Below, piece after piece: positions 1 through 64,000 of a stretch of 64,000 nucleotides of DNA; positions within the stretch are counted from its first letter, which is position 1; the number at the start of each line of letters is the position of its first letter. The stretch comes from Myxococcales bacterium (lineage in GTDB: Bacteria; Myxococcota_A; Polyangia; Polyangiales; DASUME01). The stretch is from contig JASGJH010000001.1 of the NCBI GenBank assembly GCA_047601445.1, positions 7,360,001 through 7,424,000 of the forward strand, read 5' to 3'. The position numbers and the translations under genes are program-made. Below the pieces are notes generated by a model that saw only the letters and a list, made by a program, of their open reading frames with translations, searched no databases and was not told the origin of the DNA.

Positions 1-93
1 CGGGCGAAATACATGGTGGAGGAGGTGGCGGCCTCGGTGCTCGGGGTTCGCGAGGTGAACAACCGGTTGCGCGTAGGGCAGGGCGGCCGGTGA
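1..93 (+). CDS. C-terminal fragment of a probable BON-domain protein (truncated by window start)
   Basis: Frame 1 reads RAKYMVEEVAASVLGVREVNNRLRVGQGGR*. The GV..V.N.L.V ending is typical of BON domains. Confidence 0.6.
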   Translation, partial: RAKYMVEEVAASVLGVREVNNRLRVGQGGR

Positions 94-295
94 CCCAAGG
101 CACTCGGTGAGCGAAGCGAACCTTGTGGGATGGGGGGAGGGGGCTGATCCCTTGGCGCTGGCCTCCAAGACAAAAAGGGGAGCCGCGCACGCGCACGGCT
201 ACGTTTCACGAGGACGTAGGCGGTTACGAGGGTAAAAAGAGCGGGAGTGGGGGGCGCCACGTATCTTTTCGGGCGTCCTCTACGTTGGTCCGAGT

Positions 296-1289
296 ATGAG
301 CCCTCCGAACACGCTGCAATCGTCGCTGAGAATCCTCCTGGCGCGGCTTTCTCGAGACCTACGAGCCGCTGCGCCCCGAGCTCTACCGCTACTGTCGACA
401 CCTCACCCGAAGCCCCTGGGATGCCGAGGACTTGGCACAGGACACCCTGTCCCGCGCCTTCGTCACGCTCGGCCAAATGAACGAGACGCCGCCGAATCCG
501 CGCGCTTGGCTGTTTCGGGTCGCGTCTAACCTCTGGATCGATCAAGTTCGCCGGCGCCGTCGTGAGCAACCTTGGCCTGAGCTGGCGGAGCCCGCTCAGG
601 ATCCGCTCGATCCGCGTGGCGCACGCGAAGCGGCGGGTACCCTGCTGGGTCAGCTCTCGCCCCAGGAGCGTGCGGCAGTCGTGCTCAAGGACGTGTTCGA
701 GCTCTCCCTCGAAGACGTGGCCGATACCCTCACGACCTCGGTGGGCGGCATCAAGGCCGCGCTGCATCGCGCACGCGGCAAGCTGGCGGAGTCGCCGCCT
801 CGTGAGCCAGGCTCGCCACGCCCGCCTGCGCTCGACGCTTTTTGCGCAGCCTTCAACGCGGGTGACCTCGACCGTGTGGCAGCGCTCTGCCTCGACAACG
901 TCGGTGTGCAAGTGGTGGGTGCGACCACGCTCCACGGACGCGACGAAGCCAAGCGCACGGTGCTGTTCGGCATGTTGTTCGGCATGGCGCACGTGCTGTC
1001 CACGGACCCCGATGGGTGGTTCGCCCCGTTCTTTCAAGGTGTCACTGCGCAGCCACCGCGCGTCGAGGCGCGCTTGCACCGCGGTGAGTGGGTGATCCTG
1101 CACTGGCACGAGCATCACGACGGAGAGGCCGTGCGCGCGCTGACCCGCCTCGAGTTCGAAGGCGACCACGTGGCCCGACTGCGCAACTACTTCTACAACC
1201 CGGAGCTCGTGACCGAGGTGTGCGCCGAACTCGGTCTGCCCTCGCGTTCCAACGGCTATCGCTGGTGCGGGGAGTCGTCATGTCCTTGA
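296..1289 (+). CDS. ECF sigma-70 factor with C-terminal SnoaL-like extension; frameshift near 331
   Basis: ATG296 gives MSPPNTLQSSLR. The frame then shifts to SSWRGFLETYEPLRPELYRYCRHLTRSPWDAEDLAQDTL (region 2), AWLFRVASN and region 4 GGIKAALHRAR, followed by a SnoaL-like FCAAFNAGD segment. Removing one A at 331-332 joins the frames. Confidence 0.8.
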
Positions 1290-1927
1290 CCTTGCTCTTC
1301 CACCCGCTCTCCTCGTTCTGTCAGAAGGTCCTGATGGGCCTCTACGAGCTCGACACCCCTTTCACCAAGCAGGTGGTCGACCTGTTCGACGACGAGCAGC
1401 GACGCGCGCTCGAGAAGCTCTGGCCCATCGGCAAGTTCCCGGTGCTGCGTGACGAGGCGCGTGACGTGACCGTCGCCGAGTCGAACATCATCCTGGAGTA
1501 CCTCGATCAAAGCGTGGCCGTGCGTGAGTCGTTGATCCCGCAGGACCGCGACGCGGCCCGCGAGTGTCGCATGCGCGATCGCTTCTTCGATCTCTACATG
1601 AACACGCCCGTGGGCAAGATCGTCACCGACAAGCTGCGTCCCGAGCCTGCCCGGGACCTCTACGGCGTGGAACAGGCCAAGGCGCAGCTGGAGACGGCCT
1701 ACGTGATCGCCGACGACTGGTTGCGCACCGGCCCCTGGGCGCTCGGGGAAAGCTTCTCCATGGCGGACTGCGCCGCGGCCCCGGCCCTGCTGTACGCGAA
1801 CTACGTGGTGCCCTTTCGCGAGCGCTTCACGCACCTCGCGGCCTACTACGACCGGCTCGCGGCGCGCCCTTCGTTCGCCCGTGTCTTGAGCGAAGCCCGG
1901 CCCTATTGGTCGATGTTTCCGGGCTAG
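1280..1927 (+). CDS. Glutathione S-transferase family protein
   Basis: Motifs MSLTLLFHPLSSFCQKV, PIGKFPVL, ESNIILEYL and FSMADCAA. The start overlaps the end of the upstream sigma gene. Confidence 0.9.
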   Translation: MSLTLLFHPLSSFCQKVLMGLYELDTPFTKQVVDLFDDEQRRALEKLWPIGKFPVLRDEARDVTVAESNIILEYLDQSVAVRESLIPQDRDAARECRMRDRFFDLYMNTPVGKIVTDKLRPEPARDLYGVEQAKAQLETAYVIADDWLRTGPWALGESFSMADCAAAPALLYANYVVPFRERFTHLAAYYDRLAARPSFARVLSEARPYWSMFPG

Positions 1928-2144
1928 CCAGACACCCACCCAAGCCGGCCATCCGCGATGCTTCTGGGGACTGGCGGAGGGGCAGCGCTGCGGACGAGAC
2001 CACCCTTGCGTCACTCGTCCGAGCGGCCCAAGGTACGCCACTTTCTAACCGCGCAGCCCCCCGCTGCTCGCTGTGCGTCCGAGCTAGTGGCCCCCGGAAT
2101 TCGCCGTTTTACCCGCGAAAATTCGCTCGTCTTGCTGGGGAGGC

Positions 2145-3218
2145 ATGGTGTGCCTCGCGCTGTGGCTGGCCACTGGCGCCGCCGCGGCCGACGACCGCTA
2201 TTACTACTATGACCCCGACGGCGTCGGAGCTCACGCCTTCTACAACCCATGGAACTTCATCGTGCAAGGGGGCTTGGGGGCTCTCTACGACACGCCGATG
2301 GACTCGTTCGACTGGTCGGGTGGCTTTGCGACCTTGAACAAGTCGCTAGGCAGTCCCCTCGACGCCATCCACGAGTACGGCTGGGGCCGCTTCATCTACC
2401 GCGAGTTCACCCCCCATCCCGGCGCCGGCCAGAACTACGTGCCCAACTGGGTCTGGCACTTCACGGGCGGTGGCATGCGCACCAAGCTCATGGAGGAGTA
2501 CTACCGGCACCTGGGCTTGGACGAATGGCCGGCGCGCATCGCGGGCTGGGCCTCGCTCTATTCGATGCACTATTTGAATGAGGCAGTGCAGGCGGCGCGC
2601 TTCGAGGGCCATCGTCGCACCACCATCGATCCCCTGTCGGACATGTACTTCTTCGACTGGACGGGCGCCCTGATGTTCCAGTTCGATGCAGTGAACCGCT
2701 TCATGAGCCGGCGTCTCCACCAGCGCGAATGGTCCTATCAAGCGCAGTACGACCCGCTCGCGCGCAGGCTGCTCAACAACGGCCAGCTCTACTGGATGCG
2801 CGTCGGGCTCTACGGCCCCGTCAGCTTGAGCTTCTTGACCGGCGAGCAGATCACCAGCCTCAACCTCACCTATAGCTGGGACGACGTGCACCAGATCTCG
2901 GTGGGGGCAGGCCCCAAGTCCAAGGCCTTCATCGCGCGCAACAACGGCGACACGGATGCAAGCGGCATCGTGTGGAGCGCGGGCGTGTACTACTCGGTGA
3001 ACGACAACCCCTTCGTGGTGTTCACCTACGAGCCCAGCGAGCGGCATGGCGGCGAGCGCCATCCGGGGCAAGCCAAGTACATGGTCAACTGCTACCCGGG
3101 CCTTTTGCGGGTGTTCGACCAACCTGCGGGGATGTCGCTTTCGTATCAGCTGGAAGCTTTTTTCGTGGGCTTTGCGATGGGGCCGTTGCCGATGGGGATG
3201 GTGCTCGGAACGAGGTGA
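2145..3218 (+). CDS. Hypothetical exported protein, possibly outer-membrane
   Basis: Signal-peptide-like N-terminus (LALWLATGAAAA-D), aromatic-rich, with a beta-strand-like C-terminal half. Long ORF with host-like codon use. Confidence 0.6.
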   Translation: MVCLALWLATGAAAADDRYYYYDPDGVGAHAFYNPWNFIVQGGLGALYDTPMDSFDWSGGFATLNKSLGSPLDAIHEYGWGRFIYREFTPHPGAGQNYVPNWVWHFTGGGMRTKLMEEYYRHLGLDEWPARIAGWASLYSMHYLNEAVQAARFEGHRRTTIDPLSDMYFFDWTGALMFQFDAVNRFMSRRLHQREWSYQAQYDPLARRLLNNGQLYWMRVGLYGPVSLSFLTGEQITSLNLTYSWDDVHQISVGAGPKSKAFIARNNGDTDASGIVWSAGVYYSVNDNPFVVFTYEPSERHGGERHPGQAKYMVNCYPGLLRVFDQPAGMSLSYQLEAFFVGFAMGPLPMGMVLGTR

Positions 3219-3233
3219 GAAACTCAGCTGCGC

Positions 3234-4448
3234 CTACTCCGACTCTTCTTCTTCCCCCGCCACCGCATTCCCCGTCGCGCCCACCAGCAAGGCCCGCCGA
3301 TTCACTGCTCCCGTCTTGCGCAGAATCGACGAGACCTGATTGGCCACCGTCGCCACGGAGCGCCCGCGAAGCGCGGCGATGTCGCGATTGGAATGACCGA
3401 GCTGCACCAACTCCAGTACATCCACCTCGGCGGCGCTCAAGCTGTCCATGGCCGCGAGCTGATGCGTGGATCCGCCCAGGGCCGAGGCGCAGCGCAAGAG
3501 ATCGGCGCGCTCTCGGAAGCCGAGCTTGAGCTGCGCCGAGGCCAGCGCGCGCGACACCAACGTGGGCGCGATGCCCAGCGCGTACGCCACCTGCTTGCCG
3601 CTCAAGCCCTGTGAGGACAGGCTCAACACCGAGGCCTCACGCACGTCGAGGCTGCGATAGCGGCGCGCAGCGGGGGAGTTCTCGAAGGCCAGGTAGCTGC
3701 GTTTGCCACCGCGTTCTTCCTGCTCCACCAAGCTCCATTGCCCCTCGACGAGCGCCTTCCACACCCCCAGCGCGGAGTCCTGGTCCGAGCGTCCGCGTGC
3801 GGTGCGCGCCGCTTCGATGTCGCGCACGCGCTTGCCCACTGCCGCGTGCTGCTCGGTCCCGATGCCCTGCGCGTCTTCGATGCGGCCCGAGGGCGAGATG
3901 ACGGCCGTGGGTGCCGTGCCACCCACCATGCGCAGCCGCAGCACGGACTCGACGTGAATGCGCAAGCGCTCCAGCGTGAGCCGCTCCGACGGCTCGAGCT
4001 TTTGGTGATGCCAGCTGCTGAACAACACGAACGACCAGCCGGGCGCGGGATGTCCAATCAGCCCCACGAACTCTTCTACCTTGGTCTGCGCGAGGTAGTA
4101 CTCGTAGAGCGCGCGTGGGCCAGGCGGGGCCGAGCGCGCCACGCTGGACCCGAGCAGCACGTGCCGAGTTGGGTACCAGAATTCCCGGTAGGCCCCCTCC
4201 TCCATGTTCTCGACCACGTGACCCGCCATCTCGAGCACGCTGCGACCGTGTCCTCGCCCATCGGCGAGCTCGAGGCTGCGTCCCTGGGGCTGCTCGCGGA
4301 TCACGCTCAGGCCGCACGCCGCGTGGGGACCCACCGTCTGCTCGATGGTGTCGAGCAGATGGTTGAGCCACGCATCGTTGTCCGAGGCCGCCGTATACAA
4401 CGCCTCGGCCACCGACACGAAATCGCCTTTACTTCCTTCTCGCACCAC
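3234..4448 (-). CDS. LuxR-family transcriptional regulator with two tandem C-terminal HTH domains
   Basis: Two HTH segments: LDVREASVLSLSSQGLSGKQVAYALGI and LSAAEVDVLELVQLGHSNRDIAALRGRSVATVANQVSSILRKTG. Confidence 0.8.
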   Translation of the reverse strand: MVREGSKGDFVSVAEALYTAASDNDAWLNHLLDTIEQTVGPHAACGLSVIREQPQGRSLELADGRGHGRSVLEMAGHVVENMEEGAYREFWYPTRHVLLGSSVARSAPPGPRALYEYYLAQTKVEEFVGLIGHPAPGWSFVLFSSWHHQKLEPSERLTLERLRIHVESVLRLRMVGGTAPTAVISPSGRIEDAQGIGTEQHAAVGKRVRDIEAARTARGRSDQDSALGVWKALVEGQWSLVEQEERGGKRSYLAFENSPAARRYRSLDVREASVLSLSSQGLSGKQVAYALGIAPTLVSRALASAQLKLGFRERADLLRCASALGGSTHQLAAMDSLSAAEVDVLELVQLGHSNRDIAALRGRSVATVANQVSSILRKTGAVNRRALLVGATGNAVAGEEEESE

Positions 4449-4520
4449 GTCCTGCGCTACCGTGGCAGAAAATCTCGAGCAACGGCTTTTTCTTGACCTC
4501 GGGGGCCACTGCGATGCGCC

Positions 4521-5996
4521 TCAGATGCCAAGACAGTAGTAGCCGCCCATGGGCCAGTAGATCGAGAAGTTGGCGCACATCTCGTCGTCCGAGCTCTGCC
4601 CGAAGCCAACCAGATGGTCGGTGGTGTTTTCCCAGGTACAACGACTGGTGACCACGTCGCCGCTCCGGATCACCTCGTCGTGCAGCGGATAGATCAGCTG
4701 GTCCGAGAAACTGTACGGCATGTCATGCAGCACACGTTCTTCGGAGTCGTGGGTCACCGAGAGGAAGGCGTGCACGCCGAGCTTGTGCATGTGCGGCGCC
4801 ACCCCCACCAGGTGCATGTCCTCGTCGGTGGTGGTGACCACGCGGCAGATGTCCTGGAAGGATTGACGCATCCCCGGCGTGAGCAGCGGGAACGCGTTGA
4901 AGTCGTTGGTCACGGTGGCGATGTGCTTGCGCGGCGTACGGGTGGCACACACTTCGAAGCCGCTACGGTCGAACTCCACCTCGCTGCCCCCGACGTTGTA
5001 GTAGTGAAGCTCCAGGTGCAGCGGGCCCTGGGGGAGATACAACCCCACGTCGTCCGGCAGCTTGAATCCACCTTCGTTGCCCGGCGCCCAGGCCCAGATG
5101 AACGCACCGCGGTGGTCGATGTCGATGCCTTCATAGAGCACCCAGTGATGCAGCACCTTGGTGTTGTCGTTGATGGGCAAGAAGGTGATGCCCTGCACGT
5201 CGTCGTCGTGCCACGGCGGCGTCTCGATGGGCAGCTGGTAGCGAATCTCCTCGCCCGCGCCGATGCGGAACGGTTGGCTCGGGTCGTTCGGATCGTGGGC
5301 CAGCACCGTGTAGCGCTCGTCGCACTCCCATTCCTCTTCGGGCGCAGGCGTGGGCGGCGCCACTTCCGGCAGCCCCTGACACGTCACGTCCGGGCCTGGC
5401 AGGGCTCCTCCGGTGATCCAGCGATCGAGGGTGGCGCGCTCGTCCGCGCTCAGCGGCGTGAAGGGAGGCATGGGCTTGCGCTCATCGTGGATGCGCAACG
5501 CCACTTGCTCGAACACCTTGTGCTCGGGGGCCGTCACCGCAGGCTGCTGCAAATCGGCGTAGTTCACCAGCGACATGGGCGCGCCCGTGCGGCGCTCGCT
5601 GCCGTGACAGCTCTGGCAATGCGCTCGGAAGACCGCCAACGCATCGCACCAGTCGCTCGCCACGAGCCCGGGTTCGGAGGTCGGATCTTGGGTGTCGTCA
5701 ACGCCGTCGCCGTCGCCATCGCCGTTCACGTGTTCTTCGTTCGTGCCGGGACGCCCTGCGTCGCCGAGCTCGTTGGTACACGCGATCAACAGGCAGGTCC
5801 CCAGCCATGCCCATCGCCATCGAGATGCGCTTTGCACGCGTGCTGGTCGAAGCGCGCGGTTCCGCGCGTGAGCCACTAGACGACCGAGATCCACGCCGAG
5901 TCCTTTCTCTCGCCGCGCGAACGCTGCGGCCCCGGACTCTATAGTTGAGGCATGCGCACGGTGTTTTGCGCGTCTTTGCTCGCGTGCACAAATCAC
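4521..5996 (-). CDS. Lipoprotein with N-terminal cytochrome c domain fused to a PHM/DBH-like type II copper monooxygenase (start uncertain)
   Basis: Lipobox LLIAC, short GD repeat, CQSCH heme motif with MPP. CuH-like ligands VLHHW and LELHYYN; CuM-like ligands PHMH and DEMC. Confidence 0.8.
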   Translation of the reverse strand: MICAREQRRAKHRAHASTIESGAAAFARREKGLGVDLGRLVAHARNRALRPARVQSASRWRWAWLGTCLLIACTNELGDAGRPGTNEEHVNGDGDGDGVDDTQDPTSEPGLVASDWCDALAVFRAHCQSCHGSERRTGAPMSLVNYADLQQPAVTAPEHKVFEQVALRIHDERKPMPPFTPLSADERATLDRWITGGALPGPDVTCQGLPEVAPPTPAPEEEWECDERYTVLAHDPNDPSQPFRIGAGEEIRYQLPIETPPWHDDDVQGITFLPINDNTKVLHHWVLYEGIDIDHRGAFIWAWAPGNEGGFKLPDDVGLYLPQGPLHLELHYYNVGGSEVEFDRSGFEVCATRTPRKHIATVTNDFNAFPLLTPGMRQSFQDICRVVTTTDEDMHLVGVAPHMHKLGVHAFLSVTHDSEERVLHDMPYSFSDQLIYPLHDEVIRSGDVVTSRCTWENTTDHLVGFGQSSDDEMCANFSIYWPMGGYYCLGI

Positions 5997-6055
5997 TATT
6001 ACGCGGGCTTCCCGCCCTCCCTATGCTGCCCTCCAAGTCGACCGGGGGACGTTCA

Positions 6056-6787
6056 ATGTCACTGTGCCTAATCCGCTATTATCGTCAGGAAGATCGCGCG
6101 GCGGTGCGTGCAATTGCCTTCGAAACTGGGTTGGCAGGCGGATCGATCGAACCCCAGTACAAAGATCGCGAGAGCTTCGCGGACTTCACGACGGCCTACT
6201 ACACGGACCATGAGCCCGAGAACGGCATCGTGGTGGAGCTCGAAGGCAAGGTGGTGGGCTACTGCCTCTCCACGCGCGACACCCGGCGCGCCATCGGTCC
6301 TTTCCGCTATCTGCTGTGGCACACGTTCTGTCGTGGGGTGTGTTTTCGCCCGGGCACAGCGGGTTATTACGGCCGCGCCTGGCTCGATGGTTTGCGCGAT
6401 CTCGGCGAGCCCGGGCGCACGGACATCGATCTCGATCGCTTCCCGTCCCACGCGCACATCAATCTCCTGCCCGAGGCCCGTCGCGGCGGCATTGCCACCG
6501 AGGTGATCTGTCGACTCTTCGATCATCACCAACGCCTGGGCTCGCCTGGCCTCTACGCGGAGTCGGTGTCCACCAATCTAGGCATGGCCGCGATCACCAA
6601 GCGCCTCGGCTGCGTGAACCTGGGCGAGCCCTATCTGGTTCCGGGTTGGCGCGGCCCCGAGGGCGAGCGCGTGCGCGTGCAGGTCTACGCACGGGATCTC
6701 ACGAGTTGGGTCCCCGAGGCGTGGCAGCAGCTCTTGCGCAAGGACGCGGGGACTCCTCCGCGCGCCGTCGAGCACGCGGCTCACTGA
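6056..6787 (+). CDS. GNAT-family N-acetyltransferase
   Basis: Motifs IRYY...D, GKVVGYC and HAHINLLPEARRGGIA (acetyl-CoA motif A). Confidence 0.75.
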   Translation: MSLCLIRYYRQEDRAAVRAIAFETGLAGGSIEPQYKDRESFADFTTAYYTDHEPENGIVVELEGKVVGYCLSTRDTRRAIGPFRYLLWHTFCRGVCFRPGTAGYYGRAWLDGLRDLGEPGRTDIDLDRFPSHAHINLLPEARRGGIATEVICRLFDHHQRLGSPGLYAESVSTNLGMAAITKRLGCVNLGEPYLVPGWRGPEGERVRVQVYARDLTSWVPEAWQQLLRKDAGTPPRAVEHAAH

Positions 6788-6795
6788 GGGCGTCC

Positions 6796-8199
6796 ATGAT
6801 CCGAAGTGGCTCCCTGCGCGTGCTCGGGGGATTGGCGAGCGTGGTCGGTCTCACCGCCTGCGACACGGCTCCTCACGAGACGAGCGATGCAGGCCCCCAC
6901 GACGCCGCAGGGCTCGAGCTGGATGCCACGCTGGCGGACGCCACGTCCAGCGACGAGAACGCCGACGCGAGCCCCCACGAAGGCTTGCCCGATGCGGCGG
7001 AGCTGGACGCCGCACGCGATGCAGCCACCGACGTGGGCGAAGACCCTGGACGCGAACCCTGGCGGCCGGTGCCCGCCAACGAAGTGCGGGAGACCTGTCG
7101 CCTCGATCCCGAGCAGCTCGTCGCGGCCGACCAGGCGTTGGGTGTGCCATGGGCGGTGGTTCGCTATGGCAAGCTCTGCCACCAGTTCGGCTCCCAGGAC
7201 GAGCAACCGGGGCACGTCTTCTCGGTCACCAAGACCCTCGGTGCGCTGGTGACGGGCATGGTGGCTCACGAAACCCGCTCGCTCGCGCGCACCACCCGTA
7301 AGACCGGCCCATTGAGCGACGAGGATCGCATCGACCACTGGCTCGACGACTTCGCATACAACCCGAGTGCCCGCGTCGGACATGTGCTCGCGATGGTGGC
7401 CCACAGCGAGGGACTCGGCTCCGCGCCCGACGACATGGTCTACGACTCGTTCGGCACCACGCAGATCAACTCCCTGAGCGACGTCCTCAACGCGGCGATT
7501 CGCCAAGACTCCGTGCGGCTCGCTGGCGACCTCGATGGCTTCACGCAGCGCTTCCTGTTCGACACGTTGGGACTCGAGGACTCCGAGTGGGCCGCTGGGC
7601 AGCCCGACAAGACTTTCGGTTGGAGTTGGGTCACCAGCGTGCGCGACATGGCGCGTGTCGGGCTCCTCTTGCTGCGCCAGGGGAGCTGGCAGGGAGAACG
7701 CTTGCTCTCGCCGGACTGGATCGCGCGCATGACGCATCCTGCCTTCGAGATCGCGAACACCGGCTACGGATACTTGACCTGGGTCAACAGTGCCTCGAAC
7801 TTCGACTTCGGAGGAGCGGACGGGCCGGTGCTGCAGGACGCTTCCGGCCCGATGTTGACGTGCGCTCCCGTTTCACTGCACGGCCGCTATCCGCACGGGC
7901 TCTCCACGGCGCAGGACTGCCACTACGCCGCGCCGTATCCGTGCACGCAGACCTACGACGTGGGCGTGTGGCAAGCCGTCGGGCTCGGCGGTCAGGTGAT
8001 TCAGGGGCATCCGGGCCTCGACCTGCTGTTGGTGGCCCGCGACCTCACGCCGCTGGGTGGCGGTCAGGATGCGCCGATCCTGTTGTGGGAAGCGGTGCGT
8101 GACGCCGTGGTCGCAGCCGATCCGACGTACCAGGGAGATCTGGAAGCGTTCTGCGCCGCCTATGGCGCCAACGACTACGCACCCGATCTCGCACGCTGA
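6796..8199 (+). CDS. Serine hydrolase (beta-lactamase/PBP-like fold) lipoprotein
   Basis: Lipobox GLTAC, acidic DAG/DAA linker, SxxK motif FSVTK, RDMARVGLLLL..G.W.G..LL, GYGYLTW, AVGLGGQ. Confidence 0.8.
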   Translation: MIRSGSLRVLGGLASVVGLTACDTAPHETSDAGPHDAAGLELDATLADATSSDENADASPHEGLPDAAELDAARDAATDVGEDPGREPWRPVPANEVRETCRLDPEQLVAADQALGVPWAVVRYGKLCHQFGSQDEQPGHVFSVTKTLGALVTGMVAHETRSLARTTRKTGPLSDEDRIDHWLDDFAYNPSARVGHVLAMVAHSEGLGSAPDDMVYDSFGTTQINSLSDVLNAAIRQDSVRLAGDLDGFTQRFLFDTLGLEDSEWAAGQPDKTFGWSWVTSVRDMARVGLLLLRQGSWQGERLLSPDWIARMTHPAFEIANTGYGYLTWVNSASNFDFGGADGPVLQDASGPMLTCAPVSLHGRYPHGLSTAQDCHYAAPYPCTQTYDVGVWQAVGLGGQVIQGHPGLDLLLVARDLTPLGGGQDAPILLWEAVRDAVVAADPTYQGDLEAFCAAYGANDYAPDLAR

Positions 8200-8718
8200 T
8201 CAGCCCAGGCGCCACATGCAGGACCAGGCAAGCTCGCCCTTGTCGTTCTTGACGCAGTTGCATTCAGGACCGCTCAGCGCATCGGGCCAGATGCAGCTCT
8301 GATTCTCGACCTGACAAGCCTCGCCTTGCTTGCCCTCGCGGAAGTCGTGGCCGCACACCTTGCTGTGATCGCAGGCGCACCGTCCGGTCTTGTTCGTCCC
8401 AGTGCACGGCTGGTAGCACGAGCGGATATCGCTGGGATCGGAGCCGGCGTCGCCATCGCCGTGGGCGCCGCCATCGCCGTGGGTGCCGCCGTCGGCGTGG
8501 CTAGGGCGGTCACCATCACCATCACCATCACCATCACCATCACCATCACCATCACCATCACCATCACCGTCACCATCACCGTCACCTTGCCATTTGTCGG
8601 GCAGCGTCGGTGGAGAGTCCTCGCCACAGCCCACGCCGAACGCTGTGGCGCACGCGACCGAAGCCAAGGTCAACAGCAGTGCGTGTGCACGTCGATGTGC
8701 AGGAGAGGAGAGCTGCAT
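8200..8718 (-). CDS. Small Cys-rich lipoprotein with Gly-Asp repeat linker
   Basis: Lipobox GVGC, (GD)13 tract and a Cys-rich C-terminal domain. Confidence 0.75.
   Translation of the reverse strand: MQLSSPAHRRAHALLLTLASVACATAFGVGCGEDSPPTLPDKWQGDGDGDGDGDGDGDGDGDGDGDGDGDRPSHADGGTHGDGGAHGDGDAGSDPSDIRSCYQPCTGTNKTGRCACDHSKVCGHDFREGKQGEACQVENQSCIWPDALSGPECNCVKNDKGELAWSCMWRLG
8509..8586 (-). repeat. Hexamer tandem repeat (GGTGAY)x13 encoding (Gly-Asp)13
   Basis: The plus strand shows 13 rtcacc units (78 bp), in frame within the 8200..8718 gene. Confidence 0.9.
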
Positions 8719-8809
8719 GATGGAGGCACGCTAACACGAGTCCGCCACGCCGCAGCTGCTCGAGTTGACCGCTCTCTTGGCCAAAAGCGCCAAGCGCGTC
8801 CAGCGCGGC

Positions 8810-10378
8810 TCAGGGGTGAGCGACCGCGCCGGTCATCCGCTCGTAGAAGTCGAACACGTCGATCTTCGCCAGCGGCCGGTAGTTGCGGAACTCGCGGGCG
8901 AAGCGCACATCGCGGCTAAAATAGCGCAGATAATCGAAGTTCTTCTTCTCGCAGTCCAACACGGCGTCGTTGCGGTCCACGGCGACGATCTGGGGTTTCT
9001 GCTCGAGGAAGCCCTCGATCACCTTCTGGTAAACGAAGCGCTCGGACTCCGGCTGGGCCTCCACGGGGCGGAAGCCACCCTCGTGGGTCTCGCACTGCTC
9101 GTACACCCCGCGCAGCGCCCACAGCGACATGAACGGCATGGTCATGCGGAAGTCCGCGTAGTTCATGGAGGGGAACTGCGGGTACATGCCGGCCGAGAGC
9201 ACCAGGGCGCGCTGGTTGCCAGGCGTCTTCGTCATTACGTCGAGCCACTTGCGGACGGGGCTCTCCGAGAACGTGATTTGGTCGCGGAAGGGCGACAAGC
9301 GCAGGCCGTCGAGGAAGAGGAAGGGAATCAAGAGGCACGCCGCGAGCAGCGTGGTGGCCTCGCGCGTGAGCGTGTTGGACGCCAGGGCGTGTCGCTCCAC
9401 CAGGTCCGTGAGTGTCACGATGACAAGTAACAGCGTGGCGATGAGCGCGGGCACCGAGTGGTAGTCCCAGCCCTTACCCTGGAGCGCCGAGACCAGCGCC
9501 GCCGCCGCCGCGAACAAGCAGAGCAGGCGCGCTAGCGTCATGCGTCCGATGAAAGCAATGCCCCCCAGGATGGGTAACAGGAAGGTCACCGGAGCGAGCT
9601 CCAGACCCACCAGGATCTTGCCGGTGTTGGAGAGCATCTGCGCCGGGGTCGTGTAGGCCTCGGTGGCGAAAGGAATTACGACCGCGATGTATTCGGGGGT
9701 GCCGATCAGGGCCAGCAGCAGGTGCACTACGAGCACCCCGGCGATCAACCACGGCACCGGATCGCGCAGCGTCACGCGCAGACCGCGCGCCCGCAATGCG
9801 TAGACCTCCACGGTCACGAGCGGCAGCACGAAGTGAGGCTTGATGGCGAAGCCGAGGCCCGCGATCAAAGCGATGCTGACGGTCTGCCAGCGCGGCACGC
9901 TTACGCCCTCGACGCGCAAGGTGCTGAGGACGAGGTACGGCACCGCGGCCACCATCAAGAGGTGCTCGCGCTGGCCGAAGCAGCGGCCCGGATCGACGCC
10001 GAGCGCGAACAGCACGGCGAGCGGAAGGATGCGCGCGGTGAGTCTGCCGAGCTGAGCCTCGTGCCGGCGCGCGAGTTGCCAGACCAGACCGACCGAGATG
10101 GCGATGGCTGCGACCACGTAAATCGAGAACCAGGTAGGTCCATCCAGGCCCAAAGTCGCCGCGGTGAACTCTGCCGGCACATGGAGCGCGATGGCCCATG
10201 GGGTGTTCGGATCGATCACATCGACATAAAGGCGATCTCCCGCGAGCCAGCGCTTGGCCACGTACAGGAGGCAGCCCACGTCGAGGTTGATCGGCGGGTA
10301 GAGATGGCTCCCGACCCAGCAACACACGACGAGCAAAAGGGCGCCGTAGACGAAATCCGACAGCTTTCGCGACTGCAT
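8810..10378 (-). CDS. Multi-pass membrane protein, probable GT-C-type (lipid-linked sugar) glycosyltransferase
   Basis: About 11-13 hydrophobic segments, an N-terminal loop GDRLYVDVIDPNTP, GQREH and IKPHF motifs, and a soluble C-terminal domain. Divergent from the GT2 gene. Confidence 0.6.
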   Translation of the reverse strand: MQSRKLSDFVYGALLLVVCCWVGSHLYPPINLDVGCLLYVAKRWLAGDRLYVDVIDPNTPWAIALHVPAEFTAATLGLDGPTWFSIYVVAAIAISVGLVWQLARRHEAQLGRLTARILPLAVLFALGVDPGRCFGQREHLLMVAAVPYLVLSTLRVEGVSVPRWQTVSIALIAGLGFAIKPHFVLPLVTVEVYALRARGLRVTLRDPVPWLIAGVLVVHLLLALIGTPEYIAVVIPFATEAYTTPAQMLSNTGKILVGLELAPVTFLLPILGGIAFIGRMTLARLLCLFAAAAALVSALQGKGWDYHSVPALIATLLLVIVTLTDLVERHALASNTLTREATTLLAACLLIPFLFLDGLRLSPFRDQITFSESPVRKWLDVMTKTPGNQRALVLSAGMYPQFPSMNYADFRMTMPFMSLWALRGVYEQCETHEGGFRPVEAQPESERFVYQKVIEGFLEQKPQIVAVDRNDAVLDCEKKNFDYLRYFSRDVRFAREFRNYRPLAKIDVFDFYERMTGAVAHP

Positions 10379-10521
10379 GTCCCCCACTTGCCTCGACTCA
10401 GGTCGCTAGTTGTTGCAGATGGGGCGAAAATCCACAAGTGGTCCCAAAAAGGGGCCAGTATTCTTGACTTTGGCGCTCGCGCGCACCTAATTGCGCGGCT
10501 GGTCCGGCGCAAGAGGTGCGG

Positions 10522-11508
10522 ATGAGCGGCGTTTCACAGGGCTCGGCAGGCAAGCGTTACGGCTTGAGCATCGTCGTGCCGGTCTACAACGGTGCGAGCA
10601 CCATCGAGGCGCTGGTGGATGCGCTGGCTGGGCTCACCATCGAAGGCGGCCAGGAGATCATCCTGGTCAACGACGGCAGCCCCGACAACAGCGCGGAGAT
10701 CTGCCGCAAGCTCACCGGGCGCAAGGACGTACCCGTCACGTTCTGCGATCTCTCCCGCAACTTCGGCGAACACAACGCGGTGATGGCCGGGCTCTCGCAA
10801 GCGCGCGGGGACTACGTCATCAACATGGACGACGATCTGCAGAACCCGCCCGAGGAAGTGGCGCGGCTCTACGACTACACGCGCCAAAACGGACTCGACG
10901 TCGTCTACACCTACTACGACAAGAAGGAGCACGCCGGCTGGCGCAACCTGGGCAGTTGGCTCGCCAATCGCTCGGCCGACCTCCTGCTCGACAAGCCGCG
11001 CGGACTCTACCTCTCGAGCTTCCGCTGCATGTCGGCGTTTCTGGTGAAAGAGGTGGTGCGCCACACCGGGCCCTATCCCTACGTGGACGGTCTCATCATG
11101 CAGACCACTCAGCGCATCGGCAGCTTGAACGTCAAGCACCTGCCGCGCGCCGTGGGTCGCAGCAATTACACGATGCGCAAGCTGGTGCGCCTGTGGCTAT
11201 CGATCTTCCTGAACTTCTCGGTGGCGCCTTTGCGGGTCGCCTCGGTGTTCGGGCTGGGACTCGCCGTGCTCGGTGTGCTCGCTTTCGCGGCCGTGGCCTA
11301 CGAGGCGGTGGTGCAAGGTGGCACGCCGCGCGGTTGGGCTTCGGTGATGGGGGCGGTGCTGCTGCTCTCGGGAGCCCAGATGCTCATGCTCGGGATCATC
11401 GGCGAATACCTGGGGCGGTTGTTCATGACCACCAATGCGCGTCCGCAGTACATCATTCGCGAGACGGTGCAGCCGGACGCGGAGCTCAAGAGCAGGAGCG
11501 CCGGCTGA
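10522..11508 (+). CDS. GT2 polyprenol-phosphate glycosyltransferase (ArnC/GtrB-like)
   Basis: Motifs LSIVVPVYN, VNDGSPD, SRNFGEHNA and MDDDLQNPP, plus two C-terminal TM helices. Confidence 0.9.
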   Translation: MSGVSQGSAGKRYGLSIVVPVYNGASTIEALVDALAGLTIEGGQEIILVNDGSPDNSAEICRKLTGRKDVPVTFCDLSRNFGEHNAVMAGLSQARGDYVINMDDDLQNPPEEVARLYDYTRQNGLDVVYTYYDKKEHAGWRNLGSWLANRSADLLLDKPRGLYLSSFRCMSAFLVKEVVRHTGPYPYVDGLIMQTTQRIGSLNVKHLPRAVGRSNYTMRKLVRLWLSIFLNFSVAPLRVASVFGLGLAVLGVLAFAAVAYEAVVQGGTPRGWASVMGAVLLLSGAQMLMLGIIGEYLGRLFMTTNARPQYIIRETVQPDAELKSRSAG

Positions 11509-11587
11509 GCGCGGGCTCGATAGCAGGAGCGCGCGCTCCACGCGGCGTGCGTCAGCTTCGTCGTGGCCCTGGCAGGGAGATCTCAAC

Positions 11588-12715
11588 ATGATCTTGATGA
11601 ACGACTTCAAACGCCACGTCGACCTACTGCACGATGAGCTGCAGGCGGCCATGGAGCGCGTGCTGCGCAGCGGCTGGTTCGTGCTCGGCAAGGAGGTCGA
11701 GGCCTTCGAGCGTGAATTCGCCGACTACGTGGGCGCGCCCTTCGCGGTGGGCGTGGCCAACGGTATGGATGCGCTGCAGCTCGGCTTGATGGCCTGGGAC
11801 ATCGGGCCCGGCGACGAAGTGATCACCACGCCCAACTCGGCCTTCGCCAGCACACTCGCCATCCTGCGCGTGGGCGCCACGCCGGTGTTCGTGGATATCG
11901 ACGAGCGCAGCTATGCTCTCGACGCCAGGCTCGTGCGCGGGGCCATCACCGAGCGCACGCGCGCCATCTTGCCGGTACACATCTACGGGCGCGCCGCCGA
12001 GCTGGAGTCGCTCGCGGAGCTCGCTTCCCAACACGGGTTGATGCTGTTGAACGATGCCTGTCAGGCCCATGGCGCCACCTATCGCGGGCGCTCCATTCCG
12101 AGCTTCGGCGATGCGGCGGCCTACAGCTTCTATCCCACCAAGAACCTCGGCTGCTTCGGGGATGGCGGCATGATCGTGTGCTCCGACGCCGCTCGCCACG
12201 CGCGCCTGCGCTCGCTGCGCGACTACGGACAGGCCAAGCGCTACCACCACCTCGAGGCAGGGCTGAATAGTCGGCTCGACGAGCTGCAGGCGGCGGTGCT
12301 GCGCGTGAAGCTCGCCCACTTGCGCGCCCACACCGAGCGCCGACGTGCCATCGCTTCCAAGTACATCGAGGGGCTCAGCGGGTTGCCACTGGTGTTGCCC
12401 CAGTACGATGCCGAGGCCGTTTGGCACCTGTTCGTGGTGCGCACCCCGCAGCGCGACGCGCTGTCCAAGTTCCTCGCGAGCCAGGACGTGCAGAGCCTGG
12501 TGCATTATCCGGTGCTGATCCCGGCCCAGCCGGCCATTCACAGCTCGCCCGCCCAAGGGCGTGCTTCGACGCCCATTCCTTACACGCGCGGCAGCTTGCC
12601 AGTGGCCGAGCGCTGCGCCGACGAGTTCCTGTCGCTCCCCATCCACGCCGAACTCAGCGACGTCGAAGTCGAGCGCGTGTGTCAGGCCGTGCGCGCCTAC
12701 TTCGAGCGCGCGTGA
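11588..12715 (+). CDS. DegT/DnrJ/EryC1/StrS PLP-dependent sugar aminotransferase
   Basis: Motifs GVANGMDAL, DACQAHGA, SFYPTKNLG..GDGG and NSRLDELQAA. Confidence 0.92.
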   Translation: MILMNDFKRHVDLLHDELQAAMERVLRSGWFVLGKEVEAFEREFADYVGAPFAVGVANGMDALQLGLMAWDIGPGDEVITTPNSAFASTLAILRVGATPVFVDIDERSYALDARLVRGAITERTRAILPVHIYGRAAELESLAELASQHGLMLLNDACQAHGATYRGRSIPSFGDAAAYSFYPTKNLGCFGDGGMIVCSDAARHARLRSLRDYGQAKRYHHLEAGLNSRLDELQAAVLRVKLAHLRAHTERRRAIASKYIEGLSGLPLVLPQYDAEAVWHLFVVRTPQRDALSKFLASQDVQSLVHYPVLIPAQPAIHSSPAQGRASTPIPYTRGSLPVAERCADEFLSLPIHAELSDVEVERVCQAVRAYFERA

Positions 12716-13677
12716 GCGAAGCGGCTCCGCAGGGCAAGCCGCGTTCGGCGCTGTTCGGCCGCCTGATGCTGGGCACCATCCTGGTGTTCTTCGGGCTCTC
12801 GGCCGCCGAGCTCGTGCGGCGCTGGCGCGCCGAGCCCTTCGAGCTCTCGCTGTCCTGGGCGCTGCTCTCGATGCTGCCGTTGTTCGTGGGGTACGCGGGT
12901 GTGGCCTTCGCCTTCCAGCGCATCCTCACGACCCAGGCTCCGGGCCAGGCGCCGTTTCCCGCGGTCTTCGAGCTCTATTGCCGCGGCCTCATCGCTCGCT
13001 ATTTGCCGGCCAAGGTGGGCATCCCAGCGGTGCGCATGGCGGCCGCCAAGGAGTTCGGGGTCACGCCGGCATTCATGGCGGCCTCCGCAGTGCTCGAAGC
13101 GCTCTCGTCTCTCGCCACGGCGGGGTTGTTGGTGGCAGGCGTGGCGCTCGGTCCCTGGCCCATCGTCGGGTTGAGTGCGCTGTCAACGCAGCCATGGGCT
13201 CCCTGGGCCATCGCGGCCATCGTGCTCGGCGTGGCGATGCTCGCGGCCATCGACGTGCGCTTCTATCCGCGCCAGTTGATGACCTTTCTGCGCCTCGAAC
13301 AGCGCAAGGGGCCGCTGCTGCCGCTGTGGTGGATCGCGGGCGAGGCCTGGCTTTGGATCGCGAATGCGGCTTCGTGTGTGTTGGTGGTGCGTGCGCTGAC
13401 CGGCTCGTCGGAGGCCATGTTGCTCGGCGGAGCCTCGGGCATCATCGCGCCTGCGCTCGGGTTCTTCGTGGTGATCGCGCCGGGAGGACTCGGCGTGCGC
13501 GAGGCCATCGCGGTGGCCCTGATGGCGCCGGAAATCGGTGCCACCAAGGCGCTCGCGTTCGGCCTGGTCTCGCGCGCGGTACTGCTGGTCAGCGAGCTCG
13601 TGCTGTGGCTCGGGGCACGGGCGTGGCTCGGCGTCGCGCGGCGTGCGCAGGTCGAAGAGGGAACCCGGCAAGAGTAG
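12712..13677 (+). CDS. Flippase-like membrane protein (lysylphosphatidylglycerol-synthase TM/YbhN family)
   Basis: GTG start overlaps the aminotransferase stop (GTGA). Motifs ARYLPAKV and APGGLGVRE, with many TM helices. Confidence 0.75.
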   Translation: MSEAAPQGKPRSALFGRLMLGTILVFFGLSAAELVRRWRAEPFELSLSWALLSMLPLFVGYAGVAFAFQRILTTQAPGQAPFPAVFELYCRGLIARYLPAKVGIPAVRMAAAKEFGVTPAFMAASAVLEALSSLATAGLLVAGVALGPWPIVGLSALSTQPWAPWAIAAIVLGVAMLAAIDVRFYPRQLMTFLRLEQRKGPLLPLWWIAGEAWLWIANAASCVLVVRALTGSSEAMLLGGASGIIAPALGFFVVIAPGGLGVREAIAVALMAPEIGATKALAFGLVSRAVLLVSELVLWLGARAWLGVARRAQVEEGTRQE

Positions 13678-13868
13678 GGCGCTCGTCATGCCGTGCAGTC
13701 GGTGCAGGAGACCGCGCACGACTACGTCTCGCGAAAACGAAAGCGAATACGAGCGCCGAGTCCCTGAACGAACACGCGGTGGAGCTAGAATACGCCGCTA
13801 ACGAAGCCCATGGTAGGTAGGCCCGGTGCCGCACCATTTTGCATCGGGACAGAAAGAGGACGGCGTCT

Positions 13869-14372
13869 ATGACCAAACGCAACGGCGAGCTCGCAGCGCT
13901 GACGGAACGCTTTCGCGCCCTGGGCGCCAAGAATCCGGTCGACTGGGCCAGCTCCCAGATCGGAGAAGGCATCCCGCAGCTCCATCGCTATCTGTTCTTG
14001 CGTCAGGCCTGGCGCGCCATCGTGTCGGACGACGATCACGCGTGGATCGACGCCAACATCGCAGCGACCAAGCGTGACCCAAACGCACCCTACGCTGGTG
14101 TCGGGCACGCGCTCGCGGCGATGCGTGAGAAGGGCGTGGACGACGAGGACATCGCGCAACTGGTGCGCGGCATGCAGGCCGAGCTCCTATTCAGCTTCTG
14201 CTACCTGCTCGAGGACCCGAACTTCGAAGATGCCGACGCCATGGGCGTGAGCTGGTCTCTGGTGGCACTCGACGAACAGGGCGAGCCCACGGGACCCATT
14301 CCCGGTTTGCACGAGTCGGTGCTGGAGTTGGATCCCACCGGGCGGGACATGCGTCCCAAGCGGCGCCCGTAG
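13869..14372 (+). CDS. Hypothetical protein
   Basis: 167-aa ORF with an AGAGGA RBS and host-like codon use. No motif recognised. Confidence 0.65.
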   Translation: MTKRNGELAALTERFRALGAKNPVDWASSQIGEGIPQLHRYLFLRQAWRAIVSDDDHAWIDANIAATKRDPNAPYAGVGHALAAMREKGVDDEDIAQLVRGMQAELLFSFCYLLEDPNFEDADAMGVSWSLVALDEQGEPTGPIPGLHESVLELDPTGRDMRPKRRP

Positions 14373-14652
14373 CGCCCGCCCTACCGACCACTGCGTCCGC
14401 AAGCTTGCTTGCAGCGCGAGGGCTGCCTGCGATTGGCTCTACGGTCCTGTCTCGTCGTCCCGATGCAGGGAGGGGTGATCTGCGGAGACATGACGGTACG
14501 AACTTCATTTAACTCCACGAGTCGCGCAACCTCAGCGTGGAGGGCGCGTCCGCCGTGGCCTTCGGTGCTGCGCGAGCTGCGAAGATGCGAGCGCCGCTTC
14601 CGCAATTTCCTCTGACACAAAATACCTATGTTATCGTTCCCGACATCAGGAC

Positions 14653-15456
14653 ATGAAGCTTCGTTGTCACGGGTTGCAGGTGCTCATCGTCGAAGACGAC
14701 CGGCGCCTCGCGGATAGTCTGGGCTACCTCCTTGCGTCGGAAGGCGCCGAAGTGACCATCGCCTCGACGGTCGACTCAGCGCGTAGCCATCTGACGAGCG
14801 ACGTTCTTTGGGATCTCGTGTTGCTCGACATCAAGCTGCCCGACGGAGACGGCTTCGACGTGCTCGACGTGATCTCGCAAAAAGGCCTGAAAAGGACGGC
14901 CATCGTCGCAGTTTCGGGGAACCTGCAAGAGCCCAAGCGGGCCCTGCGACTTCAAGCCAGTCGAGCTGTCTTGCTGCCCAAGCCGTTCGAGGCGGGAGAT
15001 CTGCTCGCGGCTATCGAAGGGGCCATGCTGCTCACCGCCTCCGAGCCCAGCACTTCGCCGTTGGGAGGACGATCGGGAACCTATCCGGTGCGACTCTCGT
15101 TCGGCCCGATCTCGCTTCAGCTCATCCGGCAGTCCGTGGCCGTCCAGGGCGAGCCCATCGATCTGCGGCCAACCCAGTTTCGCATTCTCGCGCAGCTGCT
15201 CTCGAACCCGGGTAAAGCGCTGACGGTCGCCGAGTTGGTGGACACGGCACTGCGAGGGTTTCACGGCGACGGCAGTGCGAACATTCGGTTTCAGATCCAC
15301 GGATTGAGACGCAAGCTCGGCGCCGCAGGGCGTCTGATCGAGACTGCCTCGGGCGGATACGGAGTCGGCCTCGAGCGCGTGCGGAATTCGCCAGAAGACG
15401 AACCGCCTCTGACGAACGCGAACGACGAGCTCTACGAGGCCGACGGTACGGATTAG
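14653..15456 (+). CDS. OmpR/PhoB-type response regulator (receiver + winged helix), no adjacent kinase
   Basis: Receiver motifs VLIVEDD, LLDIKLPDGDG and LPKPF; C-terminal QIHGLRRKL...IET..GGY. AGGA RBS. Confidence 0.85.
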   Translation: MKLRCHGLQVLIVEDDRRLADSLGYLLASEGAEVTIASTVDSARSHLTSDVLWDLVLLDIKLPDGDGFDVLDVISQKGLKRTAIVAVSGNLQEPKRALRLQASRAVLLPKPFEAGDLLAAIEGAMLLTASEPSTSPLGGRSGTYPVRLSFGPISLQLIRQSVAVQGEPIDLRPTQFRILAQLLSNPGKALTVAELVDTALRGFHGDGSANIRFQIHGLRRKLGAAGRLIETASGGYGVGLERVRNSPEDEPPLTNANDELYEADGTD

Positions 15457-15583
15457 CAAACGCTAACGGTGCGAGTGCGCAAGAGAGCCACTTGTGGCGC
15501 CGTGCATTAGCAAACGCTAACGCGCTCGTAGTGCGATCGATGGACAGCGCGGTGCCGATGGCACGAATTAGCAAAAGCTAACG
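15452..15583. promoter_or_regulatory. Three copies of the 17-bp box ATTAGCAAA(C/A)GCTAACG (palindromic core TTAGC-N4-GCTAA)
   Basis: Copies at 15452-15468, 15506-15522 and 15567-15583, with one mismatch in total and spacers of 37 and 44 nt. The regulatory role is inferred. Confidence 0.6.
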
Positions 15584-15768
15584 CGCGGACTCCGATCTCT
15601 CGTGATAATCCCGTGCAAGCTTTCTTACGGTGGAAGAGGAGTAGCGCGTGGCGCTCTCCTATCTTCGAGCTCGTAGTCGATGGTGACGAGGGGGGAGGTC
15701 CGGGGGGACGCCATGCAGCGTCGGGGCCGCGTATTTAAGGTTCAGGCCCGCGACGTGCGCTGTGGCGT

Positions 15769-16056
15769 CTAACACTCGTAGTCGACGATGGCGACGGCTC
15801 GAGAGAGCTCGCGCATCACGCCTAGAACTACCCGGTGGGCCGGGTGCTTTTCGTATGCCTCGAGTGCGCTGCGATCATCGAAGCACACCGTCGCAACGAT
15901 GTCGTACGAGAACGACGTAGCAGCGAAGTCTGCTCCGATCTCGAGAGCGCGAATGCTCTCGATGTCCTTCCGCAAGGATCCGATCGCTGCCACGGCACGC
16001 TCGAGATTCTCGGGAGATCTGGCGTGAAGTTTGAACATGACCACGTGCTTGATCAT
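15769..16056 (-). CDS. Dabb (stress-responsive alpha/beta barrel) family protein
   Basis: Motifs MIKHVVMFK, F.D..ALEAY..HPAH and the C-terminal IVDYE. Confidence 0.88.
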   Translation of the reverse strand: MIKHVVMFKLHARSPENLERAVAAIGSLRKDIESIRALEIGADFAATSFSYDIVATVCFDDRSALEAYEKHPAHRVVLGVMRELSRAVAIVDYEC

Positions 16057-16229
16057 CTCTGCCTCTCTTGGCGGGGAGCGCGACGACTTAGTGAGCGCGA
16101 TGTTGTGTGGAGAATCTAGTTAGCACACTCGCGCGCGACGGATGCTTTACGGGTTTGCGTCTTTCGGGACAGGAGAGCGCTCCGTGGCCAACGGCTCCTG
16201 TCTACGTTCGACATGGGGGAGGAACGAGA

Positions 16230-16817
16230 ATGAAGAGCGTGGGCGTGTACTGTGGATCGGCCGAAGGAACTCGGCCGCGATATCTCGAAATCTCGAAGCA
16301 GGTCGGCCGAGCGCTCGCGACGCGTGACCTCGAGCTCGTGTACGGAGGCGCGAAGATCGGACTCATGGGGGCCATGGCGGACGCCGCGCTGGAGGCGGGG
16401 GGACGCGTTTTCGGGGTGCTCCCTGCTGCCTTGAGCAAGGTCGAGATCGCACATCCCGGGCTCACGGAATTTCGCGTCGCAGGCTCGATGCACGAGCGAA
16501 AAGCGATGATGGCCATGCGATCGGACGCTTTCGTCGCGTTGCCCGGCGGGTACGGCACGCTGGACGAGATCTTCGAAGCGCTCACCTGGGCCCAGGTCGG
16601 CATTCATCAGAAGCCGTGCGCGTTGCTCAATGTCGATGGGTTCTTCGACTCGCTGATCGAGTACCTCGATCACGCGACCAGCGAAGGCTTCATTCGGCCG
16701 ATGCATCGACCCATGCTGCTCGTCGAGACCGACTTCGAGCGTTTGCTCGACCGACTGCAGCTTCATTTTCCAGCTTCGAATGCGCCGATCATGTCCGCGC
16801 ATTCTGTCGAGGCATGA
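16230..16817 (+). CDS. log: LOG family cytokinin riboside 5'-monophosphate phosphoribohydrolase
   Basis: Motifs VGVYCGS, LVYGGAKIGLMG, SMHERKA, the signature LPGGYGTLDE, and KPCALLNVDGFFD. GGGGGAGG RBS. Confidence 0.92.
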   Translation: MKSVGVYCGSAEGTRPRYLEISKQVGRALATRDLELVYGGAKIGLMGAMADAALEAGGRVFGVLPAALSKVEIAHPGLTEFRVAGSMHERKAMMAMRSDAFVALPGGYGTLDEIFEALTWAQVGIHQKPCALLNVDGFFDSLIEYLDHATSEGFIRPMHRPMLLVETDFERLLDRLQLHFPASNAPIMSAHSVEA

Positions 16818-16892
16818 AGGCCAGGGAATTCAGCGCTCAAGCGCAGCGTGCGGTGCTTTTCGATGGGGGCTTTCGAGGGGGGATATCACGCC

Positions 16893-19013
16893 ATGAAGAT
16901 TCACATGATTCTTGGTCCTACAGGGGTGGGGAAAACGAACCGGTCCATCTCTTTGGCGCGGCAGAAGAGCGTGCCAGTCATCTCTCTGGATCGATTCCAG
17001 ATCTTCGATGAGCTCGCGACGGGAACCGGGCGACCGACTCCCGAGGAACTCGCAGGAACCGAGCGCATTTTCCTCGCCAGGCGTCGTGTCGCTGAGGGCG
17101 AGTTTCCCGCCGATGAGGCCTATCAGGCTCTCCTCGGATGGGTCGACGCGCTCTCGCATCATCACGAACTCATCCTCGAAGGTGGTTCCATCTTGCTGTG
17201 CTCGACTCTGTTCGAGCAGGGATTCCTGAGCGCGCACCAAGTCGAAATTCAGAATCTGACGATCCGCGATGTCGACTTCCACCGAAACACCGTCAAGAGC
17301 CGCATCCGTGAAATGCTGGTCTCCACCGATGGTCGCCCCTCGATGGTCGAAGAGCTGGCCAGGGTGTGGAACGAGCCAGCGCAGCTCTCCTTCCTGGAGA
17401 CTATCACCGGCTACGACATCATCATCGAGCATTGCCGGCGGCTTCGCATGACGCCGGGCGATGTCGCGGCGCAGCCGGTGGCCGCCGACCTAGTGGATGC
17501 GATCGCCGAGTCACACGTCGACTACTCGCTGCGACAGATCGCGGCCTTCGCGCGACTCTTGAGCGACCATACGTCACGCTGGAAAGTCCAGTACATCTCC
17601 GAATACACCAGGCCCAATGCGAGCGTGGCGCACGAGTCCTCACGCGGGACGGCATCCGTGGAGGAGAGCTCCAAAACGCCCAGTGACAGCCAGTTCGACC
17701 TCTCGTCGCCGGCCAGGCTCGATGACCCCTATTCGCTGTACGCTCGCCTGCGGCGAGAAGCCCCGGTGTTCCACGACGCCGCGCTCGATGCCTGGATCAT
17801 CAGCCGCTATGACGACGTGTGCTCGATCCTGAAGGACCCGGTGCGGTTTTCTTCGATAGGTGTCCTGAAGGTCAAGGCCGAGCCGCCGCCGGAGGTCGCC
17901 GCGGTGCTCGCGCAGGGAATCCCGTACGTGCGTACCCTCATCGACAACGACCCCCCGGGCCACACGCGCTTTCGCAACCTGGTCAACCGAGCTTTCGTTC
18001 CTCAGCGGGTCAACCAGCTCGAACCAAAGATTTACGCGAGCGCCAACGCCCTGATCGACGAGATCGTCGACAGCGGGGAGTGCGATCTCATGGAGCGCTT
18101 TGCGTTCCCGCTGCCCATCTTCGTCATCGCGGAGATCTTGGGCTTGCCGCGCACGGACGTCGGTGATCTCAAACGCTGGTGTGACGACTGGATGGCACTC
18201 CAGTCTGGAACGGCCCCCGTCGAACACCTCGTGCAATGTGCTCACAGCTATCTCGCGATGCAGCAGTACTTCCTCCAGAAGGTCGCGGAGCGTACGCATG
18301 AGCCGCAGGACGATATGTTGAGCGCGCTCATCCAGGCGCGCGTCGACGACGACGCACCCTTGGCTACGGGCGAGCTGGTTCGCTTGCTGATGAGTCTCTT
18401 GGTCGCGGGCCACGAGACCACCACGCATTCCATCGGCAACGTGCTGACGCTCCTGCTGAGGAACCCGACTCAACTCGCTCTGCTTCGCTCGAACCCGAGC
18501 CTCACGGCGCAAGCGGTCGAGGAAGGATTGCGGATGGACGCCCCCGTCCAGAGCCTGTTCCGCCGGGTCACAGAGGACACCACGGTCGGCGGGACCAGCC
18601 TGCCCAAGGGGGCACGGGTCATGATCCTGTACGGATCGGCCAACCGCGACGAGGCTCAGTTCAAGGATCCCGACCGTTTCGATGTTGCGCGCGGCTCAGG
18701 CGGAAAGCATCTCGCGTTCAGCCGCGGCATTCACTTCTGCCTTGGTGCCACGTTGGCCCGCATGGAGATCCGCATTGCGCTCGATCTCTTGATCCAGCGC
18801 TTGCCCGAGCTGCAGTTGGATGAGAGCCTGCCCCTGGAGCGAGTGCCCCACTTCTTTTTGCGCGGCTACAAGCGCCTGCCACTCAAGTGGAATCCGAACC
18901 CGCAGTCCGCAGGCTACCCGAGTGGAGTGTTCGGTAAGTTCGTGAATACGAGCGAGAGTGCTCTCGCTGACTCGTCCACGCTCGAGCCGAAGAAGACGGC
19001 ATCGCATGACTAG
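16893..19013 (+). CDS. Adenylate isopentenyltransferase (Ipt/Tzs-type) fused in frame to a cytochrome P450
   Basis: The N-terminal ~235 aa carry the P-loop ILGPTGVGKT, VISLDRFQ...LATGTGRPTPEELAGTERIFL and LILEGGSI. The C-terminal ~400 aa carry DPPGHTRFR, I-helix VAGHETT, EGLRMDAP (ExxR), DPDRFD and heme motif FSRGIHFCLG. GAGGGGGG RBS. Confidence 0.88.
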   Translation: MKIHMILGPTGVGKTNRSISLARQKSVPVISLDRFQIFDELATGTGRPTPEELAGTERIFLARRRVAEGEFPADEAYQALLGWVDALSHHHELILEGGSILLCSTLFEQGFLSAHQVEIQNLTIRDVDFHRNTVKSRIREMLVSTDGRPSMVEELARVWNEPAQLSFLETITGYDIIIEHCRRLRMTPGDVAAQPVAADLVDAIAESHVDYSLRQIAAFARLLSDHTSRWKVQYISEYTRPNASVAHESSRGTASVEESSKTPSDSQFDLSSPARLDDPYSLYARLRREAPVFHDAALDAWIISRYDDVCSILKDPVRFSSIGVLKVKAEPPPEVAAVLAQGIPYVRTLIDNDPPGHTRFRNLVNRAFVPQRVNQLEPKIYASANALIDEIVDSGECDLMERFAFPLPIFVIAEILGLPRTDVGDLKRWCDDWMALQSGTAPVEHLVQCAHSYLAMQQYFLQKVAERTHEPQDDMLSALIQARVDDDAPLATGELVRLLMSLLVAGHETTTHSIGNVLTLLLRNPTQLALLRSNPSLTAQAVEEGLRMDAPVQSLFRRVTEDTTVGGTSLPKGARVMILYGSANRDEAQFKDPDRFDVARGSGGKHLAFSRGIHFCLGATLARMEIRIALDLLIQRLPELQLDESLPLERVPHFFLRGYKRLPLKWNPNPQSAGYPSGVFGKFVNTSESALADSSTLEPKKTASHD

Positions 19014-19036
19014 TCGGGCGCGTGGGCTGAATCGAC

Positions 19037-19468
19037 TTAGCGATATCTCGCGTCGACGGAGCTCGGCAGGCTCTTCAACCAGCCGATGGCCTCGTCTTCT
19101 CTCGCGAAGAGCTTGGTAGGCGTCTCTCGCGTGCCGTACACGGCGAGGAAGAAGTTGCCGAGGATGTTGCCGACGAGCGAGCCTCCCAGCAGCGCCAGCG
19201 CCTGGAAGTCTTTGAGCCCTCCGAAGTACGCCCGCGCCTCGTGATCGATCTCCTTACACTTGCGGATATCGACCAAGATGGCCAGACGTTCACCCTTGGC
19301 GAGCTTCAGCTGCGCCTCGACGTTCTCTTTGGCTCCGGCCAGCGTGCACACGGATCCCTGATTGAATTCGAAGCGCAGGATACCGAGGTCTCTGTCGATC
19401 CAAGTGGACCCGGTGCTCGTCTGCACCTTTTCTATCTCCGGACGGAGCTTTCCCCCCTGCGCCCTCAT
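19037..19468 (-). CDS. Small STAS/SEC14 (SpoIIAA)-like protein
   Basis: Pattern ILVDIRK...IDHEARAYF...ALALL..S.VGNILGNFFL...PTKLF..EDEAIGWL. GGAG RBS. Converges on the IPT-P450 gene. Confidence 0.7.
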   Translation of the reverse strand: MRAQGGKLRPEIEKVQTSTGSTWIDRDLGILRFEFNQGSVCTLAGAKENVEAQLKLAKGERLAILVDIRKCKEIDHEARAYFGGLKDFQALALLGGSLVGNILGNFFLAVYGTRETPTKLFAREDEAIGWLKSLPSSVDARYR

Positions 19469-19688
19469 TCGATCACTCCTTTGCTACCTCCGCGGCCGAG
19501 TCCATGACGCGATGCGTCTGCTGGCCGCATGCCCGAGAAGGCAGCATGTGAGCAATGATGCCTGCCCCCCGATTGCCCCAGCAAGCGGATACTGAGGGGG
19601 AGGGGTGAAAAGCAGGTTAGTGAAAATACACAGGTTATTGGCCAGCCGTGGGTGCGTCATGGGATAGCCCAAACTTGGCAACGATTGA

Positions 19689-20591
19689 CTACGTCCCGGG
19701 CAAGCCGGGCTCCCCCAAGTGACGCAGGCGTGACAGGTCCGCGTGGAAATAGACGCGCTGGATCTTGCCACCGTCGACCTCGAGCAGCAGCGCCGCGAAG
19801 GGCTGGCCGGCCTGCTTGAACACCACCCCTGGCTGCCCGTTGAGCTCGTGATCCTCGATCTGAAGTGAGGCGGCGGTCTTGGCGGTCGTGTGCGCCACGA
19901 AGGCGGCGATGCGCTCGGCTCCCTCCAGTGGGCGCGGCAAGTTGCGCACGCCGTTGGTGGTGCGTCCCTGCTCGCCGCCGTCGGTGATCATCACGGCGTT
20001 GTCGGCCAGCATTTCCACGAGCGCGCGCGTGTCGCCCAGGGTCGCCGCGTCCATGAAGGAGCGCAACAGGCGCAGGTGCTCGGCACGGTCGGTGGGGAGC
20101 GAACGCTTGGTGCTCGCCACCTGCGTGCGGGCGCGCTCGAGGAGCTTGCGGCAGGCGGCCGTGCTCTTGTGGATGAGGTCCGCGATCTCGCTGTGCTCGA
20201 AGTCGAAGACGTCGTGCAAGAGCAGCACGGCTCGCTCGGCTGGGCTCAGGCGCTGCAACATCACCAGGAATGCCATCGAGATCTGCTCGAGGTGTTCGAG
20301 TTCGGAGAGGCTGCTGCGTGCGACATCGACCGGCTCGGGCAGGCGGTCCGAGCGGCTGTGCTCGCGCTGAACCTTGGCGGACTGCAGTTCATTGAGGCAA
20401 AGGCGCGTGACCATGGTGACCAGGTAGGCCTTGGGAGACTCCACCCCCTCGCTGTGCCGCTCCCAACGCAGCCACGCCTCCTGGACGAGGTCTTCGGCGC
20501 GGCCGAGGTCGCCGAGCATGCGATAGGCGAGGGCGATGAGTTCAGGGCGGGCTGCTGCGAACGCAGTGAGGGCCGTAGGGGCCGACGTCAT
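19689..20591 (-). CDS. ECF41/SigJ-type sigma factor with SnoaL-like C-terminal domain
   Basis: Motifs LAYRMLGDLGRAEDLVQEAWLRW, LPEP, AVLLLHDVFDF and TDGG, followed by a SnoaL-like tail. Confidence 0.88.
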   Translation of the reverse strand: MTSAPTALTAFAAARPELIALAYRMLGDLGRAEDLVQEAWLRWERHSEGVESPKAYLVTMVTRLCLNELQSAKVQREHSRSDRLPEPVDVARSSLSELEHLEQISMAFLVMLQRLSPAERAVLLLHDVFDFEHSEIADLIHKSTAACRKLLERARTQVASTKRSLPTDRAEHLRLLRSFMDAATLGDTRALVEMLADNAVMITDGGEQGRTTNGVRNLPRPLEGAERIAAFVAHTTAKTAASLQIEDHELNGQPGVVFKQAGQPFAALLLEVDGGKIQRVYFHADLSRLRHLGEPGLPGT

Positions 20592-20599
20592 GCCCATGA

Positions 20600-20672
20600 G
20601 ACCGGCCAGCACCGGCGAGCGTGACAGGGGCCGACGAAAAAAAGTGGTCACGCAGGTCGGGGTTGTCCGGTC
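20600..20672. promoter_or_regulatory. Pair of divergent ECF41-type promoters, (T/G)GTCACG-N16-GGTC
   Basis: Minus strand: TGTCACG(20626-20620)-N16-GGTC(20603-20600). Plus strand: GGTCACG(20646-20652)-N16-GGTC(20669-20672). Both resemble the ECF41 consensus TGTCACA-N16-CGTC. Confidence 0.75.
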
Positions 20673-20706
20673 TTAAGCGCAGGCGGACCCAAGCGCCTGG
20701 AGCTCA

Positions 20707-21678
20707 ATGATGTTCAAAGCCTCGAGATTGTGCGGCTTGTCGCTCGTGATCACGCTGGTCACTGGCGCCTGCTACCGATTGCCACCTGCCTCACCCTATC
20801 AGGACCAGCTGCCCCAACGATTGTCTGACACGGGGCTGTACGCGCCTGGCCGGGTGAGCGTCGCTTCGGGCGTGCGCCCCTACGAGCCGAACTACGCGCT
20901 GTGGAGCGACGGCTCCGCCAAGCGACGCTGGATCAAGTTGCCCGATGGCTCGCGCATCGACGTGCGCGACATGGACGACTGGCAGTTTCCGGTGGGTACG
21001 AAGCTGTGGAAGGAGTTCTCGCAGGGCGGCGTCCGGGTGGAGACGCGGCTCTTGCAACGGGTGAGCGAGGCCGAAGGCGGCTGGGCTGCTGCGGCCTATG
21101 TGTGGTCGCTCGATCAGCGGGACGCAGTACGCATGGATCAGGGCATGGTCGACGCGCTCGGCACGCCCCACGACGTGCCCTCGGCGCGGGCCTGTGCCGC
21201 CTGCCACGCGGGCCGCGCTTCGTTCGTGCTCGGCTTCTCGGCGGTGCAGCTCTCGCGGGGGGCGCGCGATGCGCAAGACCTCACGCTGGACGTGCTGGTC
21301 GCCGAAGGGGCGCTCTCCGAATCCACGACCTCCCGTGTCGTCCCCGGAGACGCGCAGACCCAACAGGCGCTCGGCTATCTACACGCCAACTGTGGTCACT
21401 GTCATAGCGCGTCGCGTCCACGCACCGCGCGCTCCATGCGTCCGCCGCGCGGACTCGACCTGTTCCTCACCGCGTCGTCCCTGGCACACGTGGAGGACAC
21501 ACCGAGCCATCGCACGCTGCGGGACTACGTCGACGTCGAGCATCCCCACGAGAGTACGCTGCTCTCGCGGATGGCCAAGTCAGGGCTCGTGAAGCGACGC
21601 ATGCCGCCACTCGCCAGCGAGCTGCCCGATCAAGCGGGCATGGAGCTCGTCGCGCGCTTCATCGCCAGCCTGCGCTGA
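20707..21678 (+). CDS. Di-heme c-type cytochrome lipoprotein (SO2930-like)
   Basis: Lipobox TGAC, RLSDTGLY, LWSDGSAKRRWI, FPVGT.LWKEF, heme motifs CAACH and CGHCH, and RMPP. Confidence 0.78.
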   Translation: MMFKASRLCGLSLVITLVTGACYRLPPASPYQDQLPQRLSDTGLYAPGRVSVASGVRPYEPNYALWSDGSAKRRWIKLPDGSRIDVRDMDDWQFPVGTKLWKEFSQGGVRVETRLLQRVSEAEGGWAAAAYVWSLDQRDAVRMDQGMVDALGTPHDVPSARACAACHAGRASFVLGFSAVQLSRGARDAQDLTLDVLVAEGALSESTTSRVVPGDAQTQQALGYLHANCGHCHSASRPRTARSMRPPRGLDLFLTASSLAHVEDTPSHRTLRDYVDVEHPHESTLLSRMAKSGLVKRRMPPLASELPDQAGMELVARFIASLR

Positions 21679-21706
21679 ACGCCTTTCCACTCACACGGAG
21701 GAACCC

Positions 21707-22129
21707 ATGGACCGAAAGACCAAGCTCATCTATTGGATCAGTACATCGATCATCTTCGTGCTCATGTTCGGCAGCGGCCTGACCTTCGCGTTCGCCACCG
21801 AGGCCTTCCAGCGCTTCGGTCTGCCCGATTGGTTTCGCGTCGAGCTCACGGCGGCCAAGTTGATCGGGGCCATGGTGCTGGTGCTGCCGCGCGTGCCCGC
21901 CAAGATCCGCGAGTTTGCCTACTTTGGTTTCGGGCTGACCATCGTGTCGGCCGACATCGCGCATCTCTCGAGCGGAGACACGGCTTGGTACCTGCTGCCG
22001 CACGCGACCTTCTTGGGCCTGCTCTTCACTTCGTACCGCTTGTTTCCGCGGGTGCACGGGGGCGAGTCTCCGGATGCAGCCGCCACCAAGCTTGCGGACG
22101 CTCAGACCATGACTGCGCGGACGGCATGA
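21707..22129 (+). CDS. DoxX family membrane protein
   Basis: Motifs IYWIST, F...GLP.WFRVEL..AKLIG and EFAYFGF; four TM helices. GGAGGA RBS. Confidence 0.85.
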   Translation: MDRKTKLIYWISTSIIFVLMFGSGLTFAFATEAFQRFGLPDWFRVELTAAKLIGAMVLVLPRVPAKIREFAYFGFGLTIVSADIAHLSSGDTAWYLLPHATFLGLLFTSYRLFPRVHGGESPDAAATKLADAQTMTARTA

Positions 22130-22133
22130 GGGG

Positions 22134-24077
22134 TCAGAGCAAGATCACGTCGCCGCAGTAGCGGTTGATGCACTGGGTGGCCTCGCCGCAGCAGTCGCTC
22201 ACGTCGCTGCAGCGCTCGCCGTCCTTGGCGCACTCTTGCTTGGTGGAGCTGCACATGCCGAGCTGGTCCACCGTGAACTCGCCGGCGGGCGGGAAGTTGC
22301 AGTAGCCGCCGCAGCAGTCCGCACCGCTGCGGCATCCGTCGCCGTCTTTCTTGCACGGATCGAGCGCGGTGAAAGCGCGGTGGTTCGAGGTGTCGAAGTC
22401 CTGGCCGGACACGTAGAAGGCGGGGCTGCTCGGGTCGCCGGTGTACTTGCCGTCGGCGGATACCTTGAGTGCGCTGCCCCAGAGCTGACGCTTGAAGCCC
22501 TGGTTGCCGTAGTGGCGCATGGAGTCGAAGAAGATCCAGAAGTAGCCACCCGACGCGACTGGGGACACGGTGGGGTAGTAGGCCTGATGGAGCTCCTCGG
22601 AGCCGAACGGTAGGTAGGTCTTGTTCGAGCTCGCGTCGGCCACCTTATCGAAGCCCATGGCCTTGGCGAGCAGCGTGGCCTGCTTGCTCTTCACGTCGAC
22701 CACGTAGATGTCGCTCTCGGGGCCGCGCGCGATGGCGGCCGAGATGCCCACACCGTTGCCGTCGAAGGCCGAGTCGGAGCCGAGCGCGAACACGGCGCCG
22801 CCGTTGTCGGGCAAGAGGAAGGGCCAACCGGGGTAAAGCGTTGCGTGGCTGTAGATGCTGCGCGCGTTCGCGACCTTGCGGTTCTTGGCGTCGTAGTCCA
22901 TCAACGAGAGGGCGTGGCCGGAGCTTTGTGCATTGTCGTTGAACACCAGCAGGTTTCCGTCGGGGGAGAAGGTGGGCATCATGGCGGTGGTGGGGATGCC
23001 AGAGTTGTTCACTGCGTTGCCGCTGTCCGTCTCGTAGAGTCCAGAGCTGGCCGCCGCTGGCGGGAGCACGCCGCCGTTGAGGAGCGGGCCCACTGTGAGG
23101 CTCGATGCCGAGCTGACGTAGACCGATCCATCGGGTGAGATGCCGACGAAGGAGCCCGACGCGATGCCATGGGAGGGAGCCGGATTGGCCGGCGTCATGG
23201 GCGCGATCTGATACACGGAGCCGGTGCCCGTGATGCCCGTGGCCTCGCTCGCCACCAAACGCGAGCCATTGGCGGAGACCGAGTGACACCCGGTGCACGT
23301 GCCCTGACGTGCGAACTGCGCGGCGTCCTTGCCGGGCTGGATACGCTGGATGGCGCCCCCGCCGCCGAAGCCCCCGCCGGAGGTCTCGTAGCTGTTGTAG
23401 AAGATGGAGCCGCTCAAGGTGGCATTGGCGATCACCAGCTTGCGCGTGAGGGGCCCGCGCGCCGTGTCACCGCTCAGGAAGGAGAGCTCGATGCTGAAAG
23501 GCTCCGCGGGACCCTGGGTGCGCGCGCCCGCTTGCGTCCACACGTTGGCAGGGATTTGGATGCGTCCGTTGGCCGTGGGCTTGAGGCAGCCCTTGTAGTC
23601 GAAGCCCTTGGCGCTGATGTGCAGGTAGATGGCGTCGGCGTTGCTGCCGTCCCACATCATGAGCGGCGCCTTGAGGCCGCGCGGAAAGACGGTGCCTTCG
23701 TACGGATAGAGCACGCGCATGCCCGTGCTGCTGCCACCCGCCATCAACTTGCCGAGCTTGTCGGCCGAGAGGCCGGCGGGATTGTCGGCGCCGCACTGAT
23801 CGACCGCGTAGGGCGCGTCGAGCGGTTGATCGCCGGGCACGTCGGGCTCTGCGTCGCCGTCGCCATCGCCATCGCCGTCGCCCGCTGGATCACCGTCGCC
23901 ATCGCCATCGCCCTTGGCGTCGCCATCGCCGGGGTTGCCTTGGCCGTTGCCTGGCGCGACGGTGCCTTTGGGGTCTCCGCAAGCCGCGCTCGCTAGCGCA
24001 GCCAGCAGTGCAACGAGGAGGCGTGCTCGTGGTGAGCGGAAGCAAGAAGCCGATGTCGAACGAAGCCCTGCGCGCAT
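22134..24077 (-). CDS. TolB-like beta-propeller lipoprotein with GD linker and Cys-rich C-terminus (start uncertain)
   Basis: Lipobox SAAC, GD repeats, YPYEGTVFPRG, CTGCHSVSANG, PTFSPDG, and C-terminal C-x5-CC motifs. Confidence 0.7.
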   Translation of the reverse strand: MRAGLRSTSASCFRSPRARLLVALLAALASAACGDPKGTVAPGNGQGNPGDGDAKGDGDGDGDPAGDGDGDGDGDAEPDVPGDQPLDAPYAVDQCGADNPAGLSADKLGKLMAGGSSTGMRVLYPYEGTVFPRGLKAPLMMWDGSNADAIYLHISAKGFDYKGCLKPTANGRIQIPANVWTQAGARTQGPAEPFSIELSFLSGDTARGPLTRKLVIANATLSGSIFYNSYETSGGGFGGGGAIQRIQPGKDAAQFARQGTCTGCHSVSANGSRLVASEATGITGTGSVYQIAPMTPANPAPSHGIASGSFVGISPDGSVYVSSASSLTVGPLLNGGVLPPAAASSGLYETDSGNAVNNSGIPTTAMMPTFSPDGNLLVFNDNAQSSGHALSLMDYDAKNRKVANARSIYSHATLYPGWPFLLPDNGGAVFALGSDSAFDGNGVGISAAIARGPESDIYVVDVKSKQATLLAKAMGFDKVADASSNKTYLPFGSEELHQAYYPTVSPVASGGYFWIFFDSMRHYGNQGFKRQLWGSALKVSADGKYTGDPSSPAFYVSGQDFDTSNHRAFTALDPCKKDGDGCRSGADCCGGYCNFPPAGEFTVDQLGMCSSTKQECAKDGERCSDVSDCCGEATQCINRYCGDVILL

Positions 24078-24226
24078 GGCGACTCTCCAAGCGAAGACGT
24101 GCAAACCGGCGCGAGCTGCAGGCTCGCCCGCGCAGGACCTTACCCGCAAACCGAGGCCGTCCCTGAAGCTGACGCGTTAGGCCAACTGGTTTGTCGCAGC
24201 CAGCCAAGCACGAAGCCGCCGGCTTT

Positions 24227-25234
24227 TCAGCGGTTCAGCTCGATCATGAGGCCGAGGGTAGTGCGCAGGAAAGGAGACCTGGCTTGAAATAGCAGGCCCG
24301 CATCTTCCACCTCGAAGCGCGGCCGGCGCAGCGGCACGCCGAGGGCGAGCGAGCCCGTGGGCACGACTCTGCCGTAGGGACCAAGGGACAAAGAGAGTCC
24401 GAACAACGAGGCGGCCCATAGGCCCGTATGCGTGGCGGCTTCAGGCAGTCCGGTGCCCCCTCCGTGCTGCGCACCGAGCTCGAGACTCACGCAAGGGGCG
24501 ACCGCGTAGCGTCTGGAGCGCGGCTGCGCGTCGAAGGCAGCCCCGAGCACCGCGTAGCAAGCCTCGAGCTTGGCGGCGACCAATCGGAAGTCGGCTCGAG
24601 CGCCCGGCGCTCCGCCCACCACGTTCACGCGCTCAGGCGTGAAGTAGCTCGCCGACAGCGCTGCCTGGAAGCGACGCGCGCCGATCGCGAGGGCCGCGCC
24701 CCCGGCGAGGCTGGTGCTGGGCAACGAGCCCACATCGAGGCCGAGCAGGGCGCCCAGGCGCACGCTGGTGGCAAGCGGGCGCGAGGCGCGCGCGGGCGCC
24801 TGCGAATCGTCTTGGAGCTCGACAGGGCGCGCGGGCGTCTCGGGCGGAGGGGGAGGCGTAGGCGAGGCCGGTGGGGGTGGACGGGGAGGCTTGGGTTCAG
24901 GCGCATTCTGATCGGACGCCATGCTGATCACGAGCAACACGGCCTCGGTCAGCTCTTCGCAGTCGTGCCCGTAGAGCAGGCGCTGCTCGCGGCCCTCGGC
25001 ATGGTGCAACCGGATGCGTGCACGCAGCTCGCCGTTCGGCGTGTGGTCGATCCAGACCTCGGCGCGCCCTTCGCTCAGAAGGGAAGCTCCCTGGCTGCGC
25101 GCGCGCAGGCGCTCGTCCGCTTCCTGCGCGGACGGACACGTGGAAGGCCCATGCCAGGCAATCGAGAGGTCGGCCCGCGCGCCCGCTACCCAGCCCAGGA
25201 CCCCGATGAAGGCGCACAGCCACTCCCGCGACAT
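24227..25234 (-). CDS. ECF-associated exported protein (CP...C N-domain, Pro linker, beta-rich C-domain), copy 1
   Basis: Signal peptide, W.GP..CP and C.EL.EA..L.I motifs, poly-Pro linker and amphipathic strands. Similar in layout to 31086..32258 and 39155..40072. Confidence 0.7.
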   Translation of the reverse strand: MSREWLCAFIGVLGWVAGARADLSIAWHGPSTCPSAQEADERLRARSQGASLLSEGRAEVWIDHTPNGELRARIRLHHAEGREQRLLYGHDCEELTEAVLLVISMASDQNAPEPKPPRPPPPASPTPPPPPETPARPVELQDDSQAPARASRPLATSVRLGALLGLDVGSLPSTSLAGGAALAIGARRFQAALSASYFTPERVNVVGGAPGARADFRLVAAKLEACYAVLGAAFDAQPRSRRYAVAPCVSLELGAQHGGGTGLPEAATHTGLWAASLFGLSLSLGPYGRVVPTGSLALGVPLRRPRFEVEDAGLLFQARSPFLRTTLGLMIELNR

Positions 25235-25277
25235 GGAGCGCCGAGCATACTCGAGTCACGCTCCGCACAAAGCACTT

Positions 25278-27125
25278 TCACGGCGTTCCTCGCAGCTTGC
25301 TGACCACCATGTCGCGCTCCTTGCCGCCGCCGCTGGTGCTCGCCACTTGTCCTTGACCGTGCAGCCACACGTCGCCTCGTGTGTCGACGCCGAGGCCCCC
25401 GATGAAGGGCCTCTGGCCCCACTCGGGCGTGCGTGCCCAGATGAGCTTTTGATTGGCATCGAGCTTGAGCGCGAAGGGCATGCCGTAGCGGCTATTTCCC
25501 TCGGTCTGCGTGGCGGCGTCGTACGCGAGGGTGACGTCCAGAGCGTCGATCCTCCAGGGGGCGAAATAGCTTCCGCCGAGCGCGAGCGTGCCCTCGGCGT
25601 TGTGATGGAGCAGCTGGATGTAGGGTGAGGCTTCGAAGCCGAGGAAACCCGCATCCACCTCCTTGGGTGTCTGCACCTTGTTCTCCATGAACACGACCTT
25701 CGCGCCACGCGTGCCGTCGATCCCGAATGGTTGGATGCTCCAGCGGTCCGTCGTGGTGTACGTGGTGTCGTCTTCGTCGTAGATTTGCTCGTTGGCGAAG
25801 GCGCCGCTGTGACCGTCCGAGTAGCCGGCCATGGCTTGAATCCAGGCGTCGTCGTTGCTGATGGGGTTGCTCCACATCGGCGTCAGGTCGCTCATCGAGA
25901 CGGCCGTCAGCTTGGCCTCGGTGTTTGCAGGCGGCGCGAACAAACTGCCGAGCAAGTCGAAGCCACCCGAGCCGCCGTCCAGGAACACCAGCCGGTCGTT
26001 GGCACGCGCCAGCTGGTACACGGAGCTGGCCCGCTGACTCACGGAGTTGCCCTGCGCGTCCAGCTTGAGCAAGAAAGGCCGGTACGCCGTGACCGAGAGG
26101 TCGAGGGCACCGCGACCGAAGTCGGTCCAGGCGTGGGCCATGCCCGCCACGTAGAGCTGGCCCACATCGTCCACGACCGCGTCGCTGATCATGCCTCCCG
26201 CCGCCAGGCCTCCACCGATCGCGAAAGCCTTGCGATAGACCTGTTGACCCGCACTCGAGAACTTGTGAATCACTAGCTCGGTGGCGAACGTGGTCGATAG
26301 GGGCACCAGCGGGTTGAAGTTGATGAGAGGGCCCGCCATGGCGGCAACGTACGAATTCCCGGCCTTGTCGACGCTGAGCGCGAGGGGGATCAAGACGTCG
26401 CTCTTGAGGCTCGGGGCCATGACCTTGGTCCAAACCGGCTTGCAATCCTTGTCGTACTTGTGAATGAGCCCGTTGGCTGCGGAGCCCGAACTGACGACAC
26501 CGGCGCCCAAGTCCACGCGTTGACCGAAGGCTGCCATGATCACCACGCCATCGTCCGGGGTTGGCTGCAACGTGGAATGAAAGGCCTGCGACGCAAGCCA
26601 GGGTTGGTTGCTGAGCAGCACGTTGTCGTCGCTCGGGAAGTCGTAGCGATAGCGCACCTCGCACAGCACGGGACTCGCTGGATCACAGGACTTGATGCTC
26701 ACAGTGAGTTGGTCCGTGGCGGTACGTGCACTCGTGAGCTCGGCGCCGGCCTGGGGGACCTCGCTGAGCGTGAGGTCGTAGGTGGTGGTCTCGCCGGGAC
26801 AGACCTGGACCTCCTTGGTGCCGCTCAAGCCAGCGCTCCACGCGAAATGCAGCTCGGAGTCGCTCTCGGGCAGGGCCGCGCGCAGGGTGGTGCATTCACC
26901 CGGGCAGAGCTCGACCTTGTCTGCGCTCAAGGTGACCGCCCAGCCTTGCGACGCGGAGCTCCCATCGCCATCCCCGTCTCCGTCGCCCGGGCCAGGATCG
27001 GGCGTGCCGCTGTCGCCCTCCGTGGTTCGCCTGGTTTGACGGGAGGGGGCCGGATCGCCCGAGCAGGCGCCCAGGAGGAGTCCCAGGATCCACGCGCGAT
27101 GGGGCTTGGCTTTGGCCAAAATCAT
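25278..27125 (-). CDS. Beta-propeller lipoprotein (SBBP-like repeats)
   Basis: Lipobox LGAC, GD linker, and repeated VD..G..YVAG and FLLKLDAQG / FALKLDANQ motifs. Confidence 0.7.
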   Translation of the reverse strand: MILAKAKPHRAWILGLLLGACSGDPAPSRQTRRTTEGDSGTPDPGPGDGDGDGDGSSASQGWAVTLSADKVELCPGECTTLRAALPESDSELHFAWSAGLSGTKEVQVCPGETTTYDLTLSEVPQAGAELTSARTATDQLTVSIKSCDPASPVLCEVRYRYDFPSDDNVLLSNQPWLASQAFHSTLQPTPDDGVVIMAAFGQRVDLGAGVVSSGSAANGLIHKYDKDCKPVWTKVMAPSLKSDVLIPLALSVDKAGNSYVAAMAGPLINFNPLVPLSTTFATELVIHKFSSAGQQVYRKAFAIGGGLAAGGMISDAVVDDVGQLYVAGMAHAWTDFGRGALDLSVTAYRPFLLKLDAQGNSVSQRASSVYQLARANDRLVFLDGGSGGFDLLGSLFAPPANTEAKLTAVSMSDLTPMWSNPISNDDAWIQAMAGYSDGHSGAFANEQIYDEDDTTYTTTDRWSIQPFGIDGTRGAKVVFMENKVQTPKEVDAGFLGFEASPYIQLLHHNAEGTLALGGSYFAPWRIDALDVTLAYDAATQTEGNSRYGMPFALKLDANQKLIWARTPEWGQRPFIGGLGVDTRGDVWLHGQGQVASTSGGGKERDMVVSKLRGTP

Positions 27126-27193
27126 GATGCTTTTCTCCCGATCACCCCAGCACCGAGGACCGTCCGTGCGGTCTGGGCGTGTGTTCTCGGTGG

Positions 27194-27257
27194 ATGTCGG
27201 CTAGGCCTGGGATCCGTTCAGACACGAGGGTGAACGGATCGGGCCGCGTCGCGACAT
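27194..27257. promoter_or_regulatory. Back-to-back divergent ECF promoters TGAACGGATC-N11-CGACAT
   Basis: Plus 27231-27257 reads TGAACGGATCgggccgcgtcgCGACAT. Minus 27220-27194 reads TGAACGGATCccaggcctagcCGACAT. Both elements and the spacing are identical. Confidence 0.75.
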
Positions 27258-27273
27258 TCATGAGCATCCCTGC

Positions 27274-27882
27274 ATGAACCTCACTCGAGCGCTCGAACAT
27301 GGTCACGACGACCCGCGCCAGCCGGTTTCCCAAAGCTCGGCCGCGGCGGCCTGCGAACGCGAGCCTGCCTCCGGGCGGGCTTTCGACGCGCTCTACACGG
27401 CGCACGCAGGCTTCGTGTTCCGGGTGCTGCGCGGCATGGGCGTGCCGGACTCGCTGGCCGACGACGCGATGCAAGACGTCTTTCTGGTGGTGCACCGCCG
27501 GCTACCGGAGTTCGACGGGCGCGCCAAGGTGACCACGTGGTTGTTTCCGATCGCCGTCAACGTGGCCCTCAACTATCGGCGTCGCGCGCGCCGCAGCCAC
27601 GATCAGACGCCCATCAAGGAGAACTTGGAGGCCGACGCGCTGTCGCCCCACGAGGAAGCCGAGGCGGCTCAGAGCTTGAGTCGCCTGCAGGCGGTGCTCG
27701 ACGACCTCGATGACGAGAAGCGCGTCACGTTGTTGCTGGCCGATCTGGAGGGCTGCTCTGCGCCCGAGATCGCCGAGCTCACGCGGACCCCGCTCAACAC
27801 GGTCTACACACGTTTGCGCCGCGCCCGCGCGGCCTTCGTCGCGCGCTGGCTCGCGCGCAAGGGAGATGCCGACCATGGCTGA
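27274..27882 (+). CDS. ECF sigma-70 factor (module 1)
   Basis: Motifs FVFRVLRGMGV...DDAMQDVFLVVHRRL, TTWLF.IA and region 4 APEIAE...PLNTVYTRLRRAR. Confidence 0.9.
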   Translation: MNLTRALEHGHDDPRQPVSQSSAAAACEREPASGRAFDALYTAHAGFVFRVLRGMGVPDSLADDAMQDVFLVVHRRLPEFDGRAKVTTWLFPIAVNVALNYRRRARRSHDQTPIKENLEADALSPHEEAEAAQSLSRLQAVLDDLDDEKRVTLLLADLEGCSAPEIAELTRTPLNTVYTRLRRARAAFVARWLARKGDADHG

Positions 27883-28825
27883 ACTTCCGCACGACGCGCG
27901 CCGCGCCCTGGTGGCCGCCCGCGTTCGCTACACACCGAGTCCGCAGCGCGTTTCGCGCCTGCAGCAACGCATCCAGGCGGCCGTGCTCGCAGGGGCGGCG
28001 CCGAGTGTACCGAGTGAGTTGGCCCACGCGCAGCGCATCGTGGGGCTCGAGGGCCCCTCGCTGTGGCACGCGCGCTTGCTCAACGCAGGCATCGGTATCG
28101 CGACCCTGGGCATGTTGGCGCTGTGCCTGGTGCTCTTTGCGCGGCCTCCTGCGGGCGTGCTCGAGCGTGGAGGATCGAAGTCTCCGAGCGCAGACCCCAC
28201 GGCGCCCGTTGCGGCCACCGTGCACGAGGAGCAGACTGACCCTGGCGTTGTCCCCGCGCACTCTCACGTGGAGGCCGCGCGCGCAGCCGTCCCCCAAGTC
28301 GTGCCGAGCCCGATCGAAGAAAACCCGAAGGTTGTCGAACTGGCGCTGCCCAGGCGCCGTGACGAACGACCGAGGCCGTCGGCGCCTGCTCCAGCACGCT
28401 CGACTTCCAGCGTCCATGGCCAATTCGTTCATCCCACGGTGGAGCTCGACAGCGCGCCGTCCACGGCGACCGACTCGTCGAGTCGAACGGCAGTCATGGC
28501 ATCGACTCCAGCGCAGGCTGGCGATGAGGTCCGGGCCAAACCCGACAGCGGCCTATCGCAAGAAGTGGCCCTGATCGCGGCGGCACGTGGCGCGCTCGAT
28601 CGCGGAGAGGTGGCGCGCGCTGCCAGCCTGTTGCGAGATCACGTGCAGCGCTTCCCCGCGGGCCAACTGGTGAGCGAACGACTCGCGCTCGAGGTACGCG
28701 TTCATTGTGCACTGGGCGAGGGTGCCGCGGCGCGCAAGGCGCTGGAGGAGCTCTCTCTGTGGGCACCCAACTCGGCGCTCAGACGTACGCTGGAGCGCGC
28801 TTGCGGTGACATGCTCTCGCCATGA
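27875..28825 (+). CDS. Putative anti-sigma factor (single TM, Pro/Ser linker, C-terminal TPR-like helices), module 1
   Basis: Overlaps the end of the sigma gene. TM segment IGIATLGMLALCLVLF; C-terminal LSQEVALIAAAR.AL.RG...H..RFP.G.L..ER. Confidence 0.72.
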   Translation: MAELPHDARRALVAARVRYTPSPQRVSRLQQRIQAAVLAGAAPSVPSELAHAQRIVGLEGPSLWHARLLNAGIGIATLGMLALCLVLFARPPAGVLERGGSKSPSADPTAPVAATVHEEQTDPGVVPAHSHVEAARAAVPQVVPSPIEENPKVVELALPRRRDERPRPSAPAPARSTSSVHGQFVHPTVELDSAPSTATDSSSRTAVMASTPAQAGDEVRAKPDSGLSQEVALIAAARGALDRGEVARAASLLRDHVQRFPAGQLVSERLALEVRVHCALGEGAAARKALEELSLWAPNSALRRTLERACGDMLSP

Positions 28826-28838
28826 CGAGGCGATACGC

Positions 28839-29765
28839 ATGACACGCTGCCGCACGACACGGGACTGCATCCGCGGGCTCTCGGCATGCCTGAGCATCCT
28901 GCTCGGTGCTTGCGTGCAAGAGACCTTCCTGCTCGGGAAAGCCGACCACGAGCGCGATGCATCAGAGGTGCCCGACGCGCGGGTGGACCCGGATGAGGAG
29001 CCCGACGCGGGTTCGGGCTCCGAATCGGACGCGGGCGAAGAGCCCCAGGCCACCAAGCCGCTGGTGGTGAGCATCGAGGTGCGCGGACGCGATCATGTGA
29101 TCGCGCTCGGTCTCGGCTGCGGGGCCGAGTGCGTGGACGTTCGTGTGCACGTGGCTGGCGGGATTCCTCCGTACCGCGTCGTATGGGACGACGGAGAACA
29201 GGGCGCCCATCGCGATTTGTGCGCTGATCCGACGCGCCAGCGGGGCGGGCTCGTGCAAGACGCGAACACCAAGGCGCGGGCATCGGCGAGCTTCTCGCTG
29301 GGCGTGGTGGACTACGACGCGTGCAGCTCGGAGGGGCCGTTCTATCGCACTTGCTTCGCCATCGCGCCGGCATCGGATCGATGTGCGAACTTGGAGGGGA
29401 CGCCCGCGACGTTCGACGTCGGCGAGCCCCTGCCAGAGGGAGGTCGCATCACCGCAGAGTTCGTGGTGAGCGACGCGAGCAGCTCAGCGCCCTACGTGAG
29501 CCTCTATCCAACGTCGGAGACCTGCGTCGGCTCGAGCGTTCTGAGCGGGACCTTCGAGAACCTGAGCGCCGCAGGTGACCCTGCGCGCCTGCTGTTCGAC
29601 GGTTACCTAGACGAGGACACCCGCTACCTGAGCCTGGGAGATCGTGCGCTCTTGCCGAGCAACCCGCCCGACGTGGCGGCTGCCGCCGGAGGTTTCTCCG
29701 GGGAGGTACTCTCGGCCGTGGTCTGCGAGTACACGCAGTACGAACCCAGCGACAGCGCTCCCTGA
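28839..29765 (+). CDS. Hypothetical lipoprotein (module 1 cargo)
   Basis: Lipobox LGAC, acidic DAG linker, and an Ig/PKD-like GG.PPY.V.W.DG motif. Confidence 0.65.
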   Translation: MTRCRTTRDCIRGLSACLSILLGACVQETFLLGKADHERDASEVPDARVDPDEEPDAGSGSESDAGEEPQATKPLVVSIEVRGRDHVIALGLGCGAECVDVRVHVAGGIPPYRVVWDDGEQGAHRDLCADPTRQRGGLVQDANTKARASASFSLGVVDYDACSSEGPFYRTCFAIAPASDRCANLEGTPATFDVGEPLPEGGRITAEFVVSDASSSAPYVSLYPTSETCVGSSVLSGTFENLSAAGDPARLLFDGYLDEDTRYLSLGDRALLPSNPPDVAAAAGGFSGEVLSAVVCEYTQYEPSDSAP

Positions 29766-29982
29766 CGAGCGAGGTTTTGGAGATTTTGCAGATCGTTGAT
29801 CGTGGTGGTGGAGATGGACTTTGACGGCGACGGCGTGCGTAGCCGCCCTCCCGGTTGACGATGAACGTCAGCCGCTTACGCACGCTGTCGCCGTAGGTGT
29901 CAAAGTCCACGTCGCCGTCGCCGATCAGGGTTCACATTGACGACCAAATCGAGGTCAACGTGCAGGAGCTGCCCCGACCGCG

Positions 29983-30984
29983 TCAGGGGAGGGCGATGCG
30001 CCCCGGCGCACTCTGGGTACCGCTCGCGGTATGGCAGCTGTTGCAGTCGCCGGATGGCACCTTACCGACCATGTGGCGCTCCTTGCCTCCTGAGAGAACC
30101 TTCGCGCTGATCGGAAAGGTCCTGCTCTTGGTGGAGTAGAAGTTGCCGCTGCTGTTGGGCGTCAAGCGCTCGACTGTGCCCTTGGCGTCGGTGATTTCGA
30201 CCTGGATGCCACTGCCGTTCGCGCCGTTGCAGTCGTCCGGCTCGTGTCCCGTCGGATAGATGGTGCCCGCGACCGTGAAGCGCGGAGCGCCGCCGTGCTT
30301 GGAGTGGCAGTCGATGCAGGCGCGTCCGGGATGCATCAACGCGTTGCCGATGTCGCCGAAGAACCAGGTCGAACCGCTCGTGCACTTGGTGGCGCCCGCG
30401 AAGGCGGGGTCACTCGTCGGAGCCGTGTCGCCGTCGCCATCACCGCTGACATCGCCATCGCCGTCGCCCGCAGGCGTCACCGTGTCGTCGCAGGTCTCGG
30501 AGGGCATGCCATCGTTGACCCAGGCTGCGAAGGCCGAGATCTCCGCGCTCGTCGGGCGCGGCGTGACGGGCGGCATGCGGTCGGTGCCCTTCGAGCGCAG
30601 ACGCGTGAGCGCGTCGTGGGCGAGGTCGATCTTCTTGTTCGTCGGAGACGGTTGCCAAAGCGCACCCGCGGTCAGCAAACTCACGTGGGCGCCGCCCGAA
30701 GGACGCTTTCCATGGCAGGTCACGCAGTAGGTCTGAAGCAGGTCCGACACCTCGCATGGGAGCGACTTTTTGCTCGTTGGAACGTCTCCATCCCCGTCGC
30801 CATCGCCATCGCCATCGCCATCGCCGTCGCCATCGCCATCGCCCGACACGTTGTCCTCGTCGGAATTGGTATCGGTTCCTCCGAGGGTTCCACTGGGTCC
30901 CGCGGCCGAGCCCGGGTTGCAGGCACTGAGGCTCAGCGCGAGCGCGGAGCCACCAAGCAGAGCTGTAATTTTGCGAAGAGACAT
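29983..30984 (-). CDS. Tri-heme c-type cytochrome lipoprotein with GD repeats
   Basis: Lipobox LSAC; heme motifs CVTCH, CIDCH and CNSCH; GD tracts. GGAGGAAG RBS. Confidence 0.82.
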   Translation of the reverse strand: MSLRKITALLGGSALALSLSACNPGSAAGPSGTLGGTDTNSDEDNVSGDGDGDGDGDGDGDGDGDGDVPTSKKSLPCEVSDLLQTYCVTCHGKRPSGGAHVSLLTAGALWQPSPTNKKIDLAHDALTRLRSKGTDRMPPVTPRPTSAEISAFAAWVNDGMPSETCDDTVTPAGDGDGDVSGDGDGDTAPTSDPAFAGATKCTSGSTWFFGDIGNALMHPGRACIDCHSKHGGAPRFTVAGTIYPTGHEPDDCNGANGSGIQVEITDAKGTVERLTPNSSGNFYSTKSRTFPISAKVLSGGKERHMVGKVPSGDCNSCHTASGTQSAPGRIALP

Positions 30985-31022
30985 GCTTCCTCCCTCGACA
31001 CCGGGGCGCGAACGAGGGACTA

Positions 31023-31046
31023 ATGGCCAGCGTACGTTGGATCCGT
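31023..31046 (-). promoter_or_regulatory. Putative ECF promoter ACGGA-N13-GGCCAT for the tri-heme cytochrome gene
   Basis: Minus strand reads ACGGAtccaacgtacgctGGCCAT, the same architecture as 32258-32281. Confidence 0.6.
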
Positions 31047-31085
31047 TTGAGGGTTAGAAGAGTCTTGGTGCGAAGCGCGCGTCTG

Positions 31086-32258
31086 ATGGGCGAGAGAGTA
31101 TCCGAGCGGCTCACGCGGCAGGGCTTCGGGCTCGCGCTTCATGCCTTCTTGGCCGCATTTGTTCTGCTGCCCACCACGTCGCATGCGCAGCACGACGCGG
31201 GGACCCTCGAGTTCACGGCGGTTCAGGGATGCCCCAGCGCGCCGTGGATCAAGCAGCGAGTGTCAGCGCTGCTCGCCCCCCAGTCGTGGCCGGCCGACGT
31301 GCGTGCCCGCGCCAACATCCGCAAGGTCGGGACCCGCCTGCGCCTGTCCTTGAGTGTCGGTCGCGCCGAGGTCCAAAGTCAGCGCACCCTCGAGGCCCAC
31401 GACTGCACGGAGCTGGCCGAGGCTACGGCTTGGTTGATCGCGCTCGCCATCGATCCCGAGATCCGACGCGGGCCGGTCCAGGAAGCCGCAGACGCGGGTG
31501 ACGTGGATGACAGCGAACATGCCGTCGAGGGCAGCAGCACCTCGGCTGCTGGCCATGGGCCCGACGACGGCGCCGAGCCGCGAAATTCGGCGAACTCCAC
31601 CGCTTCCGCAGCTGGAAGCAGCGCGTCCTCAGACGCTCCCCACTCCAAGCAGCAGCCGCCAGCGAGCACGCCTACGCGCGATCGAACGAAGGCCGCGCAA
31701 AATGTGCGCGAGGACGTCCGAGCACCCGGGCCGCCGCGCGAGCGCTGGGGTCGCGTCGGAGCTTTCGGCGGCGTCTGGGGCGCCCATCTGCCAGCGCCTC
31801 AGGCCTCCCTCGGCGCGCGCGCAGGTTTCGGTTTGGAGCGCCTCTACGTGGAAGCTCGCTATGCCTACATGTTCGAGCGTTCACAGTCGGTGGAGCTCCC
31901 AGCCCGTGCCGCCGTGGTGGGATTTTCGACGCAGGAGCTGGCGCTGGCCCTCTGCGGACAATGGGTGTTGGGCAGCTTGCGCGCAGGGCCCTGCGCGGTG
32001 CTCAGCGGCCTTCGCTCCAAGGGACGTGCGGAGGGCATCACCGACCCCCGTGAGGACACGCGAACTTGGCTAACGGCGGGGCTCTCGGCCTACGGGGGGT
32101 GGATGTTTCGTTCGCTATTCGAAATAAGCCTGGAGCTGGGCGCCAACCTCGCCATGAGCCCGCGCCCTCGCTACACGATCGCGACGGATCGAGAGGTAGC
32201 GCACGCGGGCCTGGGATCCGGCTATGCGAGACTCGGCCTCGGCGTACGATTTCGCTGA
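31086..32258 (+). CDS. ECF-associated exported protein, copy 2
   Basis: Signal ending SHA-Q, GCPS and RTLEAHDCTELAEATAWLIALAID motifs, low-complexity linker, beta-rich C-domain ending LGVRFR. Confidence 0.72.
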   Translation: MGERVSERLTRQGFGLALHAFLAAFVLLPTTSHAQHDAGTLEFTAVQGCPSAPWIKQRVSALLAPQSWPADVRARANIRKVGTRLRLSLSVGRAEVQSQRTLEAHDCTELAEATAWLIALAIDPEIRRGPVQEAADAGDVDDSEHAVEGSSTSAAGHGPDDGAEPRNSANSTASAAGSSASSDAPHSKQQPPASTPTRDRTKAAQNVREDVRAPGPPRERWGRVGAFGGVWGAHLPAPQASLGARAGFGLERLYVEARYAYMFERSQSVELPARAAVVGFSTQELALALCGQWVLGSLRAGPCAVLSGLRSKGRAEGITDPREDTRTWLTAGLSAYGGWMFRSLFEISLELGANLAMSPRPRYTIATDREVAHAGLGSGYARLGLGVRFR

Positions 32259-32281
32259 CGGAAAGGCGCCCCCGTGGCCAT
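32258..32281 (+). promoter_or_regulatory. Putative autoregulatory ECF promoter ACGGA-N13-GGCCAT
   Basis: ACGGAaaggcgcccccgtGGCCAT ends 10 nt before ATG32292 of the module 2 sigma. Confidence 0.6.
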
Positions 32282-32291
32282 CAGGGATTTG

Positions 32292-32849
32292 ATGAGTGCG
32301 CCTCTTACGCGCGTGGGCTCGGCCGAAGCCGCGGTACCTCGCGGGCAAGAACGATCCTTCGAGGCACTCTACGACGCCCACTTCGACTTTGCCTGGCGCA
32401 CCCTGAGGCGCCTGGGGGTGCACGTGTCCGTGCTCGATGACGCCGCCCAGGACACCTTCGTCGTTCTGCACCGGAGACTCTCGGAGCTGCGCCCCGACGC
32501 CTCTCCTCGCGCCTTCGTGTTCGCCATTGCCCAGCGCGTCGCCCACGACTATCGCCGCTCGGCCCGCCGCAAGCCCACGAGCTCGCTCGAGGCGGAGATC
32601 GTCTCGCGCGAGGCGAGTCCCTTCGAGGACACGGCCAAGGCCCAGGCGAGCCGGCTGGTGCAGCGCTTCCTCGGCGAGCTCGACGAAGACAAGCGAGCCG
32701 TGTTCATGCTGGCGGATCTCGAAGAGATGAGCGCACCGGAGATCAGTGAAGCCCTGGCGGTGAACCTCAACACGGTCTACTCCCGCTTGCGCGCTGCGCG
32801 GCAGCGTCTGGTGGAATTTCTCGAGAAGGAAGGAGCGCACCGTGGTTGA
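32292..32849 (+). CDS. ECF sigma-70 factor (module 2)
   Basis: Motifs FAWRTLRRLGV...DDAAQDTFVVLHRRL and APEISEAL.VNLNTVYSRLRAAR. Confidence 0.9.
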   Translation: MSAPLTRVGSAEAAVPRGQERSFEALYDAHFDFAWRTLRRLGVHVSVLDDAAQDTFVVLHRRLSELRPDASPRAFVFAIAQRVAHDYRRSARRKPTSSLEAEIVSREASPFEDTAKAQASRLVQRFLGELDEDKRAVFMLADLEEMSAPEISEALAVNLNTVYSRLRAARQRLVEFLEKEGAHRG

Positions 32850-33597
32850 TCTGCCTCCGGACGCCAAGCGGCTCCTGGCCCTGGCTCGAGATGCCGACAA
32901 TCCACCGCCCGGCGCTCGCGAAGAAGTGCGGCGCGCGGCCCTGGCCACGCTGGCTGCGGGCGGCCCTTCGCCGACGAGTTTGAATGCGCCTCCGAGTGGA
33001 GCGCAACCGTGGGGGCTACTCGGGAAGCTCAAGGTGTTCTTGGCCGCTTTCACCTTGGCGGGCGTGGGCTTGCTCGGCTATCGAGCCACCCATTCCGAGG
33101 TTGCCTCGGTGGAGGTGCGCAGTGCGGCGAGCCCCACGAGCGGGTTGCAGTTGCGCCCCGAGGTTGCGCCCCTGCTTCTCCAGTCACCTTCCGTGAAGCC
33201 CTTGCTCGGCGCCGCGGCGCCGCCTTCGGTCGAGGCGTCCCCACCGGTACACGCCCCCGCGCGAGCGCAACGTCCGGCGGTGCGCGAGCTGCCGCGGCTC
33301 GACTTGAAAGGCGACATGGCGCTGCTCGAGCGCGCCACCGATGCGCTCTCTCATCAGCGTGCCCAGATCGCTCTGGACTTGCTGGCCCAGCACCGCGCTC
33401 GCTTCGCTACCACGGCGTTTCCCGACGAGCGCGCGGGGCTCACCGTGATCGCCCACTGTCAGTTGGGCACGGCATCCGCTGCCGTCGAAGCCACGGGCTT
33501 CCTGCGCAGTACGCCCGGGTCGCTGCTCGCTGCGCGCGTGCGCTCGGCCTGCGGCGTCGAGGGGCAGCCCGAGCACCAACCCAAGGAGACGCGATGA
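32842..33597 (+). CDS. Putative anti-sigma factor (TM + TPR-like), module 2
   Basis: GTG start overlaps the end of the sigma gene, with a GAAGGAG RBS. N-terminus MVDLPPDAKRLL resembles module 1 MAELPHDARRAL. One TM, then H..RF...FPDER. Confidence 0.72.
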   Translation: MVDLPPDAKRLLALARDADNPPPGAREEVRRAALATLAAGGPSPTSLNAPPSGAQPWGLLGKLKVFLAAFTLAGVGLLGYRATHSEVASVEVRSAASPTSGLQLRPEVAPLLLQSPSVKPLLGAAAPPSVEASPPVHAPARAQRPAVRELPRLDLKGDMALLERATDALSHQRAQIALDLLAQHRARFATTAFPDERAGLTVIAHCQLGTASAAVEATGFLRSTPGSLLAARVRSACGVEGQPEHQPKETR

Positions 33598-33932
33598 AGA
33601 CGCTCCGGGTACTCGCGTGCCTGGTGTGTCTCGTCGGCTGCGACGCCTTCCAGACCGGTTCGCTCGGCGACGATCGCGAAGACCTGAGCGACGCAGGAGT
33701 GGGCTCTCCAGAGCAGCAATCGATGGCGGACTCAGGCGCGCGAGATGGCGGCACGAAGATCCCCTCCGAAAAGGACCCACCCGTGGCCCGCGCCGACGCC
33801 GGTGATGGCGACGACGGCGACAAGCACGACGACGACGACGACCCGGACGCGGGAGCTGACGCCGGAAGCGACGCGGGGACGAGTCTCCTGTGCCGTCTCT
33901 CGCCCCATGAGTGCATGGAGCACGGTCTCTGA
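33594..33932 (+). CDS. Small acidic lipoprotein (module 2 cargo)
   Basis: ATGA overlap with the upstream gene, AAGGAG RBS, lipobox LVGC, Asp-rich DAG repeats. Confidence 0.7.
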   Translation: MKTLRVLACLVCLVGCDAFQTGSLGDDREDLSDAGVGSPEQQSMADSGARDGGTKIPSEKDPPVARADAGDGDDGDKHDDDDDPDAGADAGSDAGTSLLCRLSPHECMEHGL

Positions 33933-33949
33933 CCCGTCACGCGTGTCGC

Positions 33950-34390
33950 TCAACGCGCGCGCAAAGCCAGTGCCACCGTCTCCTGCGCGCCGCCGAGTTG
34001 GCGATACATGTGCTCGGCCGTGGCCACGATCCGACGCGGTAGCTCGGCGCAGGACTGCGAGCAGCGCAGGTGCGCGATGCCGTTGCGCCCGTCGGGTAAC
34101 GTCCACAGCAAGGTCGCGTGTTGGTGCCCGAGCATCACGGACAGCTGACCGAGCTTCGCGTGGCGAGCTTTGCCGTGCGCGCTGACCTTCACGCCCAGCG
34201 AAGCCTCGAGTGAGCGCACCAGATCACTCGTCTGTAGCCGCGCATCGCGGCCGGCCGAACCCACGACGACCAAGGCGAGGCCCGGACGTGCTGCGGCATT
34301 CAGGCGCGTATCCGATGCGTGCGCGTGGGATGCCACGAGCACGAGCGAGAAGAGACTCAACAGGACGTACGCAGCGATGGGGCGGGGCAT
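33950..34390 (-). CDS. Hypothetical secreted protein
   Basis: AAGGAG RBS upstream; signal peptide ending AHA-S. No motif recognised. Confidence 0.55.
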   Translation of the reverse strand: MPRPIAAYVLLSLFSLVLVASHAHASDTRLNAAARPGLALVVVGSAGRDARLQTSDLVRSLEASLGVKVSAHGKARHAKLGQLSVMLGHQHATLLWTLPDGRNGIAHLRCSQSCAELPRRIVATAEHMYRQLGGAQETVALALRAR

Positions 34391-34766
34391 CGGGGGGAGC
34401 TCCTTGGGACCGTCGCAAGCGGTCTTGTCCGCACACTTCCGCAAACCACGTGCCACCCCCGCGCGCGAGGCCGACAAGCGTTCTTGTCGGGCGCGTCGTT
34501 CGCCCGGAATCTCCCAGCTTTCCGTGGGTCGATGTGGGGCAGTAAACCAGCGGTGGCGGGTGCACCCATGACCTCGAAAGGTCGCTTGGGGGCAGGCCGC
34601 TCCCTCAACGTGGTCGAGCCTGCGTGGCAGAGCGCCACGATCCGAGGCGACTTGGTCGAATGCGCATTTTCAGGCCATGGAATGAGCCGCAGCGTGCAAC
34701 CAACCACCACCGAACATGTCCCAATTCCGACCGTCGCTGCGCAACACACCTACCTTTCGAAGCTGC

Positions 34767-37168
34767 ATGTCGTTCGTTACCCTGGCCGGAATGGCGGGAA
34801 AGAAGGGCCTGGGAAGGAAGCGTGCGCTGCCCCTGCGCGCGTGGACGCTTGCAAGCTGTGTCGTCGCGTTGGGTGCTTGCAGCGATAGCGCCAAGCATTC
34901 GAGCCCCGAAGCCAGCGAGTTTGCCTTGAGCGGCCGTGCCTTTGGTAGCGACGTCGGTCAACCGATCGTCGGAGCCGGCGTAGCCATCGGCAAGAAGAGC
35001 GTGAACACCGACGCGCAGGGCGGCTTCGAGCTGACCTACACGCAGGACGACGGCACCAAGCTGATCGTGAGCGAGAAGGAATATGCGCCGGTAAGCAAGG
35101 AGGCTCCCGCGGGTAAGGGCTACCTCGAGGTGTTCGCCAAGCGCATCGACGCGAGCGTGAAGATCGACGCGGACAAGGGAGGCTCCGTGCGCTCCAGCAA
35201 GGGCGCTGGCGTCTCCGTGAAGGCGGGCTCGCTCGTGGACAAGGACGGCGTGAGCAGCAAGATGGCCGAGCTGTCGGTGGCGGCTCCCGACTCCAAGCGC
35301 ACCAAGGAGCTCGCCACGTTGCCTGGCGACTTCGACGCCAAGGGCAAAGGCGTCACCGGCAAGCTCTCGGCCGGCTCGGCAGTGTTCGTCGGGGCCCGTG
35401 AGGACGACAAGGCGCTCGAGCTGGTGCAGGGACAGAAGGCGACCCTCACCGTTCCGGTGCACGAGAAGAAGAAGGCCGCCGAGCCCACGCTCTACTGGTT
35501 CGACGAGGCACAGAACGCGTGGTTGGAGCTAGGGCCTGCGGTCGCCGCGGACGACAGCGAAGGTCTATCGGTGTACAGCGCGGAGATCGATCGACTGGGT
35601 TGGTTCGCGGTGGGCGAGTTGATCAGCGAGCTCACGTGCCTCCACGTGTGCGTGGAGCAGGCGGATCAACAGCCGGCGCGGTTTGCGCAAGTGGTGGCGA
35701 GCGGCGTGGAGTTGTTCACGCGCAGCAGCGCGTTCGCGGGCGAGGATGGCTGTGCAGTGGTCGAGGTCCCAGCGCACGCGCAGGTCACGTTGAGCGCCCA
35801 GGCGCGAAGCGGGGCGGCGCCGGCCGTGGTGTTCGCCACCGGCAGTGGCGGCCAGGTCGCTGATGGGGCCAGCTGCCAAGCGGCGCCCAAGCTCGTGCTG
35901 AGCGCGCCGGCCGCAGGGAGTTGCCCGCTCGGGTTCACGCCGTGCGCGGGCGCATGCATCGATCCCACGGACGATCCGCTGCACTGCGGCACCTGCGACG
36001 TGAGCTGCGCCGCGGAGGCCTGTGTGGCGGGGGCGTGCGGCGATCCAGTTGCACAACCTGACGCGGGCAGCGTCGACGCGGGGGGGACTCCGACGCGAGC
36101 ACGCCCGAGCTCGACGGCGGTGGCATGCTTGGGTCCGATGCCAGCGCCTGTTTCTTCCACCCTGGGCTCGCGCCTGACGTGGGAACCGTGGGTACGAACT
36201 TGGTGCCGTTCGTGTTCTTCACGCTGTGGGTCGACCCAGTGAACGGCAGCGACACCGCCGACGGCTCCATGGCCACGCCGATCAAGACCATCAAGCATGC
36301 GCTGCAGCAGATCGCGCCTGGCGACCTGGCCGATATCCACCTCAAGGACGGCACCTACAACGCCGCGAGCGGCGAGACCTTCCCCATCACGCTGCCCGCA
36401 GGCGTGTCGCTCCAGGGCTCGACCAGCTCGGTGATCGCGGGCTCGGGGGCCTACGCCGGCAACGCCACCGCCGTGGTAGCCGAGGGCGGCAACACCATCA
36501 CCAGCGTCACCTTCGACGTGGGCGCCCCCTCCAACACCTATGGCGTGATCAGCACGAGCGGCGTCAGCATCAGCTCGAGCACGTTCCGCAACGGCTTCGG
36601 CGGCGTGTTCGCGTCGAGCGGTGATGTGACCATTAGCCTGACCACCTTCGACACCACGGGCGTCGGCGTGTATCGCTGCGGGGCGGGCAGCATCGTCAAC
36701 TCCACCTTCGTCGCGATGTCGACTCCGATCTTGTTGACCGACGGCTCATGCACGCTTCAGGACAACCAGATTGGCGGCAGCGGTGGCGTAGGCGTGGAGA
36801 TGCAGTCCACGGGCGTCCACAGCTTGGTCCACAACACCTTCGCTCGCGGGGCCGGCTACACGAATGGCGCGGTCCACATGAGCGGCGCAGTCCAGGTCGT
36901 CATGCGCAACAACGATATCCAGGCAGTGGCGCAGGTCGCGGTCTTCAGTGAAGACATGACCTATCTCGATCTCGGCACGCCGAGTGATCCGGGGCAAAAC
37001 AAGCTTGGTCGCGTGGATGCCGTGGGCATCGATCACCGCTCGAGTGCCACGATTCCCGCTTTTGGAAACACCTGGGCACACGAGCCTCCCGCCGCAAACG
37101 TAGACATCAAGCAGTTTCCGGGGGCGGGGCAGGTAGCTGTGGCTGCTGGCGACTTCTGCGCCATTTGA
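34767..37168 (+). CDS. Large surface lipoprotein (carboxypeptidase-regulatory-like domains, Cys-rich repeat, DUF1565/beta-helix C-terminus); frameshift in G7 tract at 36080-36086
   Basis: Lipobox LGAC and a C.D...D..HCG.C repeat. The second frame continues DSDASTPELDGGG...WVDPVNGSD.ADGS...P.KTI..AL...GTY. Adding one G joins ORFs 34716..36242 and 36125..37168. Start uncertain. Confidence 0.7.
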
Positions 37169-37199
37169 GCGGAGCTCGCGACTTCAAATGAGCGAAGCT

Positions 37200-37403
37200 T
37201 CAGTGCCCAAGTAGGTCGTGCAAAGCATTGTTCAGGCGCGACGTGGCTGCGGGCTGAGCGGTCGTCTCGTTGTCGGTCGGCGATTGCTGCTGGCGGACGT
37301 AGCTACGCGCAGCCATCACCATCATCGAGGTGGTGGTGGCGATGAAGAGCGCGCAAACGGCGAAACAGCGCCAACGACTAGTCGGCTTGGGCTGGCTGCT
37401 CAT
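37200..37403 (-). CDS. Small hypothetical single-TM protein
   Basis: Short ORF with one hydrophobic segment. Start uncertain (37403 or 37481). Confidence 0.4.
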   Translation of the reverse strand: MSSQPKPTSRWRCFAVCALFIATTTSMMVMAARSYVRQQQSPTDNETTAQPAATSRLNNALHDLLGH

Positions 37404-37565
37404 ATTTTCACTATGCCCCGTCTCCTCTGAGTCTGCTCGCTCGAGAGGAGGAGAGAGCGGCGATTCAAAGCGGGTGGACACGCATCTTGCCTGCGTGCCC
37501 GCAAGCGAGACGGTTGTGCACGCGTTCCACGTGTCTCGGTGGTGCGCGGTCCGCCATTGCAGCCA

Positions 37566-39092
37566 TCAGCGCCGCGCGCGCCGCACCCGCTCGCCGAACA
37601 CGCTCTGGGGATAGGCCGACAGAAACGCGTCCGCGGCGCGCTCGGCCTCGGGCTGACTGCCGAGCGCATAAAGCGCCATCACTTCGATGTAGCGACGTTC
37701 TTCCGTGAGGTAATCGGAGCGGCCGTGGGTGGCCACCTTGCGTACGATGGCGAGCGCCTGGGCGGGATTGGAGCGCAGGAGACTCTCGGCGCGTCCGAGT
37801 GCCTGAGCTTCGAGGACCTCGTCGATGGCCGGCACGGACGCCTCGGCAGGTTCTGCTGGCGCCTGTTTGCGCGGCTCCGCGGGCGTTTCCTGGGCGGCCT
37901 CGGACTGGGTGTTCGCTGTGCGCTCCGTGCTGCGCGCGCGGCTCTCCGTGCTGCGAGCCTCCGTGCGGCCCACGCGCGAGCCAACGCGCGGTGAGCTCAC
38001 CACGAGCGCTCCGCTCGTTGTTGGGCTGGCCGCGTTGTCTCCGCGGCGAGACCCCTCGCGCTGCACGCGGGCAGCGCCTTGAGTGACCTCTTCGCTTGCT
38101 GGCTCGGTCGCGTCGGGGCTGACCTGTAGTGGCAACGCGGACGGCACATTCTCCGCTGCGGTCGCCGCGCTTGGTTCTGCAAGCTCGGCCGCAGGCGGCG
38201 GTTCCGCTCGGCTCGGCAAGAGCTGAAGCGCGGCGAGGAGCGCGGCGCCACTCATGGTGAGCACGATCGCGACCTTGGTGCCCGCCATCGATCCCAACAA
38301 ACCTGGAGCCGCCTGCGGTGCGACCGACGCCGCGCTCCCCGAGCCCGATGGCAAGCGCGCCACGCGGTCGAGGTGGCGCGCGAGCTCGCTCGGCACGTCG
38401 TAGGAGAACGGCATCTCCTTGGCGGTCGCCCGCAAGAGTTCCTGAGCCTCCGAGCCTCGCCACGCAGGCGCAAACCATCCCATGGCCATCGTGAGCATCC
38501 TCGCGCTGCGGGCGAATACCGGTGCAGGCGACGCCCCACGCTCGCGTGCCGCGCGGGGCCGTTCGAGCGCCGCATCCACACCGACCAGGGCACGCTGGAA
38601 CTTCTTGCGAGCTTCGTGCAGCCGCCAATACACCGTGCCCACCGGGACCCCCATGGCTTGCCCAATCGAGGCGCAGGTCTCTTCTTCTGCGTCGGCCAAC
38701 AGCAGCGTCGCGCGCAGCTCGGGCTCGAGCTTGTCGAGCGCGCGCTGCAGACGCACCAAGGAGTCGTGGGTCTGGAGCGTGAGCTCCGGGTCCTGTTCCC
38801 GTGCGAGCAGCTCGTCCGGCTCGGTGCTCGCGAGTCGAGATGCTTGCGCGCGGGCCTTGCGACGCTGCGCAGAAGCGGCGTTGACGGCGATGGCGGCCAA
38901 GTAGCTCGTGGGCTTGGCCGGTCCACGACGGTAGCCACCCCGCTGATGCACCACCAGGAACACCTCCTGCACAGTGTCCTGGATCGCATCCGCCGGCACC
39001 CCGAGTCGAAACAGGAAGCGCGCCACGAACGCGCCGTGCTCTCGAAAGAGCTCCGCTGCGCTCATGTCGCCCTGCTCGGACCGTTCGGCCAT
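37566..39092 (-). CDS. ECF sigma factor fused in frame to a TM-TPR anti-sigma-like region (module 3)
   Basis: GGAGGAG RBS. Sigma regions FVARFLFRLGV...QDTVQEVFLVVH and VPVGTVYWRLHEAR are followed without a stop by a TM segment (VAIVLTMSGAALLAALQLL), a linker and a TPR-like tail FLSAYPQS. Confidence 0.75.
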   Translation of the reverse strand: MAERSEQGDMSAAELFREHGAFVARFLFRLGVPADAIQDTVQEVFLVVHQRGGYRRGPAKPTSYLAAIAVNAASAQRRKARAQASRLASTEPDELLAREQDPELTLQTHDSLVRLQRALDKLEPELRATLLLADAEEETCASIGQAMGVPVGTVYWRLHEARKKFQRALVGVDAALERPRAARERGASPAPVFARSARMLTMAMGWFAPAWRGSEAQELLRATAKEMPFSYDVPSELARHLDRVARLPSGSGSAASVAPQAAPGLLGSMAGTKVAIVLTMSGAALLAALQLLPSRAEPPPAAELAEPSAATAAENVPSALPLQVSPDATEPASEEVTQGAARVQREGSRRGDNAASPTTSGALVVSSPRVGSRVGRTEARSTESRARSTERTANTQSEAAQETPAEPRKQAPAEPAEASVPAIDEVLEAQALGRAESLLRSNPAQALAIVRKVATHGRSDYLTEERRYIEVMALYALGSQPEAERAADAFLSAYPQSVFGERVRRARR

Positions 39093-39154
39093 CGACTCCT
39101 CCGCTGAGTGGAGGTCACCTTTCAGATGAAACCTTGGCGAATTCGTCATCGCAC

Positions 39155-40072
39155 TCAAAAATGATACGAAGGGCCCGCTCCCAGCGTGAAGCCGAGTCGC
39201 GGCAGCGTGCGCATGCCTGCCAGGGTGCCCGCCTCGCTCTCCACCCCAAAGCTCACCTTGTTCAGGGGGACCACCAGGCTCGCCGGCAGCTCCAACCACC
39301 AAGGGCCCGAGACTCTCACCGATAGCGCGAGGCTGTTCGAGGCGGCAAGCCACGCCAGCCACTCCGAGTGCGACTCTTTGTAACCCTGCCCACGCGCTTG
39401 AAGCGCGCCGATGGCGAGGCCGAGGCAGGCGCGCGCGCTCAGCGAGCCAGCGATGGGAAACAGCGCACAAGCGGAGAGCTGTCCGGAGAGCAGCAAGCTA
39501 CGAAAGACTCCTGGAGCGGTGTCGAATCCGGCCGCGCCCGCGGCATCGGCGAAGCCCTCGGCGCGCAGCCCAAAACGTGTCCCGAGCGCTCGCGACCCCG
39601 CCAGCCCTGCGCCCAAGGAAACCCGCGGCAAGAGGCCGAAGCCCACGCGCGCCAGCAGGCTCGCGCCTTGTTTATCGGTGCTGCCGGTGGCGCCGAGATC
39701 ACTCAGCAGCTCGTCGCGCAGGGATGCCTTCAGCCCCATGGCGATGGCCACCGCGAGGCTGGCTTCGAGCTGCGTGCACACGAAGGGTGCGGGCTGAAAG
39801 CGGCGTTTGCCCAGGATGGTCGCGCCGCGTCGGATCTCCATGGTGACATCGCGTGGATCCTGGGGACTGCCGATCACGTCGACGCCGAGATCGGCGTCCA
39901 CCCGATCGCTGCGCAGCCAGGCTTCCACTTGAGGCACCAGCGACTCCGTTTGCACGCAGGTCGCGCCCGCCTGCACGCGGATGGCTTCGGACAGCGGCCG
40001 TCGATCCCGCGCATGGGCCACGCCACCGGCGAGCATGGTGAGCATGCCCACCAACACCACCGGCGCCGCCAT
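39155..40072 (-). CDS. ECF-associated exported protein, copy 3
   Basis: Signal ending AHA-R, ATC...CTQLEASLAVAIA motif, beta-rich C-domain ending in aromatic YHF. Start uncertain. Confidence 0.68.
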   Translation of the reverse strand: MAAPVVLVGMLTMLAGGVAHARDRRPLSEAIRVQAGATCVQTESLVPQVEAWLRSDRVDADLGVDVIGSPQDPRDVTMEIRRGATILGKRRFQPAPFVCTQLEASLAVAIAMGLKASLRDELLSDLGATGSTDKQGASLLARVGFGLLPRVSLGAGLAGSRALGTRFGLRAEGFADAAGAAGFDTAPGVFRSLLLSGQLSACALFPIAGSLSARACLGLAIGALQARGQGYKESHSEWLAWLAASNSLALSVRVSGPWWLELPASLVVPLNKVSFGVESEAGTLAGMRTLPRLGFTLGAGPSYHF

Positions 40073-40331
40073 GCGTAGTACGCCCGCAAACCAGGCGCGA
40101 TCGTAGCGACGGGCGGCGCGGTCGTGAAATCTCAAGGCGAGCACGCATCCTGCCACGCGGCGCTCACCGCTCCTGTCCTGGAATTAGGCCTCACGTTCCT
40201 GTCTATTGACCTCGGTCGCGCCGCTCGGTTCCCGCGCGGGAGCGGCGGCCACTATGGGGCGCGTCTGCGTTGCCTGGGAGGCCAACTGCTCGCCGTGCCG
40301 GCCAACCCTGCTCGGCCGTGCCGAGTGGGCG

Positions 40332-41346
40332 TCAGGTCTCTGCGTCGGGGGTCGAGCGCTCGCGATAGCGGGCCGGGCTGGTTCCCGTCCAGCGTTTGAA
40401 GGCTCTCTGAAAGGTGCTCTGCTGCGCAAAACCCGTTTCGTGCGCGACCTCTTTGAGGGTCCGCAGCGGGTGTTGCAGCAGGTCGCAAGCGAGCTCGATT
40501 CTTGCTGTGCTCCACCAGCTCCGAGTACGAGACCCCTTCTTCGCTCAGGCGTCGTCGCAGGGAACGCGTGCTCATGCCCAGGGCGCGCGCGGCATCCTCC
40601 ATGGCCATCACTTCGGGCAGCTTGCGCTGCACCAGCCGCTTGAGCCGCTCCGCGTAGGTGCTCTGGCCCACCACGCGCTTCAGCACGCGCTCGGCCTGCG
40701 TGGTGAGGAACTCGTGCAGCTCTTCGTTGCGGTGTGCTTGCGGCGAGTCGAGGCCCTCGTGCTGGAACTCCATGAAGGTGTCGGCTTGCTCGAAGCACGC
40801 CCGCCCCTCGAATAGCCGCTCGTATTCGCTCGCATAGCTCGGGCGCCCATGGCTGAAGCCCACGCGCTGCACCAGTGCGCCGGACGCTGCGCCGACCACC
40901 TTCAAGAGGCGCAGCATGGAGACGGCGATCATCTCGCGTCTCATGCGCAGACCCTGCTCGGACGCGGACAGGGGCGTGAACACGAAGCGGCCGTGGTTGC
41001 CCCGCGTCTCGAACTCGACCTCGGGCTTGTCGGCGAGGATGGGTTGAAAGCGCAGGATGGCCTCGATGGCGCTCTGCAGGCTGCGCGCCTGGGCGACCAA
41101 CGGCGGCAACACGTCGTACTGCATCAGCGGCGAGTGCTCGGCCCAGTGCAGCCCCAATGCTTCGTCCCCGGTGAGCTCCAACGCGAGCTCCAGCAAGGCG
41201 TCGAATTCCTGGACCTCGAACCACGCGTAGGGATCGCTCAGTCGACCCGGCGCGAGCCCCGCCCGCTCCAGGAAGGCCTGGGAGCTCACGCCGGAGACGG
41301 TGACCGCTTCGGTGAGCGCCCGTACGTGGATGGCTGAGACCCGCAT
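40332..41346 (-). CDS. AraC-family regulator with N-terminal sensing domain; frameshift near 40499
   Basis: First HTH AARALGMSTRSLRRRLSEEG. The second HTH lies in the shifted frame: IELACDLL...LKEVAHETGFAQQSTFQRAFKRWTGTSPARYR, with its stop at 40332-40334. Confidence 0.85.
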
Positions 41347-41722
41347 GCTCCTTCGCTATCGCTCGCGGGTCGGACCCGGACGAGAGTCGCGCCGCCCGCG
41401 CGGCGTGCATCTTGGGGTGGGGTGTCCGAGGGTGTCAAGGCAGGCCGGTCCGCGCCAGGTGCCGGCACATTCTGGCGCACACGAACGGGCGCGCTCATGC
41501 CCAGCGATCTACGCGAGCGGACCACCATGCGCCGCGCGCCGCGCAGCGCTGCGCATGCCCAGCATTCTGAATCGAAATCTCATGGGCCCAGTGCCCTCCA
41601 TCGCCACGGACGGCTCATCGATCACCTCGCGGGAAGCTGCAGTTTTCGAAGCGCGAATTCACCCGGATCCAACGCCCAAGCGCATTGCTCTGCAGATGGA
41701 CGAAAGCTAGCTTCGCAAGCAC

Positions 41723-43555
41723 TTGTCTTCCTTGTTCGCGCGCTTCGTTTCCTCTCGCGCTGCTCGCTTGCGGCCTTGGCCCAATCGACTCGGGCAGCTC
41801 CGTGTTTTGGGGCATGCGCTATCGGTCCTGCCCTTCAGCGCGCTGCTGCTGATCGCTGCGAGCCTCGCGGGCTGCATCGGGTCCAAGAGCGAGGCGGCCC
41901 ATCGGCTCGACAGTGGTCCTATCGATATCGGCGAAGATGGTTCGCTGCCACTCTCGGACGCGGGCGAGGACGCCGCCACGGTCGACGCAGCACCGCCGGG
42001 CTCCGATGCCGCACACGACGCCGCTCAGCCGGATGCGGCATTCCCCGATGGCGATGCGGGCGACGACGCAGGAGACGCGGCGGTGCCGCGGTCATGCAAT
42101 CGTCACTTGCCGCATGTGCTGGTGCTCTTCGGGGGGGCGCTCGGCCCGAACGATCCGGGCACCAACAATCTGCTCAATCTCCTGAACGAGCAGCGCCTGT
42201 TCTACTCCTCGCGGCCCATCGACGCCGAGGTCGCTTTCCAGAGCGAGGCGACGGGAAACTTCGGCGCCATCGTGATCACGGACTACGAGGCCTACGTGGA
42301 GCTGGAGTCGGCCCACAAGGAGCGCCTCGATGCCTACGCCCGCGCCTGCGACGTGGGGTTGTACTTCCTGCATGTCCCAGCCGGTACGGCGCTTCAGGGG
42401 GGGGACCTCGTGGCAGGATTCGATTCGGTCCTGAGCAACCCACGCGTGGACGCCGATAGCCCCGTGCTGCGCCTCACCAAGGACGGCGGGGCTCTGAGCG
42501 AGACGCTGCCAGGCAAGGGCCGCCCCTTCGTCGTGACCGCGACGCGAGGCTACGCGACCATCGCCTCCGCCACGGCGGGCCCCATGCGCTCGCCCAACAT
42601 CGTCGCCGACGACGGAACCCGCGACGGGGTGCGCAAGATCTTCCACGGTCAGGACTTCACGCGTTACTGGCTGCACGACCTCCTGTTCCTCGATGGCTTG
42701 CAGTGGCTGGCTCCGGTGGAGCTCGGCATCGTGGACGAGCGCTGGTTCGCGGTGGACATCGACGACATCTTCATGCCCGCCTACGACGAGGACCCCAGCA
42801 AACAAATCGTGAAGCTACAGCGCTCCGACGTCGACGCCTTGATCGCCACCCAGCACGCCATCGCTGCCATCACCGGCATGCGCTTTCGCTTTACGCTCGG
42901 CTTCAACAGCGGTTTCTATGAACGCCAGCTCGCGCCCGCCCCCTTCGACGACGTCGACGGCGATCACGCCCTGGTGGAGCACCGCGACGAATTCCACTGG
43001 TTCGATCACCTGCCGGAGCACGAGAGCCCGACCGGTGAGAGCGAGGAAGACCTGGTCGCGTTGATGCAGGAGTCGAAGACCTGGGCCGAAGCGAGCGGCG
43101 TCATCGACTACATGACCAAGTACGCCGTGTCCCCCCGGCACGACGGCGTGGCCAAGCGCTACAAGCCCCTGTTCGATGCCTGGCGCGAAGTCTGGGACCT
43201 TCGCTACACCTCGGCACCGCTCTCGGGCGCGGGCTTCGCGTTCGACGGCGTGCTGGTCTCTCCGCGCCTCGATCTGCGCATCTGGTCGAGTCAGTACTCC
43301 TTCGATCAGGTGAGCCCCGACGATCTCGACGCGCTGGCGGTGGCAGGCGGGCCCGTGTTCCGCGCCATGCTCACGAACCTCACTTCCGTGTTCATGACCC
43401 ACCAGGGCAACTACGCCCGCGACCGCCTGGCTCCACGAGTTCTGCTGGCGGCGCTCCAGAACCTGCATACCTGGACCAATCTGCGCTTCCTCAACGGCAC
43501 GTCCGACCGCGTGGTGGAGCAGTACTTCATGCTCCAGGCCAAGCCCGTTCACTGA
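41723..43555 (+). CDS. Lipoprotein homologous to the N-terminal and N-deacetylase domains of heparan sulfate N-deacetylase/N-sulfotransferase (no sulfotransferase domain)
   Basis: Lipobox LAGC and DAG linker, then motifs colinear with NDST as recalled: YWLHDLLFLDG, RWFAVDIDDIF, EFHWFDHLPEH, YAVSPRHDGV, AWREVW, VFMTHQGNYARDRL, WTNLRF. Start uncertain. Confidence 0.75.
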   Translation: MSSLFARFVSSRAARLRPWPNRLGQLRVLGHALSVLPFSALLLIAASLAGCIGSKSEAAHRLDSGPIDIGEDGSLPLSDAGEDAATVDAAPPGSDAAHDAAQPDAAFPDGDAGDDAGDAAVPRSCNRHLPHVLVLFGGALGPNDPGTNNLLNLLNEQRLFYSSRPIDAEVAFQSEATGNFGAIVITDYEAYVELESAHKERLDAYARACDVGLYFLHVPAGTALQGGDLVAGFDSVLSNPRVDADSPVLRLTKDGGALSETLPGKGRPFVVTATRGYATIASATAGPMRSPNIVADDGTRDGVRKIFHGQDFTRYWLHDLLFLDGLQWLAPVELGIVDERWFAVDIDDIFMPAYDEDPSKQIVKLQRSDVDALIATQHAIAAITGMRFRFTLGFNSGFYERQLAPAPFDDVDGDHALVEHRDEFHWFDHLPEHESPTGESEEDLVALMQESKTWAEASGVIDYMTKYAVSPRHDGVAKRYKPLFDAWREVWDLRYTSAPLSGAGFAFDGVLVSPRLDLRIWSSQYSFDQVSPDDLDALAVAGGPVFRAMLTNLTSVFMTHQGNYARDRLAPRVLLAALQNLHTWTNLRFLNGTSDRVVEQYFMLQAKPVH

Positions 43556-43690
43556 CGGCTCGCGTCGCGAGCACCCACGATGCGGGCTCGCATCGCGAGC
43601 CGGTGGCACTGAGGGATCGTACGGCACCGCCGGGGCCGCCCCTGCGCGCTCGGCTTGACAACAAGGTATACATCGTGTTTCCCATAGGTC

Positions 43691-44599
43691 ATGGCGATCT
43701 CATCCTTGGCGCACAAGAAGGTCTTCATCACGGGCGCGGCCAGCGGTATCGGGCGGGCCACGGCGCGCGCGGCAGCCCGCGAGGGGGCTCAGCTGTTCCT
43801 CACCGATCGTCACCTCGAGCCGTTGAGTGGGCTGGTGAGCGAGCTGCGGCATTCGGGCGCTCAGGTGGCGGAATTCCGGGCCTTCGACATCGCCGATATC
43901 CAGGCCGTTCGGGACTTCGCGGAGGCCATTCACCAGGTCCACGGCAGCATGGACGTGCTGATGAACGTGGCCGGCATCTCCATCTGGGGCAGCGTGGAGC
44001 ACCTGCAGCATCAGGACTGGAAGAGCCTGGTGGACGTCAACTTGATGGGGCCCATCCATGTGATCGAGTGTTTCGTGCCGGAGATGATCCGGGCCGGGCG
44101 GGGCGGGCACCTGGTGAACGTGTCGTCGGCGGCGGGCCTGTTCGGGTTGCCATGGCACGCGGCCTACAGCGCCAGCAAGTTTGGTCTGCGCGGGGTGTCC
44201 GAGGTGCTCCGCTTCGACCTGCGGCGTCATGGTATCGGTGTCAGCTTGGTCTGTCCGGGTGCCGTCGACACGGGGCTCGTGAGCACGCTCCAGGTGCGCG
44301 GTCTCGACACCCAGGGGCCTGCGTTCCAACGCATGCGCCAGCATTTTCAGCGTCACGCCGTGAGCCCAGAGCAGGCAGCCGAGGCCATCCTGCGTGGCAT
44401 CAAGCGCAACCGCTACATGGTCTACACCTCCTTCGATATCCGGATGGGACACTGGTTTCAGCGCAAGTTCTCGCTGCCCTACGAGCTCTTCATGCACGGC
44501 ATGAACTTCGGCTTCCAGCGCTTCGCGGCGGCCTCGTCGTCCTCGGGCAAGCGCGTGCCCAGTCGTCAGGACTCCATGCCCAGGGAGCAACTGCGATGA
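43691..44599 (+). CDS. Short-chain dehydrogenase/reductase (SDR)
   Basis: Motifs ITGAASGIG, NVAG, VNVSS and YSASK (YxxxK). Confidence 0.92.
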   Translation: MAISSLAHKKVFITGAASGIGRATARAAAREGAQLFLTDRHLEPLSGLVSELRHSGAQVAEFRAFDIADIQAVRDFAEAIHQVHGSMDVLMNVAGISIWGSVEHLQHQDWKSLVDVNLMGPIHVIECFVPEMIRAGRGGHLVNVSSAAGLFGLPWHAAYSASKFGLRGVSEVLRFDLRRHGIGVSLVCPGAVDTGLVSTLQVRGLDTQGPAFQRMRQHFQRHAVSPEQAAEAILRGIKRNRYMVYTSFDIRMGHWFQRKFSLPYELFMHGMNFGFQRFAAASSSSGKRVPSRQDSMPREQLR

Positions 44600-45126
44600 G
44601 TCCGCGTCTGCCTCCCGCTGGTCTGGGCGAGCTCGGCGCCGTCAACTGGGTGTTGTGCCGTGTGATCGCCCTGGCCCAGGGCGTGCCGGAGGCGCACCTG
44701 TTCACCACCCTCGGGCGCCAACGTGGGTTGTTCCGTTCGTGGCTGCTGTACTCGGCGCGGCTCATGCCGGGCGGCAGCCTCTCGCGCAAGGAAACCGAGC
44801 TGGTGATCCTGCGCATCGCCCACCTGCGCGACTGCCAGTACGAACGCGATCATCACGTGAAGCTCGGCCGCCGGGTCGGCATCACCGCTGCCTTGCTGCA
44901 AGCCATCGAGGTGGGTCCAAGCAGCGAGGAACTCAACGAGCGTCAGCGCGCGATCCTCGCCGCGGTGGACGACCTGGTGCGCACCAAGAACATCTCGGAC
45001 GCAAACTGGCGCAGCTTGCGCCAACACCTGCAGAGCCCCCAAATCGTGGAATTGTGCCTGTTGGTAGGGCAGTACGAGACGCTCGCCACCACCATCGCCA
45101 CCCTGGGCATCCAGCGGGATTTTTGA
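44596..45126 (+). CDS. Carboxymuconolactone decarboxylase/AhpD-like protein
   Basis: ATGA overlap with the SDR stop; motif ETELVILRIAHLRDCQYERDHH. Confidence 0.85.
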   Translation: MSPRLPPAGLGELGAVNWVLCRVIALAQGVPEAHLFTTLGRQRGLFRSWLLYSARLMPGGSLSRKETELVILRIAHLRDCQYERDHHVKLGRRVGITAALLQAIEVGPSSEELNERQRAILAAVDDLVRTKNISDANWRSLRQHLQSPQIVELCLLVGQYETLATTIATLGIQRDF

Positions 45127-45129
45127 GTC

Positions 45130-45801
45130 ATGCCCGCCGCGACGCGTGAGCCACGCGCGCCGACCAAGCGAGCTTCGACGTCGCCGCAGCCCAAGAAGAA
45201 GGCGGCGCGTCGGCGCAACGCGACCGGCGTGCAACTCGGTGAGGACGAGGTGCGCTCGCGCATCCTGCAGGCAGGCGCCATGGTCTTCGCGCAGAGCGGC
45301 GTGCGGGCGGCCTCGGTGGAGGACATCCTGTTGGTCTCGGGCATCTCGCGCCGCACCTTCTATCGCTTCTACGAGGGCAAGGAAGACGTGATGCTCGCCC
45401 TCTACAACCTGGGTACCGAGGGGTTGCTAGGAGCATGCCGGTTCGCGGTGGCCAGCACCCACGACCCGCTGCTGCGCTTCGAGCGCTGCATCGACGCGCA
45501 CCTCCAGAATGCACGCGGGCTTGCACGACTGATCTTCGTGCTCGGAGGTGAAGCACAGCATCATGAGTCCCCACTGTACGTGCGCCGTCGCGAGGTCCAC
45601 GACCAGCTCGTGCAGCTGCTCGCACACGCTCCCGGGATGCCGGCCCTCGATGAGCTCATGGTACGCGCGATGATCCTGGCCCTCGAGGGGGTGGTCCGCT
45701 TCATGCTCGAGCAAGGGGACGAGGGACGCTCCGTGTCCTCCTCCGAGCTGGCGCGCGCCAAGAAAATGCTGCTGCAACTGTGCAGCGGCGCACTCGCGTG
45801 A
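45130..45801 (+). CDS. TetR/AcrR family regulator
   Basis: HTH segment ILQAGAMVFAQSGVRAASVEDILLVSGISRRTFYRFYEGK. Confidence 0.9.
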   Translation: MPAATREPRAPTKRASTSPQPKKKAARRRNATGVQLGEDEVRSRILQAGAMVFAQSGVRAASVEDILLVSGISRRTFYRFYEGKEDVMLALYNLGTEGLLGACRFAVASTHDPLLRFERCIDAHLQNARGLARLIFVLGGEAQHHESPLYVRRREVHDQLVQLLAHAPGMPALDELMVRAMILALEGVVRFMLEQGDEGRSVSSSELARAKKMLLQLCSGALA

Positions 45802-45880
45802 GCTGGCGGCAAGAAACACCTACGCCGACGGTGTCGAAGCCAGGCAACATCCGACGCTGCCGTTCCGGCTTCGAGGTTCC

Positions 45881-46525
45881 ATGTACCGAAAGCTCTTCGC
45901 TTCGTTCGCCCTGGCTTCGCTCTCCCTGGCTTGCAACTCCGAGGCGCCACGCCCACCCAAGCCAGGTGAGGTCTGCTTCGGGCTGCAGTCCGCTCCCAAC
46001 AACGACGCTTGCGAGCCTCAAAGATGCCTGCAGGAGAAGTACGAGCTCGACGTGAACGACCACGCGGCCACGCTCTCGTGCAACCTGTCTGGCCCCACCT
46101 GTGATCTGCCGCCCAATGGAACGGACACGACCTACTTCGACTTCTTCAAGGATGACTACGAGGTCATCCTTGGCTTCGACAACCGAATCCTCGACGGCTA
46201 CTCGCTGGCGGCCTTCAAGCAATACCTCAAGGACGCCGAAATCGAGTTCAACGTGCGAACCTCCGCGCCGCTCTACGCAACGCTCGCGCAGGGGACCACC
46301 GTCGAGTTCCTCTCTTACGACGCGCCCATCCTTCACGTGCGTGTCAAGGGCGGCGCAACCACGACCAACCTCACGACGACCTCGGATCCCTATCCCTGCA
46401 TCACGTTCCAGGGCCCCAAGTTCTGCACGAGCCAACTGTGCACCTACGAAGCGACCCAGGAGGGCGGCGGGCCCGCGCAGCTGATCGCGGATCTCGAGCT
46501 CGCGGTGCAGCAGCCCACGCCGTGA
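45881..46525 (+). CDS. Hypothetical Cys-containing lipoprotein
   Basis: GAGG RBS, lipobox SLAC, paired Cys residues. Confidence 0.7.
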   Translation: MYRKLFASFALASLSLACNSEAPRPPKPGEVCFGLQSAPNNDACEPQRCLQEKYELDVNDHAATLSCNLSGPTCDLPPNGTDTTYFDFFKDDYEVILGFDNRILDGYSLAAFKQYLKDAEIEFNVRTSAPLYATLAQGTTVEFLSYDAPILHVRVKGGATTTNLTTTSDPYPCITFQGPKFCTSQLCTYEATQEGGGPAQLIADLELAVQQPTP

Positions 46526-46592
46526 GGACGCGGGCCCGGACACGCGCTCCTGGCGTGGGCTGGCACGGGAGCAGGCTACTGCCAGCAGCTTG

Positions 46593-47147
46593 CTAGCGGT
46601 ACTCGTACACCGAGCGAACCCCGTCGACGAAGCCCTGCACGATGGTCTCCAGGCGCGGACCGACCTCTGGGTTGAGCTCGGCTCCGTCGTCTTCCGTGAG
46701 CGTGATCCACTGGTCGAGCAAGAAGAGGCCGCTCACTACCTGACGCGGCTCCAGCGACTGCAGCACGGGTCGGAGTCCGTAGTCGAGCGCCAGCACGTGG
46801 GCGAGCGTGCCGCCGGTCAACAACGGCAGCACGACCTTGCCCTGCAGGCCCCGCTGGGGAAGGAGGTCGAGGAAGCTCTTGAGTACGCCGGAGTAGGCTG
46901 CCTTGTACACAGGGCTGGCCACGATGACGCCGTCTGCTTGCTCGATGGTACGGAGGGCAGAGGCGACCTCGGGTGCGCTGGCATCAGCGTGGATCAGCGC
47001 CTGCGCGGGAAGATCGCGGACCTTGATGATGCGAACGCGAAAGGCATGTCGCGATAGCCGATCCGCGACGTGCTGGGCGAGGGCGGCCGTACGTGAGCGA
47101 GCGCTGGGGCTACCGACCACGAGAGCGATACTGAATGGGTCTGTCAC
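46593..47147 (-). CDS. ssuE: NADPH-dependent FMN reductase
   Basis: Motifs GSPSARSRT, ASPVYKAAYSGVLKSFLDLLP and TGGTLAHVLALDYGLRPVL. GTG start with GGGAGA RBS. Confidence 0.85.
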   Translation of the reverse strand: MTDPFSIALVVGSPSARSRTAALAQHVADRLSRHAFRVRIIKVRDLPAQALIHADASAPEVASALRTIEQADGVIVASPVYKAAYSGVLKSFLDLLPQRGLQGKVVLPLLTGGTLAHVLALDYGLRPVLQSLEPRQVVSGLFLLDQWITLTEDDGAELNPEVGPRLETIVQGFVDGVRSVYEYR

Positions 47148-47214
47148 TTTGTGTTCTCCCTGAAGGGTTGCGTGAGCGGCAACGATGTCGTTCGCGTGCG
47201 CTGGCAGGTGGACG

Positions 47215-48336
47215 TCAGCCGTCCCAATCGCTGTGCTGCAGAGGCAGGCTCTCTTCGACGAGGCTGCCCGCCGCGCCGCCCGAGCTGGACCGGCTCGGAA
47301 GTTCACCCGCGTCGATCAGGCGCGCACGCAGAATGTTGCGGCTGATACCCAGCAGGCGAGCGGTCTGGACCTGATTGCGATGGCAGTAGGCGTAGGCTTC
47401 GCGGACCACCACGCGCTCGATCTCCTGGTGCAGGTCTGCCACATTCTGCTCGAAGAGCTGCCGTAGGGCGGAAGACAGCGCCGAAAAGCGCAGGTTCGGC
47501 TTGCCGGTGCTGGCCGAGCTCTCTTTGCCTGCTTCACGGACTGCGAGGCGCAGGTCGGCGACTTCGACCTCGTCGCCATGGAATACCAGGAGCGCGCGGT
47601 GGATCACATTGTCGAGCTCGCGAATGTTGCCTTGCCATGGGTGCGAGAGCAGAGCGCGCTCGGCCTCCCGCGAGAGTGCGCCGCGCGTGAGCCCGAGCCG
47701 TTGGCGATAAAAATCAACGAAGTAGCGCGCAAGTGGCAGGATGTCTCCGGGGCGCTCGCGCAGGGGCGGTAGCGCGATTCTGGCTACGTTGAGGCGATAG
47801 AAGAGGTCTTCCCGGAAGCGCCCTGCGCTCACGGCGTCGCTGAGGTCAACGTTGGTGGCGGCGATCAAGCGCACGTCCACGGGCAGGGCCGTCCGTGAGC
47901 CGACTCGGACGACCTCCCGTTCTTGCAGGACCCGCAGCAGCTTGACCTGAACCGGCGCCGGCAAGTCCCCGATCTCGTCGAGGAAGAGCGTGCCGCCATT
48001 GGCTGCCTCGAACCAGCCCGGTCGCGTCGCGTTGGCTCCCGTGAAGGCACCACGCTCGTGGCCGAAGAGCTCGCTCTCGACCAGGGTCTCGGAAAGGGCG
48101 CCGCAGTTCACCGGAACGAACGGACCCGTCTTGCGCGCGCTGAGCTCATGGAGGTGGCGCGCCACGATCTCCTTACCGGTGCCGGTTTCCCCAGTGACTA
48201 AGACGGTGGCCTCACTCGGGCCGATGCGTTCGATGAGCCTGAGCAACTCCTGTGAGTTGGGGTCTTCGAATACCAGCGCCTTGGCCCGAGAGGTAGGTAG
48301 GGCAGTGTCCAGGGTCGGCAGGCGCAGCACGGTCAT
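47215..48336 (-). CDS. Sigma-54 enhancer-binding protein lacking a sensor domain (SfnR-like)
   Basis: Motifs [32 protein letters not shown] and WQGNIREL, plus a C-terminal Fis [17 protein letters not shown]. Confidence 0.88.
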
Positions 48337-48644
48337 GGCGAGCACGCGGACGAGCAAGATGCAGGCCACGTGACGCATCGATCCTGTGGGGCGACCACGT
48401 CCGTTTCTATAGAGGAAGTTTTGGCGTCGAAGACACGACCCTCGTCTTTCTTGCGCGAGCCCGGACGCGTTCAACGGGGGCTCACGGGACGGCTTGCAGG
48501 AGCCTGCTCGCAGCCTGCCCGCGGTACTTCACGGACACCGGTCACGGGCACGGCGCGGCGACGCACTATCGCGGCTCGGCACGCGGCAGGTCGGCTTCCC
48601 CGAGCCCGCGCAACCTGTCCCGGCGCAAGGTGCGCGCGTACTCG

Positions 48645-48660
48645 TGGCAAGCATCTTGCT
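48645..48660 (+). promoter_or_regulatory. Sigma-54 (-24/-12) promoter
   Basis: TGGCAAGCATCTTGCT fits GG-N10-GC. It ends about 30 nt before ATG48692 and is divergent from the sigma-54 activator gene. Confidence 0.75.
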
Positions 48661-48691
48661 TTGGGGGCGTGGGCAACAAGAGAGGATCCGC

Positions 48692-49303
48692 ATGAGTGGA
48701 CGAACCCAACCAAGCCGCGTCAAGACCGCCTCGCGCACCGGGCGCGACGCATCGCCTGCCGTGGCCTTCAACGTCCGGCGCCTGCGCATGCGCAAAGGCT
48801 ATACCCTCGACACCTTGGCCCGCGCTTGCAACGTAGAGCCGGAGCTGCTCGAGCAGGTCGAGCGCGGCAAGGAGGCTGCAACGATCACGCTGCTATGGAG
48901 CCTCTCAGCTGCGCTCGGAGTGCCCTTTGGTGCGCTCGTTTCGCAGCCCGGGACCCGGCATAGCGAGTCCGACCTGGTGTCGTCTGAGGCGAGCCCACGC
49001 TCTTCGGGGCTCGTGTGCAGGCCGGTGCTGCCGTCCGCGCAAGGGCCGCGCCGCACCGAGGTCTATCAGTTGACGCTCGCCGCCCATGCCTCCCGCGTCG
49101 CGCCACCTCGACCCGTCGGCGCGGTGGACAACCTACTCGTCACCTCGGGCACCGTGGTGATCGGGTTCGGGAAGGTTCGCCACCTTCTCAAGACGGGAGA
49201 CTCGCTCGACTTTCGGAGCGACGTGCAGCGCACCTACAGCAACCCGAGCGACCGCGAGACGACCATGTACGTGGTCATCACCTACGCCCAGAGCTTGGGC
49301 TGA
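48692..49303 (+). CDS. XRE-family HTH + cupin regulator
   Basis: HTH NVRRLRMRKGYTLDTLA...VERG; cupin LKTGDSLDFRSDV.RTYSNP. Confidence 0.85.
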   Translation: MSGRTQPSRVKTASRTGRDASPAVAFNVRRLRMRKGYTLDTLARACNVEPELLEQVERGKEAATITLLWSLSAALGVPFGALVSQPGTRHSESDLVSSEASPRSSGLVCRPVLPSAQGPRRTEVYQLTLAAHASRVAPPRPVGAVDNLLVTSGTVVIGFGKVRHLLKTGDSLDFRSDVQRTYSNPSDRETTMYVVITYAQSLG

Positions 49304-49395
49304 TCATGCACCTGGCCGGACCGAACCCCATCGCGTGTCGCCCCGGGTGTTGCTCTGGCAACGCCGCTGTTGGCGGGGTGTTGATGGCCGGTCAC

Positions 49396-50052
49396 CTAGA
49401 CTCGCTCGTAGCTGATCACGTTGAGAAAGCGGGCCTCGTGCGAGCTGCGGTTCTCGTAGCTATGCGGAACGTCGGAAGCAAAGTAGAGGGTGTCGCCCGC
49501 GAGCAGCTCGTACTCGGAGGCGTCGACCAGGATGCGTAGCGTGCCCTTCAACACGACCACGGTCTCGGTGGTGCCTTTGCCATGGGGGTCACTCTTGTGG
49601 ACGGCCTTGGGTGCCAGTCTGAGCTCGTACAGCTCGACGCCCGGCGCGGCGCCCCCCGGTGAGAGGAGTCGACTCTCCATCCGACCGTCCGCGCTGCGCA
49701 ACGCCACGGCGTCGTTCGAGCGCAAAAGCTTGGCGTTGGTCTCCTCGGGCATTTCCAGCAGTTCCTGGAACGGCACCTCGAGCCCCGCCGCGATCTTCCA
49801 GAGCACGCTCAGGGTCGGGTTCGTGCGCGCGCCTTCGATCTGCGAGAGGGCCGCGCGACTGACACCGCTCTTGATGGCCAGCTGGTCGAGCGAGAGATTG
49901 CGCGCCTTGCGCATGCGCTTGAGGGCCTCGGAGACCCGCCGGTTCATTTCGGCTGCGCCGAGGTCGTCGCCGCTCGTTTCTCCCACGGTGGGACGCAGCA
50001 TCGCTCGCGTGGGGTCCTTCTGTGCCGCCTTTTGCTTCTTCTTGCCCGCCAT
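49396..50052 (-). CDS. XRE-family HTH + cupin regulator (SutR-like)
   Basis: HTH LSLDQLAIKSGVSRAALSQIEGARTNPTLSVLWKIA; cupin GDTLYFASDVPHSYEN. Confidence 0.88.
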   Translation of the reverse strand: MAGKKKQKAAQKDPTRAMLRPTVGETSGDDLGAAEMNRRVSEALKRMRKARNLSLDQLAIKSGVSRAALSQIEGARTNPTLSVLWKIAAGLEVPFQELLEMPEETNAKLLRSNDAVALRSADGRMESRLLSPGGAAPGVELYELRLAPKAVHKSDPHGKGTTETVVVLKGTLRILVDASEYELLAGDTLYFASDVPHSYENRSSHEARFLNVISYERV

Positions 50053-50216
50053 ATTGCCTTCAGGTGCCTCTCGCGGCGCGGCGCCTCGGCCAGCCGGAGA
50101 TAAACGCGCGGCGAGTATACATGGCGGGAACCAGCCGGGGGAGAGACGCGGGCCCGAAAGAAGGACGCCGGCCGAGTCCCCTGCGCCGGCCCGCCTGGGC
50201 GTGATTGCAGACGTGT

Positions 50217-50232
50217 GTCTTTTGAGATAGAC
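50217..50232. promoter_or_regulatory. Palindromic operator-like box GTCT-N8-AGAC (copy 1)
   Basis: GTCTtttgagatAGAC lies between the divergent XRE gene and the aldolase-like gene. The same motif occurs at 55520 and 55658. Confidence 0.6.
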
Positions 50233-50255
50233 GACGATTGTCAAGGAAGCAGGAA

Positions 50256-50933
50256 ATGGAAGCGGATCTGAAGCAGCGCCTCGGGGCAGACACGGCTGCG
50301 TTCGTGGCGCAGGTCACCGAACAGGCGTCGCTCTCGTTCAGGGATTTTCGTGATTCCGGCACCATCAGCGTGAACGGCAGCGCGACGTTCATGGAGCGTC
50401 TGCCAGGTCGACCGGAGCTCGTGGTGGTCAGCTACGCCGGCCCCTTCGGCCGCGAGATCTCGGCCCGACCACGCATCATTGCCCTGGACGACGCCGTGTC
50501 CACCGGGGAGCGCGGCCAGCGGCGAGTCGGCCCCTACGGAAAGCTGCTGAGGCGCAGGCCAGACATCACCACTCTGGCGCTGGTGCGCTCGCCGTTCCTG
50601 GGAGCCTGGTCGCAAGCCTTTAGAGCCCTGCCGCTGGGGTCCTCTGGGACGGTGCGGGAGATCCCTGTCCAGCTCGACGAACGCAAGAGCGAACAGGATT
50701 TCATCCTGCAGCTGCTCGAGCTGACCCCTCGCATGCCCGCGGTCTTGAACGCCCGCTGTGGCGCCACCGTGTGGAGTTCACAGGGGCTGCGCGAGGCGGC
50801 CAAGCTCATCTTGAGCCTCGAGGAATGCGCGCGGGTAGCGCTGCTGAGTGAGTCGCTGCGCGGCTCGCGCGGCGACGCGGGCGCCTCGGCACCTGAGTAC
50901 GCGGTGTCGCGGGCGGCTCCGACTACGACCTGA
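50256..50933 (+). CDS. Class II aldolase/adducin-like protein, apparently lacking the Zn-binding His residues
   Basis: The pattern GTISVNGS...RRPDITTLALVRSPFLGAWSQA.R.LP...AVLNARCGATVW...A..L...LEE.A fits the fold, but HxH is replaced by LVR. Confidence 0.55.
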   Translation: MEADLKQRLGADTAAFVAQVTEQASLSFRDFRDSGTISVNGSATFMERLPGRPELVVVSYAGPFGREISARPRIIALDDAVSTGERGQRRVGPYGKLLRRRPDITTLALVRSPFLGAWSQAFRALPLGSSGTVREIPVQLDERKSEQDFILQLLELTPRMPAVLNARCGATVWSSQGLREAAKLILSLEECARVALLSESLRGSRGDAGASAPEYAVSRAAPTTT

Positions 50934-50947
50934 AGCAGGAGAAATCC

Positions 50948-52042
50948 ATGGACGCACTGACCCTCTGGTATACGCGTTGTCCGGCTCCCACCCCGCTCGG
51001 CATCGCGGCTCAGCTCAACTGGCTCGAGTACGAGTTCGCGAGTGATGGCATCGCCGTGCGGTCGCTGCAGGACGTGGCGGACCCGAAGCTCAGGCAGTCC
51101 CACCAGGATCACACGCTGCCCAACCTGTTCCGGCAGGGGGGGGTGGTGCCGGCCATCTACGCGCGCTCACTCGGGCATGCGACGCGGGTGCTCGGCTTTA
51201 CCTGGACGGACGAGGCCCAGCTGCTGTTGGCGCGCGGAGACGGCCCCCTGCTCGATCCAAGCGGCTTGCGCGGCAAGCGGCTCGGCGTGCGCGTCCGGTC
51301 CGGGGCCAAGATCGACGCCTGGCGCGCCACCACCCGGCGCGCCTACGCGGCGGCCCTGAAGGTCGCGGGGCTGTCCGAACGAGACGTGACGTTCGTGGAG
51401 ATCCCCGCCCCGGAGCAGCACGACTTTTCGGAGGTCGCTCGGCACTGGCCCAGCGTGGAGCCGCGCGAGCTCCCTGAGGTAAGGGCCTTGCTAGCGGGCG
51501 AGGTCGACGTGATCTTCCACAAGGGATCGCGGGGCGTCGAAGTGGAGCGCGCGATCGGGGCGCGGCGCATCGTCGATCTGGGCGCGCACGAGAGTTCATC
51601 CGTTCGCAGTGTCGGTGCGCTGCGCTTGTTGACCGCCGACGCCGACCTCATCGAGCGCCATCCGCGGCTCGTGGTGCGCACGCTGAAGCTGGTGCTGAGG
51701 GCCGGTGAATGGGCGGCGAGTCACCCGTTCGCCGCCATGTCTTGCGTGGTCAGCGAGACGGGCTCGAGCGAGCTGGCGGTACGCAGCGGCTACGGCAACC
51801 AGGTAGGAGAGCACCTGCGTACGGACTTCGACGCTCGGGCGATCGAGGCGCTCGACGACTGCAAGAGCTTCCTGCTCGCGAAAGGCTGGCTGAAGAGCGA
51901 CTTTTCACTAAGGGATTGGCTCGCGCCGGATCCGCTCGCGCAGGCCCAACAGGAGCTCTCCGCGCAACGCGAGCGGACTGCGCTGGGCTTGTCGAGCGTG
52001 CTCGGTTGGAGCAACGCTGCTCCTGCGTTTCATCCTCTTTGA
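50948..52042 (+). CDS. SsuA/DszB-like protein (PBP2 fold), organosulfur metabolism
   Basis: Motifs TLWYTRCPAPT (DszB-like Cys), HQDH...FRQGG, LRGKRLG and ALLAGEVDVIF. AGGAGA RBS. No signal peptide seen. Confidence 0.75.
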   Translation: MDALTLWYTRCPAPTPLGIAAQLNWLEYEFASDGIAVRSLQDVADPKLRQSHQDHTLPNLFRQGGVVPAIYARSLGHATRVLGFTWTDEAQLLLARGDGPLLDPSGLRGKRLGVRVRSGAKIDAWRATTRRAYAAALKVAGLSERDVTFVEIPAPEQHDFSEVARHWPSVEPRELPEVRALLAGEVDVIFHKGSRGVEVERAIGARRIVDLGAHESSSVRSVGALRLLTADADLIERHPRLVVRTLKLVLRAGEWAASHPFAAMSCVVSETGSSELAVRSGYGNQVGEHLRTDFDARAIEALDDCKSFLLAKGWLKSDFSLRDWLAPDPLAQAQQELSAQRERTALGLSSVLGWSNAAPAFHPL

Positions 52043-52073
52043 TCATCCGTTTCCGGCCCGGCCCGCACCTCGC

Positions 52074-53352
52074 ATGACGTCTTCGATCGATTCGCCCCCT
52101 GCCGCTGCTGCCAGCTCTGCTCCGTTCGCCGCGTTTCGCTCCGCCGACTTTCGCCGCTTCCAGGTCGGCCGCTTGCTCTCCACGCTCGCGCTACAGATCC
52201 AAGGCGTGGCCGTGGGCTGGCAGGTCTACGAGCTCACCGGCCGCGCGCTGGATCTCGGCTTCGTGGGATTGGCGCAGTTTCTCCCGGCCGTGCTGCTGTC
52301 TGCGTTCACGGGGCAAGTCGCAGATCGCTTCGATCGGCGACGGACCCTTGCGCTCTGCCAGAGCTTGCTCCTGCTCTGTTCGGGTGTGCTCCTGCTCGAA
52401 GCCAGGAGGCCGCAGCCTTTCCGTCAACGGCATCTACGCCCTGCTGTTCCTGGTGGGTATCGCCCGCGCCTTCCACGGACCTGCGAGCACCGCGCTCATG
52501 CCCAGCCTGGTCCCAGCGCAGGACTTCGCCAACGCCGTCGCATGGAGCTCTTCGAGCTGGCAGGTCGCCGTGCTCGGAGGGCCGGCGTTGGGGGGCCTTC
52601 TATACGCCACCGGAGGCGCCTCCTGCGTGTACATCGCTGCGCTCTCGTCCCAGGCCATCGCAGTGCTCGTGTTCTCCCTCATCGCGACCAGGCCCAAGCC
52701 CACCATCATCGATGCACCACCCCGCAGCCGGGAGCTCTCCGCCGGCCTGCGCTACATCTGGCGAAACCCCGTGATCCTCGGCGCGATCTCCCTGGATCTG
52801 TTCGCAGTCTTGTTCGGCGGAGCCGTCGCGCTCTTGCCCATCTATGCCCGCGACATCCTCCATGTTGGACCGCAGGGCCTGGGCCTACTGCGCAGCGCGC
52901 CCGCGCTGGGTGCGCTCATGGTGGGCATCTTGCTCGCACATCGTCCCCTCGAACGCCACGCTGGCCACGCCATGCTGCTAGGGGTCGGTGTGTTCGGGCT
53001 CGCCACCATCGCGTTCGGTCTGTCGCGGAGCTTCGTCGTATCAGTCGCCGCTCTGCTGGTGACGGGGGCGGCGGACATGGTCAGCGTGTTCGTGCGACAG
53101 CATTTGGTTCAACTGCGCACCCCAGACGCCATGCGCGGCCGCGTCGCGGCCGTGAACTCGGTGTTCGTAGGCGCTTCCAACGAGCTCGGCGAATTCGAGT
53201 CGGGGCTCGCTGCGACGGCACTCGGTGTCGTCCCAGCCGTAGTCGCAGGCGGGCTCGCGACATGCATCGTGGTCATCACCTGGGCGCTGCTGTTCCCGGC
53301 GCTGCGGCGCGTGGACCGACTCGAGCCTGCGCGCCTTGCGCACCAAGACTAG
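52074..53352 (+). CDS. MFS transporter; frameshift near 52418-52420
   Basis: The N-part (F...DFRRF, GQVADRFDRRR) is in one frame and the remainder (DLFAVLFGG, TPDAMRGRV, ASNELGEFESG) in another. Removing one T of TTT joins them. Confidence 0.85.
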
Positions 53353-53455
53353 CAGCGACCCCATGACCGTCCCCACGGCGTGGCGCTCGATCCATGGCGC
53401 GACCCTCGGCTAGCGAGCGGGAAGCCGACCGCGCTCCGCCGTCAGGGGCTTCGAG

Positions 53456-53860
53456 TTACTCCACTACGCTGAGTACGGAGAGCTTGCTGACACCGGCGCG
53501 GTTCACGGCGGCCATCACCTTCGCTACCAGGCCGTAATTGCTGGTCTGGTCTGCACTGAGGTGGACCGAGAGCTCGCTGCGCTCGGCTCGTAGCCTGCGC
53601 AGTTCGGGCTCCAGCGCGTTCAGCTTTACTTCCGCCTTGTCCACGTAGATGAGCCCCTTGTCGTCGACGCTCACCGTGACCGCAGGTTTCTGCTCTGCCT
53701 TGGCGGTGCTGGCCGTCTGCGGGAGCTGCACCTTGATCGCGTTGCCGATCAGCGGAGCCGTGATGATGAACACCACGAGCAGCACCAGCATCACGTCGAC
53801 CAACGGAGTCACGTTGATCTCGCTCACGACGTCGTCGGAGTCACCAGTTTGAATGGCCAT
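53456..53860 (-). CDS. exbD: Biopolymer transport protein ExbD
   Basis: Motifs EINVTPLVDVMLVLLVVFIITAP and SAD...YG.V..VM. Confidence 0.9.
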   Translation of the reverse strand: MAIQTGDSDDVVSEINVTPLVDVMLVLLVVFIITAPLIGNAIKVQLPQTASTAKAEQKPAVTVSVDDKGLIYVDKAEVKLNALEPELRRLRAERSELSVHLSADQTSNYGLVAKVMAAVNRAGVSKLSVLSVVE

Positions 53861-54573
53861 TAGAGACTCGCTTCCGGTCGAAAGGTGAGACCGCTCGTGT
53901 CGGCGGCTGCGCCGCGGCTGGTGGCGCTCGGGAGCTGACTGCGCAGCGCCGCGCCCACGAAGCTATTGGCGAACTCTTCGAGCTCGGCGGCGAAGGTCTT
54001 GAGCCTGCGCAGGAAGTAGTTGTAGGCGAGCACGGCCGGCACGGCGACGGCGATGCCGAGAGCGGTCGCGATCAGCGCCTCACCGATGGGGCCTGCGACG
54101 ACCTCGAGGTTGGCCGAGCCGCTGCTGCCGATGGCCTTGAGTGCGCTGACGATGCCGAGCACCGTTCCGAACAGGCCCACGAAGGGCGCCGTGGACCCGA
54201 TGCTTGCGAGCAACGCCAGGCCGGACTCGGCACCGCGGCGTTCGCGCTGCAGCTGCTGCTTCAGGCTGCGTTCCAACAAGTCACGACGCAGCTCGAGGGT
54301 TTGCGGCTCCCCGCTGTCGCCCGTCTCGCTATGAGTCCAGGCGTCGGCGCCCACCAGGGCTACACGCGCAACGGGACCTTCGTGCCGCTTGACTTCGTCG
54401 CTGGTGGGTAACGAGCGCAGCTGCGCGAACGCTTTGCCGAACGACTCGGCCTGACGAGAGAGGCGCCGCTGCTGAAATACCTTCACGATGACGATGGCCC
54501 ACGTGAGGGCAGACGCCGCGACGAGAGCCACGAACGTGGCGTTCACGAACAAGAGAGTTAGCTTCTCGGACAT
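53860..54573 (-). CDS. exbB: MotA/TolQ/ExbB proton channel
   Basis: Motifs LASIGSTAPFVGLFGTV.GI and IGEALIATALGIAVAVPAVLAYN. Confidence 0.9.
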   Translation of the reverse strand: MSEKLTLLFVNATFVALVAASALTWAIVIVKVFQQRRLSRQAESFGKAFAQLRSLPTSDEVKRHEGPVARVALVGADAWTHSETGDSGEPQTLELRRDLLERSLKQQLQRERRGAESGLALLASIGSTAPFVGLFGTVLGIVSALKAIGSSGSANLEVVAGPIGEALIATALGIAVAVPAVLAYNYFLRRLKTFAAELEEFANSFVGAALRSQLPSATSRGAAADTSGLTFRPEASL

Positions 54574-54624
54574 GTGCAATGACTCCGGGGGGTTGTTCGC
54601 GCGCCGAGCAGGGCGCGCCTCGAC

Positions 54625-55453
54625 TCACTGAATGCGAAACTCGAATGGCACGGAGACCCAACCGGCGATGGGTTTGCCACCCTGGCTCGCCGGCACGAAG
54701 CTCCAGCTCTTCACGACCTCGAGGGCGGCCTCGTCGAGCGCCTCGTGGCCTGCCGAGACCTGCACGCGGGCGCTCTCGACCTTGCCGTTGGGCAGCACTC
54801 TCACGCGCAAGATCACGCGGCCTTGCAGGCCGTCGCGCAAGGCGGTGCGGGGATAGGCCGGGCGGGGGTTGTTCAGGTAGTTGGCGCCTTCCTTGGCCTC
54901 GATCACGGGTGGAGGCGGTGGCGGCGGAGGAGGAGGCGCCGGCGGGGCCACCACCGGCTCTGGCGCCGGTGGAGCGAGCCCCGCCGGCGCGGGGGGGAGG
55001 TCACCGTCTTCGCCTTGCGGAATGTCGGTTCCGACCTCCTCGGGCGTCTTCGCCGTTTCGGCGGGCGTCGCACTCGGCGTGAGACGTGGCACTGGCTTGT
55101 GGCTGGGGCGCGGCTCGGGCGGCGGGAGCTTCTGCTCCTCTTGCTTGGGCTCGGGCTCGGGCTCTACCTGCTTGGGCGGAGGAGGCGGCGGAGGCGCGAG
55201 CTCGATTCTCGATTTGCTCCGGAATCGGGCGCACTGGCTCCGAGGCGCTTACGTGCAGCACCCACACCAGTGATCCGTGCACGGCCAGCGAGAAGGCGAA
55301 CACGCCCCGCGCGAGGCGGGCGCTGGGCTCGGCCGCCGGTGGAATCGAGATCAATGCTGGTGCGGTCCCGACGGCGGCGCGCGCGCTGCTGCGTGCGTGC
55401 GCGGGGATGCGTCGGCTCGAATCGGGCGACTTCTGCTTGCTCGCTTGCGACAT
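54625..55453 (-). CDS. tonB: Energy transducer TonB; frameshift near 55206
   Basis: TM anchor FSLAVHG in one frame. The Pro-rich spacer and C-domain (PAYP..A...G.QGRV...LDEAALEVVKSWSFVPA) are in another. GAATC->GATC joins them. Confidence 0.85.
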
Positions 55454-55519
55454 CGCGGCTCTCTCCTCCAAGATGCGCCGCAACGGCGCGACCTGCTTTC
55501 AAGGTCAGTTGGGACCAGT

Positions 55520-55673
55520 GTCTACTATGACAGACATGTGGTCTTGTCAAACGTCGGCCCAGCGCCGCTTCGCCTACGCCATGCCTAACTGTCGGGTCTC
55601 TGCGAGGTGCGGCTTGGCCCGAAGGGACCGCCCGGCCAGCGGGAATGGCGTATCAACGTCTTGTATAGTAGAC
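55520..55673. promoter_or_regulatory. Two GTCT-N8-AGAC boxes in the divergent tonB/nitroreductase intergenic region
   Basis: GTCTactatgacAGAC at 55520-55535 and GTCTtgtatagtAGAC at 55658-55673. The two are near-inverted copies sharing TGTCTACTAT. Confidence 0.65.
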
Positions 55674-55702
55674 ATGAGCGCAGTTGGAAAGAGGTGTGTC
55701 GA

Positions 55703-56311
55703 ATGGTTGCCGAAGTTGCTGAATTTTCATCCGCCGTGGTGGCGCGTGCGCCCGAAGCGGCCGTGGATAGCCAGTTCGTCGAGCGCTGGTCGCAGCGCTC
55801 ATTCTCCGAGAGGGGGCTCTCGCGCGAGCAAATCGGCGCGTTGTTCGAGGCCGCCCGCTGGGCGCCTTCGGCCAGCAACCAGCAGCCCTGGCTGTTCGTC
55901 TACGCCACGAGGCAGGAGGCGCTGGTGAGACTGCGCACCCTGCTCAAGGAGGGCAACCTGCGCTGGGCGACGCGCGCACCCCTCCTGATCTTCGTGTTCG
56001 CGCGTAAACGCCATCCCGAGACCGGTGCTCCCATTCGGACCGCCCAGTTCGATACCGGCGCAGCCTGGCAATCCCTTGCCCTGCAGGCACACAAACTGGG
56101 GCTCTCGACCCGAGCCATGGGCGGCATCCATCACAATCTCGTGTACGACGCCGTCGGAGTATCTCGGGAAGATTACGAGTCGATGGTGGCCATCGCCGTG
56201 GGATATCCGGGCGACCAGGAAACTTTGCCGGCGGACTTGCGCGAGCGCGAGAAGCCCAACACCCGCAAGAGCACGCGCGAGTTTGTCTTCGAAGAGCGCT
56301 TCGGTCGATGA
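55703..56311 (+). CDS. Nitroreductase family protein
   Basis: Motifs ERWSQRSF, EAARWAPSASNQQPW, FDTGAAW and AMGG. Confidence 0.9.
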   Translation: MVAEVAEFSSAVVARAPEAAVDSQFVERWSQRSFSERGLSREQIGALFEAARWAPSASNQQPWLFVYATRQEALVRLRTLLKEGNLRWATRAPLLIFVFARKRHPETGAPIRTAQFDTGAAWQSLALQAHKLGLSTRAMGGIHHNLVYDAVGVSREDYESMVAIAVGYPGDQETLPADLREREKPNTRKSTREFVFEERFGR

Positions 56312-57387
56312 GCCAGCCTGGCGCGGAGCCGGTCGCAGTCTTGGGCCTGGACTGGGCTGCGTGGTCGCTGCACGAGGTTATCGCGGCGTTTTGGGGCGCA
56401 CCGTTTCGCTGGTGGGTGAGCGGCGGCCTCGCCCTGGAGCTTCATTCTGGGCACAGCTGGCGTTTGCACGGTGACACCGATGTCGGGATCTTGCGAAGCG
56501 ACGTAGCCCGCGCCGCGAGCTGGTTACCCGATCTCGAGTTCGTGGTGGCAGCGCAGGGAAAGCTTGCGAACTGGCGCGGTGAACCGCTGGTTGCGGGGCA
56601 GAACAATGTGTGGCTGCGCGCCCACGGTGAGCATCACTGGGCTTTGGACCTGACGCTCTCGGACGGCGCCGAACGGCAGTGGATCTACCGTCGCGACCCT
56701 GCGCTCACGCGTCCGTGGTCCGAGGCCGTGCTCCACACCAAGGAGGGCGTGCCGTATCTCGCGCCCGAGCTGCAGCTCTTGTTCAAGAGCAAGACGCCGC
56801 GTCCAAGGGACACACTCGACGCGAGCATGGTCATCCCGCTCCTGGATGAAGCGCAGCACACGTTCCTCGAGCGTCACCTTGCGCCATCCCATGCGTGGCG
56901 ACAGCTCCTGCGCGAGCACAGAGGCGCTCGAGTGGCGCGTGCGGTTCCTCGTCTGTCCATCGTGATGGATGGGTTACCGGACGGCTTCTCGGCGCTACAT
57001 CGCTGCGCAGAGAAGGAAGGCTTTGCGCACCTGAGCAGGCTAGCCGCGGCCTGGGAGAACGGGCCGTCTACGCCGAGTCCCGGGGAGGTGCTCATGGAGG
57101 TTCGCGCGCAGGAGCAGTTGGTCGCCATCGGTGCTCTCACGGCGGAGCCCGCCGAGAGCATGAAAGGGGCCCTCCGCGTGCGGCGGTTCTACGTGCACCC
57201 GCATTTTCGGCGCCGCGGCCTCGGCCGTCTTCTAGCGTCGGCGCTACTGGACCATGGCCGAGCCCATTCGCGCGCGTTCACGCTGCATGCACCACGCCCC
57301 TCGTCACGTGCATTCTGGGAGGCCATGGGCTTCGTGGTCGACGAGCGCGATGGCTTCAGTCACGTGCGCGTCGAGCCGGACCTCTGA
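56308..57387 (+). CDS. Nucleotidyltransferase (ANT(2'')/lincosamide-like) fused to a GNAT domain
   Basis: N-domain WWVSGGLALEL...R.HGDTDV and PYLAPELQLLFKSK..R.RD..D; C-domain VRRFYVHPHFRRRGLGRLL and FWEAMGF. Confidence 0.7.
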   Translation: MSQPGAEPVAVLGLDWAAWSLHEVIAAFWGAPFRWWVSGGLALELHSGHSWRLHGDTDVGILRSDVARAASWLPDLEFVVAAQGKLANWRGEPLVAGQNNVWLRAHGEHHWALDLTLSDGAERQWIYRRDPALTRPWSEAVLHTKEGVPYLAPELQLLFKSKTPRPRDTLDASMVIPLLDEAQHTFLERHLAPSHAWRQLLREHRGARVARAVPRLSIVMDGLPDGFSALHRCAEKEGFAHLSRLAAAWENGPSTPSPGEVLMEVRAQEQLVAIGALTAEPAESMKGALRVRRFYVHPHFRRRGLGRLLASALLDHGRAHSRAFTLHAPRPSSRAFWEAMGFVVDERDGFSHVRVEPDL

Positions 57388-57396
57388 CGGCGCGCG

Positions 57397-58752
57397 CTAC
57401 TCGCCCGCCGCGGATCGAGGCACGTCGCGGCGCACCAGGCCAGGTCGCACCAGACCCAAATGCTCGCGCAGCGTGGATCCCTCGTACTCGCGGCGCATCA
57501 ATCCGCGCCGTTGCAGCTCGGGCACGACCTTGTGCACGAAGCTCACGAAGCTGCCCTGGGCCAGAGGGGGCAACGGCGGGACCACGTTGAAGCCGTCCGC
57601 GCCGCGCTCCACGAACCACTGTTCGATGGTGTCGGCGATGGTCTTCGGAGAGCCATGGACCTGGAGGTGTCCGCGCGAGGTCGCAAAGCGATACACGAGC
57701 TGACGGATGGTGAGGTTCTCGCGGCGAGCGAGCGTGACGAGCTGCCTGAAGCGACCCTTTCCATTGGCCGACTCCGGCAAATCCGGAAGCGGCCCGTCGA
57801 GGTCGTAGCCCGTGAGGTCGGCGCCGCCGAGCTGAACACCCTTGGAGAAGTCGATCAACTCCTGGAGCTCGGCGAAGAGCTCCTTGGCCTCGGAGTCGGT
57901 CTCGCCCACCACCACGGAGAGACCTGGCGTGATCTTGAGCTGGTCCTGCGAGCGCCCGTACTTTGCCATGCGTCCTTTGACGTCGGCGTAGTAGGCCTGC
58001 GCGTCGGCGAGGGTCTGCGCCGAGCAGTAAGTCATCTCCGCCAGCCGCGCAGCGAACTCGCGTCCAGTCTCGGAATTGCCTGCCTGCACGAACACGGGGT
58101 GTCCCTGAATCGGACGCGCCATGTCGAGCAGACCTTCGGAACGGAAGTACTTGCCCGTGTGTTCGACGGGGTTGGCGGCCTGCACGTCGAAGAAGACACC
58201 GCTGGCGCGGTCCGGAGCGTGGAAGGCGTCGTCTTGCCATGAATCCCAGTAGTTCCTTGCCAGCTCCACGAACTCGCTGGCGCGTTGGTAGCGCTGTTCG
58301 TGTTCGAGCGGCTCCAGGCCGAAGTTGGCGCTGGGAGCCTCTCCCAGAGAAGACACGATGTTCCAACCCGCGCGGCCTCCGCTGATGTGGTCGAGCGAGC
58401 TGAACTGACGAGCGATGTTGTAGGGGTGGGAGAAGTTGGTGTTGACCGTGGCGATCAGGCCGATGCGCTGGGTGCTCACGGCGATGGCCGAGAGCAACGT
58501 CATCGGCTCGAACTGGTAGCTCGCTCCGCGCTTCGCGAGCGAAGGCAGGTCGCTCGCCGAGCGGCCGATGAAGTCTGCCAGGAAGAAGGAGTCGAACTTG
58601 GCCTGCTCCGCGAGCTGGGCCAATTTGATCCAGAGCGCGAGGTCGGGTTTGCCCGTCGCGCCCTCATTCCCATGGTGCCGCCAGGCCTCCGGGTGGTGGC
58701 CGAAGCGTTGGAAGAACACGTTCAGGATCAGCTTGCGCGAACTGGCACTCAT
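57397..58752 (-). CDS. LLM-class FMN-dependent monooxygenase (NtaA/DmoA/SnaA/DszA family)
   Basis: Motifs HPEAWR, AEQAKFD.FFLAD, LDHISGGRAGWNIVSS, PVFVQAG.S..GREFAA and VVPELQRRG...Y.G.TLREHLGL. Confidence 0.9.
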   Translation of the reverse strand: MSASSRKLILNVFFQRFGHHPEAWRHHGNEGATGKPDLALWIKLAQLAEQAKFDSFFLADFIGRSASDLPSLAKRGASYQFEPMTLLSAIAVSTQRIGLIATVNTNFSHPYNIARQFSSLDHISGGRAGWNIVSSLGEAPSANFGLEPLEHEQRYQRASEFVELARNYWDSWQDDAFHAPDRASGVFFDVQAANPVEHTGKYFRSEGLLDMARPIQGHPVFVQAGNSETGREFAARLAEMTYCSAQTLADAQAYYADVKGRMAKYGRSQDQLKITPGLSVVVGETDSEAKELFAELQELIDFSKGVQLGGADLTGYDLDGPLPDLPESANGKGRFRQLVTLARRENLTIRQLVYRFATSRGHLQVHGSPKTIADTIEQWFVERGADGFNVVPPLPPLAQGSFVSFVHKVVPELQRRGLMRREYEGSTLREHLGLVRPGLVRRDVPRSAAGE

Positions 58753-58785
58753 CGGTTCCCTCCCGCGCCGCCGGTTACGGGGCGA

Positions 58786-61700
58786 CTACGGCGAGTCCAT
58801 CATACGAGACGTAGTGTCCATTGCAAGGTCGACGTTCGTTGCGCCGCGCCGGCCGCGCCAGACTCCCCAGGCACTGCCGAGCCGATGGAGGACGAGATAG
58901 ACCACGGGCGTCGTGTACAGCGTGAGCACCTGACTCAAGAGGAGCCCACCGACGATGGAGATTCCGAGCGGTCTTCTCAACTCGGCGCCATCGCCCGCGC
59001 CGAGAGCGAGTGGGAGCGCTCCCAGCAAAGCCGCCAACGTCGTCATCAGGATGGGACGAAAGCGCTCGAGGCAAGCCCGACGGATCGACTCCGCGGCGGT
59101 GAGGTGCTCGGTGCGTTCGAGCTGGAGCGCGCAGTCGATCAACATGATGGCGTTCTTCTTGACGATGCCGACGAGCAAGATGAGCCCGATCAACGCGATC
59201 ACCGAGAAGCTCTCGTCCATGAGGCGCAGGGCGAGCAGCGCGCCTACGCCCGCCGAAGGCAGTGTGGAGAGAATGGTCAGCGGATGGAGCAGGCTCTCGT
59301 AGAGCATGCCCAACACCAGGTAGACCGCGACCAGGGCCGACAGAATGAGCCACGGTTGGTTGTCGAGGGACGAGAGGAACGCCTGCATGCTGCCAGCGAA
59401 CGTCCCCCATACGCTGCCTGTCGGACTGGCCTGCTCGAGGGTGGTTTCGATCATCCGCGCTGCGCGTTCGAGCGACACGCCCGGGGCCAAGTTGAAGGAG
59501 AGCGTGGCGGCCGCGAACTGGCCCTGGTGGTTTACCGCGAGCGGAGCGTGCTTTCGGCTCCAGTGGGCCAGGGAATGCAGGGGAACCGGCTGCTCGCCAC
59601 GCGCGGGGAGGTAAATGTTCTTGAGGGCTTCGGGGCCTCGCGCCAACTCGGGTTCGACGGCGAGCACGACGTAGTACTGGTTGAGCGGCTCGTAGATCGT
59701 GGATACGATGCGCTGGCCGAAGGCGTCATTCAGGGTCGCGTCGATGTCCCGCGCCGAGATGCCAAGCTCGGCTGCCCGATCGCGATCCAGCGAAACTTGC
59801 GTCGCTAGGCCGCGGTCCTGGAAGTCGCTCGTCACGTCGGTCAGCTCGGGCAGCTTGGCGAGTAGCCCGCGAAAGCGCGGTGCCAGCGCCTGGAGCGCCG
59901 GCAGGTCGCTCGAAAGGAGTGTGTACTGATACTGCGCCGCCCCCTGGCGTGCTCCGATGTTGACGTCCTGTTGAGCGCTGAGCAGCAGCGCCACTCCGGG
60001 CACCTTCGATAGGCGTGGTCGCAGTCGCTGCACGACCTCCTCCGCCGTGGCTGTGCGCTCGGCCCGGGGGCGCAGCTGTGCGAACATGGAGCCCGTGTTG
60101 AACTGGTTGCCAGCGGCGCCGCCGCCGTACTCGTAAAAGGTGTCCACGTCGGGATCGTTCCCGACGATACGCATCAGGGCGGCCACTTTTTGGCGCATGG
60201 CCGCAAAGCCGATGTTCTGGTCCGCGCGAAAGATGCCCTGGAGGCGGCCCGTGTCCTGCTGCGGAAAGAAGCTCTTGGGGATGGCTTGATAGAGGTGAAC
60301 GCTGAGCCACACGCTGCCCAGCAAGCACGTCAGCATCAGCCGCGGATGTCCGAGCGCCCAACCGAGCGTAAGCGCATAAACCCGCTCGGGAAGCGTGCTG
60401 ACCGCGTCGAGTACACGGTGGACCCAACTCGAGGAGCTCGCCGTCGACGGGGGCCTCAGCAGCTGGGCACACAGCATGGGAGTGACTACCAGGGAAACCA
60501 GCATGGAGAGCAGGACCGCGATGGACAAGGTCACCGCGAACTCGCGAAAGAGCCGACCGACCACGCCATCCATCAGCAAAAGCGGAATGAACACGGCGAC
60601 CAGGGAAACGCTCATGGCGACCACGGTGAAGCCCACGTTGCGCACGGCCCGCAGGGCGGCCGACCGGGCATCGAGCCCGCGTTCCATGTGGTGGACGGCG
60701 TTTTCCAGCACTACGATCGCATCGTCCACCACGAAGCCCGTGGAGATGATCAGCGCCATCAACGACAGGTTGTTGAGCGTGAACCCACACAGGTAAATGA
60801 TCGCGAGGGTGCCGAGCAGCGAAACGGGGATCGCGACGCTGGGAATGATGGTGGCCCGGGCGCTGCGCAAGAACAGGAACGCCACCAGCACTACGAGTCC
60901 AATCGAAAGCAGCAACGTTTCTTCGACCTCCCGCAGGGAGCGCCGGATGGTGGTGCTGCGGTCCACCACGACTTTGACTTCCACGTCGGCGGGCACCAGG
61001 GAGTCCGCCTCGCGAAGGAGGTCCTTCACCGCATCCACCGTCTGCACGATATTGGCGCCGGGCTGGTTGATCACGGCCAGGAGCACGGCGGGCTTGCCGC
61101 CGCTCGAGCCTGCGTTTCGCAACTCCTGCACCGAGTCACGGATCGTGGCGACGTCCGAAAGGCGCACCACCCCCGCCGGCGTCGAGCGCACGATCAGGTC
61201 GCGGTAGTCCTGGGCGCGCGCGAGCTTGCCCCGGACGTGTATCAGATAGCGCTCCTCCTTCGATTCGATGAAGCCCTTGGGGAGGTCCGCGGTGGCCGTG
61301 GAGAGGGCCGTCCGCAGCTGCTCCAGCGAGAGACCACGCTGGGTGAGCACCTGGGGGTTTACCTCGATGCGCACCGAACGGATCGAGCTGCCATTGACCT
61401 GGACCTGTCCCACGCCGGCAACCTGCGCGATGCGCTGGCCGAGGTTGGTGAATGCCACGTCATAGAGCTGGTCTTGGGTGCGGGTGGGGGAGGTGAGCGC
61501 GATGGCCAGCACCGGCCCCGAGGCCGAGTTGGCCTTGCGATAGATGGGAGGCGAGGGCAAGTTGGGCGGTAAGAGCGCGCTCGCGGCGCTGATCGCGGAC
61601 TGCACGTCGCGCGCCGCGCTGTCCACGTCGCGGGCGAGATCGAACTGCAAGCTGACGCGCGTGGAGCCCTGCGAGCTGGTCGAGGTCATCTCGGTGACTC

Positions 61701-61926
61701 CGGCGATGCGACCGAGCACGCGCTCGAGCGGCGTCGCGACGGTGGCCGCCATGGTCTCTGGACTCGCTCCAGGGAGTTGCGCCGACACGTTGATGACCGG
61801 CATGTCGACCTGAGGCAAGGAGGCAACCGGCAGCAGAAAGAAGGCCACCGCCCCCGGCAAGGTCAAGGCCAGCGCGAAGAGGCATGTGCCCACCGGTCGT
61901 CGGATGAACAGCTCGAACGCCTTCAC
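58786..61926 (-). CDS. mdtC: RND efflux permease, MdtC-like
   Basis: 1046 aa with motifs FIRRPV, LPQVD.P.I, GFVVDDAIVVLEN, GIVKKNAIM and RFRPILMTT. Confidence 0.88.
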   Translation of the reverse strand: MKAFELFIRRPVGTCLFALALTLPGAVAFFLLPVASLPQVDMPVINVSAQLPGASPETMAATVATPLERVLGRIAGVTEMTSTSSQGSTRVSLQFDLARDVDSAARDVQSAISAASALLPPNLPSPPIYRKANSASGPVLAIALTSPTRTQDQLYDVAFTNLGQRIAQVAGVGQVQVNGSSIRSVRIEVNPQVLTQRGLSLEQLRTALSTATADLPKGFIESKEERYLIHVRGKLARAQDYRDLIVRSTPAGVVRLSDVATIRDSVQELRNAGSSGGKPAVLLAVINQPGANIVQTVDAVKDLLREADSLVPADVEVKVVVDRSTTIRRSLREVEETLLLSIGLVVLVAFLFLRSARATIIPSVAIPVSLLGTLAIIYLCGFTLNNLSLMALIISTGFVVDDAIVVLENAVHHMERGLDARSAALRAVRNVGFTVVAMSVSLVAVFIPLLLMDGVVGRLFREFAVTLSIAVLLSMLVSLVVTPMLCAQLLRPPSTASSSSWVHRVLDAVSTLPERVYALTLGWALGHPRLMLTCLLGSVWLSVHLYQAIPKSFFPQQDTGRLQGIFRADQNIGFAAMRQKVAALMRIVGNDPDVDTFYEYGGGAAGNQFNTGSMFAQLRPRAERTATAEEVVQRLRPRLSKVPGVALLLSAQQDVNIGARQGAAQYQYTLLSSDLPALQALAPRFRGLLAKLPELTDVTSDFQDRGLATQVSLDRDRAAELGISARDIDATLNDAFGQRIVSTIYEPLNQYYVVLAVEPELARGPEALKNIYLPARGEQPVPLHSLAHWSRKHAPLAVNHQGQFAAATLSFNLAPGVSLERAARMIETTLEQASPTGSVWGTFAGSMQAFLSSLDNQPWLILSALVAVYLVLGMLYESLLHPLTILSTLPSAGVGALLALRLMDESFSVIALIGLILLVGIVKKNAIMLIDCALQLERTEHLTAAESIRRACLERFRPILMTTLAALLGALPLALGAGDGAELRRPLGISIVGGLLLSQVLTLYTTPVVYLVLHRLGSAWGVWRGRRGATNVDLAMDTTSRMMDSP

Positions 61927-64000
61927 GGACGCGCCTCGTCGGCCACCAAGGCGACTGGTGCCGCAGGCGCGTCGGTGCGGCGTCCGTGCAATCCGGCGAA
62001 GGCCAGGTACATCACGGGCGTGGTGAAGAGCGTGAGCACTTGGCTCAACATCAGGCCGCCGACCAGGGTGATGCCGAGTGGTTTGCGCAGCTCGGAGCCC
62101 GCGCCATCGCCCACGATCAGCGGAACCGCGCTCAGCAGGGCCGCCAGGGTGGTCATCAAGATGGGGCGGAACCGCAGCAGGCAGGCCTCGTAGATCGCTT
62201 GCGCGGGTTCCATTCCGCGCGTGCGCTCGGCTTCGAGCGCGAAGTCGATGATCATGATGGCGTTCTTCTGGACGATGCCGATCAAGAGCACGATGCCGAT
62301 GATGGCGATGACGCTCAGCTCATGTCCGCTCCAGCCGAGGGCGAGCAAGGCACCCACGCCGGCCGACGGCAAGGTGGAGAGAATGGTGAGCGGATGGACG
62401 AAGCTCTCATAGAGGATGCCGAGCACGATGTACATGGTGATGAGGGAGGCCAGCACCAGGAACAGCTCGTTTGATAGGGCCGAGCGGAAGGCCAGGGCAG
62501 CCCCGCGAAAGCGCGTCTGAACACCCGCGCCCAGGTCGAGGGCCGCGCGCTCGTTCTCGATGCGCTTCTCCGCTTCGCCCAGGGAGCTGCCAGCCGCGAC
62601 GTTGAAAGAGATGGTGGCGGCCGGCGCCTGCTTCTCACGATGCAGCACCAGGGCGGTGCTCTCCTGACGCACGTGGACCAGGCTCGAAAGCGGTACCGTT
62701 TGACCGTTCGCGGCCGTCACGTGAAGCTGGTCGAGTACCGCCAACCCGCTGGCCGAGCGCTGAGCTTCGAGCACCACCCGATACTGACTCGTCTGCGTGA
62801 ACACCGTGGAGACGAAGCGCTGTCCGAAGGCGCTGTACAGCAGATCATCGATGTTCGCCATGCTGATGCCCAGGCGGGCCGCCCTGTCGCGGTCGACCTC
62901 CAACGAAGCCGACAGGCCGCTGTGTCCAAACGTGGTCGACACGTCCTCGAGCTCGGGAAGCCGAGCCAGACGTTGTGCAAGTAGCGGCACGGCGCGTTCG
63001 AGCAGGTGCTCGTCCGAGCTCTCCACCAGATACTGGTACTCAGCCCGGGTCACGCGGTCTTCGACCGTGAGGTCCTGTACCGGCAGGAAATACGTCTTAA
63101 TCTCGGGGAGCTCGCGTAGCAGGTCTTTCCAACGGCGCGCGAGCTGGGCACTGCGCACGGAGCGCCCCTCACGACTCGGCTTCAGGGTAATCAATAGGCG
63201 ACCGCTGTTCAGCGTCGGATTCACGCCGTCGATTCCGAGCACGGACGTCACGCTTTGAACGGCCGGGTCGCTCGAGATGAAGCTGACGACCTGCGCCTGA
63301 AGCGCGGTCATCTTCGCGAAGGAGACCGTCGGTGGCGCTTCGGTAACGACTTGAATTACCCCGGTGTCCTGCGTCGGGAAGAACCCCTTGGGGATCCAAG
63401 CGACCAGCAGCACTGTCGCGGCCAATGTGGAAATGGCCGCCAAGAGCGCCACGTTTCGGTGCTTCAGAACCCAACTGAGTCCGTGTCCGTAGGCGCTCAC
63501 GATCTTGTCGAGCGCTCGCTCGACGCCAACCGCGTTCGGCAGGTGGGGGCGCAGCAGGCGCGCGCAGAGCATGGGCGTGAAGGTGAGCGAGACCACGGCG
63601 GAGATCACGATGGCGATCACCAACGTCACGGCAAACTCGCGGAACAGGCGCCCCACCACGTCAGCCATGAACAGCAGTGGGATCAACACGGCGCACAGGG
63701 AGCAGGTGAGTGAGACGATGGTGAAGCCGATCTCCTTGGAGCCGATCAGGGCGGCCTCGAAGGGACGCTCGCCGCGCTCCACGTGGCGGGCGACGTTCTC
63801 GATCATCACGATGGCGTCGTCGACCACGAAGCCGGTCCCGATAGTCAGGGCCATCAAGGTCAGGTTGTTGATGCTGAAACCCAGCAGGTGCATCACGCCG
63901 AAGGATCCGACCAGGGACAGCGGGACGGCCAAGCTCGGGATCAACGTGGCCGCGAAATTGCGCAAGAAGAGGAAGATCACCAGCACCACCAGGACGATGG
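61923..64000 (-). CDS. mdtB: RND efflux permease, MdtB-like (N-terminus beyond window)
   Basis: Motifs GFVVDDAIVMIEN, KGFFPTQDTG and LRFRPILMTT. Its stop overlaps the GTG start of the next RND gene. Confidence 0.85.
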   Translation of the reverse strand, partial: IVLVVLVIFLFLRNFAATLIPSLAVPLSLVGSFGVMHLLGFSINNLTLMALTIGTGFVVDDAIVMIENVARHVERGERPFEAALIGSKEIGFTIVSLTCSLCAVLIPLLFMADVVGRLFREFAVTLVIAIVISAVVSLTFTPMLCARLLRPHLPNAVGVERALDKIVSAYGHGLSWVLKHRNVALLAAISTLAATVLLVAWIPKGFFPTQDTGVIQVVTEAPPTVSFAKMTALQAQVVSFISSDPAVQSVTSVLGIDGVNPTLNSGRLLITLKPSREGRSVRSAQLARRWKDLLRELPEIKTYFLPVQDLTVEDRVTRAEYQYLVESSDEHLLERAVPLLAQRLARLPELEDVSTTFGHSGLSASLEVDRDRAARLGISMANIDDLLYSAFGQRFVSTVFTQTSQYRVVLEAQRSASGLAVLDQLHVTAANGQTVPLSSLVHVRQESTALVLHREKQAPAATISFNVAAGSSLGEAEKRIENERAALDLGAGVQTRFRGAALAFRSALSNELFLVLASLITMYIVLGILYESFVHPLTILSTLPSAGVGALLALGWSGHELSVIAIIGIVLLIGIVQKNAIMIIDFALEAERTRGMEPAQAIYEACLLRFRPILMTTLAALLSAVPLIVGDGAGSELRKPLGITLVGGLMLSQVLTLFTTPVMYLAFAGLHGRRTDAPAAPVALVADEARP

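What the first reader, a model, noticed from the sequence alone, without database searches (positions are those of the whole stretch)
16230..19013. Candidate two-gene cytokinin pathway: LOG plus an adenylate isopentenyltransferase-cytochrome P450 fusion in a myxobacterium-like genome
Seen: a LOG gene (PGGxGTxxE) is followed 75 nt later by one 706-aa ORF. Its N-terminus has Ipt/Tzs-type motifs (GPTGVGKT, SLDRFQ...TGTGRPT.EEL.GT.R, LILEGGS) and its C-terminus is an intact P450 (AGHETT, ExxR, FxxGxHxCLG). Established: adenylate IPTs (Agrobacterium Ipt/Tzs, Rhodococcus fascians FasD) prenylate AMP/ADP/ATP, P450s hydroxylate the side chain to zeatin types (plant CYP735A), and LOG releases the free base. 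R. fascians encodes IPT, P450 and LOG as separate fas genes; Claviceps has an IPT-LOG fusion next to a P450. Inference: all three steps are encoded in two genes, using an IPT-P450 fusion I do not recognise from characterised systems, in a lineage not known as a plant pathogen. The product could be a developmental or inter-kingdom signal (Dictyostelium uses cytokinins in sporulation) or a novel prenyl-adenine metabolite. No ferredoxin is encoded here, so the P450 must borrow redox partners.
Basis: partly seen in the sequence, partly recalled or inferred. Interest (0 to 1): 0.93.

Follow-up and report, generated by a model that had tools for sequence, protein, structure and literature searches.

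The report
Fused cytokinin prenyltransferase-P450 with LOG
A myxobacterium-like genome has one gene that fuses a cytokinin-type prenyltransferase to a cytochrome P450, next to a LOG-family gene, and the same P450 family recurs with such prenyltransferases elsewhere, so the genes likely make and release a hydroxylated, zeatin-like version of the plant hormone cytokinin; this is untested.

Summary
LOG (16230-16817) is followed 75 nt later by a 706-aa IPT-P450 fusion (16893-19013). The N-domain is an adenylate IPT: Tzs E 8e-38 against MiaA 1e-5, with the catalytic residues kept. The fusion recurs in 6 other protein clusters, and one contig repeats the set Dabb, LOG, fusion.

The P450 belongs to a 14-member clade: 7 fused, 1 beside idi+ipt on an Ensifer plasmid (a different IPT lineage), 2 probably paired with an IPT, 4 unknown. 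It is only 32-33% identical to R. fascians FasA. The host has no IspG/IspH hits and the IPT lacks the HMBPP residues, so any side-chain hydroxyl would need the P450.

Best reading (0.58): DMAPP+AMP gives iPRMP, the P450 hydroxylates it, and LOG frees the base. The three-enzyme logic is known (fas, Claviceps), and myxobacterial IPTs are already in print. The fusion and this P450 clade were not found in my paper searches. A core developmental role is unlikely. New variant of a known kind.

The parts
15769..16056 (-). Dabb (stress-responsive A/B barrel) protein, 95 aa; co-inherited accessory gene, function untested
   Evidence: PF07876 E 2e-17. 66% identical to the Dabb gene directly upstream of LOG in L011, against 29% to the host's other copy. 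No hit in the 20-kb Ensifer locus.
16057..16229 (.). 173-nt gap between divergent Dabb and LOG genes; presumed promoter region
   Evidence: Sequence. No sigma-70 consensus site was found in 15400-19700.
16230..16817 (+). LOG phosphoribohydrolase, short type I-like, 195 aa (MHERK 87-91, PGGYGTLDE 105-113)
   Evidence: TIGR00730 190 bits; best PDB match 5zbj E 1e-56. 73% identical to the LOG in L011, against 56% to the host's second LOG.
16893..19013 (+). 706-aa adenylate IPT-cytochrome P450 fusion
   Evidence: One open frame; PF01745 + PF00067; the same architecture in P0006-P0010 and P0041.
16893..17558 (+). IPT domain (aa 1-222): T10, D33, R34 and R137 kept (Tzs T10, D33, R34, R138); Tzs D173/H214 are T172/Y211
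   Evidence: Alignment to Tzs 2ze5, E 8e-38; residue table; trees.
17574..17687 (+). Unconserved linker (about aa 228-265), predicted flexible
   Evidence: Variable in length and sequence in A1; pLDDT below 50 in the full-length model.
17688..18893 (+). Soluble bacterial-type P450 domain (about aa 266-667) with heme Cys616 and clade-specific K328, Q437, R497, S501, H512, S554, R558
   Evidence: Model pLDDT 90.3, pTM 0.91; best structural match CreJ, Z 52.4, rmsd 1.7 over 401 residues; clade contrast.

Best explanation
This is likely a de novo cytokinin-type biosynthetic cassette, in which the IPT domain is predicted to join DMAPP to AMP, the tethered P450 would hydroxylate the prenyl side chain of that nucleotide to a zeatin-type nucleotide, and LOG would release the free base. 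Shown: the genes, domains, catalytic residues, recurrence and co-inheritance. Inferred from characterised relatives: iPRMP synthesis with DMAPP and AMP rather than HMBPP, and LOG activity. Inferred from genomic context and structure only: that the P450 acts on the IPT product, that it prefers the nucleotide, and that the hydroxyl goes on a terminal methyl (trans or cis cannot be told). Electrons would come from host ferredoxins encoded elsewhere. The product is most likely an accessory outward-acting signal or metabolite, not a core developmental signal.
For: (1) IPT class: Tzs E 8e-38 against four MiaA at 1-3e-5; TIGR00174 38 bits against a cut-off of 149; D33-R34 as in adenylate IPTs, where MiaA has D-S; MiaA branch separate at 100/100; the host has a separate MiaA-like gene. 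(2) Donor: T170/T172/Y211 match Nostoc NoIPT1 (T171/V173/Y216), which used AMP only and used HMBPP at about 0.5% of the DMAPP rate (PMC4574047 passages). The host has no IspG or IspH hit, two HMG-CoA reductases and a type 2 IDI, so HMBPP is probably not available. (3) P450 linkage: the 14 closest P450s (55-70% identity apart from the query itself) form one clade (SH-aLRT 97). 7 are fused to IPT. P0179 lies about 1 kb from idi+ipt on Ensifer adhaerens plasmid pD and is the only match above 60% among 72,556 plasmids. The Ensifer IPT is 32% identical and sits in another IPT clade (98/90), so the P450 was paired with two IPT lineages. P0175 and P0178 share their longest-contig lengths (4019, 5125) and sources with IPTs P0011 and P0012. 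Five genomes holding the next-nearest P450s (47-50%) gave only weak partial PF01745 hits (5 of 5). (4) Nucleotide substrate: the clade has K328 (13/13 vs 2/45), R497 (14/14 vs 3/47), S501 (14/14 vs 0/47), S554 (14/14 vs 0/47) and R558 (13/14 vs 1/47) against the outgroup P450s. The best fold match is CreJ, solved with an aryl phosphate (5xjn; Z 52.4 and 51.9 vs 49.5 next). (5) Precedent: CYP735A hydroxylates iP nucleotides, and fasA mutants implicate FasA in tZ formation (PMC8234997 section 3).
Against: No activity was measured. The P450 is not an orthologue of FasA (32-33%) or of CYP735A, so regiochemistry cannot be transferred. 4 of 14 clade members have no known IPT link; P0176 (= L014) follows a radical SAM gene with no IPT in the 3.1 kb upstream, and its contig ends inside the gene. 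The pairing of P0175 and P0178 rests on contig length only. The loss of D173/H214 is the common state (only 8 of 114 rows have D+H), so it is not an adaptation to the P450. The CreJ match has 30% identity, the rows below it are close, and its phosphate-binding residues could not be mapped. One fusion (P0010) has W at the Tzs R138 column. Several bacterial LOGs were assayed only with AMP.
Confidence: 0.58

Rival explanations
1. Same first step, but the P450 makes a non-canonical oxidised prenyl-adenine (over-oxidation to the aldehyde or acid, epoxide, ring oxidation, or a cyclised pyrrolyl-purine), possibly helped by the Dabb protein.
For: The P450 clade is unrelated to known cytokinin hydroxylases and has its own conserved pocket residues. 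Dabb is co-inherited in the window and in L011. [quoted passage not shown] Myxobacteria make terpene-adenosines tailored by a proposed P450 (PMC7321100 passages).
Against: No Dabb was found in the Ensifer locus, so it is not needed for the IPT-P450 pair. The PDB relatives of this Dabb are of unknown function. Terminal allylic hydroxylation is the outcome described for CYP735A and inferred for FasA.
Confidence: 0.25
2. The P450 is an off-switch: it oxidises the carbon next to N6 and cleaves the side chain, replacing cytokinin dehydrogenase.
For: CKX genes often flank bacterial IPTs (24 neighbourhoods, PMC10018469 passage) and none was seen in this cassette; P450 N-dealkylation is established chemistry (general knowledge).
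Against: Fusing synthesis to destruction in one chain would be futile; the fusion is kept in 7 clusters, and the Ensifer pair adds idi, which supplies more donor.
Confidence: 0.06
3. The IPT and LOG make iP, and the P450 is a passenger acting on an unrelated substrate.
For: P450s are common near IPTs (PF00067 counted 17 times, PMC10018469 Table A.4). One clade member sits behind a radical SAM gene. Some fusions have a Met just before the P450 start, a trace of formerly separate genes.
Against: The P450 clade goes with IPT across two IPT lineages and at least two phyla. The P450 half is more conserved (55-70%) than the IPT half (46-56%).
Confidence: 0.08
4. The N-domain is a tRNA dimethylallyltransferase or is inactive.
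For: Weak TIGR00174 hit over aa 5-117.
Against: Far below the cut-off; full-length PF01745 match; R34 rather than S; the domain is about 225 aa; the host has a separate MiaA-like gene; the tree separates them 100/100.
Confidence: 0.03

Closest known systems
Rhodococcus fascians fas operon (FasA P450, ferredoxin, FasD IPT, FasE CKX-like, FasF LOG; pFiD188)
   Same: The same three enzyme types, IPT, P450 and LOG; FasA is implicated in iP-to-tZ hydroxylation (PMC8234997 section 3).
   Different: All genes are separate and the ferredoxin is its own. FasD is 26-27% and FasA 32-33% identical to our domains and lie in other clades. No methyltransferases, CKX or ferredoxin here; the host is not a known plant pathogen.
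IPT-LOG fusions with a clustered P450 (Claviceps purpurea, Fusarium spp.; IPT-LOG also in R. fascians A21d2)
   Same: Two-gene compaction of the three steps (PMC7913349 passage; PMC8234997 section 4).
   Different: There LOG is fused to IPT and the P450 is free; here the P450 is fused to IPT and LOG is free. Bacterial IPT-LOG fusions fall in other branches of the IPT tree.
Agrobacterium Tzs/Tmr (PDB 2ze5) and Nostoc NoIPT1
   Same: Adenylate IPT fold and the catalytic T10, D33, R34, R138; 37% identity to Tzs; donor pocket as in NoIPT1.
   Different: Tzs/Tmr have D173/H214 and make tZ directly from HMBPP; this enzyme lacks both, and its host lacks detectable IspG/IspH, so a P450 would supply the hydroxyl. 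Neither is fused.
Stand-alone IPTs of Chondromyces (listed in PMC10018469 Table A.2)
   Same: Adenylate IPT in a myxobacterium; P0040 is a near branch in the tree.
   Different: The two same-order genomes with a stand-alone IPT (G291, G398) have no LOG, P450 or Dabb hit in the 19.5 kb around it, and their best P450 is 39-40% identical.
CreJ (PDB 5gwe, 5xjn), a bacterial P450 solved with an alkylphenyl phosphate
   Same: Best structural match to the P450 model: Z 52.4, rmsd 1.7 over 401 residues.
   Different: 30% identity and a different pathway; whether the phosphate site is shared was not tested.

Membership tests
Adenylate IPT (PF01745, Tzs/Ipt type) | Full-length PF01745 match, stronger than IPPT/MiaA | tested here: met
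   194 bits over profile 1-225, no PF01715 hit; TIGR00174 38 bits vs cut-off 149.
Adenylate IPT (PF01745, Tzs/Ipt type) | Catalytic T10, D33, R34, R138 (Tzs numbering) | tested here: met
   T10, D33, R34, R137; residue roles from PMC8234997 section 2.1.
Adenylate IPT (PF01745, Tzs/Ipt type) | Groups apart from tRNA IPTs in a tree | tested here: met
   MiaA split 100/100 in a 43-row tree and SH-aLRT 100 in a 65-row tree.
Adenylate IPT (PF01745, Tzs/Ipt type) | Prenylates free AMP/ADP/ATP in vitro | not testable with these tools
   Needs an enzyme assay.
Tzs/Tmr-type HMBPP-using IPT | Asp173 and His214 in the donor pocket | tested here: not met
   T172 and Y211.
tRNA dimethylallyltransferase MiaA | TIGR00174 above cut-off, D-S motif, about 300 aa | tested here: not met
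   38 bits, D-R motif, about 225-aa domain.
Cytochrome P450 (soluble bacterial type) | Heme Cys motif, ExxR, acid-alcohol pair, P450 fold | tested here: met
   C616, E544xxR547, E508-T509; model pLDDT 90, TM about 0.9 to solved P450s.
FasA-type cytokinin hydroxylase | Orthology to R. fascians FasA | tested here: not met
   32-33% identity; 39 other P450s in the tree are closer (FasA was used as outgroup and is a long branch).
Cytokinin trans-hydroxylase (CYP735A-like activity) | Hydroxylates iP nucleotides to tZ nucleotides | not testable with these tools
   Context and pocket residues fit a nucleotide substrate; regiochemistry is unknown.
LOG, type I | PGGxGTxxE motif, catalytic Arg and Glu, no N-terminal extension | tested here: met
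   PGGYGTLDE 105-113, MHERK 87-91, 195 aa; TIGR00730 above cut-off; type definitions from PMC8234997 section 4. The narrower NF058542 model scored 138 vs cut-off 300.
LOG, type I | Prefers cytokinin nucleotides over AMP | not testable with these tools
   Needs an assay.
fas-type cytokinin operon | IPT, P450, ferredoxin, CKX and LOG as separate linked genes | tested here: not met
   No ferredoxin or CKX family hit among the window proteins scanned; IPT and P450 are fused.

The most novel reading that the evidence does not exclude
An undescribed, IPT-dedicated family of soluble bacterial P450s with a nucleotide-phosphate pocket has been recruited independently of CYP735A and FasA, has fused to and split from IPT more than once, and has moved between myxobacteria and rhizobia. 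With LOG and a Dabb barrel it makes an oxidised prenyl-adenine that is not a classical zeatin, used by non-pathogenic myxobacteria to act on plants, algae or amoebae.
Probability: 0.22. Interest if true: 0.85.

Novelty: new variant of a known kind. Interest (0 to 1): 0.64.

Why it matters
The bacterial route from iP to zeatin is described as unclarified: CYP735A has not been purified because it is unstable, and FasA has not been characterised as a protein (PMC8234997 section 3). A soluble, well-folding P450 tethered to its IPT, with unfused relatives such as the Ensifer enzyme, would make that step directly testable by assay and crystal structure. It would be a third independent P450 solution to cytokinin side-chain oxidation and would explain how a mevalonate-only bacterium could make zeatin-type compounds without HMBPP. 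It would also offer a two-gene route to hydroxylated cytokinins and extend hormone-type chemistry to uncultured myxobacteria. If the product is not zeatin, it is a new prenyl-purine.

Tried and rejected
- Idea that loss of D173/H214 co-evolved with the P450: rejected, because only 8 of 114 IPT-like rows have both residues.
- Recent horizontal acquisition by composition: cassette GC is 0.59-0.63 against 0.663 for the genome, but GC3 lies at the 27th-55th percentile; inconclusive.
- Insertion ends: a DNA search of window 8000-26000 in 9 congeners gave no flanking synteny and only LOG-paralogue-like hits inside the cassette among the listed matches (35 further matches were not listed).
- The genome-contig scan used one N-terminal pattern and returned 11 loci, none with a fusion; the pattern does not fit the P0006 group, so this is not evidence of absence.
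- IPT search: 0 of 400 genomes of the phylum. P450-clade searches: 0 of 400 of the order and 8 of 400 of the class, at only 47-50%. Only the top 4-7 candidates per genome were scored, so these mean 'not found in those searched'.
- Sequencing runs: none was listed, so there is no expression data.
- The full-length model from 6 sequences was poor between the domains (pTM 0.46); no domain orientation can be read from it.
- CreJ phosphate-binding residues could not be mapped: it was not among the printed alignments and two papers were not held.
- The neighbourhood of the Acuticoccus P450 (P0177) could not be read, and none of 10 IPT clusters looked up matched its contig length.
- Promoter scan: 0 sites.
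- Earlier findings: no note on this fusion by words or by sequence.
- No complex prediction was sent.
Full report
Observation. LOG runs 16230-16817 (195 aa) and a single 706-aa frame runs 16893-19013. Pfam gives IPT (PF01745, aa 1-222, 194 bits) and P450 (PF00067) in one chain. A search with the IPT part among proteins of 388-1236 aa returned 6 hits among 5,971 candidates: the window's own protein and five other IPT-P450 proteins at 46-56% identity. A profile search of 1.84 billion representatives added P0041. The fusion is therefore real and occurs in 7 clusters at 90% identity, one of them with 5 members. Among the best 150 profile hits, the other long proteins that I scanned were IPT-LOG or LOG-IPT fusions (5 of the 8 scanned).

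A third gene. A Dabb-family gene lies at 15769-16056 on the minus strand, 173 nt from LOG. Of 22 metagenome loci confirmed, one (L011) held an IPT. It has Dabb, LOG and the fusion in a row on one strand. Its Dabb is 66% and its LOG 73% identical to the window's, whereas the host's own paralogues are 29% and 56% identical. The three genes travel together in these two loci. The role of Dabb is unknown; its PDB relatives are uncharacterised, and it was not found in the Ensifer locus.

The IPT domain. It matches Agrobacterium Tzs (2ze5) at E 8e-38 over 221 residues and four MiaA structures at 1-3e-5 over the N-terminal part only. The catalytic T10, D33, R34 and R138 of Tzs (roles from PMC8234997 section 2.1, read in full) are T10, D33, R34 and R137 here; MiaA rows have D-S instead of D-R. 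Trees of 65 of the 122 aligned rows and of 43 rows separate MiaA with full support and place six of the seven fusions with unfused P0011-P0014 (89/93), apart from Tzs, FasD and the IPT-LOG fusions. The host has its own MiaA-like gene elsewhere. Tzs D173 and H214, needed for efficient use of HMBPP, are T172 and Y211, as in Nostoc NoIPT1, which used AMP only and HMBPP at about 0.5% of the DMAPP rate (PMC4574047, passages). This state is common (only 8 of 114 rows have D+H), so it predicts the donor but is not a special adaptation. The host genome (one contig, 98.7% complete) gave no IspG or IspH hit, two HMG-CoA reductases and a type 2 IDI. DMAPP is therefore the likely donor, and a hydroxylated side chain would need a second enzyme.

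The P450 domain. All catalytic motifs are present, and the domain alone folds confidently (pLDDT 90.3, pTM 0.91). Of 61 homologues at E 1e-100 or better (only the 8,000 best candidates were scored), the query and 13 others at 55-70% form one clade (SH-aLRT 97 in a 41-row tree); the rest are at 43-49%. Seven of the 14 are fused to IPT. P0179 is on Ensifer adhaerens plasmid pD, divergent from idi and ipt, and is the only match above 60% among 72,556 plasmids (8 records passed E 1e-70). The Ensifer IPT is 32% identical to ours and falls in a different IPT clade, while its P450 nests among the fused ones (96). That re-pairing is the strongest sign that the P450's substrate is the IPT's product. 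P0175 and P0178 share longest-contig length and source with IPTs P0011 and P0012, which suggests split pairs but is indirect. Four members have no known link; one of them follows a radical SAM gene on a contig that ends inside it. Five genomes with the next-nearest P450s (47-50%) gave only weak partial IPT-family hits (5 of 5). Fused and unfused forms are interleaved (at least 3 changes forced by well-supported branches), and some linkers end in a Met just before the P450, so fusion or splitting happened more than once. R. fascians FasA is only 32-33% identical.

Nucleotide or base? Against 47 outgroup P450s, the clade has K328, R497, S501, S554 and R558, plus Q437 and H512 (counts under the best explanation). 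Their placement near the substrate pocket is inferred from P450 anatomy, not measured on the model. The best structural match is CreJ (Z 52.4, rmsd 1.7 over 401 residues; next family 49.5; also first in Foldseek), which was solved with an alkylphenyl phosphate according to its PDB title. This fits a phosphorylated substrate such as iPRMP, as for plant CYP735A, and fits the lack of a LOG beside the Ensifer pair. It is a lead only: identity is 30% and CreJ's phosphate ligands could not be mapped.

Likely mechanism. DMAPP + AMP gives iPRMP (IPT domain; inferred from relatives, about 0.9). The tethered P450 oxidises iPRMP (inferred from context, about 0.85), most simply at a terminal methyl to a zeatin-type nucleotide (about 0.7 given that). 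LOG removes ribose 5'-phosphate. Electrons come from elsewhere: no ferredoxin family was hit among the window proteins scanned, while the genome has 8 Fer2 matches, including a stand-alone 2Fe-2S ferredoxin. Overall 0.58. The main rival is a non-canonical oxidised prenyl-adenine (0.25).

Biological role. No full-length IPT was found in 9 of 9 congeners (72-99% complete) or the other 51 relatives. It was found in 2 of 400 genomes of the order and 0 of 400 of the phylum. Those two (G291, G398) carry a stand-alone IPT with no LOG, P450 or Dabb hit in the 19.5 kb around it. No CHASE domain was found in the host. The cassette is therefore accessory, and a core developmental signal is unlikely; an outward-acting product is more plausible but has no direct evidence. 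Composition does not show a recent transfer. The host's placement among myxobacteria is inferred: same-order genomes have IPTs that branch with a protein its source names as Chondromyces, and earlier unchecked notes on this genome say the same.

What is in print. IPT, P450 and LOG together are known from the fas operon and from fungal IPT-LOG plus P450 clusters (PMC7913349, passages). Wei et al. (PMC10018469; abstract, passages, sections 3.1 and 3.2, and supplement rows) found IPTs in 90 of 30,238 genomes, two of them Chondromyces, and counted PF00067 17 times in IPT neighbourhoods; the words 'fusion' and 'fused' do not occur in their main text. PMC6071968 (passages) has no 'P450' or 'fusion'. 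Nine searches (listings only, unless named above) showed no IPT-P450 fusion and no description of this P450 clade. The library lacks most subscription journals and bioRxiv supplements, so this is not proof. The Fusarium paper on new cytokinins was not held; its chemistry is recalled. PMC7321100 (passages) shows that myxobacteria make terpene-adenosines by other transferases.

Verdict. Real, recurrent and coherent; a new variant of a known kind. The new elements are the IPT-P450 architecture, an IPT-linked P450 clade unrelated to FasA or CYP735A, and a co-inherited Dabb gene. The interest lies in making the bacterial iP-to-zeatin step testable with a soluble enzyme.

Noticed in passing
window 41723-43552 (+): 610-aa protein with both heparan sulfate N-deacetylase domains (PF25119 E 4e-16, PF12062 E 6e-25), an animal NDST-like architecture in a bacterium.
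   Followed up: no
L059 7699-10711 (Ensifer adhaerens NER9 plasmid pD): P450 (63% identical to ours) divergent from idi and ipt, beside an IS66 element and repABC; no LOG or Dabb hit in the 20 kb. A culturable model for this P450 clade.
   Followed up: partly
L033 5819-10698 (Streptomyces sp. NPDC005808): ATP-grasp, TrpA-like, IPT, LOG and P450 genes in a row; the P450 is only 33% identical to ours, so probably another independent P450 recruitment.
   Followed up: partly
L034 and L036, about 8000-9300: Actinomycete IPT directly followed by LOG, with no hit to our P450 in the 16 kb.
   Followed up: no
L014 2213-3816: Unfused clade P450 (identical to P0176 over 210 aa) starts inside the 3' end of a radical SAM gene; the contig ends within the P450.
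   Followed up: partly
P0057 (543 aa): LOG-IPT fusion in the reverse order (LOG first), branching with the Tzs/Ralstonia clade.
   Followed up: no
P0183, P0190, P0195-P0197, P0200, P0203, P0206, P0208: Among the next-nearest P450s (46-49%) are many fusions with a Rieske [2Fe-2S] domain (PF00355), possibly carrying their own electron donor.
   Followed up: no
P0010: A fusion with W at the Tzs R138 column; its IPT half may be impaired, or the alignment is shifted by one.
   Followed up: no
window 14653-15456 (+) and 19037-19468 (-): An OmpR-type response regulator with no kinase beside it upstream, and a DUF7793 gene convergent downstream; DUF7793 had no hit in the related loci.
   Followed up: partly

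Follow-up and report, generated by a model that had tools for sequence, protein, structure and literature searches.

The heparan sulfate N-deacetylase NDST is regarded as an enzyme of the animal Golgi. It bears a sulfotransferase domain, and NDST1 is held in the Golgi membrane by a type II anchor. According to statements in PMC10864358, heparan sulfate is produced throughout the metazoan lineage, and the deacetylase domain of NDST1 extends to C601. A second related enzyme is Agd3 of Aspergillus fumigatus (CE18 + CBM87, PDB 6NWZ; PMC7229062), which has a third, beta-rich domain at the C-terminus, after its barrel. PgaB and IcaB (CE4) and the deacetylase domains of PelA likely have the same role as the protein described here, namely the partial de-N-acetylation, in the periplasm or at the cell surface, of a synthase-made HexNAc polymer. 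PgaB is a lipoprotein too.

The gene under study occupies 41723..43555 on the forward strand of the window, a 64,000-nucleotide stretch of a Myxococcales genome, and encodes a 610-aa NDST-type N-deacetylase lipoprotein without a sulfotransferase domain. The membrane anchor of NDST1 is replaced in it by a lipoprotein signal followed by an acidic tether. Its identity to Agd3 is 16-18%, and, unlike in Agd3, nothing follows the barrel in the predicted model, which ends at residue 610. Such proteins would constitute a third exopolysaccharide de-N-acetylase family beside CE4 and Agd3-type CE18.

Gene, domain organization and family assignment

With a GC3 of 0.85 and a GC content (0.663) close to that of the window (0.662), the ORF was considered to be coding and typical of its host. 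The start codon is uncertain, with TTG at codons 1, 4, 16 and 29 and no clear ribosome-binding site; the first TTG gives the 610-aa product.

A signal peptide with a basic n-region, a hydrophobic core and a lipobox was recognized from its sequence pattern at 41723..41875 (all features of the protein lie on the forward strand). The lipobox consensus is [LVI][ASTVI][GAS]C, and the tetrapeptide L48-A49-G50-C51 (nt 41864-41875), located after a hydrophobic helix at residues 25-49, agrees with it. The protein thus carries a lipoprotein-type signal peptide, as the initial annotation had proposed, for which processing and lipidation at Cys51 are predicted; the anchoring at the cell surface that it had also proposed is one possible location for such a protein. 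A lipobox-like Cys context recurs in most of 16 aligned relatives, and the precursor contains three Cys in all, Cys51 included. The signal peptide is followed by a 74-residue tether (41876..42097) in which Ala, Asp, Gly and Pro abound (A17, D14, G9; net charge -14) and which is predicted to be disordered, with a pLDDT below 50 over residues 50-119 of the predicted model. The remainder consists of an N-terminal alpha/beta domain (residues 126-332, 42098..42718; HSNSD_N, 3.9e-16), which corresponds to the NDST1 NTD and the Agd3 CBM87, and a deacetylase barrel domain (residues 337-608, 42731..43546). In the model, the chain terminates 2 residues past the barrel.

Profile, sequence and structural comparisons all identified NDST1 as the closest characterised enzyme. 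The only Pfam matches at E <= 1 were HSNSD_N (PF25119; 59.7 bits versus a cut-off of 27.4, residues 149-329) and HSNSD-CE (PF12062; 88.6 bits versus a cut-off of 25, residues 339-498), arranged as in NDST. A phmmer search of PDB at E <= 1 returned four distinct sequences, all of human NDST1 (best E 1.8e-43), and the best match covered query residues 173-604 in one continuous alignment. These results bear out the earlier proposal that the protein is colinear with animal NDST. The motif pairs that had been given in support of it (window/NDST) were all present in the NDST1 alignment: GNFGAIVITDYEAYVEL/GRFALIIYENILKYVNL, RWFAVDIDDIF/RYILVDIDDIF, EFHWFDHLPEH/EFWWFPHMWSH, YAVSPRHDGV/YAVAPHHSGV, VFMTHQGNYARDRL/IFMTHLSNYGNDRL, WTNLRF/WTNLRL and the DGV..WLHDLLFLDG pair. 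The predicted two-domain fold superposed better on the solved structure of NDST1 than on any other family; the alignment of the model to NDST1 started at residue 81, and the last residue of the protein fell at about NDST1 577. This end point, close to the limit of the NDST1 deacetylase domain, together with the lack of any Sulfotransfer_1 or Sulfotransfer_3 match in the Pfam search at E <= 1, confirmed that the sulfotransferase domain is missing. The protein shares 25-30% identity with animal proteins, NDST1 among them, and 40-47% with other proteins of the bacterial type.

Generic CE4 or Agd3 proteins were not the best matches by profile or structure. At E <= 1 the protein matched neither the CE4 NodB profile (Polysacc_deac_1, PF01522) nor Agd3_CE (PF25115) or CBM87_Agd3 (PF25116). 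Agd3_CE was absent from the whole genome at E <= 0.001, and a control, Deinococcus radiodurans, gave a match. A true Agd3-type protein of the same phylum (L047) matches both the Agd3_CE and the CBM87 profiles. The search with Agd3_C (PF25117) gave no match anywhere, controls included; the predicted model stops after the barrel. NCBIfam assigned no family to the protein.

Genomic context and candidate substrates

The neighbours of the deacetylase gene are an AraC-family regulator, an SDR, a CMD-family region and a TetR regulator, and no genes for polysaccharide synthesis or export are located within ~10 kb on either side. The AraC-family regulator is encoded divergently 376 bp upstream (40252..41346, reverse strand; Pfam Arabinose_bd, 1e-31; NCBIfam QhpR-like, 100.9 bits, under the cut-off of 250), a position that makes it a candidate regulator of the deacetylase gene. 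A scan of 41200-43900 gave no promoter-like sites and two terminator-like sites, which lie inside the gene and do not exceed the shuffle count. Only one synthase of the genome is strongly PgaC-like, a GH18-CE4-GT2 fusion that lies 6.8 Mb away and has its own CE4 deacetylase.

In two relatives, the gene is part of, or adjoins, a group of exopolysaccharide-type genes. At locus L017, the orthologue is the last gene of a same-strand run that encodes a response regulator, a HEAT protein, a PgaC/IcaA-like GT2 (128.7 bits, short of the 422 required for the equivalog), two unknown proteins, a TPR protein (weak match to a YaiO barrel), and a 765-aa unknown protein. In its PgaC-like GT2 and its TPR protein, this run resembles the PgaB-, IcaB- and PelA-type systems, and bacterial Agd3 homologues also occur within exopolysaccharide operons, as stated in PMC7229062. 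The same 765-aa gene is found directly upstream of the relative in a different organism (L015, 46% GC; 55% identity). A PDB sequence search with the 765-aa protein of L017 gave no match, and neither did a search of the Myxococcales genome for this partner, which had no positive control. The operon evidence is thus counted from two organisms; L021, a metagenome contig whose match scores the same as that of L017, with 40% identity and the same query range, was left out of the count. Nothing was consistently shared among the neighbourhoods of five other relatives (L014, L016, L018, L019 and L020).

From its conserved domains, active-site residues and lipobox, the protein is most probably an exported lipoprotein that acts as a metal-dependent polysaccharide de-N-acetylase in the manner of NDST1 and Agd3. 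Its substrate could quite plausibly, at somewhat under even probability, be the cell's own HexNAc-containing exopolysaccharide. It is also possible, at a lower level of confidence, that a foreign or environmental HexNAc polymer is the substrate and that the gene is induced via the neighbouring AraC-type regulator; other substrates account for the remaining probability.

The relationship to NDST1 by sequence, profile and structure, and a two-domain cleft architecture like that of NDST1, would be compatible with a functional counterpart of NDST that de-N-acetylates a heparosan-like GlcA-GlcNAc polymer, either in the cell's own capsule or in heparosan of animal or bacterial origin with which it comes into contact. 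This is improbable, however. Identity to NDST1 is only 25-30%, and the catalytic module (residues 126-610) has a net charge of -24, a poor fit to an anionic polymer. Bacterial NDST-type deacetylase domains are acidic (median pI 4.9, net -16.5; n=24), with a net charge of -17 in this protein, whereas animal-type domains are approximately neutral (median pI 7.4, net 0; n=35); bacterial Agd3-type domains have a median pI of 5.6 (n=4). Although this charge argument is crude, the strongly acidic surface counts weakly against heparosan, which is probably not the substrate. In addition, the synthase of the L017 operon is PgaC-like rather than heparosan-synthase-like, and the genome has three Sulfotransfer_1 matches, all of low score (23-33 bits) and far from the deacetylase gene. 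A search of the genome for GT64 (EXT/KfiA-type) gave no match anywhere, as was also the case for the controls.

In PMC13353177, NDST expression in E. coli is described as a bottleneck for heparin biomanufacture. The bacterial relatives are natively bacterial, single-function and disulfide-poor and could be tried where this expression is limiting. The usefulness for heparosan engineering envisaged at the outset is doubtful, given the strong acidity of the catalytic module and the nearly neutral charge of animal NDST deacetylase domains.

Active-site residues and proposed mechanism

The likely metal and catalytic residues had been thought to be kept, and all five NDST1 counterparts were found in the alignment (the offset of the NDST1 numbering was taken from the 882-residue chain 8cd0_A). 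D347 and D348 of the DIDD motif (42761..42766) correspond to D319, the proposed base, and D320, a metal ligand; H429 and H433 of HLPEH (43007..43021) to the metal ligands H389 and H393; and H560 of MTHQ (43400..43402) to H529, the proposed general acid. The Asp-His-His metal triad, the Asp base and the His acid of NDST are therefore all present by alignment, and the five residues do not vary among the 16 aligned bacterial-type relatives (16/16). As stated in PMC10864358, replacement of NDST1 D319, D320, H389, H393 or H529 by Ala in each case abolishes turnover. R515 (43265..43267), also invariant, aligns with the Arg in the 'LPR' segment of NDST1 and may be the CE4-type motif-3 arginine.

After Sec export, cleavage by signal peptidase II would leave Cys51 as the lipidated residue, and the acidic disordered tether (~74 residues) would space the two-domain catalytic module off the membrane. 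The N-terminal alpha/beta domain would extend the sugar-binding cleft ahead of the (beta/alpha)-barrel deacetylase. A divalent metal bound by D348, H429 and H433 would activate a water molecule, D347 would deprotonate it for attack on the N-acetyl carbonyl of an in-chain GlcNAc or GalNAc, and H560 would protonate the leaving amine, with release of acetate.

CE4-fold pseudo-enzymes exist, and BA3943 entries were among the structural matches, so the protein could in principle be a catalytically dead carbohydrate-binding lipoprotein; this is very unlikely, since the five essential residues and R515 are invariant across 16 divergent relatives whose identity to the protein is only 28-47%, and selection on the active site is therefore indicated.

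Distribution and phylogenetic position

The gene is rare. When 185,579 species genomes were scanned for its motifs, five loci were obtained. In sequence searches, all strong matches were animal NDSTs, save for a handful of metagenomic proteins. All 10 bacterial-type proteins examined in a cluster look-up were singletons, three of them called 'hypothetical protein' and none informatively named. No true relative was found by protein search in 200 other genomes of the same order. Matches occurred in 12 of these genomes, but 11 covered only the low-complexity linker (query 9-129; E 1.6e-5 to 7.9e-4), and the twelfth (G187; 20.8 bits, residues 250-383) contained an in-frame TGA. An HSNSD-CE search of 400 other genomes of the phylum likewise gave no true relative. 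Six genomes, all belonging to a single family (f36), were weakly matched (21.8-39.3 bits); four of them (G224, G287, G391 and G395) had Agd3_CE matches at identical places, and two (G468 and G514), absent among the Agd3_CE matches, were set aside as Agd3-type by assumption. No described bacterial NDST-type enzyme was found in open-access papers and bioRxiv; the species lists of CAZy and InterPro and the supplement of PMC7229062 may hold such enzymes.

In the rooted two-domain tree, 20 bacterial proteins formed one clade (97/97), which was sister to, and not nested in, the animal-type proteins; all 25 of these grouped together (91/92), with the sponge group as the first branch. The bacterial Agd3-type group was set apart from the bacterial NDST-type proteins by a long branch (100/100), so that the rooted topology was (bacterial Agd3-type, (bacterial NDST-type, animal NDST)). 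The gene was thus found to bear on the origin of NDST, as anticipated, in that the bacterial clade is the sister outgroup to the animal enzymes. This outgroup for heparan sulfate N-deacetylation makes it possible to test whether the module arose by horizontal transfer and fusion or by animal invention.

A single bacterium-to-animal transfer explains this topology; the reverse, from a stem animal to bacteria, may do so as well. The chances appear to be about even that the bacterial clade derives from a lineage whose N-terminal and deacetylase module passed to the animal stem, where it was fused to a sulfotransferase. If this is true, the first committed step of animal heparan sulfate modification had its origin in the tailoring of bacterial exopolysaccharides.

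A recent transfer from an animal to a bacterium, or the mis-assembly of animal DNA into a bacterial genome, would fit the near restriction of strong matches to animal NDSTs and the lack of relatives in the order, but is extremely improbable given that the gene lies within a single 9.5-Mb contig, has GC and GC3 values equal to those of the surrounding genes, carries a bacterial lipobox and no introns, is closer to bacterial-type than to animal proteins, and belongs to a clade outside the animal-type clade in which sponges branch first.

The two-domain alignment, the longer one, was preferred because in the CE-domain-only tree the root, which fell inside the animals, was very poorly supported (19-32 bootstrap), and the AU test slightly favoured the tree with the animals together (lnL +2.35, p-AU 0.54).

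Gene, architecture and active site

The open frame at 41723–43555 (+), which has a TTG start and encodes 610 residues, has a third-position GC of 0.85 and an overall GC of 0.663 (0.662 for the window), which marks it as coding and as typical of its surroundings in composition. The initial annotation had likened its product to the animal heparan-sulfate N-deacetylases (NDSTs), and this likeness was confirmed far beyond chance. The only Pfam families found in the protein at E ≤ 1 were the NDST N-terminal family HSNSD_N (59.7 bits, residues 149–329) and the NDST deacetylase family HSNSD-CE (88.6 bits, residues 339–498), both above their curated cut-offs, and a PDB sequence search (E ≤ 1) returned four distinct sequences, all of human NDST1, the best match (E 1.8e-43) forming a single collinear stretch over query residues 173–604. 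All seven motif pairs originally quoted were present in the printed alignment with human NDST1. No NCBIfam family was found for the protein. The proposed lack of a sulfotransferase domain also held, as Pfam detected no such family and the protein stops two residues past the barrel; because this domain is missing, the protein is not a bifunctional NDST. It belongs to the family of NDST-type deacetylase modules and is predicted to work likewise.

The signal region (residues 1–51) consists of a basic stretch, a hydrophobic helix and the lipobox L-A-G-C. Candidate TTG starts are located at codons 1, 4, 16 and 29, none with a clear ribosome-binding site, so that the true start is uncertain; the lipobox is kept with any of the four. 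A predicted flexible tether (residues 52–125; Ala/Asp/Gly/Pro-rich, net charge -14, pLDDT < 50) follows, and then two folded domains predicted with high confidence (residues 126–332 and 337–608). The predicted structure of the whole protein had a mean pLDDT of 84.5 and a pTM of 0.78, with most blocks above 90. In an ESM Atlas structure search with this model, NDST clusters scored ~3150–3180 versus ~1280 for clusters of the type of Agd3, a more distantly related CE18 + CBM87 deacetylase, whereas the Atlas feature search ranked bacterial Agd3-type clusters at the top (0.95).

The cryo-EM paper on NDST1 (PMC10864358) gives D320, H389 and H393 as the metal triad, D319 as the likely base and H529 as the likely acid, and reports that Ala at any of D319, D320, H389, H393 or H529 abolished turnover. 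With the NDST1 numbering offset taken from the full-length 882-residue chain 8cd0_A and applied to the PDB-search alignment, D320, H389 and H393 correspond to query D348, H429 and H433, D319 to D347, and H529 to H560, with all codons verified. These five residues, aligned to those essential in NDST1, and R515 did not vary among 16 aligned bacterial-type relatives (28–47% identity to the query), which bears out the earlier proposal that the likely metal-binding and catalytic Asp and His residues are kept.

Relatives, rarity and relation to Agd3

Out of 5.8 billion proteins, a word-indexed search picked 17, namely the query itself, seven metagenomic relatives (451–614 residues, 33–47% identity) and nine vertebrate NDST2 entries. 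An exhaustive search of 1.84 billion representatives gave 316 matches at E ≤ 0.001 and 39 at E ≤ 1e-30, and a Pfam scan of 58 of the 150 listed matches resulted in two classes. Proteins of the first class (11 of 58) have 457–651 residues, match HSNSD-CE at 64–111 bits and are without a sulfotransferase domain. Those of the second (47 of 58) match HSNSD-CE at 133–372 bits; Sulfotransfer_1 was present in 27, each of those at 194 bits or more, and the remainder look like fragments or shortened gene models. The N terminus of most bacterial-type proteins carries a signal peptide plus a Cys in lipobox-like surroundings. A third class comprises lipoproteins of about 267–315 residues with the deacetylase barrel alone and no N-terminal domain (P0040, P0051, P0064, P0070, P0079 and P0100, of about 267–304 residues and all above the HSNSD-CE cut-off; loci include L024:498-1445 and L025:1440-2165).

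The source genome, a single 9.5-Mb contig, carries the NDST-type deacetylase in one copy; four MYXO-CTERM matches in it, versus none in 14 controls, hint at Myxococcota. A search of 200 other same-order genomes with the query protein found no true relative. Matches in 12 of these 200 were rejected, 11 being to the low-complexity linker and one, of 20.8 bits, containing a stop codon. HSNSD-CE matched in six of 400 other genomes of the phylum, weakly (21.8–39.3 bits versus 91.4 in the source genome); all six were from one family, f36, and four coincided with Agd3_CE matches. Across 185,579 species genomes, a motif-based scan that overlooks most of the barrel-only class confirmed five loci, spread over four metagenome-assembled genomes. 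Two contigs of one such genome (L016 and L018) each carry a diverged NDST-type paralogue, with an IS91-like transposase fragment ~2 kb from the L018 copy. JGI metagenomes yielded 16 loci when scanned, with four good bacterial-type, three partial and nine short exon-like matches, and all ten bacterial-type proteins looked up by identity were singleton clusters.

The best matches of the protein are not generic Agd3 enzymes: the Agd3_CE profile found nothing in the source genome, while it did match in a control genome. This profile matched proteins in six of 301 genomes of the phylum. One of these proteins, L047, matches CBM87 as well as Agd3_CE, whereas its HSNSD-CE score of 20.3 bits is below the cut-off. 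A profile built from 16 bacterial NDST-type proteins detected the Agd3-type proteins of the phylum (E 1e-10 to 2e-18), and the latter are therefore usable as an outgroup. As judged by profiles, the query protein is in the same superfamily as the Agd3-type CE18 enzymes, yet is no member of that family.

No description of a bacterial NDST-type enzyme was found among open-access papers and bioRxiv preprints. In the main text of the Agd3 paper (PMC7229062) the bacterial homologues are of the Agd3 type only, and the terms 'NDST' and 'heparan' are absent. The enzymes screened in a 2026 engineering paper (PMC13353177) included Agd3, CE4 enzymes and the deacetylase domains of animal NDSTs, and no bacterial NDST-type protein was apparent among them.

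Phylogeny of bacterial and animal NDST-type proteins

Two data sets were analyzed, in which some 'animal' rows carry organism names and others were labelled from their Pfam pattern. The two-domain set, without fragments and the barrel-only class, had 48 rows and 530 columns (20 bacterial, 25 animal-type and three Agd3-type sequences). Its quick and careful trees agreed, and the careful tree answered the initial call for a bacterial-versus-eukaryotic phylogeny with a bacterial clade (97/97) as sister to an animal clade (91/92). The first branch among the animals (83/90) was a sponge group of P0067 (Oscarella), P0031 and P0078 (Sycon) and the unnamed P0048.

The barrel set had 69 rows and 292 columns (24 two-domain bacterial, six barrel-only bacterial, 35 animal-type and four Agd3-type sequences). 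It was drawn from 76 sequences with near-full barrel coverage. The self-duplicate P0002 was left out, as were ten vertebrate entries (P0010, P0012–P0018, P0046 and P0105), which are isoforms or gene models that have internal deletions or insertions. The quick tree placed a bacterial clade (SH-aLRT 95) as sister to the animal clade (88). In the careful tree the bacterial clade persisted (91/100), with the barrel-only proteins as a 100/99 clade within it, and the root fell among the animals, on branches of 19–32% bootstrap, the bootstrap not having settled. Animals formed one clade in 63% of its bootstrap trees, and by the AU test the tree with animals together was slightly better (lnL +2.35, p-AU 0.54).

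We conclude that the bacterial proteins are no recent capture from an animal, and that their divergence from the animal proteins dates back to the base of the sampled animals or earlier. On parsimony alone, the rooted topology favours a bacterial origin; transfer may have gone in either direction.

Genomic setting and predicted substrate

The predicted chemistry is that of a metal-dependent de-N-acetylase, and the predicted setting that of an exported, lipid-tethered enzyme. Median barrel pI was 4.9 (acidic) for bacterial NDST-type, 5.6 for bacterial Agd3-type and 7.4 for animal proteins; an acidic barrel would be better suited to a neutral-to-cationic HexNAc polymer than to polyanionic heparosan.

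The orthologue on the 249-kb contig L017 is the last gene of a same-strand run encoding a response regulator, a HEAT protein, a GT2, two unknowns, a TPR protein with a weak YaiO-barrel match and a 765-aa unknown, and a GH123-like gene is located downstream. For the GT2, PgaC/IcaA was the best NCBIfam match, its 128.7 bits falling short of the equivalog cut-off. L015, from an organism of 46% GC, likewise has the 765-aa gene, at 55% identity, directly upstream of its orthologue (L017:7620-9917 and L015:2-1282). The 765-aa protein had no Pfam match and no PDB sequence match; its Atlas look-alikes are widespread, of ~700 residues, often TPR-fused and faintly like GH plus CBM9 proteins, and it is a member of a widespread uncharacterised family. 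The metagenome contig L021, with a match scoring equal to L017, was not counted as independent. The L017/L015 arrangement resembles synthase-dependent exopolysaccharide systems and parallels that of bacterial Agd3 homologues described in the Agd3 paper (PMC7229062).

In the source genome the gene stands alone, and the neighbours of relatives other than L017 and L015 are unrelated; for the source-genome gene, a role as an inducible enzyme that acts on HexNAc polymers of foreign origin must therefore be taken seriously as an alternative. The same two points weigh against the simple form of the reading suggested by L017 and L015, that the substrate is the organism's own exopolysaccharide. The 765-aa partner was not found in the source genome, in a search run without a positive control. 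Its sole strongly PgaC-like synthase, 6.8 Mb away, joins GH18-like, CE4 polysaccharide deacetylase and PgaC-like GT2 regions in one 1139-aa protein (G000:C1:582096-585515; L046:6097-9516), a self-contained HexNAc-polymer synthase and modifier with its own deacetylase.

A divergent AraC-type regulator gene is located 376 bp upstream of the deacetylase gene, and an SDR gene, a CMD-family region and a TetR regulator gene follow downstream. Three genomes of the same genus share this SDR-to-TetR block, with neither the deacetylase nor the AraC gene adjoining it. The real SDR gene (43691–44599) is in a frame other than that of the overlapping 507-aa ORF (43603–45126), in which only the last third (residues 376–454) has the CMD-family Pfam match. 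An alternative frame (44655–45149) has no Pfam match, and its tblastn matches in genomes of the same genus probably reflect conservation of the DNA itself; the CMD gene boundaries within 43603–45149 need proper gene calling.

Elsewhere in the window, a 721-aa ORF (16848–19013, +) matching isopentenyl transferase (IPT, 3.6e-57) and cytochrome P450 (8.5e-32) is located in the lowest-GC part (0.615–0.629 at 14–20 kb), and may represent a fusion for cytokinin-type biosynthesis carried on an island. At 58786–63989 (-), two RND transporter genes of the AcrB/AcrD/AcrF type stand in tandem, the second running toward the window end.
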